Shown here: positions 1-64,000 of the stretch, piece after piece
Numbering within the stretch: position 1 is the first letter of the stretch
How the letters are laid out: every line of letters begins with the position of its first letter
Source: a phage
Length of the DNA: 64,000 nucleotides
Direction: 5' to 3' (one strand)
Sequence record: PZ386964.1
Notes under the pieces: model-generated
What the model was told of the DNA's origin: nothing
The model's database searches: none
Seen by the model: the letters and a program-made list of their open reading frames with translations, nothing else
Position numbers and translations under genes: made by a program

Positions 1-24
1 GATGGATACCCGAAAAACGCCATC

Positions 25-1533
25 GTGGTAAGCAACTCTGGAACTCCTTCAGCGCCTGAGTGGCGCATTTTCCAGAGCGTGGTTGACGGCAACACCAGCG
101 CCGTCCCAGCCAACGGCGAAACGGAATCTTGGCAGGAATTGACGCTGCCTAGCGAAGCGCGAAAATATATTCCTATGCCTGCTGGCGGCGATGCGCAAAA
201 CCCGTATTTTGTTCGCGGACTGATTTCAAACTTTGTGGACTTTGATAATATCACGACTTCCACAACTATTGTTATTCAATCTGACGCAGTCGCCGCTCTC
301 TGCTCTAACATCCCGAACGCGGTTGGTGCGACGAAGGTTGCAGGTCGTCTCCAGGTTTGCGCTTGGCAGGTTGATGCACAGACTTTCGCCCTGCAACAAT
401 ACACGTCAATGAACGGATATGTTTTCACCCGCTCTTATACTTCTGGTGCTTGGAGTGCTTGGATTCAAAATGCCACTGTTCAAGATGTGCAAATTGGAAC
501 GCCGAATCTTGCATCAGGTAAAGGCGCGCAAGATATAATTCTCACCGTTCCAGCAGGGTATTCATGGCCTCCGTCAGCAGGTAGTCGCCTGACAATCGTC
601 AATGATGTAACGACTACCGGACCTGTCACCGTGACCATTGGTGTAAACAAAGTTGCCGTTCTTGGATTCGACGGCGGCGAGTTGCCAGCTGGCGCTATCG
701 TAGGATTGCTGCCATTCACCATCATTTATGACGGAACTGTTTGGCGTCTCCTTCAGGCGTTTGGCGCGGCGCAAATCGGCGTTGATGCTACTGAGCCGCA
801 ACAGTTTGTTACAAAGCGCCAACTCGATGCTTTGGCTGCGAAGTTGATCACTATGGGTGATGTGTTCGAAGTCGGTGAGACTCGATTCCTCACCAACGGG
901 ACCAACCCGAATACTAAACTGGGCGCTTACGGCCAGGTATGGACACGACTGCCTGATAACATGGTGATTCGCACGTCCGGCGCTGCACGAAACGGTCTTG
1001 ATACAGGCGGAGCAGACTCTGTTACCCTTACCGCCGCCATGCTTCCTCTCCACAATCACAGCGTGAACATTACCACGCGACAAAGTGGTCCATGGTCCAA
1101 TACCACTGGAGACGCAGGCAACCACAACCACACAGGCGATACCAGTCAAAACGGCGCTCACGTGCACGGAATGGACACGGCAGGCAACCACCACCATGAC
1201 AGTAGCTGGGGTGAAGCCAATACTAGCGATGCGCGGTACGGCGTTTATGATGGGACACACAACAACTTCGGAAGTCGCAAAGGCGGCGACTGGGATAACT
1301 ACAAATACAATACGTCAACTAATGGCAACCACGTTCATAATATTCAATCTTCTGGATCACACACCCATGGGTTGAATATAAATTACGCTGGCAATCACAG
1401 CCACAGCTATACCCTTCCCGCTCACACTCACGATGTGGTCGGTAACACTGGCAATGCAGGGCAGTCGGTGCCAACGGCTGTTGCGACTTTGCCGCGATAC
1501 GTTGTTTTGAATGGCTGGTACAGAAGCGCATAA
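25..1533 (+). CDS. Tail fiber protein, distal receptor-binding part with His-rich HxH repeats; 5' end probably cut by the window edge
   Basis: Reading frame is open back to position 1. Translation has repeated HxH motifs (NHNHTGD, AHVHGMD, NHHHD, NHVHN, SHTHG, NHSHS, AHTHD), as in metal-binding tips of long tail fibers. Lies just upstream of the endolysin. Confidence 0.6.
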   Translation: MVSNSGTPSAPEWRIFQSVVDGNTSAVPANGETESWQELTLPSEARKYIPMPAGGDAQNPYFVRGLISNFVDFDNITTSTTIVIQSDAVAALCSNIPNAVGATKVAGRLQVCAWQVDAQTFALQQYTSMNGYVFTRSYTSGAWSAWIQNATVQDVQIGTPNLASGKGAQDIILTVPAGYSWPPSAGSRLTIVNDVTTTGPVTVTIGVNKVAVLGFDGGELPAGAIVGLLPFTIIYDGTVWRLLQAFGAAQIGVDATEPQQFVTKRQLDALAAKLITMGDVFEVGETRFLTNGTNPNTKLGAYGQVWTRLPDNMVIRTSGAARNGLDTGGADSVTLTAAMLPLHNHSVNITTRQSGPWSNTTGDAGNHNHTGDTSQNGAHVHGMDTAGNHHHDSSWGEANTSDARYGVYDGTHNNFGSRKGGDWDNYKYNTSTNGNHVHNIQSSGSHTHGLNINYAGNHSHSYTLPAHTHDVVGNTGNAGQSVPTAVATLPRYVVLNGWYRSA

Positions 1534-1541
1534 GGTGATTT

Positions 1542-2186
1542 ATGATTAATGCAAACGTAATATCTAAAGGGACAGGATGCAGCACGGATGTTGCAGAAAA
1601 TTGGGTGGACCCTTTCAAGCAGGCTTGTGAGCACTACGGAATAAAAAGCAAGAATGCCATTGCAGCATTCCTTGCAAACGTAGGAGTAGAGACGGGCGGC
1701 TTGAAGACCTTTGTGGAAAATCTCAACTACTCTGCACAGGGCCTTGCCAATACATGGCCTAGTCGTTACAGCGTCAACGGTCGTGCTGGAAGCGCCCCGA
1801 ACTCATTGGCCCTGTCGATTGCACGTAAACCTATGGAAATCGCCAATAATACATACGCAAACCGCATGGGCAACGGTTCGGTAGCATCTGGCGACGGTTG
1901 GAAGTACCGTGGCCGTGGTGCCATTCAGCTGACTGGCAAAGCGAACTATGCTGAATATACGCGTCAATCAGGCTATGATGCATTGAACAATCCTGATATT
2001 CTGACTGAACCAAAATACATTGCCGACAGCGCGGCATGGTTCTTTAAGAATAGTGGTTGTATTCCTCTTGCGGATGCAGGGAATTTTGATTCAACCGTTA
2101 AGCGGATTAATGGGGCCGCGCCGAACGCAGCGAACCACGGTGAGTTGCGAAGAAAGCGTTACAAGGATGCACTAGCAGTCATGTAA
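1542..2186 (+). CDS. Endolysin, glycoside hydrolase family 19 (chitinase-like) type
   Basis: 214 aa with the motif YRGRGAIQLTGKANY and overall GH19-like pattern; no signal peptide; followed by a strong terminator hairpin. Confidence 0.8.
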   Translation: MINANVISKGTGCSTDVAENWVDPFKQACEHYGIKSKNAIAAFLANVGVETGGLKTFVENLNYSAQGLANTWPSRYSVNGRAGSAPNSLALSIARKPMEIANNTYANRMGNGSVASGDGWKYRGRGAIQLTGKANYAEYTRQSGYDALNNPDILTEPKYIADSAAWFFKNSGCIPLADAGNFDSTVKRINGAAPNAANHGELRRKRYKDALAVM

Positions 2187-2192
2187 GAAAAA

Positions 2193-2218
2193 GGCCCATA
2201 TGGGCCTTTGTTTATTTT
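2193..2218 (+). terminator. Rho-independent terminator after the endolysin gene
   Basis: Perfect palindrome GGCCCATATGGGCC followed by TTTGTTTATTTT; A-run upstream, so it could also act on the minus strand. Confidence 0.7.
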
Positions 2219-2424
2219 ACGGCTTCAACTTGGACGGGCGGAGCGGAACTTGTATCAATGTCTGGCAAGTCGAAGTAATACCCCGCCATACCAATCACAC
2301 CTACAATCGCGGCCCGTGCCACCTTGTTGCTAATTGACTCCCCAATAAGCTTTACCAACAGGGACAAGATTTGAGACGTCAAAGCCTTTTTCAGCCTTTT
2401 GTTTTCTTCCAAATCTTTCTGCAT
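2212..2424 (-). CDS. Small membrane protein with one predicted transmembrane helix, next to the endolysin
   Basis: In-frame ATG preceded by GGTGG; hydrophobic segment AAIVGVIGMAGYYF; start lies just past the stop of the upstream minus-strand gene. The track's longer 2442 start is a TTG. Confidence 0.4.
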   Translation of the reverse strand: MQKDLEENKRLKKALTSQILSLLVKLIGESISNKVARAAIVGVIGMAGYYFDLPDIDTSSAPPVQVEAVK

Positions 2425-2438
2425 AACTACCACCCATG

Positions 2439-2981
2439 TCAACGCACTTCCTGTGTCTTAACATTACCTGAAGCATCTCTCAAGGGCAGTGGATAGTAGG
2501 CCATTTGGTAGTCTGATACGCCTTCAATGTGATAAAACACGATTACGTCTTTGCTGTTGATGAGCATGTTAACGACATCTGATTTATCTTCTGGAGTGAG
2601 TATTAGTGCGCCGCCTGTCCTGCTGTCTACTGCAACAGGGTATGTCTTGTCGACAAGGCCGCTGTCCAATGTATTATACCTGACAACGATTTCAGGGGCA
2701 TCAACTTTTGCCATCGACATTCCGAACACAAACGACACGACCTGCCGACCGCGATCATTCATTACGCACATCTTTTCTTTGTCAAATCTTTCTTTTATTA
2801 CGTCGTATTTATTCCAGCAAAACTCAAATGACTGCCCATTGTTGAAATATCTTGTCAAAACTTTTGCACTTCCATTCGGCGGCGTGAACATATTTTCAGC
2901 CGATGCAGTCTTGGTGAAGAATATAACTGTCAGCATAGCCATGATGATGATCAAAACAATCTTTAAGTTTTTCGATTTCAT
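2439..2981 (-). CDS. Secreted or periplasmic protein of unknown function
   Basis: N-terminal signal-peptide-like sequence (MKSKNLKIVLIIIMAMLTVIFFTKTASA); a sigma70-like promoter (TTTACT, 16 bp, TATACT) lies upstream on the minus strand. Confidence 0.5.
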   Translation of the reverse strand: MKSKNLKIVLIIIMAMLTVIFFTKTASAENMFTPPNGSAKVLTRYFNNGQSFEFCWNKYDVIKERFDKEKMCVMNDRGRQVVSFVFGMSMAKVDAPEIVVRYNTLDSGLVDKTYPVAVDSRTGGALILTPEDKSDVVNMLINSKDVIVFYHIEGVSDYQMAYYPLPLRDASGNVKTQEVR

Positions 2982-3012
2982 TATAATTCACCTTTTGATT
3001 ACGAATATTAAT

Positions 3013-3040
3013 AGTATAGGCCGAAGGTTTTGAAAGTAAA
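3013..3040 (-). promoter_or_regulatory. Sigma70-like promoter for the 2439-2981 gene
   Basis: On the minus strand: -35 TTTACT (plus 3035-3040), 16-bp spacer, -10 TATACT (plus 3013-3018). Confidence 0.45.
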
Positions 3041-3050
3041 TAAGGCGAAA

Positions 3051-3085
3051 GGTAAATAAAAGAAAAGCCGGAAATTTCCGGCTTT
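3051..3085 (-). terminator. Rho-independent terminator ending the ligase / MazG / spanin transcription unit
   Basis: Palindrome GCCGGAAATTTCCGGC (3067-3082) followed on the minus strand by TTTTCTTTTATTT. Confidence 0.65.
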
Positions 3086-3157
3086 ATGTATACACTGTAT
3101 ATTAAATTCTATAAAACGGCGCGATAGATTATACGCAACAATTATTTATCCAGTGTG

Positions 3158-4132
3158 TTAAAAATACTCCATATCGGTAATATCACGGAAGCATTTATAA
3201 AGCGCAGAGCGCGGCACGTCAACGATGCCAAAGTTAAAGAATTTATACGTCAAGTATTTGTGGCGATAATTTTCGCGATTATCCCAAAGCATCTTCCGCT
3301 CTGCCATAGGCATTGAACCTGCGGACACACGGAAAGGAATCATCTCACCCTTCTCATCTACATACTTTGGATTGACTACGACAAATGATCCGAGATAACC
3401 CTTGGCAACGAGTCCTTCAGCTTCCTTTGATCGTTTTGTGCGACCAAGCTCATCAATGAACGCTTCGTTGTTATTCTCCATCATCTCGACGAAATCTATG
3501 ATCTGTCCTTCTTCGTCGGTCCACGGCTTGTCTTTCCATACATCACGCGACTTCGGCGTTGCGCGACCATGCTTGTATTTGCCCGTCCACGATTTGCCGT
3601 ATAAGCCTTCATATCCAAGCTGGTCCGCTTCGACTTGCATTGCCGCGTATTGATCCATATTCTCAATGTTTCGGTATTCAAGGGCGCGAAGGAATGGTCT
3701 GTGGCCATGGTCCAAGAGATACTGATTGACCTCAGCAACTCTAGCCCGATAGTTCGCATAACGCTTTTCAAAAGGTAAATCGGGGTCGCTGAAGTCATCA
3801 AACACCCACCATGTAAAGTTAGTTATTGCATCAGTATTCATGCACGCAGTATATGCCTGCTGCATGACGTTCTTGTCATTAGGATTGCCGTCGATGAGTT
3901 CACCATCAAGGCCGTAAATCAAATCGCCCAAGAAAAGGAACTCTTTCTTGATTTGAACGTTTCGCAGCGGCATTCCAGACGTACCCATAGGAAGCTTGTC
4001 ATAAGCCATAGCACGTATGCCATCAACCTTAAATGACAATCCGCAAGGTAACGGAACGTCTTCACCGCGTTCGATGATTTGCTTACGTTGACAGCCTTTC
4101 ATTGGCTTAAGCGCTTTGATCTCTCCTGCCAT
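3158..4132 (-). CDS. ATP-dependent DNA ligase
   Basis: Adenylation motif KVDGIR (KxDGxR), LDGELI and EGLYGK motifs typical of ATP-dependent ligases; ATG at 4132 overlaps the stop of the upstream gene. Confidence 0.75.
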   Translation of the reverse strand: MAGEIKALKPMKGCQRKQIIERGEDVPLPCGLSFKVDGIRAMAYDKLPMGTSGMPLRNVQIKKEFLFLGDLIYGLDGELIDGNPNDKNVMQQAYTACMNTDAITNFTWWVFDDFSDPDLPFEKRYANYRARVAEVNQYLLDHGHRPFLRALEYRNIENMDQYAAMQVEADQLGYEGLYGKSWTGKYKHGRATPKSRDVWKDKPWTDEEGQIIDFVEMMENNNEAFIDELGRTKRSKEAEGLVAKGYLGSFVVVNPKYVDEKGEMIPFRVSAGSMPMAERKMLWDNRENYRHKYLTYKFFNFGIVDVPRSALYKCFRDITDMEYF

Positions 4133-4725
4133 CACTCTTTCCCCTCATTCATTACTTGTTCCAGCGCATAGGCGTAAGCCTGATCAGTCGATTTGATAAA
4201 CGTGCCGTTGTACATGACACCTTTGCGGTCCTTGATGTCTTCGTAGGCCGCTTGCGCACAGTCGGATAAGCGAAGGCCATAATCATGAGCTACGCCGGAA
4301 AGGTAATCGACTGCGACCATGATGGTGACATCAATATCCATGCTCTGATTTTTAGCAATGGCGTCACCAAGCCGTCCGAGAGTCTTTGCCAAGCGAAGGA
4401 TAAACGAGTGAGGGTGGGTACCTTTGTCAGCGCAACCGCCGCCGTTGATGTCTTCGATTTTTGCACCATTTTGCGCGGCAAGGATAGTCAATACAACAAG
4501 ACAATCACCAATGTCGTCCTTGATTGCGGCCTGCAGGTCACAGATGGCCTGCTCTGTATATCCAATTTCAGGGTCAAAGAACACAAGGTCATGGAGTTGA
4601 TCAACGTGGTCGGTTAACTCCCCAAACTCGCTGATAAGCTTCGGGTATTGGTCCTTAAGGTCGCAACCTTGGATGATGTTACGGTCAGAAGCCCACTGGC
4701 GAATGTTTGCATAAATCTGTTTCAT
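4132..4725 (-). CDS. MazG-like nucleoside triphosphate pyrophosphohydrolase (putative)
   Basis: All-alpha-looking protein with an EFGELTDH acidic helix motif resembling MazG-type NTP pyrophosphatases; translationally coupled to neighbours. Confidence 0.45.
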   Translation of the reverse strand: MKQIYANIRQWASDRNIIQGCDLKDQYPKLISEFGELTDHVDQLHDLVFFDPEIGYTEQAICDLQAAIKDDIGDCLVVLTILAAQNGAKIEDINGGGCADKGTHPHSFILRLAKTLGRLGDAIAKNQSMDIDVTIMVAVDYLSGVAHDYGLRLSDCAQAAYEDIKDRKGVMYNGTFIKSTDQAYAYALEQVMNEGKE

Positions 4726-5240
4726 TTATTTTCCTTTGATGCATTGAATTGATCGATTTTTATTTTAGCCTGATTATAAGTATCAATCAAGCTATTAACT
4801 TTATCTTTTAATCGGTTTGTTTCTGCGGCGAACTGAACAAGAAATCTGACATCTTCTTCTGATAGTCCACAGTTTCCTTCTGGGATAGAGAGGCGTCCAG
4901 TGGTCGCAGAGTCGGGCACACTCCTGAGTAACTCACGGGAGCAGCTGAGTTGCTCGCGCAACTTGATATTCCCAGACTTGTAACGAGCAATAGTGTCATC
5001 AGCAACCAGTTGCGCTTCCTGGCGACCTTTCTCATATGCCGATGCCGATTCAACCTGTAAAGATGCAATTTGCTCTTCGAGTGCATTTATCTTGTCCTTA
5101 CGCTCATTAAGCGATGTCAGATATTGGTTATCCTTGGCCAGTGATGCGTTGGTTTGCTGCAGGTCTTCAACGTATGATCCAGCGGCAAACGCGCCAACAA
5201 GGGCCATAATCTTCAGGAGTGGTACAATTCTTTCTATCAT
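4722..5240 (-). CDS. Rz: Inner-membrane spanin (Rz-like)
   Basis: N-terminal transmembrane helix (IVPLLKIMALVGAFAAGSYV), coiled-coil body, overall Rz-like architecture; contains an embedded +1-frame lipoprotein ORF. Confidence 0.65.
   Translation of the reverse strand: MIERIVPLLKIMALVGAFAAGSYVEDLQQTNASLAKDNQYLTSLNERKDKINALEEQIASLQVESASAYEKGRQEAQLVADDTIARYKSGNIKLREQLSCSRELLRSVPDSATTGRLSIPEGNCGLSEEDVRFLVQFAAETNRLKDKVNSLIDTYNQAKIKIDQFNASKENK
4808..5035 (-). CDS. Rz1: Outer-membrane lipoprotein spanin (Rz1-like), embedded within Rz
   Basis: Alternate-frame ORF wholly inside Rz; basic N-region, hydrophobic core and lipobox ISSC; short Pro-containing mature part. Confidence 0.55.
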   Translation of the reverse strand: MRKVARKRNWLLMTLLLVTSLGISSCASNSAAPVSYSGVCPTLRPLDASLSQKETVDYQKKMSDFLFSSPQKQTD

Positions 5241-5250
5241 GATGCACCAG

Positions 5251-5279
5251 ATAAATAAAAGGCCGCCAATCGGCAGCCT
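5251..5279 (-). terminator. Terminator-like hairpin between the SSB-like gene and Rz
   Basis: Minus-strand RNA GGCUGCC-GAUU-GGCGGCC followed by UUUUAUUUAU. Confidence 0.5.
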
Positions 5280-5297
5280 TGTTGATTTGATTGTCGA

Positions 5298-6158
5298 TTA
5301 AAACTCTTCTGCGTCGGTCGGAGTTTCATTAACAGGGCCAGCGGCACCGCTTGCTTCTTCCTGCTTGCTGCGGTCAATGTTAACGTTGCCGCCAACTACA
5401 TCGTTGTGGAATGCTTTGGCGACTTCATACAGACCTTTGTCCTGCACCAGACCTTCCAGCTCAAACTTCAGAACTGACCAGGTGTTGCCATCTTTGGACT
5501 GAGACGCAGTACCCATGCGAACGATGTTCATGAAGGTCGGCGGAGTTTTCAGGCCCTGCGGAGTCTGAACTTTCTTCTGCTGCAGCGCGGTCATCAGCAT
5601 GCGAGACGGCTTGATCATGGAAGAAGTCAGAGACAGCATTGCGCTACCAAATTCACCAGTTTCTTCGTTCAACAGAATCACGAAGTGGTTACGTGTATCT
5701 GCGTAGTAAGGTGATTTCTTCTCGTGCACCTTGCCGTTCTCGTCTGGCACAAACACCTTACCGTTGATTTCAACAGCGCGGCCTGCTGCGACTTCTGCAT
5801 CAACGTGCTCTTTGGTGAATTCACCTTTAAAGCCTTTATCGTCGGACTCGCGACCGCCCCAAAGGATGAAGGTGCGTTTGAATGCGCAGGGGATGATCTG
5901 CACACCTTTCTTGCCGTCATACAATTCACCAGTAACGGTGTTGTACAACATGCCAGCTTTTGCGCCAGGAACGTGTTTTGGATCATCTTCGTCGACCATC
6001 GGAGACATCTTTTGCAGCACGACGATAAAAGGAATGGCATAAGCGTCGGCATCGGCACCTTCAAAGCCAGCGCCAAAATCGGTCATGTCGACAAAATCAG
6101 CCATAGCGGACATCTGGGTGTTTTTCACTGCAACTTCGGTAGTTTCTTTCTTAGACAT
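5298..6158 (-). CDS. Putative single-stranded-DNA-binding protein
   Basis: 286 aa ending in an acidic tail with terminal Phe (ETPTDAEEF), reminiscent of T7 gp2.5-type SSBs; sits in the replication block; terminator hairpin downstream. Confidence 0.4.
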   Translation of the reverse strand: MSKKETTEVAVKNTQMSAMADFVDMTDFGAGFEGADADAYAIPFIVVLQKMSPMVDEDDPKHVPGAKAGMLYNTVTGELYDGKKGVQIIPCAFKRTFILWGGRESDDKGFKGEFTKEHVDAEVAAGRAVEINGKVFVPDENGKVHEKKSPYYADTRNHFVILLNEETGEFGSAMLSLTSSMIKPSRMLMTALQQKKVQTPQGLKTPPTFMNIVRMGTASQSKDGNTWSVLKFELEGLVQDKGLYEVAKAFHNDVVGGNVNIDRSKQEEASGAAGPVNETPTDAEEF

Positions 6159-6217
6159 TTGATGTTTTCCTATAGTATCAAGTTTCGTGGCAACCTGATT
6201 TCAAGATAAAGGTTAAA

Positions 6218-6775
6218 TTACTTTTTGCTTTTAGGCAAGGTTATTTTAGCTTCTTTATACTCAAAAACGCTAATATCTTCACTAACTGGATTACCCGCTT
6301 CCAGCTGTTCTTTTACAAATGACTTCAGTGTAGCAGAATGAATGCCTTGTTTCAACGTGGCTTCAACACCATCTTCACGCAGCGCGGCAACAATCTCTTG
6401 CGCTTGCTCGATTTCTTCGCGACCGAACTCAGCCGTGACGCTGGACTTGATCAAGCCGCCGTAACCGTTGTTGACAAGCCAATCGAATACCTTCAATTCA
6501 TTTTCTTTCTTGATTGAAGCATTTACTTTTGACTCGACCTTGATTTTGGTCTTGTCTTCAAGCTTGATTTCGGACACGCCAAGCTCATCCATAACGCCAG
6601 GAAGCAGAACAGTTTTGATTTCACTGATGCGCTGCTTTTGCATATCAGCTTCATCTTCAAGCTCTGTCAAAGCTTCTTGGCGCTCTGCCAATTCCGATAC
6701 TAAGCGCGCAAGACGCTCCTGAATGCTCTCAGGAGCAACCTGCGGCAAATCATCTTCCCAATTAATATTGCTCAT
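6218..6775 (-). CDS. Hypothetical protein with N-terminal coiled coil
   Basis: 185-aa ORF coupled to the upstream gene; charged coiled-coil N-terminus; no confident family assignment. Confidence 0.5.
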   Translation of the reverse strand: MSNINWEDDLPQVAPESIQERLARLVSELAERQEALTELEDEADMQKQRISEIKTVLLPGVMDELGVSEIKLEDKTKIKVESKVNASIKKENELKVFDWLVNNGYGGLIKSSVTAEFGREEIEQAQEIVAALREDGVEATLKQGIHSATLKSFVKEQLEAGNPVSEDISVFEYKEAKITLPKSKK

Positions 6776-7035
6776 ATTTTACCTTCTTGCATTAGCCCTT
6801 CAACACGGGTCATTTGATAACGTTCAGGTTTCCAAGCCGCCAAAGCCTTCTCAGCGCCTTTTAAAGTCTTATATGCCTTGATGCCAGGCATAATGACGGT
6901 ATTCACCCCAGCACCGTTGCCATAATCAAACTCTTTTACAACGCGGAACATGCCGTCAATTTCTTTGACCAAAAGACGTTTGAACGCGATTGCGCCAGTA
7001 GCTTCATTTTTGTAACGTTCAAGGATGCGTACCAT
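6772..7035 (-). CDS. Hypothetical protein
   Basis: 87-aa ORF with an upstream sigma70-like promoter (TTGACT, 17 bp, CATAAT) and AGAGGA ribosome-binding site. Confidence 0.5.
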   Translation of the reverse strand: MVRILERYKNEATGAIAFKRLLVKEIDGMFRVVKEFDYGNGAGVNTVIMPGIKAYKTLKGAEKALAAWKPERYQMTRVEGLMQEGKI

Positions 7036-7067
7036 TTTGTATTCCTCTATTTCGTTTCGATGAAGTA

Positions 7068-7096
7068 ATTATGACTCATCTTCCGTGACAAGTCAA
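7068..7096 (-). promoter_or_regulatory. Sigma70-like promoter with conserved leader motif (upstream of the 6772-7035 gene)
   Basis: Minus strand: -35 TTGACT (plus 7091-7096), 17-bp spacer, -10 CATAAT (plus 7068-7073); leader contains CATCGAAACGAA, shared with the promoter near 14.0 kb. Confidence 0.45.
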
Positions 7097-7111
7097 ATTA
7101 TTTTTTTGATA

Positions 7112-8635
7112 TTAATTCATCTTTTTGCCGTCGAGGATGTGATCAGCAAGCATTGACTTCATACTGAGTGAACGCTGAATTTCTTCGTCGATGGTATCAA
7201 CACCAATAAAATCAACATACAACACGCTTGATTTGGTGCCGATGCGGTGATTTCGGTCTTCGGATTGTTTGCGCAGCTCGTTGTCGTAGTTGCAAGAATA
7301 ATAAATTGCCAAGTCAGCGGCGGTAAGCGTGATTCCGATGCCTGCCGCGGCTGCGTGACACACCAACACTTGCGTTCCACCGTTCTCGACTGTGTTTTTC
7401 TGGAAGTCATCAATCAAGAACTCGCGCTGCTCTTTTGATGTTTCACCGTTGTACACACCAGTGACCACGCCTTCAGACTCAAGCCAGTCCTTAATCTGGT
7501 TCATCTCTTCCTTAAAGATGGCCCAAACAATGAATTTGCGCTCTGGGTCGTCTTCCAGCACCCCTTCCACATAATCCTTAAAGGCTGTGAATCGTGGGTT
7601 GTCTTCCATGTAGACCATCTCATCATACACCTTAACAAAGCCTGATGTCACCTGCTTCATCTTGGTGCGAGATGCGATCATCTCAAACTTAACGTTTTCT
7701 TCTTCGCCTTTATACTCCATCAGATAATTGTACTCATTCTTGAGTTCATCATAGACATCGCGCTGCTTAGGCGACAACTCGAAGTCGATAAACTTGTACA
7801 CCTTCTCTGGAAGGTCCGGCAGGTATTCCGCTTTTGTCGCGCGGAAATAGTGCGGCTCCATCAGCCGGATAAGCTTGTCAAGGTTTTTGTACATCGGTCG
7901 GCCAAACTGGTCTTTGCGCGGCACTTGCGGAATGCCATAACCGTTGCCGCCGATTTTCTTGAGAATGGCCTGCATCTCTGGGTCGTGCGCTTCAAGCAGC
8001 ACTGTAAATTCAGAGTTAAATGCGCGGAACGATTTGGTGCCAAGCAAACCTGCTTCAAGGAAGTGATACTGCATGTAAATATCAGCAGGCGAGCGCGGCA
8101 GCGGCGTACCGGAAAGGATTCGACGGGCCTTTGCCAGCCGTCCCAATTCCACAACCTTGATGGAGCGTTTGGCTGTGTTATTTTTGATACGCGTCGATTC
8201 ATCAATGATCATCAAACAGCGGTACTTCTTCAGTACGGACTCAATGTGTTGATAACCGACTGGCGTGTTCACCGTGTCAATGTTGAATGAGAAGATTCGT
8301 GCAGGCACTTCGCCTTCAGGATAGTGATCAGCAAACATCTTCTCCCAAAGTGCCTTGCCCTTTTTAGTTTTCATTTTGTCATTGCCGCGCCAGTAATGAC
8401 CAATCCATTTAATGGAAAGGTGCTCTGGTGCTTCACGACGAATCCAGTTTGAGTGTACACCGTTAGGAGCGATTACAACCATGGCATCAAATGCGCCAGC
8501 GGTAAAATGCTTTTCAAACTCTGCCAAAGCGGTCCAGGTTTTGCCAAGACCCTGCTCCATGAAATAAGCAAAGTATTTTCTGCGGCCTGCTTTATCAAGC
8601 GCCAATAATTGGTGGCGCATTCCTTGTGTTTTCAT
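7112..8635 (-). CDS. SNF2-family DNA helicase / ATPase
   Basis: Walker A GLGKT, DExx box IIDEST, and a C-terminal helicase domain pattern. Confidence 0.8.
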   Translation of the reverse strand: MKTQGMRHQLLALDKAGRRKYFAYFMEQGLGKTWTALAEFEKHFTAGAFDAMVVIAPNGVHSNWIRREAPEHLSIKWIGHYWRGNDKMKTKKGKALWEKMFADHYPEGEVPARIFSFNIDTVNTPVGYQHIESVLKKYRCLMIIDESTRIKNNTAKRSIKVVELGRLAKARRILSGTPLPRSPADIYMQYHFLEAGLLGTKSFRAFNSEFTVLLEAHDPEMQAILKKIGGNGYGIPQVPRKDQFGRPMYKNLDKLIRLMEPHYFRATKAEYLPDLPEKVYKFIDFELSPKQRDVYDELKNEYNYLMEYKGEEENVKFEMIASRTKMKQVTSGFVKVYDEMVYMEDNPRFTAFKDYVEGVLEDDPERKFIVWAIFKEEMNQIKDWLESEGVVTGVYNGETSKEQREFLIDDFQKNTVENGGTQVLVCHAAAAGIGITLTAADLAIYYSCNYDNELRKQSEDRNHRIGTKSSVLYVDFIGVDTIDEEIQRSLSMKSMLADHILDGKKMN

Positions 8636-9054
8636 GACAATTCCTCTAAATACTTGATGATGTGATGAATAGTTCCCTTCACGATTATCTCACGTTGAAC
8701 GTCTGCAGTATTATAACGCTTTAATTCAATAGAAGGGTGGACTAAATAAAACATCTTCTCAGAATCAACCTTAAGCAGAACAAATGATGGGTATTTCCAA
8801 TCATTCCACGAAGAAAGAAAGCTGCATTGACCTTTCTCAAATGCATTTCTGAAAGGTGCAGTGGTGACCCTTGCAGGCCACGATTCAAAGAACTTCATTT
8901 CAAGCCAAAAGCCGCGCCCTTTCCGGTTGGTGCCGATTACGTCCGGCACGCCATCACCAGTCATCGACTCGATTCGTTGAAGCTTCAATACTGACTCTGA
9001 ATGCTTCTTTAAAGGTACGAATATGTATTTCTGCTCACGGTTATTTGTTGCCAT
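8632..9054 (-). CDS. VRR-NUC-like nuclease (PD-(D/E)xK fold)
   Basis: GVPDVIG and WLEMKF motifs consistent with VRR-NUC; immediately downstream of the SNF2 helicase, a common pairing. Confidence 0.55.
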   Translation of the reverse strand: MATNNREQKYIFVPLKKHSESVLKLQRIESMTGDGVPDVIGTNRKGRGFWLEMKFFESWPARVTTAPFRNAFEKGQCSFLSSWNDWKYPSFVLLKVDSEKMFYLVHPSIELKRYNTADVQREIIVKGTIHHIIKYLEELS

Positions 9055-11938
9055 CTGGATACACCTGTTTGATAACGTCGACTATGAACATGTCAATGCC
9101 TTCAAGCTTGCGACCTTTCATCAGGAAGAATGCGCCGTTCCCGACGTTTTCAGCAATGTATTTCCCGTACTTCTGGAACTTTTCTGGACGAATCCTGAAG
9201 CGCATTGGCGAGTCGGTCGAGTCGTCTTTGCACATAAGGTCGATGAACTGAGTCTCAAGCTTGTTTCCGTACTGGTCAAACTCTGCGTAGCGGCCATCAG
9301 CTTGAAGACCTTTTTTAAGCTTGCCGTGCTTTGTATAGATGCCGCGCTCAAGTCGTTTACGGATGCGTGTCGCTTCGTTCTCGTCTGCAAGCACTTTCTT
9401 TGTCAACTTGCCGATTACTATTGCACGCTCGTCATCACCGACTTCCTTCATCTGGCGTATTGAAGCGCCGGACGTCACGCCAATAAGATAAGGGTCATTA
9501 TACGCCCAGCCAAACTTTGTGTGCATCTCTGTAAGGTCGCCGTATTTGACTTCAGCATTGGCCAATGCATCCTTTTGCTTTTGCGTTAAGGTTCCGGCTT
9601 CACGTGCTTCGATATACTTCATCGCCTTCACCATTCCGTATCCTTTCGCGTTCATGATGCCGCCGATTAGCTTTCCGTTCGCGATGGTCCAGTTCATCGA
9701 AGAGTGATCAGGGTCGATTGGCACATAATCCACGCCTTCTTTCGCAAGTTCACGTAGTATCGCAATCGTCTGGTCTTCGTCCTTAGCAGCGCGTAAGCAG
9801 GCAGCGGCAAATTCCAACGGGTAGTGTCGCTTAAGCCACAAAGTCCAGTAGGTCACGACCGCGTATGACACGGAGTGTGACTTGTTAAAGCCCCATGACC
9901 CGAACGTGGCCATCGCTTGCCAAAGCTTTCTTGCATCCGCTTCCGGTACACCGTTATTTATTGCTCCTGCAACGAAGTCTTCGCCAAGCTTGTTAAAGTA
10001 TTCTTCACCCTTACGGCCTGACATCGCCTTACGTACAGCGGACGTTTTCGCCCAGTCAAATGAACCAATCTCTTTAACCACGGCCATGATTTGCTCTTGG
10101 TAAAGAAACACGCCGTAAGTCTCTTTTAAGTACGGCTCAAGCTGCGGCACGTCGTATTCAATCGGCGCACGCCCTGCCGCGCGTTCAATGTATTTCTGGG
10201 CCATACCGGACGACAACGGGCCAGGTCGACCCAAAGCTGTCAGGTTGTCGATTTTGTTAAAGTTATCGACGTGAACAAAGTTTGTTACTGAGCGTACAGC
10301 ATCACCTTCAAACTGGAAGATGCCTGACATCTTGTTTTCGTTAAGAATGTCAAGGACGCTTTGATCATCAAGCTTGATTCCGTAGAGCGTTTCAGCATCA
10401 ATAACGCCTGTATCAGAAATAATGCCGAGAGTACGAAGGCCCAGCGCATCAAGCTTCAAAAGGTTTAGGTATTCGCTGTCAGGCTTATCGATTTGCGCAA
10501 TCCCTTCTGCAGTTACAGTACAGTAATCAGAGATTGGGTCATTACACACAATGATTCCCGCTGCGTGAACACCTGTGTGAGACGGGTGAATCTCAAGGTC
10601 ACCCATGCAACGCGCGGCGTCAGGATATTTCGCCACGAACTCTTGACCCGTGGTCGTTGTTGCAAAGGTATCCTCCAGGCCGTGACCATAACGGGCGTCA
10701 CCGGATGAGTATTCAAGCAGTGCGTTTTTAATGTTGGCTGTTTCGTGGTATCCAATGTTGAACTTCTTACCAACTTGAGCCATTACTGAGTTGGCCTTAA
10801 GCGTGTTGATGTTGCCAAGCTTTGCAACGTTCATTTCGCCGTATTTCTCTTTAAGATAATCAAACACCATATAGCGTTTGGTATCTTCAAAGTCGATGTC
10901 GATGTCAGGAAGGTCGGCGCGGCTTACGTCAATGAATCTGGCAAACAGCAGCTTATACGGGATTGGGTCCACTTCCGTGATGCCGAGGCAATAGCAAACA
11001 AGTGAACCGGCTGATGAGCCGCGCGCAGGACCGACGAGCATTTTTGTTTTTGCGAATCGTACAAGGTCCGCTACTACCAGAAAGTATGAGTCGAAATCTT
11101 TCAGCTGAATCTGGTGAATTTCTTCGTTGAAGCGGTCCTCATATTCCTGAGTCCATTCTTTGATGTGACCTGCTTTTAGACGGTACTCCATCCCCTCACG
11201 CGCAAGCTTTACCATGTCACCAGCAAGGTGAATAATCGGTGCCTTACGCAATTTCAGGTCAAGTCCGACTATGCCGTTTGCTATGTCAACAGCATTGGCC
11301 GTTGCCTGATTGAGCTCATCTTCAGTCAAGATGCCTTTAAGCTGTTTGCGCAAGTCTTCCGCGTCAACGATGCAGTGCGGCTTGACCGTGTCGCGCACTT
11401 CCCAAGCATAAGCGAAGTCAACGTGCTCAGGAGAAGGCATGTGATTGTATCCGGTTAAAACCAGCGGCCTTCCACTGCTACGATGAGCCAATGCCTGGCG
11501 CTTTGCCAAAAGGAACGACGATGGGTTGACGTCTATATAGTCGTAGTCCTCTGGCCGCAGCAACTCCACAGCACCGCCACAGAATTTAACGACGCCATCG
11601 AGCGCACCGAACTCTGAACGGGTAAGTCCACCGCGCTGCGTTGCAAGTGTTGTAGCATTGTAAAAAGATTTTAAGTCAAGGGCCAATATCCAAGCCTTCG
11701 GTTTGAATCCCTTTTTAGGGTCCGCATCAGGGTCGATGATTGGAATCTCCATCCCAAACATAGGCTTAATATCATTTTTCTGGCATTCCTTTTCCCAGCG
11801 AACGTGACCCCATGTATTGTTATCAACTAATGCCGCGACTTCGCAACCCAACTCTTTGAGCCGTGCTATAATTTCAGGATGCCGTCCATATACTTCTTTG
11901 AACGTGTAACCGCTGCGAACTCTCAATTGTGGAAACAT
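9041..11938 (-). CDS. dnaE: DNA polymerase III alpha subunit-like replicative polymerase (DnaE type)
   Basis: 965 aa; N-terminal PHP-like region and the motif GSSAGSLVCYCLGITEVDP matching the DnaE signature. Confidence 0.85.
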   Translation of the reverse strand: MFPQLRVRSGYTFKEVYGRHPEIIARLKELGCEVAALVDNNTWGHVRWEKECQKNDIKPMFGMEIPIIDPDADPKKGFKPKAWILALDLKSFYNATTLATQRGGLTRSEFGALDGVVKFCGGAVELLRPEDYDYIDVNPSSFLLAKRQALAHRSSGRPLVLTGYNHMPSPEHVDFAYAWEVRDTVKPHCIVDAEDLRKQLKGILTEDELNQATANAVDIANGIVGLDLKLRKAPIIHLAGDMVKLAREGMEYRLKAGHIKEWTQEYEDRFNEEIHQIQLKDFDSYFLVVADLVRFAKTKMLVGPARGSSAGSLVCYCLGITEVDPIPYKLLFARFIDVSRADLPDIDIDFEDTKRYMVFDYLKEKYGEMNVAKLGNINTLKANSVMAQVGKKFNIGYHETANIKNALLEYSSGDARYGHGLEDTFATTTTGQEFVAKYPDAARCMGDLEIHPSHTGVHAAGIIVCNDPISDYCTVTAEGIAQIDKPDSEYLNLLKLDALGLRTLGIISDTGVIDAETLYGIKLDDQSVLDILNENKMSGIFQFEGDAVRSVTNFVHVDNFNKIDNLTALGRPGPLSSGMAQKYIERAAGRAPIEYDVPQLEPYLKETYGVFLYQEQIMAVVKEIGSFDWAKTSAVRKAMSGRKGEEYFNKLGEDFVAGAINNGVPEADARKLWQAMATFGSWGFNKSHSVSYAVVTYWTLWLKRHYPLEFAAACLRAAKDEDQTIAILRELAKEGVDYVPIDPDHSSMNWTIANGKLIGGIMNAKGYGMVKAMKYIEAREAGTLTQKQKDALANAEVKYGDLTEMHTKFGWAYNDPYLIGVTSGASIRQMKEVGDDERAIVIGKLTKKVLADENEATRIRKRLERGIYTKHGKLKKGLQADGRYAEFDQYGNKLETQFIDLMCKDDSTDSPMRFRIRPEKFQKYGKYIAENVGNGAFFLMKGRKLEGIDMFIVDVIKQVYPDGNK

Positions 11939-12480
11939 TATTTACTCCATATGTCATATACGCCAATTTGCTGGCAGACTTTGTGCAGTAATATTACGTC
12001 GTCTAATGCACGGTGCTTCTGTTCATATTTTCCGAAATATAATTCATACAACTCTTGAAGCTTAACTCTTCGACCAAAAATAGGCAAGGTTTGCTCGACC
12101 GTACAAATGTTTATATCTGGAAATGATACATCACTTAATGTAAGTCCTTCGCGCTGTAGTGCATAATCAAGAATGTTTTTATCGAACGCATGGTTGTGCG
12201 CGATAGTTGCATCAGTCTTCTTGAAGATTTCTTTTAGCTGCGGGACGAAATTGATGAACGGTGGATTGCACTCAAGGTCTTCATTTGTTAATCCGGTAAT
12301 CTTTGTGATAATTTCTTCAATCACGATTTCAGGATTAATTATGAATTCAAACGTTTCAAGAATCTCTTTGCCGTCTGTCAACAGACCTGCAAATTCAATA
12401 GGGCGCGGCTGCATCCCAAGCGGCGCTTTCGGGTGCACGGTCAATCCGGTTGTTTCGAAGTCATAAGGGAGAAATAACAC
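11938..12480 (-). CDS. dnaQ: 3'-5' proofreading exonuclease, DnaQ/epsilon-like (DEDDh)
   Basis: Exo motifs YDFETTGL, HNHAFD and HRALDDV; immediately upstream of and coupled to dnaE. Confidence 0.8.
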   Translation of the reverse strand: MLFLPYDFETTGLTVHPKAPLGMQPRPIEFAGLLTDGKEILETFEFIINPEIVIEEIITKITGLTNEDLECNPPFINFVPQLKEIFKKTDATIAHNHAFDKNILDYALQREGLTLSDVSFPDINICTVEQTLPIFGRRVKLQELYELYFGKYEQKHRALDDVILLHKVCQQIGVYDIWSK

Positions 12481-12491
12481 ATTAGCCTCCT

Positions 12492-12518
12492 ACAAAAAGG
12501 CCGCCCATTAGGACGGCC
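12492..12518 (-). terminator. Terminator-like hairpin in the leader of the dnaQ-dnaE pair (possible attenuator)
   Basis: Minus-strand RNA GGCCGUCC-UAAU-GGGCGGCC followed by UUUUUGU, ending only ~10 nt before the AGGAGG site of dnaQ. Confidence 0.45.
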
Positions 12519-12534
12519 ACAGATTCACGATTCG

Positions 12535-13086
12535 TTATACAGTGTACGGAGTACCGTCTTGATTCAAGCGCACGATGAACTTCAAATCGACGCCGATGAT
12601 ATCGCGCGTGTCAAAGATCACGTAATTGTAGCGACGTTGACCAGCAATGTTTGGATTGGTGTGGGAGTCGGTGATGACTTCCTGCGCAACCTGAATGCCT
12701 TCTTCGCTAAAGAACTTACGCCATTCAGCAAGTTCAGCGGCAGTTACGTGCATGCCAAGATGGCTAACCTGATTGTCGTGTGCATCGATATATTCGATGT
12801 TTTCGTTGATCCAGTTGCAGCCCATTGTGTAGTCAAGGATTTCAAGCTCAAGAGGCTTACCAGCGTCGCCATCAGTACCATTGCCAGCCTGATAGTTGAA
12901 GCGCAAGTCAGCTTCATTGGTGCAATCGTCGCGACGACCTTTAAAGTCATCAGCTTCAAATACGCGACCAGTAGCAACAACATGATCATGGAACCATTCT
13001 GTCAGGCCGATTTTAGCCAAGAAATCCTGTGCGCGCTGAGCATCTGGAATTGACAGGGCGATTTGTTCAATTTTAAAATGTGGCAT
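12535..13086 (-). CDS. Hypothetical protein, possibly glyoxalase/VOC-fold
   Basis: 183-aa ORF; weak resemblance to the VOC superfamily (HLGMHV); assignment tentative. Confidence 0.4.
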   Translation of the reverse strand: MPHFKIEQIALSIPDAQRAQDFLAKIGLTEWFHDHVVATGRVFEADDFKGRRDDCTNEADLRFNYQAGNGTDGDAGKPLELEILDYTMGCNWINENIEYIDAHDNQVSHLGMHVTAAELAEWRKFFSEEGIQVAQEVITDSHTNPNIAGQRRYNYVIFDTRDIIGVDLKFIVRLNQDGTPYTV

Positions 13087-13106
13087 TTTGTTTCCTTAAT
13101 TAAATA

Positions 13107-13277
13107 TTATTGATTAATTACTGTGTTGCCTTCGATGGAATAAGTCTCAATGGAACCGACGCGCTCGTGGTTAATCTTTGCGTTTTCGATTCTTATTACT
13201 TCAAATCCAACGCCTTCTTGATCAATCTTCACTTCTGCCACGTCGCCAATCACTTCTACAACAACTTTGATAGTCAT
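13107..13277 (-). CDS. Small hypothetical protein (56 aa), absent from the ORF track
   Basis: ATG-initiated minus-strand ORF (MTIKVVVEVIGDVAEV...) filling the gap between two genes. Confidence 0.3.
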   Translation of the reverse strand: MTIKVVVEVIGDVAEVKIDQEGVGFEVIRIENAKINHERVGSIETYSIEGNTVINQ

Positions 13278-13280
13278 GAT

Positions 13281-13964
13281 TTATTTCCCAAATGGAATAT
13301 CAGTACCAGACATAAAGCGCCATGCGCCCGTAATTAAGATATGGCGAATGAAGTCAGCAATTACTTGCGGCTCAGTTTCCAATCCATTCATCAACGCCTT
13401 TTTCTGGTATTCAGCAGCATACTCAGGAGTCCAGCCGCGAGTCGCGCAAACAGCATCTTCAATCTGTTTGGACATGCCAGTACCGCGTAGCTTGTTAGGA
13501 CTAATAGAGAATACCGTGATCCCGTATTTAGGCGTAAGCTCGTGAGCCATCTGCTTGCTAATCATGAGCGCAGCAGCCTTGGAAGCATTATAACACAAGC
13601 TGGACGTCATAGGAATATGCGCAGCGTTGGAAACGATATTGATCACAAAACCTTTGTTGTCAATAAGACTTTTCAGCGCGGCCTGAGTCGTGTTGACGAA
13701 AGAGAAGGCGTTGGTGTGCATAACGCGATTGAACTCTTCGTAGTTAACATCTTCGAACCAGTTGTTGGAGTTGACGCCAGCGCAGTTGATCAAGCCTTCT
13801 ACATCATATGGGCTTAAAATTTCTTTCATCTGTTTAGCGTCGCGGACGTCATATCCGTATGCTGAATCGATGCCAAGCACGTTATGACCGTAAGCGCCAA
13901 GGGTGTCGAAAATAGATTTACCAAGACCGGAATTGGAACCTGTTACAACAATTACTTTTTTCAT
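13281..13964 (-). CDS. Short-chain dehydrogenase/reductase (SDR) family oxidoreductase
   Basis: N-terminal VTGSNSGLG (TGxxxGxG) and catalytic YNASK (YxxxK) motifs; own promoter upstream. Confidence 0.75.
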   Translation of the reverse strand: MKKVIVVTGSNSGLGKSIFDTLGAYGHNVLGIDSAYGYDVRDAKQMKEILSPYDVEGLINCAGVNSNNWFEDVNYEEFNRVMHTNAFSFVNTTQAALKSLIDNKGFVINIVSNAAHIPMTSSLCYNASKAAALMISKQMAHELTPKYGITVFSISPNKLRGTGMSKQIEDAVCATRGWTPEYAAEYQKKALMNGLETEPQVIADFIRHILITGAWRFMSGTDIPFGK

Positions 13965-14000
13965 TTATTTATCCTTTTTGGACTTCGTTTCGATGAGATA

Positions 14001-14029
14001 AATATAACTCATCGAAACGCACAAGTAAA
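14001..14029 (-). promoter_or_regulatory. Sigma70-like promoter with conserved leader motif and inverted repeat across the -10 (upstream of the SDR gene)
   Basis: Minus strand: -35 TTTACT (plus 14024-14029), 17-bp spacer, -10 TATATT (plus 14001-14006); 12-bp inverted repeat CGTTTCGATGAG / CTCATCGAAACG flanks the -10. Confidence 0.45.
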
Positions 14030-14902
14030 CTATTTATTGAAATTAATATTATGGGTGTTAACAAGACGTTCACACATGGCGCTGTAAACACCATCATCGT
14101 GTATAGAGTCTTCGTGCTTCAGGCCGCTGATTGCAAAGCGTGTAAGCTTGACAATCTTAAGCTCGAACAGATGCCACATGTGGTAGTCTTCCGGCGTTTT
14201 CAACGTTACTCCATTAGGGAAAAGCACCTGCATAACCTGGCCAACCATCACGGCGTTATCGCCATAGACAGCGTTGCGCTCACGGAAGGTTGCTGCCATT
14301 GCATCAAGAATATCGGCGGCAGTTGCCGGAGATTGTTCAACTTTCACAGCCTTAGTCTCTTCTTGCCCTGTTGCACTTGGATCAATTGCTAATTGTTGCA
14401 CCACTTCACCTGCCTTGCAAAGATTAAATGTAAAAGCGATTTTATTTTGAGCAACGGAATTATAATACAATGCTTCATCTTGCATCCGCGCGAGTACGTC
14501 TTGTCGGTCGTCGAATACGTTGATGATTCGATAATCGCCGTGCCGCAATGCGTGCGATAGCCATGCAGATTTCATAATAGTTGATGGACGTTTGTCGCCA
14601 TAGTCTCTCATCTTGATTGTAAATTCATCAAAAGGAAAAACATTGTCCAGACGTTCAAAAGTCGCTTGTCTGTATTTTTCTGGCCTTGCAGTCCAATATT
14701 CAACCGCCTCACCGCGAAGAGATGCCGACTCTACTGCTGATGCAATGTGAGGATAGAACTGATCATAACCAATACCGCTGTGATAGTCATCATAGTCTGA
14801 CAACGGACCTGCCACCTTGATGCGGTCTAAGCGCCAACGGTCATCAAACAGCGTTCCGTCAAGGTCGAATACGTTTAAGATTTCGCTGTTTTTAATACTC
14901 AT
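14030..14902 (-). CDS. HAD-superfamily phosphatase fused to a C-terminal alpha-helical domain (possibly NTP-pyrophosphatase-like)
   Basis: N-terminal FDLDGTL and later VFDDRQD motifs; C-terminal ~140 aa with paired acidic helices (FELKIVKL, HEDSIHDDG). Confidence 0.55.
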   Translation of the reverse strand: MSIKNSEILNVFDLDGTLFDDRWRLDRIKVAGPLSDYDDYHSGIGYDQFYPHIASAVESASLRGEAVEYWTARPEKYRQATFERLDNVFPFDEFTIKMRDYGDKRPSTIMKSAWLSHALRHGDYRIINVFDDRQDVLARMQDEALYYNSVAQNKIAFTFNLCKAGEVVQQLAIDPSATGQEETKAVKVEQSPATAADILDAMAATFRERNAVYGDNAVMVGQVMQVLFPNGVTLKTPEDYHMWHLFELKIVKLTRFAISGLKHEDSIHDDGVYSAMCERLVNTHNINFNK

Positions 14903-15729
14903 CCTTTTGATACTCCATCTTTAGCAACTGGATTGTTGGTGATTGGCATCGCACTCCAAAACTGGATGCGCAACTCTTCTTGCTGTGCCGTTGTATCCAT
15001 CCAATCACGATACCAAGGGCAATGGGCTTTGCCATGACGAGGAAACGCGCATTTACCCATACCGATGCATTGCGGCTGTAATAATGGATTTGCCCACGGG
15101 TGCACCTTGAGGACTTCCGCAACCATTGCGCGGAATACTTCTTGATACTCGCCTTGAGTGCGCGTGCACAAGCGGTTTGACGCCATCTGCTGCAGCGTGC
15201 GCAAGTTGAACTTTGCCATGATATGCGTTTGCATATTAGAAGGCAACACGGCACGTGCATCTTGAATCTCTGCACCAGCCGCGCGAAGTTCTTGATACAA
15301 AGCATCGATAGTCGCCATCGCATCATCCCACTTCTCTGCTAAGTATTGCTTTTGAAGTAAAGATTGGTGCTCTTCATCAGTCCCAAATGCTTCACATTGA
15401 TCAATCAACTCTGGATTTTGGTGTGAGAATGCCTTCGGACGAATCGCATCAAATGCAGACGACTCCTGAGCGCGGCTGGTGCGTTCTTGATATGCGCCTG
15501 TGCGTGTGCGTACCATCTGATGGGTCATGTTCTTTGATACAGCTGTGATATCAAAGATATAGTCCACAAAGTCAAAAGGAGACTTGATTGTATCAAGCAT
15601 GTAGCGCCAATGCTCTTGCTTCTCTGATTCCGTCATCTCAGAGACAGGCTTACCAGTCATGCGCGTGTTCTTTGTTTCCAGCAAAAGGTCAAGTGCATCT
15701 TGGGTGTATCGAATTAATTCAACTTTCAT
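14899..15729 (-). CDS. thyX: Flavin-dependent thymidylate synthase (ThyX)-like protein with a divergent motif
   Basis: Segments THQMVRTRTGAYQERTSR and ARAVLPSNMQTHIMAKFNLRTL align to ThyX motifs (THELIRHRH...SQRY; ARAVLPNATETR), but RHR is replaced by RTR; Cys/His-rich C-terminal extension. Confidence 0.6.
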   Translation of the reverse strand: MKVELIRYTQDALDLLLETKNTRMTGKPVSEMTESEKQEHWRYMLDTIKSPFDFVDYIFDITAVSKNMTHQMVRTRTGAYQERTSRAQESSAFDAIRPKAFSHQNPELIDQCEAFGTDEEHQSLLQKQYLAEKWDDAMATIDALYQELRAAGAEIQDARAVLPSNMQTHIMAKFNLRTLQQMASNRLCTRTQGEYQEVFRAMVAEVLKVHPWANPLLQPQCIGMGKCAFPRHGKAHCPWYRDWMDTTAQQEELRIQFWSAMPITNNPVAKDGVSKG

Positions 15730-15742
15730 TTTAATTGTCCTA

Positions 15743-16189
15743 TTAACGGTAATTCACTAGTTGCTGATCACCAGAGAAGGTGCAATGATAAACGAATTGT
15801 GCGTTATAAAGCAACTGAAAACTTTTCTTTGGTTCACTATTAGAACTCATTGATGTAAAGATTTCTGCACCAGAACGGTTTTCACCAATCAGATTGATAA
15901 AGCCGCCAGTTGAACGAGGCTGGACGAAAGTGAAACGTTGCATCCACGGAGTACGGTTGGCACCTTTCCCTGTGAATCCCTGAATCTGAATATTCAAACC
16001 TTCTTGCTCATTCACACCGATGTAAGTGGTAATCTTCGCACCAGTCGTTGCTGCGGTCTTACCGTCCATCGCTTCGCAATCATAAACAGCGATTGAATCG
16101 GAAGTGCGGATGGCAGCTTCAGTCGCTTCCATATACATGGTGCCGAGAATAGCAGTTGCGGCAAGCGTGATTCCAGTGATTCGTTTCAT
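15743..16189 (-). CDS. Putative secreted protein (signal peptide), unknown function
   Basis: Hydrophobic N-terminus MKRITGITLAATAILG; two cysteines in the predicted mature part; embedded between enzyme genes. Confidence 0.5.
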   Translation of the reverse strand: MKRITGITLAATAILGTMYMEATEAAIRTSDSIAVYDCEAMDGKTAATTGAKITTYIGVNEQEGLNIQIQGFTGKGANRTPWMQRFTFVQPRSTGGFINLIGENRSGAEIFTSMSSNSEPKKSFQLLYNAQFVYHCTFSGDQQLVNYR

Positions 16190-16254
16190 TTTCGTTTCCT
16201 CTATGAGTTCTGCTTCAATGATTAAAGTATACGCCCATTGAAGCAGAAAGCAAA

Positions 16255-17250
16255 TTATTTATTAGCAATATAAGCAAATTTTTGATAGTTATTTGCTTTG
16301 ATGAGTTTTTCAACTTCAACAAGGTCATGAGCGACGTCATCAAGCAAAATGTTGCGCCAGGTAGCAAATCGACCGACACTAAACACGTTCAAATCCATGG
16401 TCAGCTGCAGGAGTAGGGCGTGTCGCAAGTCTTTCGGAATGTCGACAATCTTGCCATATTTCTGGTCGACCTTTTCAACTTCTTCAAGAGCGATGTCGCT
16501 CCATGAGAGGCCAAATGCCGTCAGCACTTCGTCAACTTCTGCGCGCAACTTGATGTCACGGTAACGAGTGATGCCGCCAGCGGCTTCAACTGCAGCTTCA
16601 CTTACGCTGACCAAAGGAATTGTTTCAATGATAAGCGTGTCACCAGTAATTGATGCGCGGTAAGTTCTGACGGAGTAGTCAGGGAAGTAAATTGTCTGAT
16701 ACAAATCACACTTACGTTTAATCTTAAAGCGGTAAACGCGAATGTTTGCTTTATCAAATGAGAAATCAAGCTTTTGATCAATTCCAGCAAGCTTCATCAT
16801 GACTGGCAGCGGCGACGTGTTGATGATTGGCGTCTCGCTATAGCCGCAAAGAGTATCAACCGGAGTATTAAAGAATATGCGGTCACCCAGTTTGTCGACA
16901 AGCTGATCATAAAAGTCATCAGGTGCAATATAACGCGTTGCAGTTTTAAGCTTCATGATTGAACGACTGCCAAACTGATTGGTGACCTTCATGGAATACA
17001 TATTGGCAAGGTTGATTGGGCAATGGTCGTGATAGTAGTTGCCGCGAAAATACACAGCCTTGTCAACTGTCACGGCCTTAAAGGGGATTCCGGTAATACG
17101 GCTTACTTCTTCGCCGCGAAAGCGTAGCAGCGCCTTGTGCTGTTGCGCTCGTTCCCCTGCTTCGTACACAATAGAGTTCGGGAAGTGACACGCGGTGATA
17201 AGTCCTGCCAGTCCGCCGCCGATAATCATTACAGGTTGTTTCATGTTCAT
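16255..17250 (-). CDS. FAD/NAD(P)-binding oxidoreductase
   Basis: N-terminal dinucleotide-binding motif VMIIGGGLAGL; ~331 aa; specific family not resolvable by eye. Confidence 0.6.
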   Translation of the reverse strand: MNMKQPVMIIGGGLAGLITACHFPNSIVYEAGERAQQHKALLRFRGEEVSRITGIPFKAVTVDKAVYFRGNYYHDHCPINLANMYSMKVTNQFGSRSIMKLKTATRYIAPDDFYDQLVDKLGDRIFFNTPVDTLCGYSETPIINTSPLPVMMKLAGIDQKLDFSFDKANIRVYRFKIKRKCDLYQTIYFPDYSVRTYRASITGDTLIIETIPLVSVSEAAVEAAGGITRYRDIKLRAEVDEVLTAFGLSWSDIALEEVEKVDQKYGKIVDIPKDLRHALLLQLTMDLNVFSVGRFATWRNILLDDVAHDLVEVEKLIKANNYQKFAYIANK

Positions 17251-17327
17251 TTGTCCTTTGTGGGTGATATGAGAAGTATAATAGCTAAATTATTTTACAG
17301 CAACAAGTCATTTCTATTTAGTACAGA

Positions 17328-17357
17328 CGAAAAAAAGACCCACAACAAGTGTGGGTC
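17328..17357 (-). terminator. Rho-independent terminator after the KEA-rich protein gene
   Basis: Minus-strand hairpin GACCCACA-loop-UGUGGGUC followed by a run of seven U. Confidence 0.65.
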
Positions 17358-17385
17358 AATTACCGCTATATAACCGTCCTACAGG

Positions 17386-18231
17386 TTATTCCGCTTGATC
17401 ACCGTCTTCGGCATCGTCGTTGGATTCAACATCGACAAACTCGATGTGGCCCATCTCTTCCAGCTTGCTCAGGTAGGAGCGAACGGAAGCGCCAAACAGT
17501 TGATCTTTAACTTTCTCTCCCAGCTCATCGATAGACTGCGCCACGCCAACTTCGCCTTCTTTGATCGCCGCCAGAACGCGCCCACGGGTGGAGTGCTCTT
17601 GCGGCTGGCTCAGGCCATTGCCAGTGTAGATGAAGTGAGTAGCTTTTGCACGACGCTGACCGTTTGCCTTTTTAGCAGCCTTGCGCTCTGCGATGGCTTT
17701 GCGACGTTCTTCAGCTTCTTTCTTACGCTGTTCTTTCTGCTGTTCTGCAGCTTCTTTCGCCGCAATCTTAGCAGCTTCACGCTCTGCCTTGCGTTTCGCT
17801 TTAGCTTCTTCTTTGGCCTTCTCTTTTTCGGCCTTCGCTGCAGCACGGGCCTGATCACGTTCGGCCTTTTTCGCCGCAGCTTGTTCAGCTTTCAGGCGCT
17901 TGGCTTCTTCTTTCGCCTTTGCCTTTTCAATTTCTTTAGCGGCTTTAGCGGCTTCACGCTCTGCCTTCTTAGCGGCAGCCTTTTCTGCACGCTCTTTAGC
18001 TTTCTTAGCTGCTTCTTCAGCACGCTTCTGAGCCTTCTCATCAGCAGCTTGCTTGCGTTTCAGCGCAGCTTCTTCACGCTTGGCTTGTTTTTCCTGCTCA
18101 CGCTTCTGGCGTTTTTCTTCGGCTTCTTTCTTTTTAGCCAGGCGTTTTTCTTCAGCCACGCGACGACGTTCTGCTGCGGCTGCTTGTTTTTCTTCTTTAG
18201 ATAATACTTTGATTGCTTCGGCCATATTCAC
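17386..18231 (-). CDS. Lysine/alanine/glutamate-rich low-complexity protein with C-terminal globular (possibly winged-helix) domain
   Basis: ~200 aa of KEA repeats (AAKKAEREAAKAAKEIEKAKAKEEAK) followed by ...VRSYLSKLEEMGHIEFVD and an acidic tail; terminator downstream. Confidence 0.55.
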   Translation of the reverse strand: MNMAEAIKVLSKEEKQAAAAERRRVAEEKRLAKKKEAEEKRQKREQEKQAKREEAALKRKQAADEKAQKRAEEAAKKAKERAEKAAAKKAEREAAKAAKEIEKAKAKEEAKRLKAEQAAAKKAERDQARAAAKAEKEKAKEEAKAKRKAEREAAKIAAKEAAEQQKEQRKKEAEERRKAIAERKAAKKANGQRRAKATHFIYTGNGLSQPQEHSTRGRVLAAIKEGEVGVAQSIDELGEKVKDQLFGASVRSYLSKLEEMGHIEFVDVESNDDAEDGDQAE

Positions 18232-18384
18232 AGTCCTTAAATAAATTAGTTTATTTTATATTCCCCGTTTGGGATAACTTAATTATGCCTTCAGTTGCCG
18301 CCAGTAGCAACTAAAAACTATGGCGGCAATGCCACTTTAATTAAACTGATTTTCAGTTTTATTTTTCGTAAATTTACGTCAACA

Positions 18385-19569
18385 TTAACGCGCTTTCAAA
18401 TCACGGTACACGGTCAGATTCTTCTTAGCACGGGTGATAGCGGTGTACATCATCTTGGAGTACGGAACGCCGCGCAAGATTTCTTCCAGCACGCACACAT
18501 TGTCCCACTCGCTGCCTTGCGATTTGTGCACCGTGATGACATAGCCATAGTCCATGCCTCCAACAGCGCGTTGCGCTTCTTTGCGCACTTCCTGATCAGT
18601 AGAGAAGGAAAGAGGATTGATCTTCACCTTTATATCTTTACCATCAGTTAATGAACGTAAGTTGACATACATTATTTCATTCGACTCATCTTCATCCCTT
18701 TCAAAGTCCGGCACTGGCTCATAGCTAATAACAATCCCTTGCTCGCCATTACAGAATCCTGGCCCGTGTTGGTTGAAGGTGCAAATAACCTTCTCACCGA
18801 TTCCTGGCATTGGCGTTATACGTCCGCTCACTTGCCGTAATAATGAATTCCATTTATCTTTGGTGCTATTATAGGAGCAAATAATTTGATCATCTTCGCC
18901 CATGAATTTCTTCAACGCAGTAACGCGCGGCGATTCTGCCAATACTTTGACGTCATCGTATTCACGCGGAGGAAGTCGGTTGCCTTGGCGCACGAAGAAG
19001 GAGGCACGGATGATGTTGGACTCTTTCCCTTGCCGCATGATTTCTGTTAACAGAACGTCAACGGCATCTTCAGTAAAGTAGGCGGCGGCTTTTACCGGAG
19101 GGACTTGTCCAATGTCGCCTAATGCCAGCACAGGGATGCGGTGATCAAGAAGGCGCTCTGTGTCCCACTCGCCAACCATCGACGCTTCATCGAGTACAAC
19201 AAGGTGCGGCCTTTCATCCAGCTTTGACTTTCTCGAAAAGATTGGCTCATTGTCGTCATTTACGCCGCGCACGTTATAGATGAACTGGTGAAGGGTCTTA
19301 GCGCCACGACAGCCTTTTTGCTTTAATCGGCTTGCAGCCTTTCCGGTCGGCGCAATATAGATAGCGCCGTACTCACCGACACAGCGACGCACAATCTCGC
19401 GAGCAATAGAGGTTTTACCAGTCCCTGCATAGCCAGCAATGAAAAACACACGCTTCGTCGTTTTACCGTCCTGCAATCGCTTGTACCATGCAACGGCCTT
19501 CTCGATGGCATTGATTTGTTGCGCGTTAAACTGAATCACTGGCTCATCATTAAATTCTGGAATGTTCAT
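18385..19569 (-). CDS. Superfamily 1 DNA helicase, Dda/RecD-like
   Basis: Walker A GYAGTGKT, Walker B VLDEASMV, C-terminal motif ITVHKSQGSEWD. Confidence 0.8.
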   Translation of the reverse strand: MNIPEFNDEPVIQFNAQQINAIEKAVAWYKRLQDGKTTKRVFFIAGYAGTGKTSIAREIVRRCVGEYGAIYIAPTGKAASRLKQKGCRGAKTLHQFIYNVRGVNDDNEPIFSRKSKLDERPHLVVLDEASMVGEWDTERLLDHRIPVLALGDIGQVPPVKAAAYFTEDAVDVLLTEIMRQGKESNIIRASFFVRQGNRLPPREYDDVKVLAESPRVTALKKFMGEDDQIICSYNSTKDKWNSLLRQVSGRITPMPGIGEKVICTFNQHGPGFCNGEQGIVISYEPVPDFERDEDESNEIMYVNLRSLTDGKDIKVKINPLSFSTDQEVRKEAQRAVGGMDYGYVITVHKSQGSEWDNVCVLEEILRGVPYSKMMYTAITRAKKNLTVYRDLKAR

Positions 19570-19895
19570 TATAACTCCACTACGCTGTCAAGGTCCAGAT
19601 ATACTGGAATAAAATGGCAATCTTCTTTTCGTTCAAACATCTCACCATCAACATGGCTGAAGAAAACAGTTGTGTTTGGTATCTTCCATCCTTTCTCGTC
19701 GCGCACTAAGTACGCCATGGATTCAACAGGGATGTACAGCGATACCGGATTTGCGGCAAAAATAAATTTGATTCTGTCTGGTTGACCCAGGAATCGCATG
19801 ATTGTTAGGCTTGAATTCAATCTTGTATTAAGGAAGGACTCAACGATTCCGACGTGTGTTGCACGTTCGCGTTGCTTCGTCTCTTTTTCGTTCAT
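19569..19895 (-). CDS. Hypothetical protein
   Basis: 108-aa ORF, first gene of the minus-strand block; coupled to the helicase gene. Confidence 0.5.
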   Translation of the reverse strand: MNEKETKQRERATHVGIVESFLNTRLNSSLTIMRFLGQPDRIKFIFAANPVSLYIPVESMAYLVRDEKGWKIPNTTVFFSHVDGEMFERKEDCHFIPVYLDLDSVVEL

Positions 19896-19998
19896 TTCAG
19901 GCGACCTTTGTTAGTGCGGAAATATTTTCTGATAGTATAATTGCAGATATAGTATAAAGCAAAGTAAATCGAAATTGTGAACTAAATGGTAAATATTG

Positions 19999-20026
19999 TT
20001 GACTTTGTATCACTCAATATTATACT
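19999..20026 (+). promoter_or_regulatory. Sigma70-like promoter for the plus-strand primase / early-gene block
   Basis: -35 TTGACT (19999-20004), 16-bp spacer, -10 TATACT (20021-20026), in the divergent intergenic region. Confidence 0.55.
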
Positions 20027-20055
20027 GCAGGTATTGATCACCGAAGGAAAGAAAG

Positions 20056-21138
20056 ATGGCTAGTTTAAGAGAAGAAGCAAAAATAATCGAAGAGTTTTTA
20101 ACAGAACTCCAAAGAGGCATTCCAGAAGATGAGCGCGTCATGACGGTGTTTGCGCCTGAAGCAACGGTACAGACTGACGAGCGCGGCAAGAAGATTAACA
20201 GCAGCTTCTGGCCTAAGCCTTGGAAGTTGGGAAAGCCGCTGATGCAACATCAGAACGGTTACGCCTGCATAAGTTCAATGCGTAAGTCTCCCAACCCAAA
20301 GACGGGTGAGATGCGATACTGGCGTACAGAGTCGGCCTTTGGTCACGGCATGGCGATGATGGTCGACGACATCGGTCACGGTAAAGGGTCCAAAGGCGAT
20401 TTAGATTTGGAATTCTTTTTTGAGCGACTGAAGCCGACTGTCATCGTCGAGACTTCACCGAACAACCACCAGCTTTGGTACTTCTTTAAAGAACCGATTG
20501 ACCATCTTATTCAGTTCAAAGCGTTCCTTGGGTCTTTCGTTAACATGGTACTCAAGAAGGGCGGCGACAACACGATTAAAGACGTAACGCGCGTGGGCCG
20601 TGTTCCTGGGTGCATCAACAACAAGCGTGTGACTCACGACGGCCCCTATAAATATGTCGATGAGAACGGCGACCCGTTCCGCTGCCGACTTGTCCATGCA
20701 GACTACTCATTGCGCTACACCATCGAAGACATTTGTCAGGCATTTGGCTTTCACGTCGTCATGCCGCAAAAGCGTGAGATTCAAATTGACGTCGATGAAT
20801 ACAAGTATGATGCTGTTTGGTATAAAATAGCCCAGCAGATTCTATCGCGCAGCAAAATGGGTGAAGGGTCTGATGGTGACGTCATCGAGAACATGTCAGG
20901 CAAGTGCCGCATAATCTGTCCTTGGGGTGAAGAACACACCAACGGCGACCCGTATGGCGCTTACTTTCGCGGCCCTATTCCTGGTGCAGAACATGAGTTT
21001 GTGTTCGGTTGCGCCCACGACTGTCACCGGAAAGGGGAAGGCAAGAAAGGTTGGACTGCTTTTGTTGAAGCAATCGTCATGCCTTATATTGAGAATCAAC
21101 TTGACATGATAAATCGTCGTGCAGGTGGCATAAAATAG
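20056..21138 (+). CDS. Putative DNA primase / primase-polymerase-like replication initiation protein
   Basis: Motifs MVDDIGHGKG and VIVETSPNNHQLWYFF resemble primase-polymerase catalytic motifs; C-terminal Cys/His cluster; upstream of a P-loop helicase. Confidence 0.4.
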   Translation: MASLREEAKIIEEFLTELQRGIPEDERVMTVFAPEATVQTDERGKKINSSFWPKPWKLGKPLMQHQNGYACISSMRKSPNPKTGEMRYWRTESAFGHGMAMMVDDIGHGKGSKGDLDLEFFFERLKPTVIVETSPNNHQLWYFFKEPIDHLIQFKAFLGSFVNMVLKKGGDNTIKDVTRVGRVPGCINNKRVTHDGPYKYVDENGDPFRCRLVHADYSLRYTIEDICQAFGFHVVMPQKREIQIDVDEYKYDAVWYKIAQQILSRSKMGEGSDGDVIENMSGKCRIICPWGEEHTNGDPYGAYFRGPIPGAEHEFVFGCAHDCHRKGEGKKGWTAFVEAIVMPYIENQLDMINRRAGGIK

Positions 21139-21139
21139 T

Positions 21140-21168
21140 TTGCTTTTATTTTCATAGCAACTATAATC
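21140..21168 (+). promoter_or_regulatory. Sigma70-like promoter
   Basis: -35 TTGCTT (21140-21145), 17-bp spacer, -10 TATAAT (21163-21168). Confidence 0.45.
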
Positions 21169-21196
21169 ATTTTATGAACTGAAGCAGAGGTGATTC

Positions 21197-21343
21197 ATGC
21201 AAAGCGAAGAATTGAACATCGAGGTTGAATGTCTGTTAAAGTCGTTAGAACCTAAACCAGCAGAGCTTCCGACCCTTCAAGGAGTCATGGCTCACCATCA
21301 AGCGGCTGCGGCCCAACACTACTCTGAATTTGTTAAGGAATAA
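21197..21343 (+). CDS. Small hypothetical protein (48 aa), absent from the ORF track
   Basis: ATG preceded by GAGGTG; promoter-like TTGCTT, 17 bp, TATAAT upstream. Confidence 0.35.
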   Translation: MQSEELNIEVECLLKSLEPKPAELPTLQGVMAHHQAAAAQHYSEFVKE

Positions 21344-21345
21344 AA

Positions 21346-21636
21346 ATGAACGAACCAAAAATGATGACCGTTGAAGAAGCACAAAATCTTCGTGTTGAAA
21401 ACGAGCTTAAGCTTGTCAACCAGATTCTTCCTTTGTTTGCGGGCTACGCAGTGGAGGAAGTTGTTGGGGCAATCCTTAACGTATCCACGCATGTCGCTAT
21501 GAATCTTCAGGCCGAACGATTCAATACGCTGCTGACTATTAAAAACCTTACGGTCAGTGCAACGTTCACCGTTGAGCCAGTCAATTTTGACGAAGCTTCA
21601 GCCGCGATTCAACAGCAAAGAGATCAAGAGGTGTAG
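21346..21636 (+). CDS. Hypothetical protein
   Basis: 96-aa ORF in co-oriented array. Confidence 0.5.
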   Translation: MNEPKMMTVEEAQNLRVENELKLVNQILPLFAGYAVEEVVGAILNVSTHVAMNLQAERFNTLLTIKNLTVSATFTVEPVNFDEASAAIQQQRDQEV

Positions 21637-21637
21637 C

Positions 21638-21901
21638 ATGGGTGCTTTCCGTAACGAGTTCACCTGGAACGTTACCAGCAATCTCTCGACTTGTCCTAAC
21701 TGTGCGAGCGATGTTATCAAGGTGCGGCAGCATCGCAACGCGGAGGAAGGTGCCTGGGAAGATGGCGACCTTGTAGAGTGCCAGTGCTGCTCTCATGAAG
21801 GCGTTGTGGAGCTTTACGCTGGCGAAGGTTGCCCACCAGCAGAGCGCACAGCACGCGTTGAATGGGATGCAACAGACTCCATTGGTGATCCTCAACAGTA
21901 A
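21638..21901 (+). CDS. Small zinc-ribbon-like protein
   Basis: Internal ATG with GAGGTG site; CPNC ... CQCC cysteine pairs. Confidence 0.45.
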   Translation: MGAFRNEFTWNVTSNLSTCPNCASDVIKVRQHRNAEEGAWEDGDLVECQCCSHEGVVELYAGEGCPPAERTARVEWDATDSIGDPQQ

Positions 21902-21919
21902 ATTTAGGTATAGATACTT

Positions 21920-22024
21920 ATGAAAGCCGTAAAGAAATACACATTAATCATTTCCCTTGTCATCATCCTGGGGCTATTATACATATTGGATATGACATAT
22001 TATTTGGCAGGGGTGAGTGGATGA
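21920..22024 (+). CDS. Small hydrophobic peptide (34 aa), absent from the ORF track
   Basis: Single predicted transmembrane helix (LIISLVIILGLLYIL); stop overlaps the next start (ATGA). Confidence 0.3.
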   Translation: MKAVKKYTLIISLVIILGLLYILDMTYYLAGVSG

Positions 22025-22311
22025 ATATTGTAATTCTTTATGGTGAAAATATCAGCGATGACGACATCGAAGTTGCCGTTGATGTTTACGGTATCGATGA
22101 GGTGAAACGTGTTGAAGAAATTAGTGGCGCAAATCTCAATGAGATTGTCAAAGAAGCTGGCTGTCCTTCGGAAGAGATTCTGGTGGTTACTAACGATGAC
22201 CTGTCTTCTATGGATCATTTGCGCCGCATCTTCACCGATTGCCAATACCTTCATGCTGTTCAATCAGTAAACAAATTGAGAAAGGCATACGCCAACCAAT
22301 TTCCTTGTTGA
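22021..22311 (+). CDS. Hypothetical protein
   Basis: 96-aa acidic ORF; followed by a terminator hairpin. Confidence 0.5.
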   Translation: MNIVILYGENISDDDIEVAVDVYGIDEVKRVEEISGANLNEIVKEAGCPSEEILVVTNDDLSSMDHLRRIFTDCQYLHAVQSVNKLRKAYANQFPC

Positions 22312-22352
22312 TAGTTCACCAGTTATATTGCTTTAAATTGAGTTTTACTATA

Positions 22353-22376
22353 TTAATATACAACGCCAGAAATCTG
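22353..22376 (+). terminator. Rho-independent terminator upstream of the helicase gene
   Basis: Hairpin ACGCCAGA-AA-TCTGGCGT followed by TTATTT. Confidence 0.6.
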
Positions 22377-22447
22377 GCGTTTATTTACCGCACCCTGAAA
22401 GGATATATCCATGCAACAATATAACAAAGCCGTATCAGGAGGATTAA

Positions 22448-24118
22448 ATGTCAATTGAACATGACAATCTTCCAGAGGATACAGGTGATGAATTTGGTGC
22501 AATCTTTGACGAAATTCAAGACGCTGGTGTTTCAGAAGAGATGCAAGCGGCAGAGCAGCAAGGCACCAGAGCTAAAATCAGCCTCCAGCATAAGGCTGTT
22601 GAGAAAGATGCAGAGCGCATGGAATGCTACGGTGAAGAAGACTTGGTTGAAAGAGCACGCTTGCTCGCCTCACTTCAGGTAATCAAGTTCCCTCACTACA
22701 AGCCTACCAAAGATGACTTCGTTCTACAGGCAGACCGGACGAGTGACATGAACCGTTATGCGGTTTTCGACGCGTTGTTTGATAAGGGAAGTGGCATTGT
22801 TCCATTCCCTCACAAAGATACTTTTCGTGGGCGCTTAGTCGACCATCGCGGCGAAACATTCACTGACCGTACCTTGGAAGTCACAGAGATAGTTGCCGCT
22901 GTCGACGCAGCAGGACTGTCTAACCCAAACTCACGTCAGGTCGCTCAATCCTATAAGGAATGGGCCATGCGTTATCAGCGCGACGACCTGATGGACTTCT
23001 TCTACAAGAAGCTTCCTGAATGGGACGGTACTGCGCGCATTGAAAAATACCTTATCGAGCTATTCCGACCGTTCGATACAGAGTTAAACCGACAAATCGG
23101 TGTGTATTTTTGGCTATCGCTCTACAACCGCCTGACAAACCCTGGATGTCAAGCGCCAATCTCCATCGCGCTCATCGGCGGCCAGAACGCAGGGAAGAGT
23201 TATTTTAGTAAGCTACTTTGCGAAGCTATTATGAACGACCGCCACGCAACACCGATTCCGTTGAACTTGGCCGCGCAGAACTTCAACCCGTTCTTGCGAG
23301 CTATTACGGGTCGCTCAATTATCGCGAACGTTGGCGAGATGACAGGCTTTAAAAAGGCTGACATCGAAAACATGAAAGCATTCCTGACTAAGACGGAAGA
23401 TGACCTGGACTTCAAATTTGAAGATACGCAGGTTAAACCACGCCAGTGGATTGCTATCATGGACGGCAACGAATACGCAGGTATGCAGCGTGATGACACG
23501 GGCAACCGTCGTGTGTATCCTATCTTTGTTGGCCAACTCGCCGACAAGGACGGGCAACCGAACTGGTCGAAAGATTTCCAAGCCGACCTTTCCACTTTGA
23601 AAGAAGACGTTTGGCAGTTGATGGCTGAGTGCGCTGCATGGATGGAGAAGCACGGCGAAGCAGGTTACAACGCATTTGTCGGTGAAACATCTCGCATGCT
23701 TACTGAGTTCAGCAAGAACGAAATGGAACGTGCACGCGGCGTTATCCGTGATGAGATGGTCGACAACGACCTTGTTGAAGTAGTCATCACCGCGCCTTAT
23801 GACCGACATCACAGCGGACGCTGGCACATCACCAGTGGTGCAATCGCTATGGGATTCAGAGCTAAGTGCGGCAAGTCGCCTTTCTCACGTACCCTTGCGC
23901 CGCACATGTCGAAGCTTGGATTTGAGCCTGCAACCTATCGCAACCAGCGTGGTTACTTTACGCCGCTGATTAAGAATGAAGCAGGGGAATACATTTCTGA
24001 CTTGATGACCATCTTAGCGTATCTTATTCGCGATGAGTCTGACCCTGAAGATATTGACTTCTTGAAGAAGGTTATTGAACGCAAACGTTCTTTAGGAAGA
24101 GATAAGGATGAATTCTGA
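22448..24118 (+). CDS. P-loop NTPase / helicase of the phage-plasmid primase-associated (VirE/D5-like) type
   Basis: Walker A IALIGGQNAGKS and a Walker B-like IAIMDGNE; 556 aa; CAGGAGG ribosome-binding site. Confidence 0.6.
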   Translation: MSIEHDNLPEDTGDEFGAIFDEIQDAGVSEEMQAAEQQGTRAKISLQHKAVEKDAERMECYGEEDLVERARLLASLQVIKFPHYKPTKDDFVLQADRTSDMNRYAVFDALFDKGSGIVPFPHKDTFRGRLVDHRGETFTDRTLEVTEIVAAVDAAGLSNPNSRQVAQSYKEWAMRYQRDDLMDFFYKKLPEWDGTARIEKYLIELFRPFDTELNRQIGVYFWLSLYNRLTNPGCQAPISIALIGGQNAGKSYFSKLLCEAIMNDRHATPIPLNLAAQNFNPFLRAITGRSIIANVGEMTGFKKADIENMKAFLTKTEDDLDFKFEDTQVKPRQWIAIMDGNEYAGMQRDDTGNRRVYPIFVGQLADKDGQPNWSKDFQADLSTLKEDVWQLMAECAAWMEKHGEAGYNAFVGETSRMLTEFSKNEMERARGVIRDEMVDNDLVEVVITAPYDRHHSGRWHITSGAIAMGFRAKCGKSPFSRTLAPHMSKLGFEPATYRNQRGYFTPLIKNEAGEYISDLMTILAYLIRDESDPEDIDFLKKVIERKRSLGRDKDEF

Positions 24119-24765
24119 TGAATAAAGCAATCAACATCGCTAAATTCTTTCAACATCTTGGTGAACTGAACAAAGAAAGTGACGTTCACGGCGAAGAAAT
24201 GAACCGAATGATCTCAACCGTGTTGCGCGGCTTTGGTTATGATAAGGACTCGATCACTTGCAAGCGTACAAAGCTTGTCGATGAGTCTTATCTTTACTAT
24301 GTAGAGCTTCGCATCGGGAAAGATGTGATGATCATTGACCCTAAACTGGAAGGGGCGCACTGTTTTGGCGCTCACCCTCGTGCGAGTGAATTCAAGGGTC
24401 GCGGTCGCAACCGAATCCAAAAGCTTGATGATGCAGGCGACTTGAACATTGCTATGTTCCTCAAAGAGTTCCTTGCTCTTCCAAAGGTTGCATCATCCAC
24501 GGGTCGCGATGACCCTTGCAAGATTGGCTTCAGAACTAAAGATTTGCGCAATGCGCTACGCAAGAAGGGATTTGTGCCTTCTTATGACAACGTCGCCGCG
24601 CTGATGGCTTCAATGGAGGAAGCTGAAGCGATGGACAAGGTGCGCGGCTATTTCCTGAATACAGGCTTCACCATGTATGAATGGCACACGAAGGGATTGA
24701 CTGTCGCCGACTTCATCTATTCATTAGAGCAGAAGTATGTACGCAATATGCAGGCCACAGGATAA
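24118..24765 (+). CDS. Hypothetical protein
   Basis: 215-aa ORF coupled (ATGA) to the helicase gene. Confidence 0.55.
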   Translation: MNKAINIAKFFQHLGELNKESDVHGEEMNRMISTVLRGFGYDKDSITCKRTKLVDESYLYYVELRIGKDVMIIDPKLEGAHCFGAHPRASEFKGRGRNRIQKLDDAGDLNIAMFLKEFLALPKVASSTGRDDPCKIGFRTKDLRNALRKKGFVPSYDNVAALMASMEEAEAMDKVRGYFLNTGFTMYEWHTKGLTVADFIYSLEQKYVRNMQATG

Positions 24766-24804
24766 TCATCATCAAAATATTTGCTTTTCTGACGAGGTGA
24801 TATT

Positions 24805-25029
24805 ATGATTAATTTAGACAGGATTGAGTTAGCACTTAGTACCTTAATCAAATATTACCAGTTTGCTTTTAAGGCTAGTTTGTTTGGCTTGTTCAATCCT
24901 CATCAAGCAGCAAAGGCGCGAAGCAATGCCAACCGCCTGCGCTGCACTGGTATAGTTATCCACGACCGGATATTGACAGAGGGTAGATTCAGCCATGAAT
25001 ACACAAGGGAGAATAACAAAGCAACGTAG
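24805..25029 (+). CDS. Hypothetical small early protein
   Basis: ORF with GAGGTG ribosome-binding site; first of the small-gene array. Confidence 0.45.
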   Translation: MINLDRIELALSTLIKYYQFAFKASLFGLFNPHQAAKARSNANRLRCTGIVIHDRILTEGRFSHEYTRENNKAT

Positions 25030-25204
25030 GGCTTTACAAGTCCTCATCCACTACCTGTCACGCCTTTATCCAACGGCGCACGAGCAGAATCCAGCAACTG
25101 GTCATCTGTTTAAGCGCCGTAACCTTTCGTTAAAAACATTCGCTTTAATCCAATATGACCGCTACCTGGACGGGCGCTACTGCGGCCCGAAGGATTCTCT
25201 ATGA
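24995..25204 (+). CDS. Hypothetical small protein (overlaps the previous ORF in another frame)
   Basis: 69-aa ORF, weak ribosome-binding site; uncertain. Confidence 0.3.
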   Translation: MNTQGRITKQRRALQVLIHYLSRLYPTAHEQNPATGHLFKRRNLSLKTFALIQYDRYLDGRYCGPKDSL

Positions 25205-25479
25205 TTACTACATACAAAGTATTCTTTGTCAAGTGCACATCATCTATTGATGACCAATTTACTGCTGGCAAGAATTATCCCGTGATTTCTGAGTCAAAGC
25301 TAGATATAATCTTGAACGATCACGAAATCTATGAGCCGATGCCAGCGACTGCGTTTGATGTTATCGGTCACGTTCGGATTAAGACGAATGTTGAAACGAT
25401 GCACGACCCGTTGTTCAAGAAGCAAATCAAGAATGCCATGCAAGACTTTTGCGCGGCCATGTTTAAATATTATAAGTGA
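25201..25479 (+). CDS. Hypothetical small early protein
   Basis: 92-aa ORF, ATGA-coupled. Confidence 0.5.
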   Translation: MITTYKVFFVKCTSSIDDQFTAGKNYPVISESKLDIILNDHEIYEPMPATAFDVIGHVRIKTNVETMHDPLFKKQIKNAMQDFCAAMFKYYK

Positions 25480-25486
25480 GTTGAAG

Positions 25487-25708
25487 ATGAGCAAGAAAAC
25501 CCTTAAGGCTGGCGACCGTATCCGTTGGGTGTCAGGACAGCACATGCGTGCGGGCACCATCCTTGAGTTGGACCAATACCTTACTGATTCACGCGGTCGC
25601 AATCACTACCGCGTTCGAATCGATACGGTAAAAGAAGATGACAAGTCACTTGTTGGTGAAGTGGTCATCGTTACTCCACGTCAAATCAAGGCGGCTTGTG
25701 AAGCATGA
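25487..25708 (+). CDS. Hypothetical small early protein
   Basis: Internal ATG (MSKKTLKAGDRIRW...) preceded by GAAG; the track's longer N-terminus overlaps the previous gene. Confidence 0.5.
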   Translation: MSKKTLKAGDRIRWVSGQHMRAGTILELDQYLTDSRGRNHYRVRIDTVKEDDKSLVGEVVIVTPRQIKAACEA

Positions 25709-25860
25709 ATAAATATCAGTTTAGCGATAATAAAATCAGTAAGGCAGATGCAATCAAGCAGCTTCGCCGCGTACTTGAAGCCAGCGGTCATACGAAAGAG
25801 CGCGCACGCGTCCTAGCCAAAGAACATTATAAACGTTTTGTGTCACAAATCAGAGGTTAA
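25705..25860 (+). CDS. Small hypothetical protein (51 aa), absent from the ORF track
   Basis: ATGA-coupled ORF filling the gap between neighbours. Confidence 0.4.
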   Translation: MNKYQFSDNKISKADAIKQLRRVLEASGHTKERARVLAKEHYKRFVSQIRG

Positions 25861-25862
25861 TT

Positions 25863-26345
25863 ATGATCATCCATCGCCCTTTAATGTTAAGTAAATCAGA
25901 AGCCGCAATTATTTTAGCGGCAGCCAGTCAATGTGACGTTCCAATTTCATTAAGGATGAAAATAAATAAATTCATCGACAGAGAGTTTGCGGATGTTGAG
26001 TCATTCGATATTTTGCCGCCAACCAAAAGGCATGTTGAAAGAACTGTGTATCACCAATCACGTTGCGTAAAAGTTCCTATTAAAACTTATGTAGATCAAA
26101 AGCCGCGCCTTAAGCCTGTTCCGGCTGATAAAATAGAAGTCGGTGATGTTATCGTCTGCGTATATTACGGCAGTCAGATTTTCAATGCTGTTGTAGTAAG
26201 ACGATACAGCATAAACGGCTGCCAATACATGGAAGTGACAAACGCAAAGAAAGAACCTGGCAGCTTGAACGTGGCTTACGCATTAAGGGAATTCAGCAGC
26301 CCTTCTTGCACTCTTTATAAGGTACTCGACCATGGCTCATGTTAA
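25863..26345 (+). CDS. Hypothetical protein
   Basis: 160-aa ORF in co-oriented array. Confidence 0.5.
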   Translation: MIIHRPLMLSKSEAAIILAAASQCDVPISLRMKINKFIDREFADVESFDILPPTKRHVERTVYHQSRCVKVPIKTYVDQKPRLKPVPADKIEVGDVIVCVYYGSQIFNAVVVRRYSINGCQYMEVTNAKKEPGSLNVAYALREFSSPSCTLYKVLDHGSC

Positions 26346-26679
26346 AGACGAAGTGCTGTTTGGCGCAGAGATTAAGAAGCGTGTCAGAGAAATGGCAGGA
26401 GAAGAAAGAATGAAACCACTGCGAAAAGGTTTTGATCACATCAATGGTGTATCCGGCACTAAGGAGATGGGCGTGTTGGTGAAAGACATCCGCGTTGGCG
26501 ATGTCATGGTCATCGACCGACAAGCGCGAGTCGTTATCCAGGTGCAACCGAACGATGATGAAGGGTGTGTCCTATTGAAGCTGAAGAAGCTTTCATCCAG
26601 CCCAGCAAAAGCCGTCATCAAGAAGGTCTGGCCCAAAGGATTACGCAAACTCATTCGTCGACCCGTGGAGAATGTGTGA
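26332..26679 (+). CDS. Hypothetical protein
   Basis: 115-aa basic ORF. Confidence 0.5.
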   Translation: MAHVKDEVLFGAEIKKRVREMAGEERMKPLRKGFDHINGVSGTKEMGVLVKDIRVGDVMVIDRQARVVIQVQPNDDEGCVLLKLKKLSSSPAKAVIKKVWPKGLRKLIRRPVENV

Positions 26680-26915
26680 TGGAAGATTATATCAATTCTA
26701 TGTACATGGCATTCTATGTCGTACAACTTCCCAATGGCGCGGTATTTTATGGCGAGTATACCTTTGACGTTCAATATGACGTATCAGAGCGTACAGTGTT
26801 AACAAGGGAGTTGATTACGGACCTTAAGGACGACATCAAGCGCGTCGCGCGGCAGCAGTTCAATTTAGATGACACCGTAATCGTTCGTATCACCGGAATA
26901 ACAGAGGTGCAGTAA
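26679..26915 (+). CDS. Hypothetical protein
   Basis: TGATG-coupled start; 78 aa. Confidence 0.5.
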   Translation: MEDYINSMYMAFYVVQLPNGAVFYGEYTFDVQYDVSERTVLTRELITDLKDDIKRVARQQFNLDDTVIVRITGITEVQ

Positions 26916-27244
26916 TGACCCGTGATCAGATACTCGCCGCGCATGAGCGTGGATTGATAAAAGAAGTATGGAAGAAGGCCAATGCCTTTGCTGATTCTTA
27001 TTACTTCTTAAAGAAGTGCATCAAGCAAAACGCAAAGATGGATAACACTGTATTGACATTCAACCTTTTGTCTAACGGAGCGAAGCTTGATGCAATATGC
27101 GGTTGCAGAATTGCCAGTGTGATGTTTGAACGAGGTGCTCACAAAGACTCTTTCTTCTATCAATTCTCTCACCGGACGGGTGATACAAAGATAACAAGGA
27201 CAAGGCACGAGATAGAGATTGACCTACTCCACTATGTAAAATGA
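26915..27244 (+). CDS. Hypothetical protein
   Basis: 109-aa ORF, TAATG-coupled; followed by a terminator-promoter cassette. Confidence 0.5.
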   Translation: MTRDQILAAHERGLIKEVWKKANAFADSYYFLKKCIKQNAKMDNTVLTFNLLSNGAKLDAICGCRIASVMFERGAHKDSFFYQFSHRTGDTKITRTRHEIEIDLLHYVK

Positions 27245-27254
27245 ATATCAAAAA

Positions 27255-27297
27255 GGTGAGCTAAATGCTTGCCTTTTCTTTTATCAATACTTATACT
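27255..27297 (+). promoter_or_regulatory. Terminator-promoter cassette, copy 1
   Basis: Hairpin GGUGAGC-UAAAU-GCUUGCC (two G-U pairs) plus U-run, overlapping a promoter: -35 TTGCCT (27269-27274), 17 bp, -10 TATACT (27292-27297). Confidence 0.5.
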
Positions 27298-27329
27298 CTT
27301 TTCATCAAGACGAACAAGTGAGGTGAATT

Positions 27330-27647
27330 ATGATTTACTTAGGCATGGACGAAGACGCGAACAAAGACCTTTCAAGGGTGCCAAACGTTAAGTTAGACAC
27401 AGCTGTACACATCAAGCCTTGGCCAATCGCCCACCCCGACGTAGTTGTACCAGTCGCGCCTGGCACGCGTTACGTGGCCATTGATGACGACGGAGTAATT
27501 CACTGTTATTCGGAAAAACCAAAGTATATAAAGCAATATCACGGTTGGTTTTTGGACGAGCACGCAATGGCGCGTTACTGCGGCGAAGTCGGGCTGGAAG
27601 GCTGGAGCTTCAAGGCTAGTGAATCGTGTGTCGAGGTGCAATTATGA
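27330..27647 (+). CDS. Hypothetical protein
   Basis: 105-aa ORF with GAGGTG site downstream of the promoter at 27269-27297. Confidence 0.55.
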   Translation: MIYLGMDEDANKDLSRVPNVKLDTAVHIKPWPIAHPDVVVPVAPGTRYVAIDDDGVIHCYSEKPKYIKQYHGWFLDEHAMARYCGEVGLEGWSFKASESCVEVQL

Positions 27648-27862
27648 ACGCCGCGCTGGGTAAGTTGCCATTCAATAAGCGTAATGAGTTGCGCATGGTA
27701 TCGCGCTTTCAACAAACGCATTTATCACTAATCAAGATTGCAAACAAGGCATACTCTCTAAATTGTCCTGAAGAAGAATGGAAAGAATTGAATGAGCGTC
27801 GTAAACAATTACAAAAGGCTGCATTTAAGCTGCAGCAATATGCTATGGAGTATGCGAAATGA
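27644..27862 (+). CDS. Hypothetical small protein
   Basis: ATGA-coupled internal start (MNAALGKL...). Confidence 0.45.
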   Translation: MNAALGKLPFNKRNELRMVSRFQQTHLSLIKIANKAYSLNCPEEEWKELNERRKQLQKAAFKLQQYAMEYAK

Positions 27863-28242
27863 GAATGAAACGCTGTCCTTATTGTCATGACGTCATGCAC
27901 CTTCCGCATGAAGAGTTTGTGCAGCACATGACTAATTGTGATAAGAATCCTAAGAGCGAAAGCCAGCTTGAAGAAAGAATGTTTCTTGTGTCATTCAAAG
28001 CTTCTGCTTATGAAGTGCAACGGGCTTACGGCGCACCAAGTACGATTTACTGTCCAACAACATTGAGAAGTGACATCGACTCAATTCAGCTTGCGGCCTG
28101 GATTAACGTTAAGGAAGGAATCACGCCGCACTTTATTGCGCGCATCCAATCTCAGATTCTACAAATCAAGCGCGAATACAACCGTGACATTACTGAAGTG
28201 AAGGTGTTGTCTATCACGCCTATGAATAAGGAGTTGCCGTGA
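27859..28242 (+). CDS. Hypothetical protein with N-terminal Cys/His cluster (zinc-finger-like)
   Basis: CPYCHDVMHLPHEEFVQHMTNC near the N-terminus; ATGA-coupled. Confidence 0.5.
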   Translation: MRMKRCPYCHDVMHLPHEEFVQHMTNCDKNPKSESQLEERMFLVSFKASAYEVQRAYGAPSTIYCPTTLRSDIDSIQLAAWINVKEGITPHFIARIQSQILQIKREYNRDITEVKVLSITPMNKELP

Positions 28243-28499
28243 ACAAGGGTCCGATGACGAAGTTGGCTGTTGCCGCGCGGAAGCTTCGACAAGCCGTTAA
28301 TGGGTCGCGGCCCGTGGCGTTAACACTCGACGACGCAAAGGCACTGGTAGAGCTACTCGACGAGCACAACCGACGCAAGAATCTGGAGAACACATTACGC
28401 TGGCGCGTTACTCCGAAAGGGCGGGAGAGTGAAAAGAAAGCTTACTTGCGACGCAAACTAAGGTCGGTCGGCCTCCACGAAGAGGCAAAGAATATTTAA
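28239..28499 (+). CDS. Hypothetical basic protein
   Basis: 86-aa ORF; followed by the second terminator-promoter cassette. Confidence 0.5.
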   Translation: MNKGPMTKLAVAARKLRQAVNGSRPVALTLDDAKALVELLDEHNRRKNLENTLRWRVTPKGRESEKKAYLRRKLRSVGLHEEAKNI

Positions 28500-28507
28500 T
28501 TCAAAAA

Positions 28508-28549
28508 GGTGAGCTATATGCTTGCCTTTTTATTTGCCTGTATTATACT
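28508..28549 (+). promoter_or_regulatory. Terminator-promoter cassette, copy 2 (near-identical to copy 1)
   Basis: Same AAAAAGGTGAGCTA-ATGCTTGCCTTTTT element; -35 TTGCCT (28522-28527), 16 bp, -10 TATACT (28544-28549). Confidence 0.5.
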
Positions 28550-28577
28550 TAGTTCATCAAGCAAAGGAGATTTGATT

Positions 28578-28880
28578 ATGAGTTACGACGAAAGGTTTGG
28601 CAGAAGCGGATTATTCCACGACGCTGTATACAAAGACAGCAAAGATGTTGTCTGCGCATTCAAGGTTGATTCTTACGGTACGCTGAAACCTTTTAAGGTC
28701 GGCGAAACATACAAGCTGTTTCACGGCTGGTTGACGCGTCGCAACAACTTGCCTGACATGGAAGTTTGGTGGATAGAACACAAGGGTCAGGCTCATCGGT
28801 GCAAGGTTGTAGAGGTGCGCGGCGTGAACTACTATCAATCTGTTATCAGCGGATTTGTTTTTAAAGAGGGTGAGCTATGA
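28578..28880 (+). CDS. Hypothetical protein
   Basis: ATG preceded by AAGGAG at an 8-nt spacing; the track's longer N-terminus runs through the terminator-promoter cassette. Confidence 0.5.
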   Translation: MSYDERFGRSGLFHDAVYKDSKDVVCAFKVDSYGTLKPFKVGETYKLFHGWLTRRNNLPDMEVWWIEHKGQAHRCKVVEVRGVNYYQSVISGFVFKEGEL

Positions 28881-29182
28881 GTACCGAAGCAATGAAGAAA
28901 AAGATTTTGAACGCTTTGCAAGAAGCCGTGAACTGTGGTGCCATTAAAGTATTTCATGAATTGCAATTTGGTGAAGGTGACGCGGTAGAATTTTACAGCA
29001 ATAAAGACGGTCTTGCGACAATTTTCTTTTCAGAGCAAAGGGTTGGTGAGTGTATCCTGCAAATTGGTGGATATAGGCTTGTCGTCGACGATGCATTCAT
29101 CACCTGCGCTGATGGCCTTGATCCGATGTTGACGCTTGAGCGTCGCGGCATCCGTGTTGCAACATTTGGAGGGAAGTTATGA
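28877..29182 (+). CDS. Hypothetical protein
   Basis: 101-aa ORF, ATGA-coupled. Confidence 0.5.
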   Translation: MSTEAMKKKILNALQEAVNCGAIKVFHELQFGEGDAVEFYSNKDGLATIFFSEQRVGECILQIGGYRLVVDDAFITCADGLDPMLTLERRGIRVATFGGKL

Positions 29183-29364
29183 GCACTGAAGTCCATAACG
29201 CATCAGCATTGGTCAGCTTCTACCGTAACAAAGGTGTGTCGCTCGTTAAAACGCCGCAAGGGATGTTGTTCTTTGGAACGCGATTCCTTAAGGCTTCGGA
29301 GCGTGAAACGCTGTCCAAGTTCGACCAGAAAACATTACACGCAGTATGGAGAAGACAGCAATGA
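29179..29364 (+). CDS. Hypothetical small protein
   Basis: 61-aa ORF, ATGA-coupled. Confidence 0.45.
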   Translation: MSTEVHNASALVSFYRNKGVSLVKTPQGMLFFGTRFLKASERETLSKFDQKTLHAVWRRQQ

Positions 29365-29597
29365 CATCCAACCTTAAAGCCCGTTTGTTATTCATCAAGC
29401 CGCATGTGCCGTATAAGATTAGCAAGCGCACCTGGCTGAACATCTACAACCGCAGTGGCGACCGCTGCTTGTACAAGGCAAAGCGACGCAAGAAGGTCTA
29501 TTTAAAAGCGGTAATGTCGCAGCCCGTCGATGCATTTAACATCGGCGAAAATGAATTGTCAATCGGCTATCAAATTGAACTCGGAGTAAAGAAATGA
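29361..29597 (+). CDS. Hypothetical small basic protein
   Basis: ATGA-coupled internal start (MTSNLKARL...). Confidence 0.45.
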   Translation: MTSNLKARLLFIKPHVPYKISKRTWLNIYNRSGDRCLYKAKRRKKVYLKAVMSQPVDAFNIGENELSIGYQIELGVKK

Positions 29598-30100
29598 AAA
29601 TCGAACAACTCGAAGCAGTATTGGAAATGGCCGTAAAGGCAGGCGCAATCAAAAGCTATCGTCGCGAGAAGTCCGACGATGCTGCGCACTTTTGTCGCAA
29701 CTTCTATATCGTCGGCAACCTTAACGACCACTACACTATCGAGTGGTATATAAATATAATGACGCTTAAGTCGCGCACCATGGAGCTTTGGTGTGATGAC
29801 ATTTGCTTATCCAACACCCATCCATCCTACGACGTTGCGTTAGCATTCTATTACGGAAGCCGTCAACCTGTCGCCCACATCGGTGAGAAGTATGAGCACT
29901 TGAAGGAGAAGCCAACGAAAAATGACGGATGGATTGATTGGGACAGCGGCGAGAATCCGGTGCCTGGTAAGAAGGTCATGTATAAGTTGCGCGACGGCGA
30001 TGAATCAAGAAAGCCTGTTCTTTCAGATGATTTGAGATGGGAGATGGTTGACGATTCTTATGCAGCTGACATCATTGCTTATCGGGTCGTGGAGGAATAA
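29594..30100 (+). CDS. Hypothetical protein sharing a C-terminal ~50-aa domain with the product of 31270-31689
   Basis: C-terminus ...GENPVPGKKVMYKLRDGDESRKPVLSDDLRWEMVDDSYAADIIAYRVVEE is paralogous to the C-terminus of the 31270-31689 product. Confidence 0.55.
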   Translation: MKIEQLEAVLEMAVKAGAIKSYRREKSDDAAHFCRNFYIVGNLNDHYTIEWYINIMTLKSRTMELWCDDICLSNTHPSYDVALAFYYGSRQPVAHIGEKYEHLKEKPTKNDGWIDWDSGENPVPGKKVMYKLRDGDESRKPVLSDDLRWEMVDDSYAADIIAYRVVEE

Positions 30101-30441
30101 TGAAAGAGCAAGAAGGCCGTGAGCTGACATTCGATGAACAGATGGCCGAACTTCAGCGCACATCGCCGCTGCGCGGTAAGGTTGTTGACATCGAGGCAAG
30201 CGAATCCAATCTCACCCAGTGGCGGCTCAAGTGCACCAGCACAAGCAAGGATATGTTAAGCTTCAAAGTCGGTCAGACTTATTTGCTTTATGAGGCAAAA
30301 GGACTTATTATTGATGGAAGGCAAATTGTCTTCACAGTCGTCAACGGCACGCGTTGGTTTGTGAAGCGTGGTGTCGAGGGTCGTGACATTTTTGTCGCAG
30401 GCTTTCCAGAAACAAGATTCCAATTGGAGAAGGTTAAATGA
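30100..30441 (+). CDS. Hypothetical protein
   Basis: 113-aa ORF, TAATG-coupled. Confidence 0.5.
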   Translation: MKEQEGRELTFDEQMAELQRTSPLRGKVVDIEASESNLTQWRLKCTSTSKDMLSFKVGQTYLLYEAKGLIIDGRQIVFTVVNGTRWFVKRGVEGRDIFVAGFPETRFQLEKVK

Positions 30442-30770
30442 AATTGAAATGGTACGTGGACCCTGAGCCGACAGGCTCATACAGGTCATTCCAACGTCGC
30501 GGCTGGCCGATTTGTTACAGCGGCAATCCCGATAAAGAAGATTGCGAGATGATCGCCGCGATAGTAAGTCTTAACCATGACGGCTATGAAGGCCACTACG
30601 CGAGAGCAACCAACCTTCGGCTCAAGGTGCGCATTCATTTCAAGGTCGCAGGCGAGGACCGCACCGGACTCTCCAAGGAAGAGTTCAGCAGCATCGCTGA
30701 AGCAAAGGCATGGCTCAAGGCGTTCTATAAGAACAACCCTAAATTCTATCCAACTAAGGGTGCATCATGA
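30438..30770 (+). CDS. Hypothetical protein
   Basis: 110-aa ORF, ATGA-coupled. Confidence 0.5.
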   Translation: MKLKWYVDPEPTGSYRSFQRRGWPICYSGNPDKEDCEMIAAIVSLNHDGYEGHYARATNLRLKVRIHFKVAGEDRTGLSKEEFSSIAEAKAWLKAFYKNNPKFYPTKGAS

Positions 30771-31273
30771 CTAACAAAACGCAACGCATCAATTTTGAAG
30801 GCAAAGAATATGAAATAGATGCTCGTGCAAAGTTTATCGCACGGGATTCTAACGGCACCGTCTGGACGTATGAAGAGAAGCCTGCATGGAACGAGCGACA
30901 TGGCCAGTGGGTTGGCCAGTGGGGATATGCAATCGGCGATTCACTTTGGTGCAAGCAAATTGGCGATGGTAAAATTTTCGAAGAAAACAGACCAGCGTCA
31001 CGTGATTCATTAAAAGAAGTCGCAACAATCAAGGTGCAAGAACGAATGGCATCGACCAACCAATACTACGCAGTCGGGCAGCGTGACATCGAGCAACTCG
31101 ACGAGGGCGGCTATTATACGCGCCACATCTATGCCATAACGCATGAAGGACTCTACAGCAAGTCGGACATCGCCGCTGAACTGGCCCATCGTGACTTGCA
31201 AATTGACATGTTGCGTCTAGCTCTTGAGAAGCAAACACAAATCGCTATTGGAATTTTGGAGAAGTTAAAATGA
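30767..31273 (+). CDS. Hypothetical protein
   Basis: 168-aa ORF, ATGA-coupled. Confidence 0.5.
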   Translation: MTNKTQRINFEGKEYEIDARAKFIARDSNGTVWTYEEKPAWNERHGQWVGQWGYAIGDSLWCKQIGDGKIFEENRPASRDSLKEVATIKVQERMASTNQYYAVGQRDIEQLDEGGYYTRHIYAITHEGLYSKSDIAAELAHRDLQIDMLRLALEKQTQIAIGILEKLK

Positions 31274-31689
31274 TCCAACGTTATGATGTAGACTATTGCA
31301 CGCAGCACGCCTGCACTTGTGAAATGGAAAAGGATGATGAAGGCGGTTACGTTGAGTATGAAGCTTATGCCGCGCTGGAAGCGAAATACAGTGAAGCGCA
31401 ACGCGAGTTGGTTGCATTACGCTCACAGGTCCGTGATGCGTCGGCGCTCGTTAAGCAGTTGCACGACGTTGTTGCTACTATAGGCGTGGATGATGATGCG
31501 CCGAAGGAGGAAGCGTGGACCGTGTGGTTTGGTGGCGCGAATCCGGTGCCTGGGAAGATGGTTGAGTTTGAATTACTCAACGGTTATAAATCAAAAGAGG
31601 CCGTTCCTTCGGATAGTTTGACATGGGATAAAGTCACAAGCCCGACTGGTGCAAAGATCATTGCTTATCGGGTCGTTAAGGAGGGGTGA
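31270..31689 (+). CDS. Hypothetical protein, paralogous C-terminal domain (NPVPGK ... IIAYRVV)
   Basis: C-terminus ...GANPVPGKMVEFELLNGYKSKEAVPSDSLTWDKVTSPTGAKIIAYRVVKEG matches that of the 29594-30100 product. Confidence 0.55.
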   Translation: MIQRYDVDYCTQHACTCEMEKDDEGGYVEYEAYAALEAKYSEAQRELVALRSQVRDASALVKQLHDVVATIGVDDDAPKEEAWTVWFGGANPVPGKMVEFELLNGYKSKEAVPSDSLTWDKVTSPTGAKIIAYRVVKEG

Positions 31690-32225
31690 TGGGCGGCTTT
31701 TGGCGTAAAGCGAAATACTCTAAAGAGTTGCATTACTTCTTAAAAGATGAAGGCATAAGCATTTGCGGCAGGTATAAAAGGGATGGCAATTCAACTTTGC
31801 AAATTGACAAGAAGGCCGATTGGTTGCTCAAGGAAGAGTGCACCGTTTGCCGCGAGCGTTTAGATAGAAAAGTGAAAACGGTTGACTACATAAAGGAGCT
31901 TCAAAGCAGGTGCAAAAGTCCGCAGGAGTTCGCCATTGCTCTTTGGGGTGATCACCCTGAATTAAGAAAGGAATGGTTAAAGACTGATGCGATCAACTCT
32001 ATTTTTAAAATGAAGTATATGACTACCGCCAGATATAAAATGGAAAAATCAGTCATTAAGAAGGTATTATCTTATTGGAGGGATACGGTTGACATTGTAA
32101 AAATAAAGAAATACCAAAAGGAAGTATTGCTGGAATTGGAAAGGATTGGTTATAAAGTCACCAATAAAATGATAGAGGAAGAGATAAAAAGACGGACTGA
32201 CAAAGGATTGATGCCTAAATTGTAG
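31686..32225 (+). CDS. Hypothetical Lys-rich protein with a Cys cluster; AT-rich 3' half
   Basis: 179-aa ORF; CGRYKRDG ... CTVCRERL cysteines; the last ~230 nt are visibly AT-rich compared with neighbours; last gene before the repeat locus. Confidence 0.5.
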   Translation: MMGGFWRKAKYSKELHYFLKDEGISICGRYKRDGNSTLQIDKKADWLLKEECTVCRERLDRKVKTVDYIKELQSRCKSPQEFAIALWGDHPELRKEWLKTDAINSIFKMKYMTTARYKMEKSVIKKVLSYWRDTVDIVKIKKYQKEVLLELERIGYKVTNKMIEEEIKRRTDKGLMPKL

Positions 32226-32299
32226 CTAATAAACGGACGCTGCTTTACGTGTTTTGAATAATGGGATGTGTACAATGGGTCGCTTTATGCGGCCTTTTG

Positions 32300-32530
32300 T
32301 CGTTTTTGTTGGAAATTTTGAAGTGAGTGGCGTGGACCGTGGTGGTTTGAGGCTTGGTTGATACGTATGGAATTTAGGATATTGTGGATGAAAATAATAA
32401 ATAAAATGGAAATTTGTATTTATTTTTGGAGTATGAGCATTTGATTTTGGATTTTAGTGTGCGGATTTTGGAGAGTGAACCGTGGTGTGTGGTGGCGAAA
32501 GCCGCGCCGTGCCTGGATTCTATGGTTGAA
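32300..32530. repeat. Strand-skewed (GT-rich top strand) repeat region upstream of iteron locus A
   Basis: Repeated GGA(A)ATTTTG-like units and two direct copies of (G/A)ACCGTGGTG (32338-32350, 32478-32490), with an inverted copy at 32893-32905; TGTGGATGA at 32383-32391 is one mismatch from a DnaA-box complement. Confidence 0.4.
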
Positions 32531-32539
32531 GAGTACACT

Positions 32540-32812
32540 CTTACGGATAGGTTTTTATCCGTATCATGGCGCTAGGGTGCGCCGCGCCTGGATTTGTACA
32601 CTGAATCTTACGGATGATACGGATGATACGCCATTTTTCCTTATTGTAACCAGAATTATTTCAAAAATTAATTAACTCCATTTTGAATTAATTTAAATTA
32701 ATTTTTTCTACATCCTCATACTTATGTTAATTTATATATTTAACGTATTATCCGTAAGATATAAGTAAAAACAAAGACTTGCGGCAATACGGATGATACG
32801 TCATGATACGCT
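32540..32812. repeat. Iteron locus A: TACGGATGA-type repeats in both orientations flanking a ~100-bp AT-rich core
   Basis: Hairpin TACGGATA-6 nt-TATCCGTA (32542-32563); tandem ACGGATGAT twice (32610-32627); AT-rich 32641-32745 containing AATTAATTTAAATTA; inverted copy TATCCGTA (32749-32756); further TACGGATGATACG (32788-32800). Confidence 0.6.
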
Positions 32813-33024
32813 TCAACCAGCCAACTGCGGCTAAGTCATTGATTTGCATAACAAGCGGCGAAAGGGATGGATTTCTTTTATACGTATCAAACAGTACACC
32901 ACGCACCACGGTCCGTTATCCATTCAGCACTATGATTTGTGTACGTTTATAGCCATAATGAACATCAATCTGCACTTGAATATAATGTCCATCCATTGTA
33001 TAATTCACACTATTAATTTGCACT

Positions 33025-33513
33025 ATGGGATTTTGCACTATGAGTCAAGATTATGTAGCGATGCCTGAAGACTTTGAAGACCCGCGATTTGCAGAGCACA
33101 ATCAGGCTTTATTCGATGAGTTCATTGACCTTGTTATTCAGGGCCATGACATGCGCGCAGCTTTTGCACTAGTATTTGGAATGGAAGTTGCAACGGATAA
33201 CTACACTGGCCAGCGAATCCTTTGCGCGCAACGCAATCCATACTACAAGATGCGCTTCAAAAAGCGTATGGAAGAGATGCCACTCAAGGATTTGTGGAGC
33301 GTAAAAGGTGCAATTCACAATTTGGTCAAGCTTGTGCGTGATCCAGAAGTCGCGGCATCAGCCAAGCTTAATGCTATTCGTGAACTGAATATCATCTACG
33401 GCATCACGATGATTGATGAAAACGGCAATAGTAAAATGGGCCGTTCTATGGACGATTTCTACAAGGATTTTGGAGAGGCGGCCAAAGAAGGTGAGCAATT
33501 CTCCCGCCACTAG
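33025..33513 (+). CDS. Hypothetical protein, possibly DNA-binding; small-terminase-like at low confidence
   Basis: 162-aa ORF whose start codon sits inside the AATTTGCACTAT motif; helical N-terminal region then charged coiled coil; hairpin after the stop. Confidence 0.45.
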   Translation: MGFCTMSQDYVAMPEDFEDPRFAEHNQALFDEFIDLVIQGHDMRAAFALVFGMEVATDNYTGQRILCAQRNPYYKMRFKKRMEEMPLKDLWSVKGAIHNLVKLVRDPEVAASAKLNAIRELNIIYGITMIDENGNSKMGRSMDDFYKDFGEAAKEGEQFSRH

Positions 33514-33627
33514 CCAATTTGCACTATAAAACGGCCCTAGAACACATTTTCTCCACTTCTAGGGCCATCGGTAATACGACGGGGAAGGTTACAACCATAA
33601 ACGCGTTAGAAAGTGTATTATTATAAG

Positions 33628-33891
33628 TCATCTTTTAGTCACTTTCCGTAACAATTTACGACCTTCAACCGTCCAATCGAACGACTCCACCAGCAGATTT
33701 GCACCATAACCCAAGACGATGCGCCCTTTCTCGTTATCGACCCGCCAACAAGTCTCGAATAGCATTCGATTTGCACTATTAACTATTGCCGCAACGCGCG
33801 TTGGGTAAGCGCAATTTGCACTATGGTCATAAAGGGATAAGGTGCGACCACTTCCGATGGACAACGTAGCAATGAGAATAAGCGTATTCAT
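33628..33891 (-). CDS. Hypothetical small protein with hydrophobic N-terminus
   Basis: 87-aa ORF; C-terminal region paralogous to the C-terminus of the 33942-34568 product; carries two copies of the DNA motif (encoding SAN). Confidence 0.4.
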   Translation of the reverse strand: MNTLILIATLSIGSGRTLSLYDHSANCAYPTRVAAIVNSANRMLFETCWRVDNEKGRIVLGYGANLLVESFDWTVEGRKLLRKVTKR

Positions 33892-33941
33892 AAGCCACCA
33901 ATTTGCACTATGAAAAGCGACCCCGAAGGGCCGCCATTCAA

Positions 33942-34568
33942 TTAGATGATTTGGAATGTGTAGGATTTATTACCGAACTCGAAGTTCAAGCGCCCAGCTT
34001 CCTTAAGCTTCATGCGGAAGCGAATATGCTTGCTATCCGGTAGGCCCAGCGCGGCGAACGCTACGCGGACCGATTTGAACTCTCCTACACCCTCGACCAT
34101 AACGCCGTTACGGGTGAGACGCTTTTGCGCCACTTCCTTATTGTCCCAACTTTTTGCAATGCCTTCGCTATTCGAACGGCGATGGGAAGGAGTTCCATTT
34201 TGCACTACGCAATTTGCACTATCGTTTAAACCGCTCTTAACGAAGGCTTCATACTCTTCGTCGGTCATCGCGTCGAGTTCTTCCTGAGTCGGCTCGGCCT
34301 TTTTAACTACCGCACGCGCCTTATGCGTTTTTACATCGCTGGACACTTCCTCGCGCGGCTTCGCGTCGGGGATGGGCGATTCGTTGGACGGCTCATCGAG
34401 CGCGTTTAAGGACTCGATTAACGCGATTACGCGAGTCTCGGCGGTCCGGCGGTCCGCAAACTTCTTAATCGGCTTCGAACCGGAATTTGCATTATAAAAT
34501 GCAACGAGGTCGGCGGTCTTAGTTGCGATAACGTCGCCGCTAGTCGAGAAACGATTTAAGCTAACCAT
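33942..34568 (-). CDS. Hypothetical protein
   Basis: 208-aa ORF with TAGGAG site; C-terminal part (DSANC...WDNKE...NGVMVEGVG) paralogous to the 33628-33891 product. Confidence 0.5.
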   Translation of the reverse strand: MVSLNRFSTSGDVIATKTADLVAFYNANSGSKPIKKFADRRTAETRVIALIESLNALDEPSNESPIPDAKPREEVSSDVKTHKARAVVKKAEPTQEELDAMTDEEYEAFVKSGLNDSANCVVQNGTPSHRRSNSEGIAKSWDNKEVAQKRLTRNGVMVEGVGEFKSVRVAFAALGLPDSKHIRFRMKLKEAGRLNFEFGNKSYTFQII

Positions 34569-34648
34569 AATAAACTCCTATTTGTTAGGGCGCTAGGCGC
34601 GAAAGAATTTTATTAAAGCGCCGCGCACGACGCTCTAAAAATCCTCTC

Positions 34649-34933
34649 TTACGCTTCGACGAGGGAGAAGGTCTCAAATTCTTCTTCGCCCATAACGAGT
34701 AAGATATTACCGATTTCGACCGCTTCGAAGAAGTATCCGTTAACGTTTACTTCGAAGGCTTCGCGGTCCGATTCCGGTAGCGCCGCGTAAAGTTTAAAAG
34801 CCTCGGCGACCGTTACCCCACCCGCCTCGATAGTTTGGTCTACGTTCGCGGCGTAGACTTCGGATAAATTTTGTTTAACGCCGTAGTTCTCGACGATAGC
34901 GTTACGAATAGAAGAAACGTTAAGAATAGCCAT
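34649..34933 (-). CDS. Small acidic protein, paralog A
   Basis: 94 aa, strongly acidic (net about -12); TAGGAG site; paralogous to the 35568-35858 product. Confidence 0.55.
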   Translation of the reverse strand: MAILNVSSIRNAIVENYGVKQNLSEVYAANVDQTIEAGGVTVAEAFKLYAALPESDREAFEVNVNGYFFEAVEIGNILLVMGEEEFETFSLVEA

Positions 34934-35002
34934 TTTAAACTCCTAGTTGGGAGAGGCGTTAACGACCTATTCGTTAACTCATCCCGTCCCGATATGAGTA
35001 CA

Positions 35003-35029
35003 TTATAATATAGTGTAGAAAAAAGTAAA
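35003..35029 (-). promoter_or_regulatory. Possible minus-strand promoter for acidic paralog A (divergent from the 35157 gene promoter)
   Basis: Minus strand: -35 TTTACT (plus 35024-35029) within an inverted copy of the AAAGTGCTTTACT element; -10 TATAAT (plus 35003-35008) at a short 15-bp spacing. Confidence 0.3.
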
Positions 35030-35072
35030 GCACTTTTTCGATAAAAATGAGATAAATTATTTTATCTTTTTC

Positions 35073-35100
35073 TTTACTTCTTCGTACACTCGCATATACT
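35073..35100 (+). promoter_or_regulatory. Sigma70-like promoter for the 35157-35459 gene
   Basis: -35 TTTACT (35073-35078), 16-bp spacer, -10 TATACT (35095-35100); shares TTTACTTCTTCGTACACT with the next promoter. Confidence 0.5.
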
Positions 35101-35156
35101 TGTTTATATCGAGACGGGCGATGTCCCTTCCTTCTACTAGCATCGGGAGCTTTATT

Positions 35157-35459
35157 ATGACTACTTTAATCTCTTCCATCCTTACTTACGACGAAGACCG
35201 CTTAACCGTTCGCTCTCTTATCGCCGCCGTTAACGCGGAACTAGAATCTAGCGCCATTAAGGTCCGCGCGGTCGCCTTCATCGGCCTTTCCTTCGACGAT
35301 ATGAAGTATGCCGAACGTAGCGCTATCCGCTTCGCGAAGACCGACGACGAAGCCGTTACCCTTATCGAGACGGTTACGCCGCGCGGCGAAGCGTTAATTA
35401 TCGTCGAGTATATCGACGTAGAAGGCGATAAGGCTTATAAATATTTTATCGCAGAATAA
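35157..35459 (+). CDS. Small acidic protein, possibly a third member of the same family
   Basis: 100 aa; GGGAG site; promoter TTTACT, 16 bp, TATACT upstream; acidic composition similar to the flanking paralogs. Confidence 0.5.
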   Translation: MTTLISSILTYDEDRLTVRSLIAAVNAELESSAIKVRAVAFIGLSFDDMKYAERSAIRFAKTDDEAVTLIETVTPRGEALIIVEYIDVEGDKAYKYFIAE

Positions 35460-35470
35460 CGAAAAAGTGC

Positions 35471-35499
35471 TTTACTTCTTCGTACACTAAGACTATAAT
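35471..35499 (+). promoter_or_regulatory. Sigma70-like promoter for acidic paralog B
   Basis: -35 TTTACT (35471-35476), 17-bp spacer, -10 TATAAT (35494-35499). Confidence 0.55.
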
Positions 35500-35567
35500 G
35501 TTTTATATCGAGAGGGGGATGAGGTAGCGAATAGGTCGCTACCCTCCCGACCAACTAGGAGATTATT

Positions 35568-35858
35568 ATGATTACTTTAGCCGCTATCCGTAACGCTCGC
35601 GCCGAAACTTCCGAAAACTCTAACGTATTTGGCGAAAAACTTAAAAACGTTTATCTCTTTAACGTAGATGCGACTATCGAGGAGCTTCATAGTCCTATCG
35701 ATTTTAGCGAATTTACGGAACTCGAAGAGGAAGATATTTCTACCTTCCGCGTTACTATCGAAGGCAAGGTTTATTTTGCTACGGAGTTCGGCGGCGAATA
35801 TCTCGCGGTATCCGAAGGCGAAGGCCGTTACTCTTTCTTTAAAATCGTCTCCTTATAA
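35568..35858 (+). CDS. Small acidic protein, paralog B
   Basis: 96 aa; AGGAG site; promoter TTTACT, 17 bp, TATAAT upstream; terminator downstream; N-terminal and FxV...G...F.A.E.G motifs shared with paralog A. Confidence 0.55.
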   Translation: MITLAAIRNARAETSENSNVFGEKLKNVYLFNVDATIEELHSPIDFSEFTELEEEDISTFRVTIEGKVYFATEFGGEYLAVSEGEGRYSFFKIVSL

Positions 35859-35878
35859 TACCCTTCCGTTATTAATAG

Positions 35879-35903
35879 GCCGCGCTTAGTCGCGGCTTTT
35901 CTT
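35879..35903 (+). terminator. Rho-independent terminator after acidic paralog B
   Basis: Hairpin GCCGCG-CTTAGT-CGCGGC followed by TTTTCTT. Confidence 0.6.
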
Positions 35904-35905
35904 CG

Positions 35906-36557
35906 TCCCTATCTCGATGCGCTTCTCCGCGAAAACTCCTTTATCCTTCCCTTCTTCGTCGCATAATCTTCATCGAGATGCGCCTTAGTTCGCATAACAG
36001 GTATTACGTTAAATGGAGAACATCGCGTAAGTCCTTGTTTTATATAGACACCTATATCGGACCGTTAGGGCGGGTCGCGTAAGTCGTTGTTTTATAAAGG
36101 CGCAAAACTTTCCCTTCGTTCCGAACTAAAACGAGAAATATGCCGACCCTTCGCCGGAAAATAGTACGCATGCGAAATTACATGCATCTAGAATAATCCC
36201 CACCGATATTATCCTACACGCAATCATTCGCTTTCGAATCATTATGCTTCATATTATTATGCGTCGAATCATTCGCTTTCGAATTGTAACGCTGGAAACT
36301 GTAACGTCGATTGATTATTGCGTTCGTGTGGTTTTTATGGCATGGGTCTTTTGGTGCGTTTTGCTACTTGATGGAATTTGCAGTACACTAATCAAAATAC
36401 GACACATTTGGTCCACTAACTTTTCAAAGAAAAAGTCCTAGACAGTACCGTACTATTTTGTACCCACAGGAAATTTGCAGTACACTCCTGTGCGGCAGGC
36501 AAAATAAAGGGCCGCACCAAGCGACCCACGATTCACGGTTAAATCAACAAGCACCCA
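35906..36557. repeat. ORF-free, repeat-rich ~650-bp region
   Basis: Direct repeat CGCGTAAGTC(C/G)TTGTTTTATA (36014 and 36076); palindrome ATTCGCTTTCGAAT twice (36225, 36270); AATTTGCAGTACACT twice (about 36366 and 36470); hairpin GTGCGGC-14 nt-GCCGCAC. Confidence 0.5.
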
Positions 36558-36938
36558 CTATTCACTCTTATGGGCATCACCAAAGCCATCCGCAATCTGG
36601 CTGATCAGCGATTCAATGGACACAGTTTTACCAATTGATCGAGCGGTAATAGCAAGCATATTATCAATCAAACCGCGATTGACTTCACATGTTCCAGGCT
36701 TTGATTCATCTCCAGGACAACCAAAAAGCTGGTCGCGCAAACTTTCGAGGGAACGCTCAATATTTTCCAGCTTCTCTTCTAAATCGGATTGGCGACGTAA
36801 AACCCATGTTAAGTCGCGGTTGCCGACTTCCAATCCATTATAATCGCAAGATGGAACGTCAATTTTGATACTGGAACCAAAAGCAGTACCGCTGCCTTTA
36901 GTATATGTGTGGCTAATAGAATCATTTTTATTTGACAT
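36558..36938 (-). CDS. Hypothetical protein with coiled-coil segment
   Basis: Internal ATG (MSNKNDSISHTY...) with AAAGG site; last gene of the minus-strand block. Confidence 0.45.
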   Translation of the reverse strand: MSNKNDSISHTYTKGSGTAFGSSIKIDVPSCDYNGLEVGNRDLTWVLRRQSDLEEKLENIERSLESLRDQLFGCPGDESKPGTCEVNRGLIDNMLAITARSIGKTVSIESLISQIADGFGDAHKSE

Positions 36939-37117
36939 ATCATTACCTTTAATATTTGGGTGATTAACAATAACTATAATAAAGCCGCATAGCGCGGCAT
37001 TCAAATCGATTTATTAATCGTGACGATTGGATTTACTTATCCAACCAATCAATAAGCGCAATCATGGCTACAACAAATACTGCACTTATTGCTAATATGA
37101 TCAAAAACATCACGAAA

Positions 37118-37354
37118 TCAACGTTCATCAATCGATACCAATTGTGCAGGGTCGCCGGATACCGTTGCGCCGATGATACCCATCTGAGAGAAAAATTCTG
37201 AATAAACTTCCTTCCAGTACTTGCGCGCAGCTTTCTGGGCTTGACCTTTTCGCTTGTAGCTTTTACCTTGAAAGATGAAGCGGTCTTTTGGAGCGTAATA
37301 CTCCACCACACCTTCCAGCCATTGTAAGAATGCTACTGATTCATTTTGATTCAT
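37118..37354 (-). CDS. Hypothetical protein
   Basis: 78-aa ORF with GAGGT site. A 31-aa hydrophobic ORF (37033-37128, MNVDFVMFLIILAISAVFVVAMIALIDWLDK) overlaps its end and may be a separate small membrane peptide. Confidence 0.45.
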   Translation of the reverse strand: MNQNESVAFLQWLEGVVEYYAPKDRFIFQGKSYKRKGQAQKAARKYWKEVYSEFFSQMGIIGATVSGDPAQLVSIDER

Positions 37355-37361
37355 GTCAACC

Positions 37362-37829
37362 TCAATATTTTAATAAGAAAGCACCCAACCAACTTTCCTC
37401 AACCTCGCGACCAGTAGCCACACGGTCGGTCTTGGCTATGGGTCTGGATTCGCCGCAGGGCAATCCGTCTTGTAGCTGTGTACTATTGCCAATTCTCACC
37501 ATGACCTTTCCATCAGGGTCGATATAAGCGCGACAACCCATTATTTCGAGACGTTGTAGACACTGGCGAATCGTTTTCAGCCTTTCACCGGACCGGATAG
37601 AGCGTGGTCGCGACCGCTGACCGTTCTTATTCACTGTCCGCTTCACAACCGGAATCTCATTGGTGCGTTGCGCTTTCGGTCGGTAGTAGGCTTCTTCTCC
37701 AGGAGTCGCACCTGGTGTCAATTCGCGCTTGAGAGCCTTTTCAATATCGATGATCATAATTATGCCGCTGCAGCGTAAACAATTGCATAAGCGATTCCAA
37801 ACAGCGCGACGATGCATACCGTGCCCCAA
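37362..37829 (-). CDS. Hypothetical basic protein (start codon uncertain)
   Basis: The track's start is a TTG; in-frame ATGs at 37817 and 37757 lack strong ribosome-binding sites. Confidence 0.4.
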   Translation of the reverse strand: MGHGMHRRAVWNRLCNCLRCSGIIMIIDIEKALKRELTPGATPGEEAYYRPKAQRTNEIPVVKRTVNKNGQRSRPRSIRSGERLKTIRQCLQRLEIMGCRAYIDPDGKVMVRIGNSTQLQDGLPCGESRPIAKTDRVATGREVEESWLGAFLLKY

Positions 37830-37850
37830 AATGCAAAGCGTCGTGATTCT

Positions 37851-38060
37851 TTATCCATTGTCCACCGCCCCAATATCAATTAAGAACTTGTGCAAGTCGC
37901 CTTTCTTATTAAGCTTTTGCATAGTTTTGATATCATCAAGTGATATGCCTTGATTGCTTTGTTGTTTGTCAATGCAGACAATGCCGCCTTTCTTAGCCTT
38001 GATTGTCATGCCTTTGGCTTCAATACTTTTTACAAAATCGGACAACACTTTAATTTCCAT
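37851..38060 (-). CDS. Hypothetical small protein
   Basis: ATG (MEIKVL...) preceded by GAGGTG; 69 aa. Confidence 0.45.
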   Translation of the reverse strand: MEIKVLSDFVKSIEAKGMTIKAKKGGIVCIDKQQSNQGISLDDIKTMQKLNKKGDLHKFLIDIGAVDNG

Positions 38061-38141
38061 AAAACACCTCACTTGTTAACGTATAATGAGTATAACTTAA
38101 TAGCGCATAAAGTAAAGGCGCTTTTCAGCGCCTTGAGTGAA

Positions 38142-40424
38142 TTATTTTGCTGCTTTCAGCGCGGCTATCTCTGCCTTGAGTTCATCAATCTGATCCATCA
38201 ATGCGAGAATAGCCTCGTGGTGCAATGCCGCTGCCACTCCGTAAGTGTCGACTGACTTGACATCCTTGACCACGGTCCCATCAGCCAGTTCCATATCACC
38301 TGAAACAGAAACGGCTTCTGGGAAATCAACCTCAACATCTTGAGCCACGAATCCAAAACCTACTTTCGCGCCGTCAGTTTTCAATCGCCATGACACGCCA
38401 TTAATCCTTTTCATCTTGGTCAATGGGTCTTGAATCTTGACAATCTCATCCTTGATTCTGACGTCTGAAGAAGTACCCCAACCGCCAGCGCAAACAGCAT
38501 TACCTGCTTGCAGGAATTGGAAATACTTGTTGGTGCCTGCACCGCCAGCAGTAGTGGTCATTATGGTTACATCGCCATTACGCTCAGAATATACCCGACC
38601 ATACGTTGCTGTGTTGGCACTGTTCTTAAAATCGATGAACGATTGGTTGTTGGTGTTCCCAATGAACGTCGCTTGACCACCACGCGATATAAGCTGCCCT
38701 CTTGCATCAACGTTTCCAGAGCTAGTGATCAAGTTACTTGGAACAATCAAGTTGCCGTTGTCGACAAAATCGAATGCCTGGCTGGCGGCAGTAGTTAAAT
38801 TGGTAACTGTCAATCGCATATAATAATTGCCACCGATAACAGCGCGAATGCGCATGCGACCTTCAGCCTCGACAGCAGTCCCCACTCGATACTCCGACAT
38901 GACGCTGCCGCCGTCAGCGGTCGTGCCTGGACCCGGAATTGCCGCATCACCGTTTATAACAGACCATTGCGTATTCGCGGCAACAAACCCACCCGATGCA
39001 CGAATAACCCAAACGCCAACAAAGTTACGCGGAAGTATGTTGTCAGTTATTGAGTTGCGACCGTAAACAGGACTTGATCTTGAAGCCCTAAAATTTATGT
39101 CGAATGACGCGCTTACTCCAGGGTGACTTGAGTTCCATTGGTTCATAGGAGTTGATTCAGACTTGCCATTCATCCCTAATGCGCCTGACGCATTGTCATA
39201 TGCAGCGGCTTGGAATCCATAAAAACTAGGGATTTCACCAATTATGTTAGGTGCCGCTGCAGCGAATATCAGCCCATCGTCACCAGAGTTGCCGCCATCA
39301 CCTCTTCCAAACAATGCTTGGATAGAACCAGTTTGAACGCCGTTCTTATCAGGCACGCGAAATGTCGTTGTGCCGTTACCCAGAGAATACTTGCCGCGCT
39401 TTGTAGGGTCCGCAAGCCAGTCAGAATCGGCAATAGGGGAAAGCATTTGAGCATATGCCCAAAGCTCAGGCCAGTCTGCACGGTTAAGCAATTGCCCATC
39501 GGCAACAACTTCGTATGGTTGAATATAAGCGCGACTGTCACGCAGATGGAAATCACCTACACCATAGTTCATGACGCCGTTCATGCTTGGTCCAACGGTG
39601 CCTGTGTTTACTAAGTTCTCAACCCAACGCTTGGTTGCAGCATCATAATCGTTAACAGGATCACCAGCCAGCGGAGTTGAACCTTGTGGACGAATGTTTA
39701 ACCATGCTTGAGCATTATCCGCCGAACCAGTGCCGCCCATGGAAGTTGGAACGATGTTTTGATCAGCGACAGAACCAAACCCAAATGTTGTTTTCATTCC
39801 CTGAACTGTCGTTTGCCCTGTTCCGCCGTTGGCAATTGGAATTACATCCTTATCTGTATATATTTTGCGCCACTGAAACCAAGTCTGAGATTCGGCAGAG
39901 TATGCGCGCGCATATATTATTCCACTATCCCAAACGGAATATCTTTGAACGCAAGATTCAGTCAACACTCCTGTTTGTAACACTTCTAAAACGCCAGCCT
40001 TCTGAACAGGATAATTTAAAGAAGGTGAAGCATTCGCATTGCCCTCCTGAAAATACTTACCGAACCATGAACCAGTCAAAGCATTAAGGTTTATCCCAGA
40101 TGGAATTGCTCCAAAATTCCTCTCAGTATTAGTAAGAGTTGCGGCAGTGGTTCGAATAGAAAGCAAATCGCCAGCCGCCCATGCACGCGCTGCAGTACCT
40201 TCCTGTGCACGCTGCACGGTTAGAACGTTCCCAACCACGGCTGTTACTGTGACGATTTCGAATTGGAGGCCTGTTGCAGCGTCGACAATTGTCGCCACTA
40301 CACGCTCGTTTGCGCCCAAAGTCGGAAAGCCCGACCCTGAGCGAATTGTGATTGTGGTGTCTGAAGTCGTCGTTGGTTGAGCCAGCGCGACCTCAAAGTT
40401 GTTTTTGAATATTAGCCTTGGCAT
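38142..40424 (-). CDS. Tail fiber / tailspike protein with C-terminal intramolecular-chaperone (S74-type) domain
   Basis: 760 aa; C-terminus SSDVRIKDEIVKIQDPLTKMKRINGVSWRLK ... ending in a coiled coil resembles the self-cleaving chaperone domain of endosialidase-type fibers. Confidence 0.7.
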   Translation of the reverse strand: MPRLIFKNNFEVALAQPTTTSDTTITIRSGSGFPTLGANERVVATIVDAATGLQFEIVTVTAVVGNVLTVQRAQEGTAARAWAAGDLLSIRTTAATLTNTERNFGAIPSGINLNALTGSWFGKYFQEGNANASPSLNYPVQKAGVLEVLQTGVLTESCVQRYSVWDSGIIYARAYSAESQTWFQWRKIYTDKDVIPIANGGTGQTTVQGMKTTFGFGSVADQNIVPTSMGGTGSADNAQAWLNIRPQGSTPLAGDPVNDYDAATKRWVENLVNTGTVGPSMNGVMNYGVGDFHLRDSRAYIQPYEVVADGQLLNRADWPELWAYAQMLSPIADSDWLADPTKRGKYSLGNGTTTFRVPDKNGVQTGSIQALFGRGDGGNSGDDGLIFAAAAPNIIGEIPSFYGFQAAAYDNASGALGMNGKSESTPMNQWNSSHPGVSASFDINFRASRSSPVYGRNSITDNILPRNFVGVWVIRASGGFVAANTQWSVINGDAAIPGPGTTADGGSVMSEYRVGTAVEAEGRMRIRAVIGGNYYMRLTVTNLTTAASQAFDFVDNGNLIVPSNLITSSGNVDARGQLISRGGQATFIGNTNNQSFIDFKNSANTATYGRVYSERNGDVTIMTTTAGGAGTNKYFQFLQAGNAVCAGGWGTSSDVRIKDEIVKIQDPLTKMKRINGVSWRLKTDGAKVGFGFVAQDVEVDFPEAVSVSGDMELADGTVVKDVKSVDTYGVAAALHHEAILALMDQIDELKAEIAALKAAK

Positions 40425-40462
40425 TTTACGGTCCTCGTTTTGTCGACAACCGTATTATAACC

Positions 40463-40804
40463 TTAATTTCTTTTGAGAGGAATATGACGGTGGCTGCCAT
40501 TATTTGGTTTAATAATGAGCATAAAAACGATTAGAAAGATGATGGCTGATATACTTAATTCAATCAGCGCGGCTTGAGATATAGATTGATCTTCATGATA
40601 CTGCTTTTGCATTTCTGCTTTCTTCTGAGCGCAAACTTCAGGCGATATATAATCACCTTTTGAGTTGCCATAATAAATTTCGCCGTTTTCAGAAATCAGT
40701 CTGCCACAAATATCCGTTTCAGCCTGTGCGCTTGACATCATAATAACAGTTCCGATGATAGCGGCGATAGTCCAGATTAACAGTTGTGATAAAGTGTCGT
40801 TCAT
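40463..40804 (-). CDS. Membrane-associated protein: signal peptide plus C-terminal transmembrane helix
   Basis: Internal ATG with AAGAGG site; MNDTLSQLLIWTIAAIIGTVIMMSSAQA signal-like N-terminus; C-terminal hydrophobic helix SISAIIFLIVFMLII. Confidence 0.5.
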   Translation of the reverse strand: MNDTLSQLLIWTIAAIIGTVIMMSSAQAETDICGRLISENGEIYYGNSKGDYISPEVCAQKKAEMQKQYHEDQSISQAALIELSISAIIFLIVFMLIIKPNNGSHRHIPLKRN

Positions 40805-41000
40805 AATAACCTCTTTAAATTCCCTTCCCATTTCGGGAAGGGTGATGATTATTTTACGCGAAAGAATAGGCGCGTGCCACACAGCGAGTCCCAACGGCCC
40901 TCACCATCCCATATCGACCCAACACCAGCAGCGATTGGGCCAGCAGAATTGGCGGCATTGGCCCAAGCAAGACGTTTCAACTTCCAACTGCACCAACGAT

Positions 41001-41234
41001 TCACAGTTCATCTCCAGATTGCAGAACAAGTCCCGCATAGAGGATTGCCAAGGCCAAAGGTGCACCACCACCAGCCTCTCTATTCTCTTTGATTTGAAGA
41101 GTATCCTTAAGGAATTGCAACTGAACGTTGAATTCATTTTCAATTCCAAGAACCCCAGCCAATTCTTTTACAGAATCTGCACATGCCTTATCTAGCACTT
41201 CTTTTGGTACTTTTAAAGTTAATTCACTTACCAT
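41001..41234 (-). CDS. Hypothetical small protein
   Basis: ATG (MVSELTL...) with GGAG site; the track's longer start is a TTG. Confidence 0.4.
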   Translation of the reverse strand: MVSELTLKVPKEVLDKACADSVKELAGVLGIENEFNVQLQFLKDTLQIKENREAGGGAPLALAILYAGLVLQSGDEL

Positions 41235-41445
41235 TTTCTTTCCACTCCACAAATGTGCTGCCGCTCGCTTCTCTGTTTAGCAGGTATCTGCCGCGCATAC
41301 CATGAAGGCTGAATTCAGCCGTCGATGGATTAGATTTTGAAAGCCATATAGGCTGCCCGTCGAATGGACCGCCTACGCATGTATATTTCGCTTTTGGCTC
41401 ACTCCTTTTGGGCCGTTTTGCCCTCTCTTTTATTGATAGTCTCAT
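41224..41445 (-). CDS. Hypothetical small basic protein
   Basis: 73-aa ORF coupled to the upstream membrane protein gene. Confidence 0.45.
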   Translation of the reverse strand: MRLSIKERAKRPKRSEPKAKYTCVGGPFDGQPIWLSKSNPSTAEFSLHGMRGRYLLNREASGSTFVEWKENGK

Positions 41446-41660
41446 CAGTCTTCACCTTGAGATTCCAGACAAGTAAGGACAAGCCACGTCATCGGAAGAA
41501 TCAAAACCAGAGAAATGAGGGACCAGATAGACCAGCACAAGATGACAGACTTGAATGTGTGAACGTCGCCAAACGCAGCAGTAAAACAGAATCCCATTAC
41601 AAATGCAATAGCTGTGGAATGGTTATCTATGGCTTTGATGGCACGGTCGATGAGTTTCAT
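41445..41660 (-). CDS. Small two-transmembrane-helix membrane protein, holin candidate
   Basis: 71 aa; two hydrophobic helices; GGAGGT site; promoter TTGCCT, 16 bp, TATAAT upstream on the minus strand. Confidence 0.45.
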   Translation of the reverse strand: MKLIDRAIKAIDNHSTAIAFVMGFCFTAAFGDVHTFKSVILCWSIWSLISLVLILPMTWLVLTCLESQGED

Positions 41661-41686
41661 ATTACCTCCGGTTTTGAGTTAATATG

Positions 41687-41714
41687 ATTATAACGCAGAC
41701 TTTCAGAAAGGCAA
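41687..41714 (-). promoter_or_regulatory. Sigma70-like promoter for the holin-candidate / minus-strand fiber block
   Basis: Minus strand: -35 TTGCCT (plus 41709-41714), 16-bp spacer, -10 TATAAT (plus 41687-41692). Confidence 0.5.
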
Positions 41715-41837
41715 ACTTTTTGTGAATTTTAATCAAAAAAATGGCCAGAAAAAATCTGGCCGAAAGATCACCCTTTATCCACTACTAAGCTGGAATCATA
41801 ATTTTACTTGATATAGCTTGTACAAGCAAACTATAAT

Positions 41838-43298
41838 ATGAATAAAATATTAACACATAATTGGAAATTCATGTACCAGTTGAATCCTGCTTTAAAAGAA
41901 GTCTGGAAGACAAAAGCGCGATACAAAGTAATATACGGCGGTCGTGCATCTTCCAAATCGCACGATGCCGCTGGTTTTGCTATTTATTTGGCGGCAAACT
42001 TCAAATTAAAATTCCTTTGCGTTCGACAATTCCAGAACAAGATTTCTGAATCTGTATATACTCTATTAAAAGATAAAATAGAGATTTCTGATTTTAAAGA
42101 TGAGTTCAATTTATTAAAGAACTCTATCGAGCATAAAAGAACTAAATCTGAATTTCTATTTTACGGTATCGCACGTAACGTTGATGAAATTAAATCAACG
42201 GAAGGCGTTGATGTTCTTTGGCTGGAAGAAGCGCACGCACTTACTGAAGAACAGTGGGACATTATTGAGCCGACAATCCGTAAAGAAGGGTCAGAAATAT
42301 GGATCATCTTTAACCCTGATGAAGAGGCCGATTTCGTCTACCAAAACTTTGTTATGCGACCGCCGAAGAATGCCATAGTTAAAAAGATAAACTGGCAAGA
42401 CAACCCATTCTTGTCGCAAACAATGCTGGATGTTATCGCAGGCATGTACGAGCGCGACCCGAAAAAGGCAGAGCACGTTTATGGCGGCGTGCCGAAGACT
42501 GGTGGCGATAAATCTGTAATCAACCGTGCATTCGTTAAGGCCGCGCTAAATCTCCACAAACATCCTACGCTGGGGTGGAGTTTGTCAGGGTCCAACCGTA
42601 TAGGCTTTGACGTAGCGGACGATGGCGACGACCTTAACGCCACTGCATTCGTCACAGGAAACGTATTGCGCGGCATCAAGACGTGGGAAGGTCTGGAAGA
42701 TGAATTGTTGAAATCGGCAAGCGGAGTTTGGAAAGATGCGCTTACATTTGGCGCTTCTATAACTTATGACGCCATCGGTGTCGGCGCTTTTGCTGGTTCA
42801 AAATTTGATGAACTGAACGAGTATGCAATACATGAAAATCCATCATTTCCAAGAATCGAATTTAATGCGTTCAATGCGCAAGGGTCTGTTGATGATCCTG
42901 ATGACGTTTTTCTTGAATTACCACACGTTGAAATACTCAATAAAGACCATTTCGCAAACATAAAAGCGCAAAAGTGGACTGAAATTGCAGAGAGATTCAG
43001 AAAGACATACGAATATGCAACTGGGCAAGCCGTATATCCGACTGATGAATTGATTTCAATCGACACCGATGGCATACCGGAACTTGGGATTCCAGCTTGG
43101 ACTACTGAAGAGATTGAGACGTTTCTTTTTGAGATGTCAGCGCCGCGCAAAGACACTTCTGTTCTTGGCAAGTTCAAAGTTGAATCCAAAAAGGATATGG
43201 CAAAGCGTGGAGTCAAATCACCTAACAAAGCGGACGCAGCAATCATGGCATTGATGAAACCAATCGTTGCAGCATCCGGCTTCTTCTCTAACCTTTAA
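41838..43298 (+). CDS. terL: Terminase large subunit
   Basis: Walker A-like GGRASSKS, Walker B VLWLEEA, C-terminal nuclease motif IGFDVADDGDD; 486 aa. Confidence 0.8.
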   Translation: MNKILTHNWKFMYQLNPALKEVWKTKARYKVIYGGRASSKSHDAAGFAIYLAANFKLKFLCVRQFQNKISESVYTLLKDKIEISDFKDEFNLLKNSIEHKRTKSEFLFYGIARNVDEIKSTEGVDVLWLEEAHALTEEQWDIIEPTIRKEGSEIWIIFNPDEEADFVYQNFVMRPPKNAIVKKINWQDNPFLSQTMLDVIAGMYERDPKKAEHVYGGVPKTGGDKSVINRAFVKAALNLHKHPTLGWSLSGSNRIGFDVADDGDDLNATAFVTGNVLRGIKTWEGLEDELLKSASGVWKDALTFGASITYDAIGVGAFAGSKFDELNEYAIHENPSFPRIEFNAFNAQGSVDDPDDVFLELPHVEILNKDHFANIKAQKWTEIAERFRKTYEYATGQAVYPTDELISIDTDGIPELGIPAWTTEEIETFLFEMSAPRKDTSVLGKFKVESKKDMAKRGVKSPNKADAAIMALMKPIVAASGFFSNL

Positions 43299-43301
43299 CA
43301 A

Positions 43302-43541
43302 TCAAAGCATTCCGTGCTGAAGGTCAAGCTTTCTTGCGGCAAACGACCTGGCACGGAATCGCTTACCCGCTCTTACCGCCTGCCGAATCTTCTTTTGCAT
43401 ACACTTACGGTCAAAATCGTTGCGGTCAACGGCTTCGAGTAAATCCCGACGCAAAGCACCTAGTGTCGCCTTTTCGGATAATTCTACGCCCAGCGCGGCT
43501 GCAACGTCTTTCAAAACATCGAGTTCGGTTAACGTTCTCAC
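43302..43541 (-). CDS. Hypothetical small basic protein
   Basis: 79-aa ORF convergent with terL, between terminase and portal genes. Confidence 0.45.
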   Translation of the reverse strand: MRTLTELDVLKDVAAALGVELSEKATLGALRRDLLEAVDRNDFDRKCMQKKIRQAVRAGKRFRARSFAARKLDLQHGML

Positions 43542-43954
43542 TTGATAATCCCCTTGATGTCTGATTCTGCCATAAAGATTGGAGTGCCGCCGCCAGGAAC
43601 AATCGAGCGCGTTACTTTGTCGAACATATCGTTTTCTTCAACTTGAATACGATAAAATTTATTCTTGGATGAAGATGGGCACAATCCCATGAATTTACCA
43701 ATGCCGCGAACGCATTCATCTTCAAAGTATACTGTTTCACCTTGAATGGATTCGATGTTTTCAACCGGATACACCTTGCGACCTAAAAGCCACTCATCCA
43801 TGGTCGCCTGCAACACGTTTCGCGCATCCAAAATCCAAGGGTCAACTGTGGCACCTTCATATCGCGCAGCAGTGGCTTTTGCCAGCTCTTCATATTCGCA
43901 TACGTTTACTACTTCGCCTTGATGAAGGACGACAAATACAATTGTTGTGCTCAT
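43538..43954 (-). CDS. Hypothetical protein
   Basis: 138-aa ORF coupled to the previous one. Confidence 0.5.
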   Translation of the reverse strand: MSTTIVFVVLHQGEVVNVCEYEELAKATAARYEGATVDPWILDARNVLQATMDEWLLGRKVYPVENIESIQGETVYFEDECVRGIGKFMGLCPSSSKNKFYRIQVEENDMFDKVTRSIVPGGGTPIFMAESDIKGIIK

Positions 43955-44049
43955 TTCAATCTCCTTTCGTTTGGTTAACTAAAATATAACTCAAAATGAT
44001 ACAAAAGCAAAATATTTTATGAACTATTTATGATTACTATACATATCAT

Positions 44050-44078
44050 TTGCTTACAAACACATGAATATTTATAAT
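44050..44078 (+). promoter_or_regulatory. Sigma70-like promoter upstream of the portal gene
   Basis: -35 TTGCTT (44050-44055), 17-bp spacer, -10 TATAAT (44073-44078). Confidence 0.5.
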
Positions 44079-44116
44079 ATAGATTGATTCCCTTTCACTG
44101 TCAGGTGGCGTTAACA

Positions 44117-46492
44117 ATGAAAATTCTTGGCATAAAACTCTGGGAGAAGACGCAACCAGAAGCCGAACCAGCGGAGATGCCGCCAGGCGACCCATTGGCA
44201 CCGTTTGAACGCCTTGAAAGGCGCGGCAGCGGTCAACGCTGGGAAAAGACTGAAAGCAATCGACCGACCTTTAAAACGGTTGATGACTTCCCTTTATATG
44301 AGCCTGATATTAACGGGGACGGTGTTGCAATCATCAAAGGTCGCTCAGTAGATTCAGCAACCGTATCCAAAAAAGTTATGGATAATGCCTTAAAGAACAT
44401 CAGTTCAGAAGGGCAGGTGAATCCATACACAGTGCCTATTCAGTTGCAAAACTGGTACTTATCGCAATCATTTATCGGATATCAAGCTTGCGCAATTATC
44501 GCGCAGCACTGGCTGGTGAACAAGGCTTGTTCCATGGTAGGCCGCGATGCGGTCCGTAAAGGCTGGGAAGTCAAATCCAGTTCTGAGTCGGAATTGTCAG
44601 TACAGGCCAGCGAACGCCTAAAGCAAATTGATAAAGAATTTAATATCAAAGAGCACTTAGTTGAAGCCGAACGATTCAAGAATATTTTTGGCATTCGCGT
44701 CATCATATTTGACGTGCGCAGCGATGACCCAGAATATTATAGCAAACCTTTTAACATCGATGGTGTGACAAAAGGGTCTTATAAGGGAATTATTCAGGTT
44801 GACCCTTATTGGATGATGCCATTCTTGACGTCTGAAAACACCGCCGACCCTGCATCACAGCACTTCTATGATCCAGAATACTGGGTGATCAGCGGACAAC
44901 GTTATCACCGCAGCCACCTCATCATCTTGCGCAATGATGAGCCAGCTGATATTCTCAAGCCGACTTATATTTACGGCGGCATTCCTCTGACTCAGCAGAT
45001 TTATGAACGCATCTATGCCGCTGAGCGTACCGCCAACGAAGCGCCATTGCTGGCGATGTCCAAGCGTACAACCACGCTGCGGACCGACGTTGACAAGGCG
45101 ATTGCCAATGAGAGGTCTTTTGCTGAACGTCTGATGATGTGGATTAAGTACCGCGACAACTATGCAGTCAAAGTGCTTGGTCAAAAAGAAGAGATGGACC
45201 AGTTCGACATCAACTTGTCAGACTTCGATAGCATCATCATGAACCAGTACCAGCTGGTGGCTGCAATCGCAAAAGTTCCGTCAACCAAACTGCTTGGGAC
45301 TTCGCCAAAAGGCTTTAACGCCACTGGTGAATTTGAGATGGTCAGCTATCACGAAGAGTTGGAAACGTGCCAGCAACATGACCTGACAAAAATTCTCGAC
45401 CGCCATTATAAAATCCTTCTCAAATCAGAAGGGGTGGAAGTCGATGTTAAGGTTGCATGGGAACCAGTTGGCTCACTTACTGCCACTCAACTTGCAGAAA
45501 TCAACGACAAGCGAGCTAACACTGGCAAAACTCTCATTGATGCTGGAGTCATTTCTCCTGATGAAGAGCGCGACCGCATCAAAGACGACAAAAACAGCGG
45601 CTACAACCGTCTGCCGGAAGACGCAGCAGAAGAAACCCCAGGGATGTCTCCAGAGAATATGGCATTGCTTGGCAAGTCTGCTGGTGAAGTCTTGCAAGGT
45701 AAGGCCGATATTGAACAGGCGAAAGCTGATGTCGTTAAGATGGGCGGCCAGTTCTATAGCGAAACAGGTATCATGCCAGAAGGTGCCGCGCGTGGTGAGT
45801 TGGCGGAAAACCCTGACAGAGCGCCTGTCGAAATCAACATGGACGATACCGATGATGAATCAAGCCATCAGGTTGATGTCCTAATGCAGTTGAAAGAAGG
45901 TCTGGAGGGTATTGCTGATTACTACCTAAAAGAAGGTCAGGATGTGGATTTTGACCCTCAAAAAGATTCAAGGTCGGTGCAACCGTCTACCCTTCCAAGC
46001 GTCAAAGGTAATGTCGTTAACTTACGACACAACGTTGGAAAGATGGACGCAGCATCATTACCTAAGATGAAGTTGCACGGGCTGATTCTTGGCATTGAGA
46101 ATCCTCGCAACAGCATTCGTAGAGGTAACAGTCTTGACGGTGAATGGGCCGTGAAGATGCCGCACCATTACGGATTCATCAAGGGCACCAAGGGCGCGGA
46201 CGGCGATGAAGTAGACTGCTTTGTGGGTCCAAATATGAAGTCGCCGAAAGTCTTTATCGTTAACCAGAACGATAACTACTCTGGCGAGTTTGATGAACAC
46301 AAGTGCATGCTTGGATTCGATTCAGCAGAAGAAGCGAAAGAAGCTTATCAAGCATCATTTGGTAACGGTTGGAACGGATTCGACTCAATCCACGAATTGG
46401 ATGTTAACTCATTCAAAGAGTGGTTGAAGGGTGATTGCTCTCAAGCATACGGAGCACTCAATAATCCTACTAATTCACCGAAGCAAGGTTGA
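44117..46492 (+). CDS. Portal protein with a C-terminal inorganic-pyrophosphatase-like domain
   Basis: ATG preceded by AGGTGG. N-terminal ~480 aa portal-like, between terL and a MuF-like gene. C-terminal ~130 aa contains DGDEVDC (family I pyrophosphatase signature pattern) and segments alignable to E. coli Ppa. Confidence 0.6.
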   Translation: MKILGIKLWEKTQPEAEPAEMPPGDPLAPFERLERRGSGQRWEKTESNRPTFKTVDDFPLYEPDINGDGVAIIKGRSVDSATVSKKVMDNALKNISSEGQVNPYTVPIQLQNWYLSQSFIGYQACAIIAQHWLVNKACSMVGRDAVRKGWEVKSSSESELSVQASERLKQIDKEFNIKEHLVEAERFKNIFGIRVIIFDVRSDDPEYYSKPFNIDGVTKGSYKGIIQVDPYWMMPFLTSENTADPASQHFYDPEYWVISGQRYHRSHLIILRNDEPADILKPTYIYGGIPLTQQIYERIYAAERTANEAPLLAMSKRTTTLRTDVDKAIANERSFAERLMMWIKYRDNYAVKVLGQKEEMDQFDINLSDFDSIIMNQYQLVAAIAKVPSTKLLGTSPKGFNATGEFEMVSYHEELETCQQHDLTKILDRHYKILLKSEGVEVDVKVAWEPVGSLTATQLAEINDKRANTGKTLIDAGVISPDEERDRIKDDKNSGYNRLPEDAAEETPGMSPENMALLGKSAGEVLQGKADIEQAKADVVKMGGQFYSETGIMPEGAARGELAENPDRAPVEINMDDTDDESSHQVDVLMQLKEGLEGIADYYLKEGQDVDFDPQKDSRSVQPSTLPSVKGNVVNLRHNVGKMDAASLPKMKLHGLILGIENPRNSIRRGNSLDGEWAVKMPHHYGFIKGTKGADGDEVDCFVGPNMKSPKVFIVNQNDNYSGEFDEHKCMLGFDSAEEAKEAYQASFGNGWNGFDSIHELDVNSFKEWLKGDCSQAYGALNNPTNSPKQG

Positions 46493-46493
46493 T

Positions 46494-47345
46494 ATGGCTT
46501 TTAAAGCTTCGAGAAAACGTGAACGCCGCTCACCCGATAGAATCGGGCGCGGCAGTCCGATAGTACCATCAAATGCTATTGCGATGGCCTACCGTCGTGA
46601 GATGAAAGGTCTTTGCTATGCGATGATTGATGACTATCAGGAAGGCATTTCAGAATGGCTTGACAAGAAGCAGGTGCAAAAGTTTTTTGCGCAAGACTCT
46701 GCTGATTCGACATTCCAGACCCTTATGAAAAGGCTGCAGCTGAAATGGGCAAAGGCTTTTGCACGTGTTGGGTCAAAGATTGCCGCCGATTTTATCAAAT
46801 CGGTCGAAAAGGGCGCTACTTCTGCTACATTCGCCAGCCTTAAGTCAGCAGGCATAGAAGCGCCAAAGGCCACATATAACAAATTCGTTGAGAACACTCT
46901 TAGAACAAGCGAGACGTTCAACACGACTCTAGTGACTAAGGTCGGCGAGGACATTCACAACAGAGTGTACGAAGCAGTCATGCTTTCGTTGACTTCGCCC
47001 GACCCAGCCCAGCAAGGAACGTCAGGCATTCAGGCGGCGTTGCGAAACGTAAAACACTTCTCTGCAAAGAGAGTCGACTTAATCGCTAAAGACCAAACGA
47101 GCAAATTGTATTGCGTTCTAAGCGATGAAAGGATGCGCCAGAATGGAGTCGAAGAATTTGAGTGGGCGCACTCAGGAGCAGGAAAGGAGCCGCGAATCTC
47201 TCATGAGCACGTCGACGGAATGAGATTCAAACTTGATGACAAGCGCCTATGGGAAGTTGGCGGCGAATTGAAGTTCAAAAAGGGTGACATCGGTCCTCCT
47301 GGATGGGCAATACACTGCAAGTGCAGAAAAATACCAATCATTTGA
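46494..47345 (+). CDS. Head morphogenesis protein, MuF / SPP1 gp7-like
   Basis: Position right after the portal; C-terminal PGWAIHCKCR motif. Confidence 0.6.
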   Translation: MAFKASRKRERRSPDRIGRGSPIVPSNAIAMAYRREMKGLCYAMIDDYQEGISEWLDKKQVQKFFAQDSADSTFQTLMKRLQLKWAKAFARVGSKIAADFIKSVEKGATSATFASLKSAGIEAPKATYNKFVENTLRTSETFNTTLVTKVGEDIHNRVYEAVMLSLTSPDPAQQGTSGIQAALRNVKHFSAKRVDLIAKDQTSKLYCVLSDERMRQNGVEEFEWAHSGAGKEPRISHEHVDGMRFKLDDKRLWEVGGELKFKKGDIGPPGWAIHCKCRKIPII

Positions 47346-47352
47346 GGTCATT

Positions 47353-48273
47353 ATGACGATACCAATCAGCACGTTTCCTCTATCTGGACAAACGCCAGTA
47401 TTGCCTGCTGTATATGCTAACGGTTTGGCGATTGTTTCAGATTTTACATCCGACAAAAACTTGATTGTTCCATTGAGTCCGCCATTGGCGTCTGGATACA
47501 ATTCAGTTGGTCAATTCTTTATGATCGGTAATGACGGCGATTCTACCAGCAAGCCGAATCTGACACTTTCAGTTCCCAAAATGAACATAACAGACGTGCA
47601 GAGTGGTTTAACTGCATCTACAATCACCATCGCTTTTGGCGAAGCAGTGATTATAGGCATGGAGTCTGGAGGGTCCAAGAATGCTGTCGCCGTTAAGGTA
47701 GTCAAATCCAGTGGAAACCAATACACGCTACCAGCGGCAACGGCTTCTGTTCTTGGAGGCGTCAAAATAGGAAGTGGCATAAGCGTTGCAGGTGACGGCA
47801 CAATTAGCGTGACTCAATACTCGTTACCGATTGCATCAGCGTCAACCTTGGGCGGCGTAAAGGTAGGTACGACACTATCAATTGATGGTTCTGGTGTTCT
47901 TAATGCAGCAGCAAGCAACGTCCAGAATGCCACTAATGGTGTCAGCAATCCTCCAACAACTTTGGTAAATCTGGCAACCTTAAACCTTCCTGCAGGAAAG
48001 TGGCTGGTCACGGCAAGTCAGTTGACTGTCGCGACAGCAGGAATTCAAGCGAATACCGGAATTACAGTCAAATTGTCAACAAGTAATTCAGATATTACGG
48101 ATGATGCATTTACGATGTCGGCTGGCATTCGGGCTGCAGGTCGTTTCGGCGGCAATATTCCAACAAAGATAATTACTCTTGCCGCGCCTGGCAACGTGTA
48201 TCTAAACTATCAATGCACAGACGCATTGACATCTACCGTTTACGGACAGATCACTGCAATTAAGTTGAACTAA
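47353..48273 (+). CDS. Fiber-like structural protein with tandem ~30-aa repeats
   Basis: ATG with GAGGT site; repeats YTLPAATASVLGGVKIGSGISVAGDGTISVTQ / YSLPIASASTLGGVKVGTTLSIDGSGVLNAAAS resemble phage fiber repeats. Confidence 0.5.
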   Translation: MTIPISTFPLSGQTPVLPAVYANGLAIVSDFTSDKNLIVPLSPPLASGYNSVGQFFMIGNDGDSTSKPNLTLSVPKMNITDVQSGLTASTITIAFGEAVIIGMESGGSKNAVAVKVVKSSGNQYTLPAATASVLGGVKIGSGISVAGDGTISVTQYSLPIASASTLGGVKVGTTLSIDGSGVLNAAASNVQNATNGVSNPPTTLVNLATLNLPAGKWLVTASQLTVATAGIQANTGITVKLSTSNSDITDDAFTMSAGIRAAGRFGGNIPTKIITLAAPGNVYLNYQCTDALTSTVYGQITAIKLN

Positions 48274-48283
48274 AGAGGAAGTT

Positions 48284-48421
48284 ATGCAAAAGATTATTCA
48301 GTCACGTTACGTTAAAGTGCGAAATATTAATTGCAACTCTTTGCTTTCTTGGAAATGGGCTGTTTACGACTCGATGCTGATTGGCGTTTTAGTTGCTGGA
48401 GTGCTTTTTAATATTCACTGA
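48284..48421 (+). CDS. Small membrane peptide (45 aa), absent from the ORF track
   Basis: Strong AAGAGGAAG site 6 nt before the ATG; hydrophobic helix SMLIGVLVAGVLF. Confidence 0.4.
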   Translation: MQKIIQSRYVKVRNINCNSLLSWKWAVYDSMLIGVLVAGVLFNIH

Positions 48422-48461
48422 ATCGCCTGGCAATGGATTGCCGCAGGATTTTACGCGTATA

Positions 48462-48723
48462 ATGACGTATCATCCGTATCAAGTAAGTAGTTGTTTTCGA
48501 AAGAATCTTACGGGTGATACGGATGATACGCGTTGCCGCGATACTTTATAGGAATTCAAATAAATTAATTTAAAATTATATATCTAATTTAATTTTATTT
48601 TTTTATAAACTCTTATATATGAAAAGTATCCGTATCATCCGTATCATCCGTAGCACACCAGTGATAGCGCGGCTTATACACCGATACGGATAAAAATACG
48701 CCTCATTTTATCCGTATCATCCG
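48462..48723. repeat. Iteron locus B: long inverted repeat of GATACGGATGATACG-type units around an AT-rich core, plus a 13-bp-arm hairpin
   Basis: Left arm CTTACGGGTGATACGGATGATACGCG (48506-48532); AT-rich 48533-48618 containing AATTAATTTAAAATTA; right arm GTATCCGTATCATCCGTATCATCCGTAGC (48618-48646); hairpin GATACGGATAAAA-10 nt-TTTTATCCGTATC (48675-48710). Confidence 0.6.
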
Positions 48724-48785
48724 TATCACACTAATTAAGTCGCGGCTATATCGGTTGTTATACATATTCAAACCATAATTATTGT

Positions 48786-48814
48786 TTGCCTAAGTTTTTT
48801 TCATTAGATATAAT
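48786..48814 (+). promoter_or_regulatory. Sigma70-like promoter for the head-gene operon
   Basis: -35 TTGCCT (48786-48791), 17-bp spacer, -10 TATAAT (48809-48814), just downstream of iteron locus B. Confidence 0.55.
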
Positions 48815-48837
48815 ACACAATACTTATTTGAGGGTGG

Positions 48838-50259
48838 ATGCGAATGCAAACGGCACGCGAAATTGACAAAAATGGATTCTTGACGATTGTGGGTTGTCCC
48901 ATTTCGTCATTTGGCATTTTTGATTATTCTGCAGGTCAGGTTGGACTTGATGGTGATCCGAATCGCATCGTAAAAGTTTATCGCCCAGAGTCAGCGGTGA
49001 AAGACCCCGAAGCGATAGATTCATTCAAAAATATCCCTTTCATCGACAATCACGAAATGCTTTCTGGATTCGAAGGTGATGAGGATAACACAGCACCCGA
49101 AGAGTATGGCGTTGATGGCGTTCTAACTGGCAATGTTTATTATGACAAGCCATGGATGCGCGGCGACCTTAAAGTGTTTAGCCGTCGTCTTAAGAAGGCC
49201 ATTGATTCTGGAAAGGCTGATTTGTCTTTGGGCTATGACTGTGAATTCATCATACAGTCTGGAGAGTTTGACGGGCAGCCGTATGAAGTGGTACAAACAA
49301 CTCTTCGCGGCAACCATATTGCTCTCGTGGACGTTGGTCGAGTACCAGGTGCACGGGTGCTGGATGGTCGTTGCTTTGACCATCTTTGTTTGACGACTGT
49401 AACACCATCCAACGAGGATTTAGACATGCCAAAACCGTTAAAAGGTAAAGCGCGTGATAATGCTGTTGAACAGCTGAAATCACTGATCCCTGCGCTCGAA
49501 CAATTTCTGAATGAAGAGAGCACCGAAGCTGCTCATCAGGACGAAGTTGAAGTGAAAGCAGAAGAGAAGGATTCAACCGAAGAACGTGAAGAAGTGATGG
49601 TTGATCCAGAAGTTAAAGCAGAAGCTGAAGAGACTCCAGAAGGTGAAGAGAAGTTTGAAGTTGAAACTGAATCTCACGCTGGCGGCGAACTTCCGCAACT
49701 GATCAGCCAAATCGAAGCACTTATTGCAAAACTGAAAGGTGGCGCGGTAGGTGATGAAGAAGAAGTTGAAGCCGAAGTCAAAGACGAAGAAGAAATTGAA
49801 GTCAAGGCTGAAGATGTATCACCTTGCGACAAAGCTGAAGATGTGGTTAGCGGCCTGCAAAACAGCAACGTAAAGGGGGCTTCGGTCGAAAAAGATGACA
49901 AACCGACAAAAGCGGCGAAAGCGTCGCCAGGTCCAGCAAAAGGGGAACACTCAATGGCATCTGATTCAGCAGTTGCTGCTTTCTACGCTGATTCTGCTCG
50001 TAAGAATAGCCTCTACCAGCGCCTGTCTAAAGTTGTTGGTGCCTTTGATCATGCAACTATGGACTCCAAGTCCGTAGCGAAATATGGCGCTAAAAAGTTA
50101 GGCTTGAAGTGCGTTGATGGTGCTGAGTTTGACGTTGTGGATAATTATCTGCGCGGCGTTGAACACGGTCAAAAACAGCGTGTAGTCGCAAAACAAAAGG
50201 CCGCTGCGGATTCTGCAGCAACTGACGAAGCATTTGAAGCTTGGTTGAAAGGGGAATAA
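48838..50259 (+). CDS. Head scaffolding / prohead-protease-like protein (putative)
   Basis: N-terminal domain with LRGNHIALVDVGR motif, long Glu/Lys-rich acidic linker, C-terminal domain; promoter TTGCCT, 17 bp, TATAAT upstream. Start may be the ATG at 48844. Confidence 0.45.
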   Translation: MRMQTAREIDKNGFLTIVGCPISSFGIFDYSAGQVGLDGDPNRIVKVYRPESAVKDPEAIDSFKNIPFIDNHEMLSGFEGDEDNTAPEEYGVDGVLTGNVYYDKPWMRGDLKVFSRRLKKAIDSGKADLSLGYDCEFIIQSGEFDGQPYEVVQTTLRGNHIALVDVGRVPGARVLDGRCFDHLCLTTVTPSNEDLDMPKPLKGKARDNAVEQLKSLIPALEQFLNEESTEAAHQDEVEVKAEEKDSTEEREEVMVDPEVKAEAEETPEGEEKFEVETESHAGGELPQLISQIEALIAKLKGGAVGDEEEVEAEVKDEEEIEVKAEDVSPCDKAEDVVSGLQNSNVKGASVEKDDKPTKAAKASPGPAKGEHSMASDSAVAAFYADSARKNSLYQRLSKVVGAFDHATMDSKSVAKYGAKKLGLKCVDGAEFDVVDNYLRGVEHGQKQRVVAKQKAAADSAATDEAFEAWLKGE

Positions 50260-50261
50260 AC

Positions 50262-50879
50262 ATGACTTTCCAAACTAGTGTAGGCCGTCAATATACAACT
50301 GGCTTTCCTGGCGACATCGTTCGCGACGGCCCACAGCGTGGGAAGCCAGGTCGAATCGTTAGCGCCAACGAAGGGGCAAACGTAAACGCCATCAGCCGTG
50401 TGTTCGGTTTTAAGGCTGACGTATCTTTAATGGGTACTGGTCAAACCAAAACCTTGGGCGCGCAGGACTTTGAAGTTGAACTGGGCGGCACCAATTACTA
50501 CGGCGTCCTCGGCAACAGCAAGCGTTACGCTCTGTATGGCAACTCTACTGGTCCTTTGGGCGCCAGCATGGTTCTGCCTCAATATAGCGAAGGCGAGTTC
50601 TACGACATGTGCACGGGCCTCGTAGTTGAAGTATTCAACCCAAGCACCAGCCCGCAGACGCTTAACTATGGCGATTTGCTCGCTTATGTACCTAAAGGCA
50701 TCTCCAGCACGGATAACCCGAACAACTTGCCTATCGGTGCAATTATCGCCTATACTGGCTCACTGCCAACTGGCATGGTTGCCATTCCAGGCGGTATCGT
50801 GATTGACCCGACTGCTATTGCCCTTTCCGGCCCAAGCGTCCAGTCTTCCACTTATACCATTGTACAATTGACTCGTTAA
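50262..50879 (+). CDS. Hypothetical structural protein (decoration or scaffold candidate)
   Basis: ATG with AAGGGG site; 205 aa, Gly/Ser-rich; between scaffold-like and capsid genes. Confidence 0.45.
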   Translation: MTFQTSVGRQYTTGFPGDIVRDGPQRGKPGRIVSANEGANVNAISRVFGFKADVSLMGTGQTKTLGAQDFEVELGGTNYYGVLGNSKRYALYGNSTGPLGASMVLPQYSEGEFYDMCTGLVVEVFNPSTSPQTLNYGDLLAYVPKGISSTDNPNNLPIGAIIAYTGSLPTGMVAIPGGIVIDPTAIALSGPSVQSSTYTIVQLTR

Positions 50880-50893
50880 TAGGCAGGTGAATA

Positions 50894-52033
50894 ATGACTC
50901 GCATTAGCCAAACACACTCTCGCCTCCCAGCGAGCAAGGTGCGCCCTTTTGATATGCAATCCGTTACCGACGCGGCTGTTTCCCAGCTTGCTCGTATCGG
51001 TATTGTGTTTGATTCCGCGATTGTGCGTGATCAGATTGAGCACTTAAACCGTGCAGGCGCTTTCCGCGTAGGTGACGCCGCGTTTACCGCGCCGCAGACC
51101 ACGCCATCAATCCCGACCCCGCTGCAGTTCCTGCAACAGTGGCTGCCTGGCTTCGTCAAAATCATGACCGCTGCCCGTAAAATTGACGAGCTGGTTGGTA
51201 TTGACACCGTTGGTCAGTGGGAAGATGCAGAAATCGTTCAGGGCATCGTTGAACCAGCTGGCACCGCAGTTGAATATGGTGATTTCACCTCTATTCCTCT
51301 GGCAAGTTGGAACGTGAACTTTGAACGTCGTTCCATCGTTCGCGGTGAAATGGGCATGGCAGTCGGCATGCTGGAAGAAGGCCGCGCGTCTGCGATGCGT
51401 CTGAACTCCGCAGAGACCAAGCGCCAGCAGGCTGCTGTATCTCTGGAAATCATGCGTAACGCAATCGGCTTCTATGGTTGGTACAACGGGAACAACCGCA
51501 CGTTCGGCTTCCTGAATGATCCAAACCTGCCAGCGGCGATGACTTCAAACACCACTTCCGGCTGGGCTACTGCGACCTTCCAACAGGTGACTGCAGACAT
51601 CCGTTTGATGGTTCGTCAAATTCGTGTAAACTCTCAGGATCAGATTGATCCAGAGAAGGTTGACATGACTCTGGCGTTGCCGACCAACTCTATTGATTGG
51701 CTGTCAAACACCACCGACTTCGGTATTTCTGTACGTGACTGGATCACCCAGACTTATCCGAAGATGAAGATCAAATCTGCACCGGAACTCAACGGCGCAC
51801 TTGGCAGTGACCCGACTTTCCTGAACGTGGCATATCTGTACGCTGATCACATCGATTCCTCAATTGATGGCTCAAGCGATGATGGTTCCGTATTCAGTCA
51901 GCTGGTCCAGACTAAGTTCATGACTCTGGGCGTTGAGAAACGTGCCAAGAGCTACGTTGAAGACTACGCAAACGCAACAGCAGGCGTTCTGCTCAAGCGT
52001 CCTTTCGCAGTCGTCCGTATGACTGGTATCTAA
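50894..52033 (+). CDS. Major capsid protein (putative)
   Basis: 379-aa ORF in the expected position after the scaffold-like gene; followed by a strong stem-loop. Confidence 0.55.
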
Positions 52034-52058
52034 TTGCTGTGATTACACAGTAAAACAC

Positions 52059-52088
52059 ATGGGGCGTGGTCGAAAGGCTTCGCCCCAT
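52059..52088 (+). terminator. Stable stem-loop after the major capsid gene (terminator-like, no clear U-tract)
   Basis: ATGGGGCG ... CGCCCCAT 8-bp stem with a 14-nt loop. Confidence 0.4.
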
Positions 52089-52148
52089 ATCAATAGACCT
52101 CAAGGGCTGTAGGGGCTTATCTGAGGCTTATATAAATAGGACTACAAA

Positions 52149-52613
52149 ATGCCAAAATACATCGTTTCAACTATGTCTATGTCAGTCAACTACACTTTCT
52201 ATACGGAAGTGAAAGAAAACCCGAACGCAAAAGCTGGTTCAGGCGCTCTTCCAAACATTCGCAAACAGATTCTGATTAAAGGCGGCGCTGGCCTTACTTC
52301 GGCAACCTCCGGCTTTGGTGAAATGGCAAAAGGCGCTGATGGTGCACCTTTGTGGACTCCTGAAGGAATCGTCACCGTTGTAAGCGATGCTGATTTTGAA
52401 CATTTAAAAGATCATCACGTATTCAAGCAACACCTTGAAAAAGGTCTGGTTAAAGTCGTGAACCACGACATTGTTGGCAATCACAAAGCTGTCGCTAAAG
52501 AAGTGCGCGGCATGTCAGATGACCCATTCGCACCTATGACGCGTGAGACGGCTGACAAGCGCATTAAGGTTAAATTGAGCGGCGACCAAGAAGATGATTT
52601 GTTCCGCGTTTAA
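52149..52613 (+). CDS. Hypothetical structural protein
   Basis: 154-aa ORF downstream of the capsid gene. Confidence 0.5.
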   Translation: MPKYIVSTMSMSVNYTFYTEVKENPNAKAGSGALPNIRKQILIKGGAGLTSATSGFGEMAKGADGAPLWTPEGIVTVVSDADFEHLKDHHVFKQHLEKGLVKVVNHDIVGNHKAVAKEVRGMSDDPFAPMTRETADKRIKVKLSGDQEDDLFRV

Positions 52614-52627
52614 ATAAGGTGAATGCC

Positions 52628-53083
52628 ATGTCATTAGATTACGAAAAGTTCAGAATAAAATTTCCACAGTTTGCTGATCAGGTGAAATTCCCTGACGCAA
52701 CGCTTCAAGTATTCTATGACATGGCATGTGAATTTATTGAATCACAAGACAGTCCTTGTCGTGTTTTAAATGGCAGTAAATTGGAGCTGGCATTGGAATA
52801 TATGACGGCTCATCTTTTATGCATAGCCGCAGACCAACAGGTGTCTGTGTCTTCTGGCGACGGAGTTGAACAAGGCGGCTTCGTGACTGGTGCAACAATC
52901 GGTGACATCACCGTGAATAAGGTAGCGCCGCCTGCGAGTGATGGTTGGGAATACTGGCTGTCAAGCACTCCTTATGGTATGGCGCTTTGGGCGCTTCTGC
53001 AAGCACTGGCTGTCGGCGGCTTGTCGTTTGGCGGTCTTCCAGAGCGCGAAGGATTCCGTAAAATTGGTGGGGTATTCTGGTGA
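52628..53083 (+). CDS. Head-tail connector / adaptor-like protein (putative)
   Basis: ATG 6 nt after AAGGTG; position between head and tail genes. Confidence 0.4.
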   Translation: MSLDYEKFRIKFPQFADQVKFPDATLQVFYDMACEFIESQDSPCRVLNGSKLELALEYMTAHLLCIAADQQVSVSSGDGVEQGGFVTGATIGDITVNKVAPPASDGWEYWLSSTPYGMALWALLQALAVGGLSFGGLPEREGFRKIGGVFW

Positions 53084-53466
53084 GGATTCCTGGCGTAAAC
53101 TTATATCGAGTTGCGACAAAGGTCATCGGTCGCCAACCGATTCAATATTACATGTACAAGGGGCGCACTCTTGATAAAATGCGCAACTACGTTACCACTT
53201 ATGAAGAACCAATCACCCTGCTTGCTTCGGTGCAGGCTGTACTTCGAAATCAATACGTTGAGCTTGGATTAGAGCTTCAAAAGAACTATGTCAAAATCTG
53301 GGTAGACAAAGACATTGTTGACCTTGACCGCGACGCTTCCGGCGACTATTTTGTGTTTGGTGGGAAAACGTATAAAATGGAAGATGAAACGACATGGTTT
53401 GACCAAGATGGTTGGACGTCTTGCCTTGCCGTGGAAGTAAAACAAAGCTTTCCAGTGTCTACTTGA
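53080..53466 (+). CDS. Hypothetical structural protein (neck/head-closure candidate)
   Basis: 128-aa ORF, ATGA-coupled. Confidence 0.45.
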   Translation: MRIPGVNLYRVATKVIGRQPIQYYMYKGRTLDKMRNYVTTYEEPITLLASVQAVLRNQYVELGLELQKNYVKIWVDKDIVDLDRDASGDYFVFGGKTYKMEDETTWFDQDGWTSCLAVEVKQSFPVST

Positions 53467-53467
53467 G

Positions 53468-54049
53468 GTGCATATGACAGATGTCGACCTGATTGACATG
53501 CTGGCAACGCGAATTGAAGAAGGTCTGGCGGCGTATAGTCGTGCAGACCTTTCTGCTGTTCCGGTCCAGAAAAAGTATCAACCGACTCAACAGGGTATTC
53601 CGACTGGTGACCAAATTTGGTTTAACCTTTTATTCTCAGTTCCGTTTGGATGGTCCATGAGGAAAAGTGAATTTGTCAATGATGAGTCTCAATTTGTAAA
53701 CGGAAAATTCAAAGATATTGAAGATCAAATATACGCTACACGTTTTCAAATCAGCGGCTTATTTCCAGAAGTTCCTGGCAATCCAGAAAAGCCTACTGCT
53801 AATGACGTGTTGACTTATTTGGCAAGATTTATAACTCATAAAGCTAATCTGAGAGATTGGTTCAAAAAGCACCAAGCTTCAGTATATCGAATCGACATGA
53901 ATAATAATGAAAAGTTTTATGATGACATGTCTCAATTCGAATCATTCCCTTCTTTTGATTTAGTAATACTTCACAGAAACGCAATTTCAATTGATACTCC
54001 TGCAGTGGCAAGAGCTGTTAATAATGATTTGGGTGACGTTCCGGTGTAA
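53468..54049 (+). CDS. Hypothetical structural protein
   Basis: 193-aa ORF in the co-oriented structural array. Confidence 0.45.
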   Translation: MHMTDVDLIDMLATRIEEGLAAYSRADLSAVPVQKKYQPTQQGIPTGDQIWFNLLFSVPFGWSMRKSEFVNDESQFVNGKFKDIEDQIYATRFQISGLFPEVPGNPEKPTANDVLTYLARFITHKANLRDWFKKHQASVYRIDMNNNEKFYDDMSQFESFPSFDLVILHRNAISIDTPAVARAVNNDLGDVPV

Positions 54050-54050
54050 T

Positions 54051-54536
54051 ATGACAAAATCAAAAATGATAGAAAAACAGATTAAGGCACTTCAATCTAT
54101 GAAGGGTCTTACTGTTGAGGCAGGATGGTTTGATTCTACCAGATACCCTTCAGAAACTGGTGGAGAAGGCATACTGGTGTCAGAAGTCGCGCGGCTTAAC
54201 GAGTTTGGTCACATAGCCGTTTTGAACTTTGGACAAGGCCCAGTCAGGGTAGAAGTGCCACCCAGACCATTCATGAGATATGCCTATGAATTATTCGTTA
54301 GTGAGCGCAGTGAAATAGAGAATAAAATTGCTAAAAAAATTTTTTCCGGTAAAATAGACGCTAGACAGGCATTGGGTCAAATTGGGCTTGCGATGGAAGC
54401 AAAGATTGTCGAATCAATTAAAAACGGACCGTGGCAACCAAACGCCAGATATACTGTCCGTGTGAAGGGATTCGACAAGCCTTTGATTCACACTAGCCTC
54501 ATGTGGCAATCTGTCAGCAGCCAAGTCATTAAATAA
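54051..54536 (+). CDS. Hypothetical structural protein (tail completion candidate)
   Basis: Internal ATG right after the previous stop; 161 aa. Confidence 0.45.
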   Translation: MTKSKMIEKQIKALQSMKGLTVEAGWFDSTRYPSETGGEGILVSEVARLNEFGHIAVLNFGQGPVRVEVPPRPFMRYAYELFVSERSEIENKIAKKIFSGKIDARQALGQIGLAMEAKIVESIKNGPWQPNARYTVRVKGFDKPLIHTSLMWQSVSSQVIK

Positions 54537-54548
54537 GAGGACACCGAC

Positions 54549-56087
54549 GTGATCAGTCAATCTCGTTATATTAAAATTGTATCAGGGGTCGGAGCAGGCG
54601 CGGCTGTTGCAGTTCGCAAACTGTCGCTTCGCGTCATGACTTCTAATACAGTTCTGCCGCCCGGCATTGTAGCAGAATTTTCAACGGCTGATGCTGTTGG
54701 ATCATATTTCGGTTATTCTTCCGAGGAATATAAGCGCGCAGCATTATATTTTGGATTCATCAGCAAGCAAATTAACTCGCCTGATTCAATCAGCTTCTCG
54801 CGTATTGTTTCAACTGCGATTCCAGCAATGGTAATCGGTGATACTGAGCCTAAAGTGCTTGCTACGTTTCAAGCATTCACTGGCGCTATCTTAAGCATCA
54901 CTTACGATGGCACAGACTACCTGACTGACGCAATTAACCTTTCAGCGGCGACAAGTCTGGCGAATGTTGCTGAACTTCTGGAGACGGCAATCAATACTAA
55001 ATTTGCAGCAGAAGGTGGCACATCGGTGCCTGCACTTGCTGATGCAGAAGTGTATTGGAACGCTAACACTCAGCAGTTCACGCTGGAAGCAGCGCCGTCG
55101 ACCGCTGGTGCAGGAAATCTGTCTATCAACGTCACAGGCCAACCGACCGACCCGTCTCAAGCATTGGGTTGGACCACCACTGGAACCGTAACTGTTGCAG
55201 GCCAGGGCGTTTCAAGTCCGGTAGAAGCAATCGCAGCATCTGTGGAAATCTCCAACAACTTTGGCTCATTCCTTTTTGCTGGGGCTGACCGAACTCTGGA
55301 AGAAATTACCGCTGTGGCAGCGTGGACTCATTCGCAGAATAATATGTACATGTATTTATTCTCGACTTCGTTCGCCAATATCGGGTCATACTACACCGCT
55401 CTGAAAGGGTACTCAGGTGTTGGCATGATGATTCGCGCAACTAACCTTGCCAACGATTACATCGACCAAGCGCCTGCTGAAATCCTCGCGGCAACAAACT
55501 ATAATACTGTGAATGCAACTCAAAACTACATGTATTATCAGTTTGACACTCGCAACGTGACTGTTTCAACTGACTCTCGCGCAGATACTGCTGATCAAAA
55601 CCGTGCCAACTACATCGGCGCTACTCAGCAGGCCGGACAAACATTGGCGTTCTTCCAGCGCGGTGTATTGATGGGCGGGTCAACTGCAGCAGTTGATATG
55701 AACACTTATGCCAACGAAATGTGGCTCAAGTCTGCTATTACATCTCAGCTGTTTAGCATGTTCTTGAATCTGGGTCGCGTGCCTGCTAACGAAGAAGGGA
55801 AAGCGACTGTACAAGCCATGATTCAGGTTGCTGTGGATAACGCAAAAGTAAACGGCACCATCTCTGTTGGCAAGGCGCTGACTGAGATTCAGAAACAATA
55901 CATCACGCAAACTTCCGGTGACAACACTGCTTGGCGACAGGTTGAAACTATCGGTTACTGGCTGACTGTAGATTTTGATACTGAAACCACTTCCGATGGG
56001 CGCACCGAATACTATGCAACATACACGCTAATCTACTCTAAAGATGATGCTGTGCGTCGCGTTGAAGGTCGTGACGTTCTTATCTAA
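54549..56087 (+). CDS. Tail sheath protein (putative)
   Basis: 512-aa protein (GTG start, AAGAGGA site) immediately upstream of tube-like genes. Confidence 0.5.
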   Translation: MISQSRYIKIVSGVGAGAAVAVRKLSLRVMTSNTVLPPGIVAEFSTADAVGSYFGYSSEEYKRAALYFGFISKQINSPDSISFSRIVSTAIPAMVIGDTEPKVLATFQAFTGAILSITYDGTDYLTDAINLSAATSLANVAELLETAINTKFAAEGGTSVPALADAEVYWNANTQQFTLEAAPSTAGAGNLSINVTGQPTDPSQALGWTTTGTVTVAGQGVSSPVEAIAASVEISNNFGSFLFAGADRTLEEITAVAAWTHSQNNMYMYLFSTSFANIGSYYTALKGYSGVGMMIRATNLANDYIDQAPAEILAATNYNTVNATQNYMYYQFDTRNVTVSTDSRADTADQNRANYIGATQQAGQTLAFFQRGVLMGGSTAAVDMNTYANEMWLKSAITSQLFSMFLNLGRVPANEEGKATVQAMIQVAVDNAKVNGTISVGKALTEIQKQYITQTSGDNTAWRQVETIGYWLTVDFDTETTSDGRTEYYATYTLIYSKDDAVRRVEGRDVLI

Positions 56088-56134
56088 ATAATTGCCGCCG
56101 TCACTGGCGGCCATCTCTCTGAGAGGAATCTGTA

Positions 56135-56602
56135 ATGATTAACGTTTCCGGTTTTGGCGCTTCGATTCGTTTAGTGGCATCAAACACTTTTCCAAATGGT
56201 GTAACTCTTTCTGATTTCGCAGATGATGCTGATCCGATTGACGCGCCTGATCTTCAAATCTCTGAAGCAGCAATGGGATTGAACGGTGACCTGGTAGTCT
56301 GGAACCGTGCCAACCCTCTTGAAGTAGGCGTCAACATCATCCCTACTTCTGAAAGCGATGTGAACTTAGATGTTCTGGCAGCGGCTAACCGTGTAGGCAA
56401 GCGCAAGAACTCTGCGAAAGACGTGATCACCCTTATTCTGACCTATCCTTCTGGCATGGTCATCACACTGAACAAGGGCACTTTGACGACTGGTTCAGTG
56501 ATTCCTGGCATCCAGTCTCAGGGTCGTGTAAAAACACGTCAATATCGCTTTAAGTTTGAGAACGTAGTCAAAACTGGCGTGAGCAACCAAGAGATTTTAT
56601 AA
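56135..56602 (+). CDS. Tail tube protein (putative), paralog 1
   Basis: 155 aa; clear paralog of the 57553-58050 product (MINVSGFGASIRLVA... vs MVNISGFGTSIRIVA...). Confidence 0.5.
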   Translation: MINVSGFGASIRLVASNTFPNGVTLSDFADDADPIDAPDLQISEAAMGLNGDLVVWNRANPLEVGVNIIPTSESDVNLDVLAAANRVGKRKNSAKDVITLILTYPSGMVITLNKGTLTTGSVIPGIQSQGRVKTRQYRFKFENVVKTGVSNQEIL

Positions 56603-56931
56603 TGTATCAAATACCACTTGACAGCGTACCTAACCAGAATATCAGCTTTAACGTTGACGGTGCTTATTGGCAGCTGCACATATTCGCCGCAATTGAGCAC
56701 ATGTGCGCAGATGTTTACCGCAATGGCGAACTGTTGATTCAGGGGGTGCGTTGTTTTGGTGGTATACCAATGGTGCCTTATAAATATCTCATGATTGGGT
56801 ACGGCAACTTTATTTTTGACAGCGTACCCGATTATGAGAATTTTAACTCTGGCGGCTGTAATTTATATTACATGTCAGAATCTGAGTTGGCTGAATTCCA
56901 GAAGACTGCTGAAGCGGAGTTTGCAATTTGA
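56602..56931 (+). CDS. Hypothetical tail protein
   Basis: 109-aa ORF, TAATG-coupled. Confidence 0.45.
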   Translation: MYQIPLDSVPNQNISFNVDGAYWQLHIFAAIEHMCADVYRNGELLIQGVRCFGGIPMVPYKYLMIGYGNFIFDSVPDYENFNSGGCNLYYMSESELAEFQKTAEAEFAI

Positions 56932-57284
56932 CAACTCTAACGATTGAAGTTAATGATAACAACGACCTGTTTCTGCCTGATGGAAGAAATTTGAATATTC
57001 TGTCAGGAGAGAAGGCTATGGTACAAGTCATCAAGGCGGCGCATCAAATGCGACTTGGTGAAGACTTGTACGATGTTGAAAACGGAGTCGATTATTTAGG
57101 CACTGTTTTCAAATCGCCCGTTGATGAAGACGGTGCGAGAAAGTCGATTGCAGATGCTATTCTGAAGAAAGCAGACGTTGCCGGAATCGACTCATTGACT
57201 GTCACCATCCAAAACGGTATTCTTGGATTCACCGCTGAAGTGGTGACTATTTATGGCGAACGTATAAAGGTGAGTAATCAATAA
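56928..57284 (+). CDS. Hypothetical tail protein
   Basis: 118-aa ORF, ATGA-coupled. Confidence 0.45.
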   Translation: MTTLTIEVNDNNDLFLPDGRNLNILSGEKAMVQVIKAAHQMRLGEDLYDVENGVDYLGTVFKSPVDEDGARKSIADAILKKADVAGIDSLTVTIQNGILGFTAEVVTIYGERIKVSNQ

Positions 57285-57550
57285 TGGCACAAGTAATTCA
57301 TTTTGCTAATGGCGTCATGAAATTTGGCGAAAAATTTGAAGACGCATCGGAATTATTCAACAAGACTTCAAAGCCTGTTGCGGAGAAGAAAGAACAGGTC
57401 GAAGAGAAGACATTAGAGTCAAAAGTTGATTTTGATTCAATGAGCGTCTCTGAATTGAAGGCTTATGCAAAGGAACATGAGATTGACATCAAAGGTCTTT
57501 CTTATAAGGATGAAATTCTTGCGGCAGTTAAATCTGCATCTGCGGAGTAA
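57284..57550 (+). CDS. Hypothetical small protein
   Basis: 88-aa charged ORF. Confidence 0.45.
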   Translation: MAQVIHFANGVMKFGEKFEDASELFNKTSKPVAEKKEQVEEKTLESKVDFDSMSVSELKAYAKEHEIDIKGLSYKDEILAAVKSASAE

Positions 57551-57552
57551 AT

Positions 57553-58050
57553 ATGGTCAATATTAGTGGATTTGGCACAAGCATTAGAATTGTCGCTCTT
57601 CAATCTTTTCCTGTTGGGCTGAATATCAGTTCTTTGTCTGATGACCAGGATTCGCTAATTATTGAGGAAGTTGAATCAGTAGGCTATCAACTTACTTATG
57701 ACGGCGGCATTTGTATTTACGACAAGGCCGCCGTCGTTCGCGTATCCATTGCGGTGATCCCAAACACTGAAGACGACATAAACCTAAAGCTTTTGCTTTC
57801 CGCTCGTAAAGGCGGATTCAAGTGGCTTCCTATACAGGATGTCACGTCAATGCTTATTACATATCCTGATGGCGGCAGAGTGGCATTCTCTAACGGAACG
57901 ATAATCAGCGGTCCGCTTGGCGACTCCATTGAGCAATCAGGCCGTCGCAAGACAAACCGATACACATTTGTGTTTGCCAGCTACGGCGGCGCACAGAGCA
58001 CATCGCAAATTGCAAAAGGCGTGGTGCAGAGCATATTGGGGTCAATTTAA
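57553..58050 (+). CDS. Tail tube protein (putative), paralog 2
   Basis: 165 aa; paralogous to the 56135-56602 product along its length. Confidence 0.5.
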   Translation: MVNISGFGTSIRIVALQSFPVGLNISSLSDDQDSLIIEEVESVGYQLTYDGGICIYDKAAVVRVSIAVIPNTEDDINLKLLLSARKGGFKWLPIQDVTSMLITYPDGGRVAFSNGTIISGPLGDSIEQSGRRKTNRYTFVFASYGGAQSTSQIAKGVVQSILGSI

Positions 58051-58583
58051 TGGCTATCGATTTATTGTCATATAGTCTTTCCAACAGAAGCTTCACAATA
58101 AGAAGCTTCAACCTTGGGGAAGTGTCAACGCTTGGTTGGGCAATTGTTAACGTTAAAATAAGACTCCAAGCAAAGATATTCAAGAACCAAAGGGAAGATG
58201 GAAGCTATATTGTCGATGGCAGAGTCAAAATGCCTAGAATATTGACTGTGACTGTAATAGCACAGACAAAAAGCGCATCCGACGCAATCGCAAAGATGTT
58301 GCAGAACAGGTCCACGATATACACAATAAATTCTCGTGGGCTAATATTTGAACGTATGGTGCTGCAAAATAACAATTTCAGCCAAGATGCTGACAATATA
58401 ACTTCACAACCCATACAACTGGTATTCCACGAGATATTAACACAGCAGGATGTGTCTATTCAAACAGCGCAAGCAGCCGACTCTACTGTCATTGAGCGCG
58501 GCATCGCTTATATAAAAGAAACTACTGCCAGCGTCACTGGCGTTGCAACAAAGGTGATGAATGGCATCAAGGGGATGTTCTGA
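58050..58583 (+). CDS. Hypothetical tail protein
   Basis: 177-aa ORF, coupled. Confidence 0.45.
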   Translation: MAIDLLSYSLSNRSFTIRSFNLGEVSTLGWAIVNVKIRLQAKIFKNQREDGSYIVDGRVKMPRILTVTVIAQTKSASDAIAKMLQNRSTIYTINSRGLIFERMVLQNNNFSQDADNITSQPIQLVFHEILTQQDVSIQTAQAADSTVIERGIAYIKETTASVTGVATKVMNGIKGMF

Positions 58584-59143
58584 TGGACTTTGTTTCGATT
58601 CTGCTTTCTGGTCAATCTCTGACCATAACGAATGAGTCGACAGGGCTTCCTGTCTGGACAAGGCTTTCTCCAGTGTCTGCAGAAATAACATCACCAGCAG
58701 AAACTACTCAATTTCCACTTGCTGGAACGGCGATGCAGGTGGTGGAAGTATCAAGCACATCCTCAGTAAGCAATTTACAGGCGGCAAAAGTTATTATGCC
58801 AGCGCACATGGCGCTAAACGTAATTTGCAATGACCAATCGACTATTGAAAACATAATTAATGCATTCGACAATGATGAAGTTACATTTTCAATAACTTCT
58901 CGAAGCATAATTGCAAGCAAAATGTCGATGTCTGATGTTGAAATAACTCAGTCAGAAGAAAACCTGAATGGAGTCTCAATTGTAATAACATTTGAACAGA
59001 CGTCATTTAGTATTCAAGGAAGCTTTGACCCTAAACAGTCCGCAGACGAATCGTCAAATGGAGTTGCTATTAAAGAACCAGTCAGTTTGACTACAACTGT
59101 GAGTTCGTTATATAATAAAATAAAATCAACGGTAGGAATATAA
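58583..59143 (+). CDS. Hypothetical tail protein
   Basis: 186-aa ORF, coupled. Confidence 0.45.
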   Translation: MDFVSILLSGQSLTITNESTGLPVWTRLSPVSAEITSPAETTQFPLAGTAMQVVEVSSTSSVSNLQAAKVIMPAHMALNVICNDQSTIENIINAFDNDEVTFSITSRSIIASKMSMSDVEITQSEENLNGVSIVITFEQTSFSIQGSFDPKQSADESSNGVAIKEPVSLTTTVSSLYNKIKSTVGI

Positions 59144-59144
59144 A

Positions 59145-59561
59145 ATGAAGATCACCAATAAACAAACTGGTCGTAAAGTAGAAATTAAAATCAGCAAAAT
59201 GACTGCGATGGAAGGTTGGAACATACAGCGCCGATTCATCGAATTTGCGATGTCAAAAGACCCTGCCTTTCGTTCAGAATACACAATGGAAGTATTAAGC
59301 TTTGCGAAGGTTGAACTTGATGTCGGGCAAGAAATTCCTCTGAGCACTGGCGCACTTATTGACAACCATCTTGGCGACTGGGAAAACTTAAAATTGGTTT
59401 TCGAAGCAGTGTTGATGGAAAACGGAATCAACCCAGAGACTCACGCTGAACGTGAAGGATACTGGGAACAAGCCGGCGGCGAAATGGCTGCAGCATTTAT
59501 TGGCGAATCGATGCGATTAATCGCGCCATTCCTCAGCGGCGAGACTCCAAACAAGGGGTAA
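59145..59561 (+). CDS. Tail assembly chaperone (putative)
   Basis: 138-aa ORF immediately upstream of the tape measure gene. Confidence 0.4.
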   Translation: MKITNKQTGRKVEIKISKMTAMEGWNIQRRFIEFAMSKDPAFRSEYTMEVLSFAKVELDVGQEIPLSTGALIDNHLGDWENLKLVFEAVLMENGINPETHAEREGYWEQAGGEMAAAFIGESMRLIAPFLSGETPNKG

Positions 59562-59564
59562 ACT

Positions 59565-61745
59565 GTGTCTGACTCATTAGAAAAATTTGTTCTTCAATAT
59601 ACGGTGGACTTGAAAGAGTCCATCAATCGTCTTGAGCAATTGCAAGATAAGGTTGATCAGACAAACAAAAAGGCAAAGGCCGCTGGTAAGGACTTCACCG
59701 GAGCATTCAAAGATGTGTTTGGTGAGTTGAAGCCTCTCACAGCTGAACTGGGGTCTATTGACGGAATCCTTGCGCGGCTTACTTATCGCTTTGCCGCGCT
59801 TGTGCCTGTTGTCGCAGGATTGGCTGTCGTTGTCAAATCCATTGTTGATGTTCGAAAAGAATATGAAGCGCAAAGGAAGCTGGGATTTGAAGCAGGTCTT
59901 TCACCAATCGGAGTGGAACAACTACAGCGACAATTGAATGAAAGTTCAGGCGGAGTTCTTGGTGCGCAAGGGTCAAGGGATTTGATCAGCAAAGCTTCTA
60001 ATCTCGCATTCAACGCATACACCAACCCAGATGTGATGAACAAGGACAACTTGTTGCTGAACAAGATGGGCACCAGTCCTTTCAACAGTAACGGCGGCAT
60101 CAAAGACACAAACCAGCTTCTTGATGAAATTGGCACAAAGCTGAGAAGTGTGAATGAGCAAACCGCTCGTGCTATTGGTGCTCTGGCAGGTTTTACCGCC
60201 GATGAAGTCCGTGCGCTTCGTGAGCGAAATCAATCAGTCAAAGAAAGTACCCGTATAAGCGACGAAGAAACCGCGAAGCTGCAAAGACAGCAGGCCGCGC
60301 TTGAAACGATACGAAACAGCATGGGCCAAATTCAAGAAGACTGGCGACGCATTGAACTGGTAATCGGTGAGAACGTGATGCCTGCATTCTCGACGCTTGT
60401 CAGCAAAACCGCCGATACAGTCGAAGGATTCCAGATGATGTTCCAAAGAATGTCTGATGGATGGTCCGAATTTGTCGACAATTTCATTGCTGACTTGAAG
60501 CACCCGTTTGATAAACAGGCGGCTGTCAACGAGCGCCACGAGCGTGCCGTTGACAGATGGATCACACAGATGGCAGACGGCGATGTGAAACGTCAGAGGA
60601 ACCAGGAGCAAAACGCGGCTGAACAACGTTCTGCGCAAGCACTTTTCACTCGCGACATCAACCTGTTTTCAAGTGCTGTTTCAACTTTTGCTGGCGTCAT
60701 TGATGAGCGACAAGCGTGGGCTGCATGGGCTGGTGAGATAGGACGAAGTGCAGGCCAATCCGCGATGCCTGGAACGCCAGCACTAAGCACTGGTGCGACC
60801 GTAGGCAACAACTTGGGGTCAGGCAATCCGACTGCATATGACTCAATCTATGAGGAAGCCTCCAAGCGTTATGGAATCCCTGTTGCAATGATGAAGGCCG
60901 TCACAGAAGTCGAATCTGGATTCAACCCTAATGCTGTGAGCGGAGCAGGCGCGACCGGATTGATGCAGATAATGCCTTCCAACTTCAAGGGACTTGGCAT
61001 CACAGACGGTAACGACCCAAGGCAAAACATTATGGGCGGCGCTCAACTTCTCAAGGAATATTTAACCGCTGCCAATGGCGATTGGAATCTTGCTCTGACT
61101 ATGTATCACGGTGGATATGACCGAAGCGGATGGGGAAAGAACACTCGTGCATATCCTGGCAAGGTGATGGCCGCTCTCGACCGACAGGCGAATGGAGAAT
61201 ACGCCACGGGAGCGCCGCAAGGTGCACCAGTGACTCCAGTCCTTAGCGGTAGCGGAGCAGAAGTGCCGAAAGGCAGCTACGCACCAGTACAAGGCCAATC
61301 CCGCCAAACGGTGCAATACCGACAGTTGCAAGAAGCAATTGCAGGATACCTCAACGTGCCAGTTGAGCAGTTGATGCAAGGGCAAGTTAACAAAGGTGAT
61401 ATTGACTTTGCTCAAACTTACCTTAAACTTGGAACGCAAAGGGATTATATTAAAAACATGCAGCTGGCTTCAACCCCAGGTGTAAGACCGAACATTCAGG
61501 CCGAAGCGATGAAGAACGCTCGTCTTGCGGCGTTCCAGCTTGAGGCATTCCAAAAATACGGCGGCGACCTTTCCGCGAATAGTCGACCTGGTGGGCGTGA
61601 TATTACTATGGGTCAGAAAAACGTTGTCATCAACGTCAACGGCGCTCAAGACCCACGCAGCACGGCATTCGAGACAAAACGAGTGCTTGAACAAGATGAT
61701 ATCAACGACATAAACAACCTTACTGCTACACCTTTGAAGTGGTGA
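59565..61745 (+). CDS. Tape measure protein with C-terminal lytic transglycosylase domain
   Basis: 726 aa, GTG start with AAGGGG site; helical N-terminal two thirds; C-terminal motifs TEVESGFNPNAVS, GATGLMQIMPSNF and GGAQLLKEY typical of soluble lytic transglycosylases. Confidence 0.7.
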   Translation: MSDSLEKFVLQYTVDLKESINRLEQLQDKVDQTNKKAKAAGKDFTGAFKDVFGELKPLTAELGSIDGILARLTYRFAALVPVVAGLAVVVKSIVDVRKEYEAQRKLGFEAGLSPIGVEQLQRQLNESSGGVLGAQGSRDLISKASNLAFNAYTNPDVMNKDNLLLNKMGTSPFNSNGGIKDTNQLLDEIGTKLRSVNEQTARAIGALAGFTADEVRALRERNQSVKESTRISDEETAKLQRQQAALETIRNSMGQIQEDWRRIELVIGENVMPAFSTLVSKTADTVEGFQMMFQRMSDGWSEFVDNFIADLKHPFDKQAAVNERHERAVDRWITQMADGDVKRQRNQEQNAAEQRSAQALFTRDINLFSSAVSTFAGVIDERQAWAAWAGEIGRSAGQSAMPGTPALSTGATVGNNLGSGNPTAYDSIYEEASKRYGIPVAMMKAVTEVESGFNPNAVSGAGATGLMQIMPSNFKGLGITDGNDPRQNIMGGAQLLKEYLTAANGDWNLALTMYHGGYDRSGWGKNTRAYPGKVMAALDRQANGEYATGAPQGAPVTPVLSGSGAEVPKGSYAPVQGQSRQTVQYRQLQEAIAGYLNVPVEQLMQGQVNKGDIDFAQTYLKLGTQRDYIKNMQLASTPGVRPNIQAEAMKNARLAAFQLEAFQKYGGDLSANSRPGGRDITMGQKNVVINVNGAQDPRSTAFETKRVLEQDDINDINNLTATPLKW

Positions 61746-61749
61746 TAAT

Positions 61750-62622
61750 TTGAAAAAGAGAATCCTTAAAGTCACCTTATCTATGCCGGATGGCACAAGC
61801 CAAGTGCTTGATGAAGGATTGATGCTTAGGTGCCGAATCAAAAAGGCAGCACTTTCCGTTCAGAATAAGGCCACGATTGAAGTCGCAGGATTGACAGGGT
61901 ACTTGAGAGAGTACCTGCTTTCCAACTTTACGGCATTCAACAAACGTCTGCGTGATCAAGGTCAGCTGGAGGCGAACTACGTCAATGTGACTATTGAAGC
62001 TGGATACAGAGAGGGGAACGTAATCAGCAGCAACTTGGTATACAAGGGACAGGTGACGACAGTTGAGATAACAGCGCCGCCGCCGAATATAGTCATCAGA
62101 ATCACTTGTTACACCAACCAAATAAACAGAACTAAGTTCATTACTCAAGCTGCACCATCCAACCCGACTTTCAAAGAGTTCGTGGAGTGGTCGGCAAAGC
62201 AAATGGATATTGATACTGTTATATGCGATACTTCGATTAACAATCAGCGTCTTGTTAACCCAGGCCGCACAACATATGTTGCAGCAGCGTTGCTTCTTGA
62301 GATTCAGAACTATCAAAGGAACTCTATTGCGGCATATATCGATGATGATACGCTCATCGTTAAGGATAAAGACAAAATTCTTAATCCAGAACAGATCACG
62401 GTCATTGAGGAATTTGTCGGAATACCGATGTGGAACGAGTGGGGTGCAGACTTCACTTGTATGTATAACGCAGATTTGAAGCTTGCACAAGGTGTTAAAT
62501 TCAAATCAGTCTTAAACCCAAGCTTGAACGACACCACATTTGTCATCATGCAACTTGAATATGATTTAGCAAGTCGTGATGATATATTTACGGTGACGGG
62601 CGGCGTTGCACCATCGGCATAA
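61750..62622 (+). CDS. Hypothetical baseplate / distal tail protein
   Basis: 290-aa ORF (TTG start) right after the tape measure gene. Confidence 0.45.
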   Translation: MKKRILKVTLSMPDGTSQVLDEGLMLRCRIKKAALSVQNKATIEVAGLTGYLREYLLSNFTAFNKRLRDQGQLEANYVNVTIEAGYREGNVISSNLVYKGQVTTVEITAPPPNIVIRITCYTNQINRTKFITQAAPSNPTFKEFVEWSAKQMDIDTVICDTSINNQRLVNPGRTTYVAAALLLEIQNYQRNSIAAYIDDDTLIVKDKDKILNPEQITVIEEFVGIPMWNEWGADFTCMYNADLKLAQGVKFKSVLNPSLNDTTFVIMQLEYDLASRDDIFTVTGGVAPSA

Positions 62623-62624
62623 AT

Positions 62625-63146
62625 ATGAGAAAGAATAAAATAATCGACTTGTTTGGCGTGACTTATGAAATTCATCAATTCAGCGCAATAGACGCGTTTG
62701 AAATGGTTGATGCTATAAGCATATTAACTCCACTTGAATTATTAAGTGAATGTCATGTTATTAAATATGACGGAACTAAAGTCAGATTAAACTCTGAGAA
62801 GGCCATCAGTGAAGAAGTGAAAAGTGTGCCAAATCACTTGCCGCCAAACCTTGTATTGAAAGTTCTAATGGAAGCGGTAAAGAAGCACAATTTTGGATTC
62901 CTCAGTGATTGGAAAGGCACTAAGATTCCGAATAGATTCTTGGCTGACGTTCCGACCGTAGAGCCTAATTATCTTGAGCCGATGGTTGCAAGCCTAATAA
63001 ACAATGGTCTTGCTTCGTTAAAAGAATTGGAAGAATATTATTCATTGCGTGATGCATTCGCTATGTTTGATGGACTAATAGCAAAATCACTTAATGAAGC
63101 CTACTCAAACGAAGCTGCCATTAAAGAATCAAAGTCAAATCGCTAA
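62625..63146 (+). CDS. Hypothetical baseplate protein
   Basis: 173-aa ORF in the baseplate position. Confidence 0.45.
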   Translation: MRKNKIIDLFGVTYEIHQFSAIDAFEMVDAISILTPLELLSECHVIKYDGTKVRLNSEKAISEEVKSVPNHLPPNLVLKVLMEAVKKHNFGFLSDWKGTKIPNRFLADVPTVEPNYLEPMVASLINNGLASLKELEEYYSLRDAFAMFDGLIAKSLNEAYSNEAAIKESKSNR

Positions 63147-63203
63147 AATATTGCTTATAGACTCCTTATAGATTATAATTTGTTGATCAGATATAAGGAG
63201 TCT

Positions 63204-63932
63204 ATGATGGCAGAAAAGTTAACCCAACTTACAAGCCCCAACCAAACTGACAAATCAAGTATGTTTGCCGCGCTGCAGGGAATGCTGGACCGTGGCAAGT
63301 ATACCACTGACGGCATGATTCCTGCACAAGTAATATCTTATGACCGCAAACAGAATTTAGCAGTCATAAAGCCTGTTATTCATTTCGTAAGTCTTGATGA
63401 TAAACCAATAGAACGTCAACCATTGGTGTCAATTCCTGTATTGGCAATCGGCGGCGGCGGCTTCGTAATCAACTTCCCTTTGAAAGAAGGTGATTTGGGC
63501 TGGATATTCGCTGGCGACCGCGAGTTGTCGACATTCCTTGAAGAATTGAAGCCGACCGCGCCTACCAATGGTCGCGTGAAAACTTTCGCTGATGGACTGT
63601 TCATACCAGATGTATTCCGAAAATACACCATAAGCGGAGAGGATGCAGACTCAATGGTAATCCAGTCACTCAGCGGCGCTGTCCGAATCGCATTAAGTGA
63701 TGACTCGATAAACATAACCGCATCAGCTGGGGTAAACGTGAAAACACCAATTACCACTATCGACCAACAATTGATAGTGAATGGAAAGGCAACATTTAAT
63801 GGTGGTATAGAAGGGAAAGAAGGAACGACGGCAACGCTTCCGACTGGCACAACAATCGGCGGCACAAATGTATCCACTCACGGTCACATAGGTAACGGAC
63901 CTGGAAACAGAACTGGGGATATGATAGAATGA
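63204..63932 (+). CDS. Baseplate spike / gpV-like protein (putative)
   Basis: ATG after AAGGAG; small beta-rich N-terminal domain and Gly-rich C-terminus (TIGGTNVSTHGHIGNGPGN). Confidence 0.4.
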   Translation: MMAEKLTQLTSPNQTDKSSMFAALQGMLDRGKYTTDGMIPAQVISYDRKQNLAVIKPVIHFVSLDDKPIERQPLVSIPVLAIGGGGFVINFPLKEGDLGWIFAGDRELSTFLEELKPTAPTNGRVKTFADGLFIPDVFRKYTISGEDADSMVIQSLSGAVRIALSDDSINITASAGVNVKTPITTIDQQLIVNGKATFNGGIEGKEGTTATLPTGTTIGGTNVSTHGHIGNGPGNRTGDMIE

Positions 63933-64000
63933 GTGCACAATATTCTTACATAGTAAGCACTGGTGTAATAACCATCGACACAGCCGATTTGCTGGCTGAT
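63929..64000 (+). CDS. Hypothetical baseplate protein, 3'-truncated at the window edge
   Basis: ATGA-coupled start (MSAQYSYIVSTGVITIDTADLLAD...) running off the end of the window. Confidence 0.35.
   Translation, partial: MSAQYSYIVSTGVITIDTADLLAD

Follow-up and report, generated by a model that had tools for sequence, protein, structure and literature searches.

A winged-helix protein with a long mixed-charge helix in the replication module of Wifcevirus and PB1-like phages

Winged-helix or helix-turn-helix domains joined to a very long helical region rich in Ala, Glu, Lys and Arg are found in KfrA of IncP plasmids and in RacA of Bacillus, both of which bind DNA through the N-terminus and carry tails that are oligomerising heptad coiled coils; proteins of this type are small, non-enzymatic, and encoded in a replication or maintenance module. 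The phage protein analysed here differs in that its domain order is reversed and its long helix lacks heptad periodicity; it gave no Pfam match to KfrA_N, and no operator was found near its gene. Linker histones H1/H5, AlgP and Hc1 likewise join a winged-helix fold to a low-complexity Lys/Ala-rich region, but the corresponding phage region is helical, N-terminal and 17–29% acidic across orthologs, and its positive charge is not conserved. TolA domain II is also a long, continuous, Lys/Ala/Glu-rich α-helix of similar length, although the resemblance is compositional only, the phage protein having neither the N-terminal anchor nor domain III of TolA and lying in a cytoplasmic replication-module context. 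The ER/K single α-helices (SAHs) of myosin VI, myosin X and caldesmon share with the phage segment a high content of Glu and Lys/Arg, few hydrophobic residues, no heptad seam, and a predicted uninterrupted helix that could serve as a rigid spacer, but the phage helix is much richer in Ala (22–34%), and its charge pairing at i+3/i+4 is only modest.

The window, which is the whole 64,000-nucleotide stretch of PZ386964.1 that was analysed, belongs to a Wifcevirus, an E. coli myovirus that is kin to the PB1-like phages of Pseudomonas. An open reading frame was found at exactly 17386..18231, as given in the original prediction, and on the minus strand; the plus-strand translation of the same interval (ORF 17395..18204) is a Phe/Leu-rich antisense artefact. 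The GTG start of the listed frame (18231) is separated by only 2 nt from the Shine-Dalgarno sequence AAGGA, as against 8 nt for the ATG at 18225, with which the 279-aa annotation of phage Bas98 begins; the gene probably begins at this ATG rather than at the GTG. The product matched PHROG 4765, a phage protein family without assigned function, over its full length (E = 1.3e-84, residues 3–281 against profile positions 14–271 of 294). Comparison with five other Wifcevirus genomes gave 25–31 nucleotide differences each, with no non-synonymous change in four of the five and two in the fifth, a pattern that indicates strong purifying selection along the whole length of the protein. Because of the PHROG 4765 match and the near-absence of non-synonymous changes, the gene is real, strongly conserved in phages, and more than a chance ORF. 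The features discussed below are collected in Table 1.

Table 1. Coordinates of the gene, its protein segments, its flanking signals and its neighbours in the window
Feature	Position	Strand	Basis or remark
Coding sequence	17386..18225	(-)	279 aa + stop; PHROG 4765 match, nearly all substitutions synonymous
Mixed-charge Ala/Lys/Glu/Arg segment, residues 2-185	17671..18222	(-)	Structure prediction, composition, selection
Basic hinge KANGQRRAKAT, residues 186-196	17638..17670	(-)	Conservation, low pLDDT at 188-190, pI 12
Winged helix-turn-helix domain, residues 197-264	17434..17637	(-)	Order strand-H1-strand-H2-turn-H3-strand
Helix 3, VRSYLSKLEE, residues 248-257	17455..17484	(-)	Recognition-helix position; conservation
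Disordered acidic tail DVESNDDAEDGDQAE, residues 265-279	17389..17433	(-)	Composition, structure prediction
Shine-Dalgarno AAGGA	18234..18238	(-)	8 nt 5' of ATG 18225; read from sequence
Sigma70-like promoter TTGCTA-17-CATAAT	18282..18310	(-)	Predicted; would drive the winged-helix gene alone
Weak terminator-like hairpin	18320..18335	(-)	Lies where the Dda-like helicase unit upstream ends
Intrinsic terminator	17327..17357	(-)	8-bp stem GACCCACA / TGTGGGTC, 5-nt loop, seven-T run
Dda-like SF1 helicase gene (context)	18385..19569	(-)	Usual upstream neighbour
331-aa conserved GxGxxG protein gene, PHROG 4828 (context)	16255..17250	(-)	Downstream; ThyX next

Residues 1–190 are composed of 30% Ala, 24% Lys, 21% Glu and 11% Arg, and the mixed-charge segment was predicted as one continuous α-helix (mean pLDDT 71–96, above 90 for about residues 21–110), with a length of ~27 nm provided that it is a single helix. 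Within the genus, 17–27 synonymous and 0–1 non-synonymous changes fall in this segment. Its description as AAKKAEREAAKAAKE-type repeats was right as to the low-complexity composition and wrong as to true repeats, since Tandem Repeats Finder gave just two very short arrays, both with 2 copies, and a repeat protein was rejected. Ala and hydrophobic residues showed no 3.5-residue period in six orthologs, and 11/3 periodicity was seen instead in the helices of two; enrichment of opposite-charge pairs at i+3/i+4 was weak and variable (z from −2.0 to +3.6 across orthologs). Hydrophobic residues account for 3–8% of the segment in the named orthologs, rising to about 21% in the representative that diverges most. 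Lys and Arg together make up 22–35% of the segment across orthologs, whose net charge ranges from +1 to +26 for the segment (+25 in the Wifcevirus copy) and from −11 to +20 for the whole protein (for example −9 in Pbunavirus LBL3), so that about half of the orthologs, including those of Pbunavirus, are net negative or neutral as whole proteins, the Pbunavirus ones being net negative. No pattern of charge compensation between helix and acidic tail was seen across the orthologs tabulated. In the reading favoured below, the N-terminal two thirds would not be the DNA-binding element of the protein.

For the C-terminal domain, structure prediction gave a winged helix-turn-helix fold, with a three-helix core, a small β-sheet and an H2-turn-H3 arrangement; the winged-helix-like domain and the acidic tail of the original prediction were thus both recovered, and the helix that it had nominated for recognition occupies the equivalent position in the fold. 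A conserved Gly occupies the turn of the H2-turn-H3 segment (SIDELGEKVKDQL-FGAS-VRSYLSKLEEMGHI), which ends in the L..L...G-h-h pattern typical of the ArsR, IclR and TrmB families. Helix 3 is not followed by a basic β-hairpin wing; the sheet takes its third strand from the N-terminus, and the acidic tail comes next. In 30 diverse members, conserved polar and basic residues concentrate at the hinge, with a family-conserved Arg-Arg (R191, R192), at the N-terminus of helix 1 (Q209, S212, R214), and on helix 3, where R249 and K254 are conserved family-wide, and S250 and S253 within the PB1-like branch only. In the PB1-like branch the core of the winged helix varies from roughly neutral to acidic, with a median net charge of −1 and, in the present protein, a pI of 5.5. 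The tail of the long-helix (class 1) orthologs is nearly always acidic, with a charge of −1 to −17 in the named orthologs and −18 to +1 among 30 members.

The domain matched no named winged-helix family in Pfam or NCBIfam (MarR, ArsR, Fur, BlaI, DUF3489 and others), and the resemblance to DUF3489 that we had presumed was not detected by HMMER. The domain was also searched against the PDB with one sequence and with profiles of 6 and 30 sequences, and no hit was significant; nor was any from Foldseek against the PDB (best E = 0.47). A search of a viral structure library returned family members only, and PADLOC gave no match.

The family is small, with 40 representatives found by an index-free search of 1.84 billion proteins; a word-indexed protein search with the short domain returned just 4–11 proteins. 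Orthologs occur in Pbunavirus and in relatives that infect E. coli, Serratia, Burkholderia, Xanthomonas, Luteibacter and Aeromonas. The other branch (class 2), which is the larger, has an unrelated N-terminal module in place of the long helix and keeps the winged helix, the sole part common to both classes. The class-2 module is separate, roughly 40 aa long, and found in Zn-ribbon proteins too; it may have some likeness to a SAP/HeH motif, but no Pfam model matches it. The net charge of the hinge has a median of +3 to +4 in both classes.

The signals around the gene correspond to those of Pbunavirus phage 14-1, in which the ortholog is transcribed alone, as a monocistronic sigma70 unit established by experiment; matching signals were predicted in the window, which ties the present gene to an experimentally mapped transcription unit. 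In 14-1, the sigma70 promoter P034 (TSS 51317) was mapped at the equivalent place, with terminator T011 (51354) just upstream of it. The downstream terminator has counterparts at the same place that are annotated in LBL3 and MTx, listed under the match in WFC, and experimentally mapped in 14-1 (T009). In the window, the hairpin upstream of the gene overlaps a 9-nt inverted repeat, TTGCCGCCA/TGGCGGCAA (18295–18303 / 18321–18329), which also overlaps the predicted −35 element of the winged-helix gene.

The reading that we favour, with a probability of roughly 0.45, is that of a DNA-binding accessory protein that would contact DNA through its hinge and winged helix, the long helix acting as a stalk. 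It would serve the replication and nucleotide-metabolism module of PB1-like myoviruses in an accessory, non-enzymatic role and would probably be made from its own transcription unit, with a host sigma70-type promoter and an intrinsic terminator at the end. The C-terminal third would be the working end, in which the flexible basic hinge and the canonical winged helix-turn-helix may bind nucleic acid, most likely double-stranded DNA, through the Arg-Arg pair, the outward-facing side of helix 3 and the start of helix 1; binding of nucleic acid is proposed because the hinge Arg-Arg and the helix 3 and helix 1 residues are conserved. The rigid mixed-charge helix would project from the DNA-bound domain and serve as stalk, spacer, or surface for self-association or for a partner, and the acidic tail probably tunes DNA binding or touches a partner. 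In support of this reading we count the H2-turn-H3 sequence pattern, the clustering of conserved polar and basic residues, the hinge that is basic in both classes, the shared winged helix, the replication-module location, the monocistronic sigma70 unit and the purifying selection; we regard DNA binding by hinge and winged helix as plausible. Counted against it are the neutral-to-acidic core, the missing basic wing, the lack of a conserved operator-like repeat, and the absence of a significant Foldseek/PDB match.

The same neutral-to-acidic core and missing basic wing would suit a protein–protein adaptor, in which the winged helix binds a protein or peptide, as it does in RPA32C, in kleisin C-terminal domains, in ScpB, and in peptide-recognition domains of peptide-modifying enzymes, and the long helix links enzymes of the replisome or of nucleotide metabolism or keeps them at a distance, candidates being the Dda-like helicase encoded upstream and the 331-aa flavoenzyme-like protein encoded downstream; we consider this unlikely, though worth keeping in view. 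The gene lies, as originally proposed, in the replication block, with the Dda-like helicase on one side, where it is the usual neighbour, and ThyX, PNK and DNA polymerase genes on the other, and members of the family are always found in the replication and nucleotide-metabolism module. In favour of an adaptor, besides the usual presence of the helicase gene upstream, co-occurrence with the 331-aa gene is nearly perfect (362 vs 357 phage records), and this gene is immediately downstream in 30 of the 34 loci placed by local tblastn, as well as in both remaining distant loci, according to their called gene tables; the overlap of the two genes in the distant loci suggests that their translation is coupled. 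The pairing is nevertheless separable, since the winged-helix gene occurs by itself in Bcepfunavirus phages, and the 331-aa gene by itself in phages of Rhizobium and Vibrio; an obligate complex of the two products was rejected on this ground. In Wifcevirus and Pbunavirus, moreover, a terminator stands between the two genes, and each is transcribed as a unit of its own. The phage domain has no sequence relationship to RPA32C, ScpB, kleisin C-terminal domains or archaeal PolB1-binding protein 2, and the conserved Arg, Lys, Ser and Gln on helix 3 and in the hinge fit contact with nucleic acid better; compared with protein-binding winged helices, the basic hinge and the helix 3 Arg/Lys point more towards nucleic acid.

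If the protein binds DNA, it could do so at specific sites, as an autoregulator, an origin binder, or a transcription factor, but we regard a site-specific role as improbable. The host-type promoter would allow it to act before the middle and late genes, and the inverted repeat at the predicted −35 element would also fit such a role. No conserved operator-like inverted repeat was found upstream of six orthologs, however, with LBL3 and Pluto having none, and such repeats are most simply explained as terminators of the helicase gene. The 9-mer arm TGGCGGCAA is over-represented (45 observed against 18.5 expected), but its copies are scattered inside genes and do not cluster. In 14-1, 11 phage-specific, non-sigma70 'CTGGG' promoters were described that are inactive without phage factors, and the protein might be one such factor; the authors of that study proposed gp12 as the candidate, and CTGGG is not enriched in the intergenic DNA of the window (5 observed against 6.2 expected). 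A simple regulator would also have no obvious use for a 27-nm helix.

The proposal that the Lys/Ala/Glu region is a DNA-condensing element like that of histone H1, with which the protein would coat or compact phage or host DNA as a histone-like or nucleoid-associated protein, draws on the charge of the Wifcevirus helix, on the pI of the protein (9.6), on the attached winged helix, which belongs to the fold class of the H1 globular domain, and on a transcription unit of its own, compatible with high expression. We now consider it very improbable. The polycation is not conserved, given the charge ranges above and the net negative Pbunavirus proteins; the segment, with 22% Asp+Glu here and a predicted continuous rigid helix, departs from the Lys-rich, acid-poor, disordered tail of linker histones H1/H5; it is replaced in the whole of the larger family branch; and the domain order is opposite to that of H1. 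The protein matched no Pfam family at E ≤ 1, linker histones included; histone H1.0 in the PDB profile search (E = 0.62) and the yeast H1 globular domain in Foldseek (E = 3.2, probability 0.15) were not significant, and neither outscored other winged helices. Coating or compaction of DNA found no specific support.

A virion-associated or envelope-spanning protein, for instance an internal or pilot protein whose ~27-nm helix would cross the periplasm, which is of comparable width, is hardly credible for a product that has no membrane-spanning or signal segment (maximum 19-residue Kyte-Doolittle hydropathy 0.61, threshold about 1.6) and no Pfam hit to TolA C-terminal domain III, its C-terminal domain being the winged helix, and whose gene is part of the replication module and has a sigma70 promoter in front. 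Several GenBank records favour such a role through the labels TolA, 'putative structural protein' and head morphogenesis protein (FlhF is also used), but "TolA" and "structural protein" look like artefacts of the unusual amino-acid composition, the former because the Lys/Ala/Glu-rich helix is like TolA domain II, and the LBL3 label bears a 'cell wall associated hydrolase' note of the sort that compositional BLAST hits typically leave; the records of 14-1 and PB1 call the ortholog 'hypothetical' and nothing more. The products of both genes that flank the Dda-like helicase are missing from the 31 proteins of the SCUT-S1 ghost proteome, for which ghosts were stripped of DNA. No protein encoded in the region of the gene is named in the main text of the Pa193 virion atlas (21 chains); in favour of a virion role, this cryo-EM study describes short helical density below the capsid hexons as unassigned. 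Literature searches on Pbunavirus with TolA and on transcriptomes found nothing functional for the protein. Misleading labels are thus attached in public records to a protein that is conserved in the Pbunavirus replication module and under strong purifying selection, in phages that the BASEL study places with those most widely used against Pseudomonas in personalised therapy; the annotation is corrected here by assigning a winged-helix fold and by describing the Lys/Ala/Glu region as a mixed-charge helix, not a polycation.

The DNA-binding accessory reading has a more far-reaching form, in which the protein would be the founding example of a class in phage replication modules, a DNA-anchored winged helix bearing a rigid ~27-nm single α-helix as a stalk; we see this as a long shot. 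Should it hold, an unusual architecture would be added to phage DNA-organising proteins, and if not, the protein would be one more small DNA-binding accessory protein. Such a stalk might be a spacer or a bristle, helping to organise or shield phage DNA as it replicates, and could repel host nucleoid proteins or nucleases, or space replisome components. Unusually fast replication and restriction resistance were reported for Wifcevirus phages in the BASEL study, and a stalk of this kind might contribute to both.

The window was 95–98% identical to Wifcevirus phages such as WFC, FEC19, ECML-117 and Bas98–101. These phages are myoviruses of E. coli and Shigella and distant relatives of the Pseudomonas Pbunavirus (PB1-like) phages. 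The studied gene was found, as originally predicted, within the replication block, among genes for an SNF2 helicase, a DNA polymerase and exonuclease subunit, PNK, ThyX, a 331-aa GxGxxG protein and a Dda-like helicase, with a RepB-type primase and a VapE-like helicase transcribed divergently from this replication and nucleotide-metabolism block. The ORF coordinates of the original prediction were retained, the strand was corrected to minus, and the start was moved from the GTG, which lies only 2 nt from the AAGGA Shine-Dalgarno sequence, to the downstream ATG (see table). The product matched PHROG 4765 (E = 1.3e-84). Comparison with each of five other Wifcevirus genomes gave 25–31 nucleotide differences, with no amino-acid change in four of the five and two in the fifth, and the helix-coding part carried 17–27 synonymous versus 0–1 non-synonymous differences, which argues that the low-complexity part is under purifying selection like the globular part. 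On sequence evidence, this is a real gene. A plus-strand ORF (17395..18204, 269 aa, rich in Phe, Leu and Ser) lies exactly opposite, because the coding strand there is of low complexity, and was rejected as a gene, being an antisense artefact with between-genome substitutions synonymous in the minus-strand frame.

Features of the studied gene and its surroundings, in window coordinates
Feature	Position	Strand	Remarks
148-aa ORF inside replication block	15743..16189	minus	N-terminal signal-peptide-like segment MKRITGITLAATAILGTMYMEA
331-aa protein, PHROG 4828	16255..17250	minus	N-terminal GxGxxG dinucleotide-binding motif, C-terminal GRFATWRNILLDD motif
Strong intrinsic terminator	17357..17337 + seven T	minus	Predicted; 29 nt past stop codon
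Studied ORF	17386..18231	minus	281 aa counted from GTG
Probable coding start, ATG	18225	minus	279 aa; AAGGA Shine-Dalgarno 8 nt away; start annotated in Bas98
Sigma70-like promoter TTGCTA-17-CATAAT	18310..18282	minus	Predicted, after weak hairpin ending helicase gene

The AlphaFold2 full-length model (mean pLDDT 85) comprised one unbroken helix (residues 2–185), a low-confidence hinge (186–196), and a compact domain (197–264) followed by a disordered acidic tail. The C-terminal domain modelled alone showed the order strand-H1-strand-H2-H3-strand (core pLDDT about 85–90), with VRSYLSKLEE as helix 3, and a Gly kept in the turn of the H2-turn-H3 segment. The winged-helix-like domain, recognition helix and acidic tail of the original prediction were all recovered in the models. 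Across 30 diverse members, the second hinge Arg, Q209, S212, R214 and the turn Gly were conserved, together with R249, L252, K254 and L255 of helix 3. As modelled, the fold differs in having no C-terminal beta-hairpin wing, its N-terminal strand HFIY closing the sheet and the acidic tail following. A Foldseek search of the structure against the PDB gave nothing significant (best E = 0.47), and matches in a viral structure library were limited to family members.

An index-free search of 1.84 billion proteins returned only 40 representatives, all with the winged-helix domain at the C-terminus. The most distant members (class 2) had no Lys/Ala/Glu helix and carried instead a ~40-aa N-terminal module (…TYNALTGKSIKKF.SR…) and a linker; searching with this module produced 108 clusters, 104 of them new, of which 76 had the same winged-helix domain; in the remaining module clusters (~26) the C-terminus was a different one, and several of these gave weak zinc-ribbon-like matches. 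The module (…TAELVAEYNALTGKSIKKFSSRAAGEKQV… in proteins P0123–P0145 and loci L008, L009 and L011) is a mobile N-terminal element; it had no Pfam match, and its pattern may resemble SAP/HeH DNA-binding motifs. The hinge was basic in both the long-helix members (class 1) and class 2 (median charge +3 to +4), the charge of the winged-helix core had a median of −1 in class 1, close to neutral, and of +3 in class 2, slightly basic, and the acidic tail was a class-1 feature. Since the winged helix is kept in both classes while the N-termini differ, it is the constant functional unit, with an exchangeable N-terminal part. The PHROG 4765 family is already catalogued; the combination of long mixed-charge helix, C-terminal winged helix and acidic tail matches no defined family.

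Orthologs occupied the same position in Pbunavirus, Myosmarvirus, Bcepfunavirus, Luteibacter and Aeromonas phages, and in 32 viral-contig loci, where complete contigs represent genomes of about 65–73 kb. Class-2 genes, often overlapping the gene downstream, stood at an equivalent place in related replication modules, followed by the 331-aa homolog and ThyX, and in one long contig also by PNKP, exonuclease and a Pol III-alpha-type polymerase. In the related locus L008, the polymerase was of the Pol III-alpha type and the exonuclease, RNase T-like, was separate from it. SSB, sliding clamp and clamp loader had no match among the replication-block ORFs scanned (about 7100..24800, not all small ORFs), and the 148-aa ORF had none in PHROG or Pfam.

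From sequence and models, the studied protein is predicted to be, in kind, a winged-helix DNA-binding accessory protein. The best-supported reading (confidence about 0.45) is of an accessory protein whose basic hinge and winged helix would bind nucleic acid, whose long helix would serve as a stalk or as a surface for partners, and whose acidic tail would be a modulator. A protein-binding adaptor tied to the helicase or the 331-aa enzyme is possible, if unlikely: the studied and 331-aa genes showed near-perfect co-occurrence (362 versus 357 phage records), and obligate pairing was rejected, Bcepfunavirus phages carrying the studied gene alone and Rhizobium and Vibrio phages only the 331-aa gene. 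The latter stands between the studied gene and ThyX in the PB1-like loci examined. Its product had 68 invariant columns, distant metagenomic phages included, gave no match in Pfam, PDB-sequence or PADLOC searches, is named UDP-galactopyranose mutase or polyamine oxidase in a few records, and appears to be an uncharacterised flavoenzyme serving phage nucleotide metabolism; it may exceed the studied protein in interest.

The predicted promoter and terminator layout of the window matched that mapped in the Pbunavirus phage 14-1 by long-read ONT-cappable-seq (bioRxiv 10.1101/2023.10.13.562163, supplement), where the helicase unit stops at terminator T011 (51354), TU035 (994 nt, covering only the ortholog gp67) runs from the sigma70 promoter P034 (TSS 51317) to terminator T009 (50323), and a further promoter, P030, serves the 331-aa ortholog by itself. 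Such a separate unit suggests that the studied protein is needed at another level or time than the neighbouring enzymes. Within gp67 (NC_011703, 50389..51273, equivalent to window about 17389..18225), starts P031 (50440), P032 (50518) and P033 (51005) and terminator T010 (51089) were mapped, with read-through from these internal sites into downstream genes. P032, which has the phage-specific CTGGG motif, falls inside the stretch encoding the conserved SYLSKLE(V)MGW recognition helix. It is improbable that the studied protein is a site-specific regulator or origin factor, with no conserved operator found and the CTGGG motif not enriched in intergenic DNA of the window. The 9-mer TGGCGGCAA (one mismatch allowed) had 45 copies across the window versus 18.5 expected, a count reached in 0 of 100 shuffles; the copies (for example 18295..18303 and 18321..18329) lay dispersed through coding regions of both strands, and the excess is probably oligonucleotide or codon bias.

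Still less probable is the H1-like condenser of the original prediction, in which the Lys/Ala/Glu region was read as H1-like repeats of a protein that may coat or compact DNA. Residues 1–190 were 30% Ala, 24% Lys, 21% Glu and 11% Arg, and Tandem Repeats Finder saw just two 2-copy micro-arrays in the DNA, so the repeats fell away at that level. In 38 loci and the representatives from the database, the helical segment was 131–274 residues long, with 22–34% Ala, 22–35% Lys+Arg and 17–29% Asp+Glu, and its net charge lay between +1 and +26; a single representative deviated (14% Ala, 20% Lys+Arg, net charge −8). This acidic content and variable charge speak against the H1-like reading. Whole-protein net charge was −11 to +20 across orthologs, net negative in Pbunavirus, and the Wifcevirus copy was a charge extreme (helix +25, overall +17, pI 9.6). 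Heptad periodicity of Ala and hydrophobic residues was absent in every ortholog examined, and opposite-charge pairs at i+3 and i+4 were modestly enriched. An 11/3 (3.67-residue) Ala/hydrophobic periodicity, absent from the Wifcevirus segment, was strong in the Pbunavirus phage LBL3 (L002:5470-6354, z +5.9) and the Luteibacter phage Pluto (L005:1928-2803, z +4.6), and could reflect hendecad-type packing in some lineages. The segment fits a mixed-charge single helix or non-canonical helical rod of ~27 nm; a polycationic DNA-neutralising tail was rejected as a misfit with the mixed charge and helix pattern.

A virion or envelope protein is very improbable, neither flank of the Dda-like helicase gene being among the 31 proteins detected in DNA-stripped SCUT-S1 virion ghosts and the Pa193 cryo-EM atlas naming no protein from the studied region in its main text. 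TolA has a membrane anchor and domain III, whereas in the studied protein the anchor was absent (maximum hydropathy 0.61) and domain III was not detected. The 14-1 and PB1 orthologs are annotated only as hypothetical, and the labels in other public records ('TolA protein', 'putative structural protein', which in LBL3 carries a 'cell wall associated hydrolase' note, 'head morphogenesis protein' and 'FlhF') appear to be compositional artefacts.

Follow-up and report, generated by a model that had tools for sequence, protein, structure and literature searches.

The window analysed here, a stretch of 64,000 nucleotides taken from sequence record PZ386964.1, belongs to an E. coli myophage of the genus Wifcevirus, as indicated by BLAST matches to WFC, WFH, Mansfield, ECML-117 and Bas98-101. 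Within it, an 814-bp gap (32226-33039) is flanked by an ORF at 31686-32225 (+) and an ORF at 33040-33513 (+). At the left edge of the gap, an intrinsic terminator on the + strand (32277..32305; hairpin GGGTCGC...GCGGCCT and a T-run) closes the upstream + strand operon. It is kept in most relatives, its T-tail forms the beginning of a G+T-rich tract, and a similar hairpin on the - strand (36500-36528) is found past the other boundary of the direct terminal repeat (DTR). At the right edge, two overlapping sigma-70-like promoters (32959..33004, +; 10/12 matches each) lie upstream of the gene at 33040..33513 (+), which encodes the small terminase (TerS). A profile built from this gene and six homologues matched PDB 7UXE, the small terminase of phage E217, with E=1.6e-45, and the Mansfield record annotates the same gene as TerS. 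The AlphaFold model of the protein reached a pLDDT of 73.6; the identity call rests on the sequence match to 7UXE. According to a review, E217 TerS shows no appreciable DNA binding in vitro (PMC9611059). Except for TerS, no Pfam or PHROG function was obtained for the neighbouring ORFs, and Rfam (E ≤ 1) and ARAGORN tRNA scans of the locus gave no match. In the literature searched, no description of pac or origin elements of Wifcevirus was found.

The non-coding tract at 32241..32556 (+) is rich in G+T, poor in C and represents the compositional extreme of the window. The segment 32300-32530, lying beyond the physical left end of the genome at a distance of about 150-380 bases, contains 54 A, 19 C, 74 G and 84 T, corresponding to a G+T fraction of 0.68 and 8% C. 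The two most G+T-rich 100-nt windows of all 64 kb lie here (32261-32360 with 0.75 and 32407-32506 with 0.72), and in 230-nt windows the G+T maximum is 0.704, as compared to a mean of 0.497 (sd 0.037) for the whole window. The strand skew pointed out in the first-pass annotation for 32300-32530 is thus real and tops the ranking of the window. The same annotation had described repeated GGA(A)ATTTTG-type units, for which the outcome is mixed. The pattern GGA[AT]0-2TTT, picked after viewing the data, has six + strand occurrences between 32300 and 32600 versus 0.13 expected, at spacings of 58, 39, 41, 14 and 127 nt, making this the densest spot of the window. However, TRF detected no tandem array in 32300-32530, GGAAATTTTG with up to two mismatches shows no window-wide enrichment, and no other flank family has GGA(W)TTT units, which are specific to the lineage of the window. 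Folds of the tract are not unusually stable (z = -1.5 for the + strand and -0.4 for the - strand), and the single-stranded fold of the longer segment 32320-32930 shows nested long-range pairing with z = -3.2. A weak 10.5-bp peak in AA/TT periodicity lies just over the 95th percentile of the shuffles, uncorrected for multiple periods. A host origin of the tract is ruled out by zero matches in 5,426 E. coli genomes.

In the 64 kb there are just three exact copies of ACCGTGGTG, at 32336 (+), 32479 (+) and 32904-32912 (-). Two direct copies and an inverted one had been annotated before, and this arrangement was recovered, the position then given for the inverted copy (32893-32905) being a few bases off. 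The copies are embedded in extended inverted arms, one pair at 32334-32368 / 32880-32914 (35 nt, 77% complementary) and a second at 32469-32494 / 32897-32922 (26 nt, 81%). Using the copies of a metagenomic relative (L016, with a TerS that is 68% identical), we defined the box as an 18-nt bipartite motif, GRACCGTG-N4-GTGGTG, which has exact matches in the window at 32477 (+) and 32897 (-). Allowing up to three mismatches, 19 matches versus 5.9 expected were counted in the window and 12 versus 1.2 in L016. Box 1 (GCGTGGACCGTGGTGGTTTGAGGC, 32330..32353, +), which provides the left arm for the inverted repeat of 35 nt, has an intact half-site GGACCGTG and a degenerate second half. Box 2 (GAGTGAACCGTGGTGTGTGGTGGC, 32473..32496, +) carries the exact bipartite motif at 32477-32494, and the inverted box inside the DTR (32892..32914, -; top strand CAGTACACCACGCACCACGGTCC) carries it at 32897-32914. 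Relative to the genome end the three boxes are located at -344 (+), -201 (+) and +217 (-). Two GCGCCGYGCCTGGATT boxes, referred to as GCC boxes, follow at 32504-32519 and 32579-32594 (span 32504..32594, +), each succeeded by GTACAC and the iteron half-site CTTACGGAT. An TTGCACTAT array is present inside the terminal repeat. Matches to the 15-mer AATTAACTCCATTTT among viral contigs were unspecific.

A third direct copy of the box, GCGTGGACCGTGTGGTTTGGTGGC, lies at 31513..31536 (+) within ORF 31270-31689, where it encodes AWTVWFGG. Around it, about 80 nt (31486-31565) align with 32447-32529 of the tract at a score of 47, as compared to a mean of 25 (sd 3.6) and a maximum of 43 for shuffles. The aligned stretch of the ORF encodes AWTVWFGGANPVPGKMVE, and its counterpart in the tract covers box 2 and the first GCC box. 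Similarity at the protein level was not significant when the tract was compared to the upstream ORFs by tblastn. Because of this collinearity with coding sequence, part of the tract may be the relic of a gene-fragment duplication.

To the right of the boxes, locus A is built from 13-mer iterons around an AT-rich core. The left arm comprises two overlapping TACGGATGATACG 13-mers (32603..32631, +), and the right arm (32744..32800) comprises the 13-mers 32744-32756 (-) and 32788-32800 (+), which are invariant in 14 relatives. The 13-mer/AT-core module recurs at locus B (48450-48730), upstream of the head-protease gene. Locus B shares blocks of 29 nt and 25 nt with locus A, the 29-nt block being the left iteron arm itself (48503-48531 at locus B), and the initial 16 nt of the genome recur there in inverted orientation. 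Four copies of TACGGATGATACG are found at locus A and seven at locus B, versus 1.07 expected. At least three iterons of 12-22 nt next to an AT-rich region, the hallmark of an iteron-type origin, are thus present at both loci and absent from 32300-32530. The boxes and the G+T-rich tract are specific to locus A. For the module common to both loci, a role in replication or regulation may be considered. As no genome end is known at locus B, the module alone cannot define the end.

The AT-rich core of locus A (32640..32743) holds the physical left end and start of the DTR, with the cut at 32679/32680 (AACTCC|ATTTTGAA). Five records (WFC, WFH, Ro157lw, SP13 and Mansfield) begin exactly at the equivalent of window position 32680 and open with ATTTT(G/A)AA, 360 bp 5' of the TerS gene; the junction in the window reads ...TTAACTCC|ATTTTGAATT.... 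By homology to these five deposited records, the left end of the window phage is placed at 32680. A sixth record, ECO71P1, terminates 11 nt inside the equivalent end. The dyad centre of the arms 32605-32621 / 32744-32760 falls at 32682.5, so that the genome end is only 3 nt away. In the more distant contigs L147/L148, whose TerS is 43% identical and for which a contig with both repeat copies is available, the contig likewise starts in an AT-rich core; the inverted iteron arms there are 34 nt long and differ from those of the window, and their centre is 4-5 nt from the contig start. An end at the dyad of inverted iterons therefore holds across genera.

For WFC and WFH a terminal repeat of about 3.7 kb has been described (PMC6563267), and for Mansfield a DTR of 3,673 bp was predicted by PhageTerm (PMC6753283). 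The right boundary of the DTR in the window corresponds to 36351..36432 (36351 in Mansfield, Ro157lw and WFH; 36432 in WFC) and lies within or adjoining the third most G+T-rich 100-nt window, 36275-36374. Near this boundary we found a split box-like element, CAGTACAC-N21-GGTCCAC (36381-36416). In L016, the - strand box with its CAGTACAC prefix recurs, in the same context as the inverted box (CAGTACACCACGCACAACGGTTC), about 30 nt past the right boundary of the DTR, and the split version of the window is found at the same distance. The left flank and the right-boundary region show no significant overall similarity (score 36; shuffle maximum 40), their resemblance being confined to the two terminator hairpins.

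Conservation was assessed in an alignment of 14 Wifceviruses, with L016 as an additional, metagenomic relative. From about 32660 rightward the alignment is near-invariant, while leftward it splits into four unrelated flank families, so that conservation shifts sharply at the genome end and the tract itself is hypervariable. The G+T content at -450 to -200 from the end amounts to 0.64-0.73 in all four Wifcevirus flank families and only to 0.57-0.61 in the distant relatives. The inverted box is invariant and found at the same place in the 14 Wifceviruses. On the upstream side, one or two + strand copies within one mismatch persist in most of the diverged flanks. Bas99 lacks an upstream copy within one mismatch of ACCGTGGTG and has a weaker half-site only; the upstream boxes, which are degenerate in some relatives, may therefore be dispensable. 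The sole 7-mer common to all five flank families, L016 included, is GTGGTGT (0 of 500 shuffles), and ACCGTG, CCGTGG, GCGCCG and GCCGCG are each common to four of the five. L016 retains the cut-site word TTAACTCCATTTTGAA and shows the same layout: its flank of 118 nt, outside the end, has GAACCGTGAACTGTGGTGTA as two perfect 20-mers in direct orientation, and the inverted GAACCGTGTAACGTGGTG lies inside. The repeats hence bracket iteron locus A as the first-pass annotation had proposed, with the direct copies outside and the inverted copy inside, and their conservation in relatives, which it had named as a check, is borne out by the 14 Wifceviruses and the layout of L016. In L148 no clear outer bracket was found. 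A segment bounded by the inverted boxes that is invertible or constitutes a miniature mobile element was rejected: it has the same orientation in all 14 relatives, its left side is variable and its right side conserved, no recombinase gene is located nearby, and locus B is devoid of boxes.

The half-site GAACCGTG is strongly over-represented in L016, with 12 copies versus 0.36 expected, spread over about 8.5 kb. The + strand carries eight of them, none of which lies to the right of the end equivalent, and the - strand carries the other four, none of which lies to its left. Gene-embedded copies occur in different reading frames and so are motifs at the level of DNA, not a protein motif. The strict polarity over about 8.5 kb suggests an orientation-dependent signal, but it is confounded by the convergent orientation of the genes.

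The first-pass annotation had further noted a DnaA-box-like site in the tract that could recruit the host initiator to an origin. The 9-mer TCATCCACA (top strand TGTGGATGA) is indeed present at 32383..32391 (-), yet we judge it to be a chance match. With up to one mismatch, 12 DnaA boxes were counted in the 64-kb window, one of them in the tract, versus 14.7 expected, and no cluster of DnaA boxes (TTATCCACA or TTWTNCACA) above chance was found by an AT-rich element. The TGTGGATGA site occurs in the window and in RCIP0319 only, confined to the flank family to which the window belongs, and is absent from the other 12 aligned relatives. With a site at chance level and without conservation in 12 relatives, a DnaA-dependent origin at this position is unsupported.

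Since the bracketed locus holds the left end and the start of the DTR of about 3.7 kb and is located directly upstream of the TerS gene, the tract most likely belongs to a region for end formation and packaging rather than to a DnaA-dependent origin. The more specific proposal, to which we assign about an even chance, is that the tract represents the variable outer arm, on the side of the unique sequence, of the terminus or packaging-initiation region of Wifcevirus. As in known terminase regions, the end, placed by homology, lies inside the region, conserved motifs flank it and the TerS gene is linked to it. This proposal is supported by the five record starts, the dyad-centred end, the neighbouring TerS gene and the sharp change in conservation, and also by the box words common to the flanks, the L016 layout, the excess of boxes, the box at the right boundary of the DTR and the nested fold. 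Against it stand the lack of appreciable DNA binding by E217 TerS, the poor boxes of Bas99, the polarity in L016, the collinearity with a gene fragment, the occurrence of the module at locus B and the lack of a clear bracket in L148. Terminase sites are not usually polar and scattered in the way that GAACCGTG is in L016.

From left to right, the putative region would consist of the terminator of the upstream operon, a G+T spacer with two direct boxes, the two GCGCCGYGCCTGGATT boxes, inverted 13-mer iterons around the AT core with the end at 32679|32680, the inverted box at +217, the promoters and the TerS gene. The boxes are candidate binding sites for a sequence-specific protein, most plausibly the adjacently encoded TerS or a partner of TerS. 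Such a protein, sitting on either side of the cut site in opposite orientations, might wrap some 400-550 bp of DNA or form them into a loop, and thereby present the AT-rich core to the nuclease. The G+T spacer would serve to carry the boxes, its sequence being unconstrained and its composition conserved within the genus.

Other explanations of the same features have to be weighed against this one. It is doubtful that the iterons and the AT core constitute a replication origin, with the boxes and the G+T-rich tract as accessory elements and DnaA recruited via TGTGGATGA. Inverted and tandem 13-mers flanking an AT-rich core are the classical layout of iteron origins such as lambda ori, plasmid oriV and P1 oriR, and loci A and B resemble these; a module present twice is also easier to reconcile with origins than with a unique packaging site. 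In other phages with a DTR, origins and genome ends can be close, as exemplified by phiOL/phiOR of T7. Unlike in iteron origins, however, no initiator gene was found beside locus A or B, the physical DNA end falls in the core, at the dyad centre, with the gene for TerS as neighbour, the tract itself is without iterons, the DnaA-like site is at chance frequency and missing from 12 of the 14 relatives, and cumulative GC skew follows gene orientation and nothing more. The iteron/AT-rich core itself is a possible candidate origin. That the tract is instead a largely non-functional relic is unlikely. It would then consist of debris from gene fragments or local duplications, with the repeats as paralogous remnants, left where the unique region, variable at its end, meets the conserved terminal repeat in a junction prone to recombination. 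The alignment of about 80 nt (32447-32529) with the coding sequence for AWTVWFGGANPVPGKMVE, at a z of about 6, fits such a relic, as do the four unrelated versions of the flank among close relatives, the lineage-specific GGA(W)TTT units and the lack of good upstream boxes in Bas99. Even so, the box words are the only words common to all flank families, two perfect 20-mers survive in the L016 flank of just 118 nt and an inverted copy is kept as well, the gene-embedded GAACCGTG copies of L016 are DNA-level motifs in different frames, and the richness in G+T is maintained in every family despite replacement of the sequence.

We consider it quite unlikely that the boxes are orientation-dependent signals for a translocating enzyme, similar to Chi, or signals of transcription or RNA on the sense strand, which converge on the end, the G+T-rich tract being a dense patch of such signals or a G+T-rich single strand preferred by RecA. 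The excess and strict polarity of GAACCGTG about the end in L016 point in this direction, and box matches in the window (up to three mismatches) are all on the + strand from 20 kb to the end, the next three beyond it all being on the - strand. Just inside the left end, L148 and L017 carry nine and seven exact E. coli Chi octamers, respectively, all on the - strand; taken together, the arrays of L016, the window, L148 and L017 make end-proximal polar arrays a trait of this phage group. The boxes include TGGTGG, the six 3' bases of Chi, but CGTGGTGG and TGTGGTGG within the boxes are each two mismatches away from Chi GCTGGTGG, and no Chi site, exact or with one mismatch, was found in 32226-32680. 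Moreover, the polarity is confounded with gene orientation, as the operons converge near the genome end, three + strand copies of GRACCGTG are located far off at 54-63 kb, and to our knowledge no cognate enzyme for the polar boxes has been described. A scheme in which end formation, duplication of the repeat and replication are coupled at one element is very unlikely. Modules A (32.6 kb) and B (48.6 kb) would be nick-type initiation sites, and the left end would be created at the dyad of the former. Outside this end, the polar boxes together with the 3'-ending, G+T-rich strand would act as orientation-dependent recombination or anti-exonuclease signals, enabling a free concatemer end to undergo strand invasion into a sister copy, with new synthesis of the 3.7-kb terminal repeat. 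Highly improbable, finally, is a function of the tract as a compositional insulator or a site for Rho loading on a rut-like bottom-strand RNA, halting leftward transcription from the core or the DTR before it enters the upstream operon in antisense, or as a stop region for DNA injection at the inner boundary of the terminal repeat, as in T5. Conservation of composition and not of sequence would suit an insulator, and so would a bottom strand of 32% C and 8% G with a fold of only -16.5 kcal/mol over 231 nt, the weak leftward promoter-like sites in the core and the similar terminator hairpins on both sides of the repeat. These promoter matches are weak (9/12), though, the richness in G+T is weak in L016 and L148, and the conserved boxes with their inverted partner would be left unexplained. 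With regard to injection, the first-step-transfer stop of T5 likewise is a non-coding tract rich in repeats, placed where a long terminal repeat has its inner boundary. The terminal repeat of T5 carries small early genes, and DnaA-box-like sequences have been noted at its injection stop. However, T5 shows no sequence similarity to the tract, and we know of no two-step entry of the kind used by T5 in Wifcevirus.

The preferred reading, a terminus or packaging-initiation region, has partial counterparts in several well-studied phages. T7 and T3 have fixed ends and a direct terminal repeat, as here; at their concatemer junction (pacB/pacC, SRL/SRR), this repeat is bordered on its outer side by short repeats in non-coding arrays and by inverted repeats, and it is duplicated during maturation. 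In T7 and T3 this duplication is hairpin-primed. However, the T7 repeat, 160 bp long, requires the phage RNA polymerase; here the repeat is 3.7 kb long and no phage RNA polymerase is known. The T7/T3 junction has no sequence similarity to the locus. Like locus A, the cosQ-cosN-cosB region of lambda has a nicking site that is partly dyad-symmetric. The repeats to which terminase binds are on the packaged side in lambda, where the inverted box and the TTGCACTAT array are found inside the repeat here, and the upstream element on the other side corresponds in position to the tract. Lambda differs in having 12-nt cohesive ends and no terminal repeat, and its motifs are unrelated to those described here. 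In the pac site of P1, motif clusters are likewise found on both sides of a central cleavage region. There, however, packaging is by headful and the motifs, TGATCA/G hexamers methylated by Dam, are confined to 162 bp, while no GATC-based motif is seen at our locus. In pacL-pacC-pacR of SPP1, short repeated boxes flank the cut at or near the TerS gene in the same manner (PMC9611059). The SPP1 boxes were proposed to contact TerS with looping or wrapping of the DNA, just as we propose for the candidate sites here. SPP1 differs by its headful mechanism and permuted ends, as opposed to fixed ends with a direct repeat of 3.7 kb, and the boxes of the window differ from those of SPP1 in their bipartite 18-nt motif, their inverted arrangement and their spacing of 400-550 bp.

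For annotation, the locus illustrates that iterons, an AT-rich core and a DnaA-like box can mark a terminus as readily as an origin. Small terminases of the E217 type occur in Pbunavirus, Wifcevirus and relatives, and a structure of this type has been solved. A TerS gene 360 bp from a defined end that is framed by boxes and dyad iterons provides concrete candidate recognition sequences, and a rebooting system exists for vB_Eco4M-7 (PMC11074155). The locus would also lend itself to studying how the limits of long direct terminal repeats are set.

In the metagenomic relative L016, GAACCGTG occurs 12 times between 2190 and 10760, where 0.36 copies would be expected, and its polarity is perfect. 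Eight copies lie on the + strand to the left of the position equivalent to the genome end (about 5679), and the remaining four lie on the - strand to its right. Both coding and non-coding DNA carry these copies, which are read in differing frames.

A second polar arrangement was observed within the initial ~1.8 kb of the terminal repeat, where the motif (A/G)AT-T(T/C)GCACTA(T/C) forms an array. All copies are on the + strand, even within genes encoded on the - strand. The window contains nine copies of this motif in comparison to 1.8 expected, located at 33018-34214 and additionally at 34485. The array is kept in three lineages further away, at 5887-6867 in L016, at 5224-6120 in the more distant relative L148 and at 480-1347 in the distant relative L017.

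Exact E. coli Chi octamers (GCTGGTGG) were found clustered immediately inside the left genome end of L148 (nine copies at 4899-6616, compared to 0.11 expected) and L017 (seven copies at 323-4348). All of them lie on the - strand, an orientation in which they would act on RecBCD coming in from the left end. In the window, one exact copy and three copies with a single mismatch are present on the - strand at 32814, 33507, 33687 and 34818. A composite sequence in the window, CCAC(C/T)AGC-N2-ATTTGCAC(T/C)AT, joins Chi to the TTGCACTAT motif.

A second module of iterons and AT-rich core, locus B, is located at 48450-48730, flanked by a head-fibre-like gene on one side and the head maturation protease gene on the other. 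It comprises seven TACGGATGATACG copies in the order ++ core --. Blocks of 29 nt and 25 nt are common to locus B and locus A, the iteron module around the left genome end, and the 16 nt with which the genome begins recur in inverted orientation within locus B (48576-48561). Neither the GRACCGTG boxes nor AACTCC, the word preceding the genome end at locus A, were found in locus B (48450-48730).

In Pbunavirus and Myosmarvirus relatives, the TerS gene is directly preceded by a stretch whose top strand is C+A-rich and contains CCACCAC/CCACCAGC words, as seen in Pbunavirus SCUT-S1 (L018, 1310-1485) and Serratia phage SMP (L019, 1190-1290). The position of this stretch parallels that of the inverted GRACCGTG box in the window. 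Several Pbunavirus records begin about 616-619 bp upstream of TerS.

The left boundary of the terminal repeat is the same to the base in five records. For the right boundary, two positions 81 nt apart are called in the relatives, corresponding to window 36351 in Mansfield, Ro157lw and WFH and to 36432 in WFC. The right end may be imprecise, or more difficult to call; it falls within a G+T-rich patch that turns C+A-rich in about 100 nt.

Inside the terminal repeat, a 33-nt inverted repeat (35011-35043 / 35457-35489; 88% complementary, arms 413 nt apart) frames the ORF at 35100-35459 in an AT-rich patch. Elsewhere in the window, the ORFs at 29594-30100 and 31270-31689 are 48% identical over a shared C-terminal domain, some 60 residues long, that has the motif W..W..G.NPVPGK ... 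IIAYRVV.

Intrinsic-terminator hairpins of similar sequence point at the terminal repeat from either side, at 32277-32305 on the + strand (TGGGTCGCTTTATGCGGCC) to its left and at 36500-36528 on the - strand (TGGGTCGCTTGGTGCGGCC) to its right. This arrangement suggests that the terminal repeat is transcriptionally insulated from the operons on its flanks.

Follow-up and report, generated by a model that had tools for sequence, protein, structure and literature searches.

Paired iteron units in a Wifcevirus-type phage genome: candidate Rep-type origins, one of which spans the genome end

What is the role of two related blocks of short repeats that lie 16 kb apart in the genome of a virulent phage, each bracketing AT-rich sequence? 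An earlier note on this DNA had seen in them the layout of a replication origin, with a site for a phage-specific activator as the alternative. We followed up this proposal in the window, that is, the whole analysed stretch of 64,000 nucleotides, taking locus A as 32540-32812 (the span first noticed) and locus B as 48462-48728. Both loci match Wifcevirus phages of E. coli and Shigella at 91-99% identity, including WFC, WFH, ECML-117, FEC19, Mansfield, vB_Eco4M-7 and Bas98-101, which are myophages of about 68 kb; judged by these matches, the window is that of a Wifcevirus-type E. coli myophage. The gene map (Table 1) was derived from the annotation of Bas99 together with Pfam and PHROG scans. 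Small ORFs lying over the loci (for example 32457-32675 and 48393-48551) were not taken as genes, as related records annotate them inconsistently or omit them. The reading that we favour, with moderate confidence, is that A and B are two paralogous origins of the SaPI/PICI-like Rep type, and that A also carries the terminase cut site at which the terminal repeat starts.

Table 1. Features of the window relevant to loci A and B
Feature	Position	Strand	Remarks
Replication genes	2.2-19.9 kb	minus	Bas99 annotation, Pfam/PHROG
RepB-like archaeo-eukaryotic-type primase	20056-21138	+	PF16793; 5' of rep-like gene
VapE-like SF3 helicase, SaPI Rep type, 556 aa	22448-24118	+	candidate iteron reader
Small early genes	up to 32225
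A, outer left flank	32315-32500		G/T-rich direct repeats 32315-32345 and 32465-32495; GATACGTAT site at 32360
A, left polar motifs and inverted iteron pair	32501-32585	+	GCCGC 32501, 32581; CTTACGGAT ... ATCCGTATC at 32540-32568
A, left iteron array	32603-32632	+	three tandem 9-bp units ATCTTACGG ATGATACGG ATGATACGC; the shared block of the earlier note
A, AT-rich core	32633-32743		84% A+T; contains AATTAACTCC^ATTTT
Direct terminal repeat (inferred by homology)	32680-36432	+	left 32680; right ~36351 (Mansfield) or ~36432 (WFC)
A, right iterons	32744-32812		inverted copy 32744-32760; AATACGGATGATACGTCATGATACGC 32786-32811; first right GCGGC 32781
A, right flank	32827-32914	+	GCGGC 32827, 32855; outer ATACGTATC site 32880; right arm of long inverted repeat
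Two overlapping sigma70-like promoters before terS	32959-33004	+	TGAACA-16-TATAAT, TTGAAT-17-TATAAT
terS, small terminase subunit	33025-33513	+	homologue of phage E217 TerS (PDB 7UXE, E 6e-34)
Head and tail module	from 41.8 kb
B, left flank	48440-48481		GCCGC 48440; inverted iterons 48462-48481 (CGTATCATCCGTATCA)
B, left iteron array	48503-48539	+	ATCTTACGG GTGATACGG ATGATACGC, then GCCGC 48535
B, AT-rich core	48546-48624		91% A+T; without AACTCCATTTT, the genome-end marker of A
B, right iterons	48625-48746		three tandem inverted units 48628-48654, direct unit 48683, two inverted 48710-48727; GCGGC 48669, 48742
Sigma70-like promoter before DUF2213 protease gene	48786-48814	+	TTGCCT-17-TATAAT; invariant in six Wifceviruses
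DUF2213 head-maturation protease gene	48838-50259	+	promoter in front

Architecture of the two loci

The two matching stretches are non-coding (300-400 bases), and the functional units are somewhat wider than the spans first noticed (about 32300-32950 for A and 48425-48785 for B). In each of them iteron arrays lie on either side of the AT-rich core, at 32540-32632 and 32744-32812 in A and at 48462-48534 and 48625-48728 in B. The block of about 30 bp that had been described as common to the two loci is indeed there, in the form GAATCTTACGG(A/G)TGATACGGATGATACGC, 29 nt with one difference, at 32603-32631 and 48503-48531. The core string described as conserved, AATTAATTTAAA, is found at 32686 and 48563 and nowhere else in the window, and the 9-mers reported to be inverted on the far side of each core were recovered as well (32744-32760 in A; 48625-48655 and 48706-48728 in B). 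The AT-richness ascribed to the cores is marked, with 84% A+T in A and 91% in B, as opposed to 54% for the window as a whole.

These repeats are concentrated in the two loci. The 13-mer TACGGATGATACG occurs eight times in the 64 kb and GATACGGAT has nine exact occurrences in the window, in both cases confined to A and B, while GATGATACG with at most one mismatch gives 27 matches versus 12.9 +/- 4.1 in shuffled sequences, 0 of 100 shuffles reaching 27. A and B have 25 canonical 10-mers in common, whereas 613 other segments averaged 0.5 and had at most 4. Self-alignment pairs the two loci in either orientation (E 6e-15 and 1e-19), with about 65% identity along 190-237 bp. By these comparisons, A and B are paralogous quasi-palindromic units. 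The polarity of the iterons is clean in B, where three plus-strand units on the left face three tandem minus-strand units on the right; in A it is mixed on the right, the three plus-strand units on the left being answered by one minus-strand unit and then two or three plus-strand ones.

As for the surroundings, unit A is preceded by a convincing terminator-like hairpin (32277-32295), and the single terminator-like match before B is a weak G-T-rich stem. Locus B sits between the DUF2213 protease gene and a small ORF 3' of a head-fibre-like gene. The whole of A is bracketed by a 35-nt inverted repeat with 77% complementarity (32334-32368 and 32880-32914), of which the left arm is G/T-rich and the right arm C/A-rich, each ending in a GATACGTAT-type site; similar flanks, G-rich on the left and C-rich on the right, are seen at locus A of phages SN and Spe5P4. 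An RNA gene at the loci was considered and rejected: an Rfam scan of locus A gave no match, and the sub-threshold hairpin-type matches in B are due to a long inverted repeat.

Lineage-specific iterons and their candidate reader

The earlier note had suggested searching other phage genomes for the shared block. It is kept in Wifceviruses, and the two-locus layout recurs at the same positions in five lineages. Within Wifcevirus, about 415 non-coding bases at B hardly vary; the iterons, core and right flank of A are kept as well, and the DNA further left is variable. A mosaic junction (about 32000-32605) marks the left edge of A: in many Wifceviruses the alignment begins no further left than about 32582-32690, and the early genes to the left of A differ among Wifcevirus isolates.

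In all five lineages, the non-coding gaps 5' of terS and 5' of the DUF2213 protease gene hold opposed iterons around an AT-rich core, and each lineage has an iteron of its own that is essentially confined to its two loci: TACGGATGA in the window (Wifcevirus), AACGGTTAT in Pantoea phage PA1 (Kylevirus), CGAAAAGTA in Serratia phage Spe5P4 (Myosmarvirus), GGTAATT(TG) in Pseudomonas phage SN (Pbunavirus) and TAACTAA in Burkholderia phage WTB. Per lineage, the two loci have 23-30 10-mers in common, against a background that averages about 1, with maxima of 4-9. That the iteron sequence has changed in step at both loci, the strongest result obtained here, is what one would expect if a single sequence-specific protein reads both, and one such protein probably does read A and B. 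In a relative (L016) whose Rep is 75% identical, the iterons have drifted from GATACGG to GATACGT, and both the C-terminal domain of Rep (56% identity) and TerS (66%) have diverged, so that this relative favours neither of the two as the reader.

The best candidate for such a reader is the 556-aa VapE-like protein. It carries a VapE-like domain (PF05272), and its ATPase region matches SaPI1 Rep1 bound to DNA (PDB 7PDS, E 4e-11), the sole sequence match among solved structures. The same entry is the top PDB fold match of the predicted model (pLDDT 87.8, pTM 0.80, built on 50 homologues), over about 480 columns of a chain of roughly 450 residues, and is followed by the helicases of NrS-1, poxvirus D5/E5 and SaPI5 PriRep5. 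In the model, residues 436-504 run in the order H-E-H-H-E-E, as in a typical winged helix. Of the folded parts of the protein, this C-terminal domain is conserved least (25% identity versus 56% for the ATPase domain), which fits lineage-specific DNA recognition, though terminal domains often evolve fast and such divergence alone is no proof of DNA specificity.

Gene order links locus A to this protein in several lineages. The RepB-like primase gene lies 1.3 kb 5' of the rep-like gene in the window, and in SN, Spe5P4 and WTB the order is RepB-like primase, rep-like gene and, directly after it, locus A. In the window, locus A is found 8.2 kb downstream of the rep-like gene (which ends at 24118; A starts at about 32300), with small genes between, and B adjoins rep in none of the lineages examined. 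Cumulative GC skew peaks at A, with no minimum there or at B; this is weak evidence on origins, because the sign of the skew follows the gene strand throughout.

A similar arrangement also occurs outside virulent phages. Integrated elements of Caballeronia sp. (L017, JALQDQ010000018.1) and Cupriavidus pauculus (L018, PJRP01000009.1) have the order integrase, VapE-like rep homologue, iteron/AT/iteron gap and terS homologue, with no primase gene called near rep in either of them. In both, the gap after rep is 640-660 bp long and contains opposed iterons of the element's own (GAGTTAC and CACTTAAG). They look like PICI-like satellites having a rep-ori-terS module in common with these virulent phages.

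The closest known counterpart of such a module is that of the staphylococcal SaPIs, whose origin lies immediately 3' of rep and consists of 6-12 short iterons and a central AT-rich region, with at least two iterons per side in opposed orientation; there, a winged helix of Rep reads the iterons, Rep loads itself and the pri gene lies upstream (PMC9371898). The present loci resemble SaPI/PICI origins in their short iterons on both sides of a central AT-rich region (facing opposite ways cleanly in B and less so in A), in the SF3-type Rep with a C-terminal winged helix (here modelled), in the primase gene 5' of rep, in that the locus follows rep directly in SN, Spe5P4, WTB and both integrated elements, and in that the iterons differ among lineages. 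They differ in belonging to a virulent 68-kb myophage rather than a satellite, in the presence of two full copies 16 kb apart, and in iteron units of 9 bp instead of the 5-6 bp of SaPIs. Moreover, A is here 8 kb from rep and holds the genome end, and there are an extra polar pentamer and a primase of the RepB-like kind.

Repeats of a single initiator at two well-separated loci are known from other systems. In phage SPP1, oriL and oriR are bound by G38P, one origin copy lying in the late-gene region, and in P4 the alpha protein, a primase-helicase, binds both ori and crr; it too is an initiator of the helicase type whose C-terminal domain binds DNA. The loci described here share this trait, their iterons being common to A and B and co-varying, but both copies are complete iteron/AT/iteron units and clear paralogues. 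To our knowledge, neither SPP1 nor P4 has an origin copy at the genome end.

A polar pentamer around the cores

Besides the iterons, a short motif recurs around every core, reading GCCGC to the left and GCGGC to the right (consensus (T)(C/T)GCGGC(A)(A)). Across 13 loci, the ratio of GCCGC to GCGGC is 29:2 on the left and 0:48 on the right (Fisher p 1e-19). The loci counted were A and B of the window, 1800-2430 and 19480-19955 in PA1, the equivalents in SN, Spe5P4 and WTB, and the single loci of L016 (14589-15216) and of the integrated elements L017 (7729-8367) and L018 (7672-8332). This polarity was spotted post hoc, and it then held in every additional lineage and element that we fetched. The pentamer itself is common in the genome, so that the signal is in its orientation, and that orientation opposes the local base skew left of A, where the top strand is G-rich. 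Unlike the iterons, the motif is the same in all lineages.

The sequence 5'-GCCGC-3' is always on the strand that runs toward the core. Forks that leave the core would copy their leading strand from this core-ward strand, along which a 3'-5' SF3 helicase would also track; the pentamer could be a signal for priming or for helicase loading. In plasmid RSF1010, oriV is served by the RepB' primase and the oppositely oriented sites ssiA and ssiB (40-nt hairpin sites). The phage loci resemble it in part, in that they combine iterons, an AT-rich segment and, on opposite strands, pentamers that may be priming signals; one phage protein has a RepB primase N-terminal domain. In contrast, the phage signal is a short pentamer in 2-6 copies per side that flanks the core, rather than paired 40-nt hairpins on one side of it; we identified no ssi-like 40-nt hairpins.

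The promoters next to the loci have to be considered as well. One may suppose that both loci are transcriptional control regions, in which a phage regulator would use the iterons as operators or enhancer-like sites to time the terS and head-gene promoters, the AT-rich core being a bending or UP-like element. Each locus does lie directly 5' of a strong sigma70-like promoter with a perfect TATAAT, before terS in one case and the head protease operon in the other; the promoter following each locus is kept across lineages, and in the related Pseudomonas phage 14-1 promoters of both kinds, sigma70-like and phage-specific, are in use. To this extent the activator site that the earlier note had offered as its alternative retains some basis. 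That idea is nevertheless weakened, because the promoters are separate from the arrays, their -35 boxes lying 58-150 bp beyond the last iteron of each unit, and arrays so placed, which span 270-600 bp with mirror symmetry, go far beyond what known operators need. In addition, half of the polar motifs point away from any gene that could be regulated, the integrated elements keep the structure immediately 3' of rep, and no dedicated regulator gene was identified as co-varying with the iterons. We therefore consider control of transcription an improbable function of these loci.

Another scenario would assign them no part in initiation and regard them as structural or recombinational elements, such as pairing sites for a nucleoid-type or synapsis protein, or hot spots of mosaic exchange. 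A single protein could in principle bridge two distant loci carrying the same sites, and the left edge of A is a mosaic junction from which, at about 32605, many relatives start to align rightward. However, B is nearly invariant and has no mosaic junction, and this scenario leaves the AT-rich core, the mirror symmetry, the polar GCCGC and the link to the rep-like gene all unexplained. It seems to us very improbable indeed.

The genome end placed by homology in locus A, and a proposed scheme for initiation

By homology, the left end of the genome falls at position 32680 of the window, in the middle of the AT-rich core of A (...AATTAACTCC^ATTTTGAATT...). Five related records, from different laboratories, begin at the base equivalent to it, namely Mansfield (PhageTerm), WFC, WFH, Ro157lw and SP13, and none of the related records starts at locus B. 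PhageTerm predicts a direct terminal repeat of 3,673 bp for Mansfield, whose record starts at the repeat boundary. In the WFC record both copies of a repeat of 3,784 bp are present and identical, and Korf et al. put the terminal repeat of WFC and WFH at about 3.7 kb. The right boundary of the repeat is free of iterons. It is also less well defined than the left one, the positions given by Mansfield (PhageTerm) and WFC (assembly) being about 80 bp apart on the window. A repeat region newly described in the re-sequenced vB_Eco4M-7 was set aside; it is a 111-bp repeat at the record ends, and these do not match the terminus of the other records.

With an end at 32680, the left iterons of A would be unique DNA at the right genome end and the right iterons would open the terminal repeat. 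A packaged genome would thus include A in full where the right-hand copy of the repeat joins, as well as half of A at its extreme left; B would lie about 15.8 kb in from that end. The cut-site sequence AACTCCATTTT occurs within the window in A only, and is kept in six Wifceviruses and in a more distant relative with drifted iterons. Since it is specific to A and has been kept despite iteron drift, the iterons presumably serve a role common to A and B, end formation being specific to A.

An end within its core means that a packaging role for A must be considered. Might the iterons be binding sites of TerS, so that A would be a packaging site of the pac/cos type, with repeats flanking the cut, and B a second, uncut TerS locus that could titrate TerS or couple its level to head-gene transcription? 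The virion left end does map inside the core in the five related records, and terS begins just 345 bp downstream of it. The E217 homologue of TerS is reported to have N-terminal helix-turn-helix motifs. The gene terS is also found 3' of the iteron locus in every lineage examined and in both integrated elements; with terS always in this position, gene order cannot separate Rep from TerS as the reader. A is, in this respect, reminiscent of pacL-pacC-pacR of SPP1 and of cosQ-cosN-cosB of lambda, having repeats on both sides of the virion end, directly 5' of terS and within about 270 bp.

Here, however, there is a second copy that is not cut, and it is the repeats that are common to A and B, not the cut sequence. 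One would expect a single packaging site, yet there are two full paralogous loci per genome in five lineages, no related record starts at B, and B is without the cut-site sequence. Moreover, the nearest studied homologue bound DNA poorly, a review reporting no appreciable DNA binding in vitro by E217 TerS. Pbunaviruses, which reportedly package by the headful mechanism and have permuted genomes that lack defined ends, nevertheless keep both loci, and the mirrored polar GCCGC motif would be left unexplained. A terminase signal is better matched by another repeat, TTTGCACTA, which occurs nine times in the window, always on the plus strand and only between 33018 and 34214, in and after terS. Taken together, these points make TerS an unlikely reader of the iterons, albeit one that deserves serious attention.

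The one-strand array itself is made up of nine copies of TTGCACTA (consensus AATTTGCACTAT), all on the plus strand at 33018-34214 whatever the strand of the gene, with none elsewhere in the window, and spans the start of terS through the first 1.5 kb of the terminal repeat. The same array is seen in L016 (6 of 6 copies on one strand) and in PA1 (8 of 10, at 2701-3539), and is absent from SN, Spe5P4 and WTB. Terminase (pac) recognition is one possible role of this array, early regulation another.

Returning to the Rep-type origins that we favour, the following scheme may be proposed. Opposed arrays of lineage-specific 9-bp iterons (core GATACGG in the window) flank a core of 80-110 bp with at least 84% A+T. 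The winged-helix C-terminal domain of the VapE-like SF3 initiator-helicase would bind these iterons, and the helicase would then melt the core and load itself, one hexamer on each side. The RepB-like primase would prime and the phage Pol III-alpha-like polymerase would extend, the GCCGC pentamer on the core-ward strand of both sides perhaps acting in priming or in loading. In A, as a second function specific to this locus, terminase would cut AATTAACTCC^ATTTT in the core and so create the left end of a direct terminal repeat of roughly 3.7 kb. The origin proposed in the earlier note is thus partly supported, as the layout is kept in five lineages, the iterons co-vary, and a SaPI-Rep homologue and a primase are encoded; what had been overlooked is that the core of A also holds the left genome end. 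Observations that count against an origin include the 8.2 kb that separate A from rep in the window, the mixed orientation of the right iterons of A and, weakly, the peak of cumulative GC skew at A.

A bolder version would have all of this at once: A as a dual origin and terminus, the mirrored pentamer as a new signal for priming or helicase loading, and B as a second origin that fires. We think this combination rather doubtful. If it were true, Rep-driven initiation in the core of A would be coupled to the making of the left end and to duplication of the 3.7-kb repeat, so that replication would define the genome end, the pentamer would be a signal common to the whole phage group and to related integrated elements, and firing of B might help to explain the very short infection cycle that Wifceviruses are reported to have.

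Our literature searches returned no description of iterons or origins in these phages, and no mapped origin or packaging site for Wifceviruses or Pbunaviruses. The arrangement therefore appears to be undescribed in the literature searched. An iteron origin with a self-loading SF3 initiator is already known; what is new is its presence in virulent myophages of therapeutic interest, its duplication, the position of one copy over the genome end, and the mirrored invariant pentamer. Both Wifceviruses and the related Pbunaviruses are in use, or have been suggested, for phage therapy and biocontrol, and the analysis supplies precise candidates for them, i.e. two origins, a likely initiator, an exact cut sequence and, separately, a candidate terminase array. 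For genome rebooting and engineering, these help in deciding, for instance, where to open a genome and what must stay in cis. The results also bear on the contradictory reports about genome ends in Pbunaviruses and tie virulent myophages to the replication module of SaPI/PICI satellites, while a polar motif kept across host genera points to an initiation step that has gone unrecognised.

Other short repeats were noticed in and around the terminal repeat. AGTACAC has five copies in the window, four of which (32532, 32893, 36382 and 36479) sit at the two terminal-repeat boundaries, with a TGTACAC variant at 32595, and an 18-mer, GGA(A)ATTTGCAGTACACT, lies on both sides of the inferred right boundary (36373 and 36469); these could be boundary recognition elements or elements of a phage-specific promoter. 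Inside the terminal repeat, CTTTACTTCTTCGTACACT is repeated at 35066-35090 and 35464-35488, before small plus-strand genes at 35100 and 35568, and this pair looks like a shared promoter or operator.
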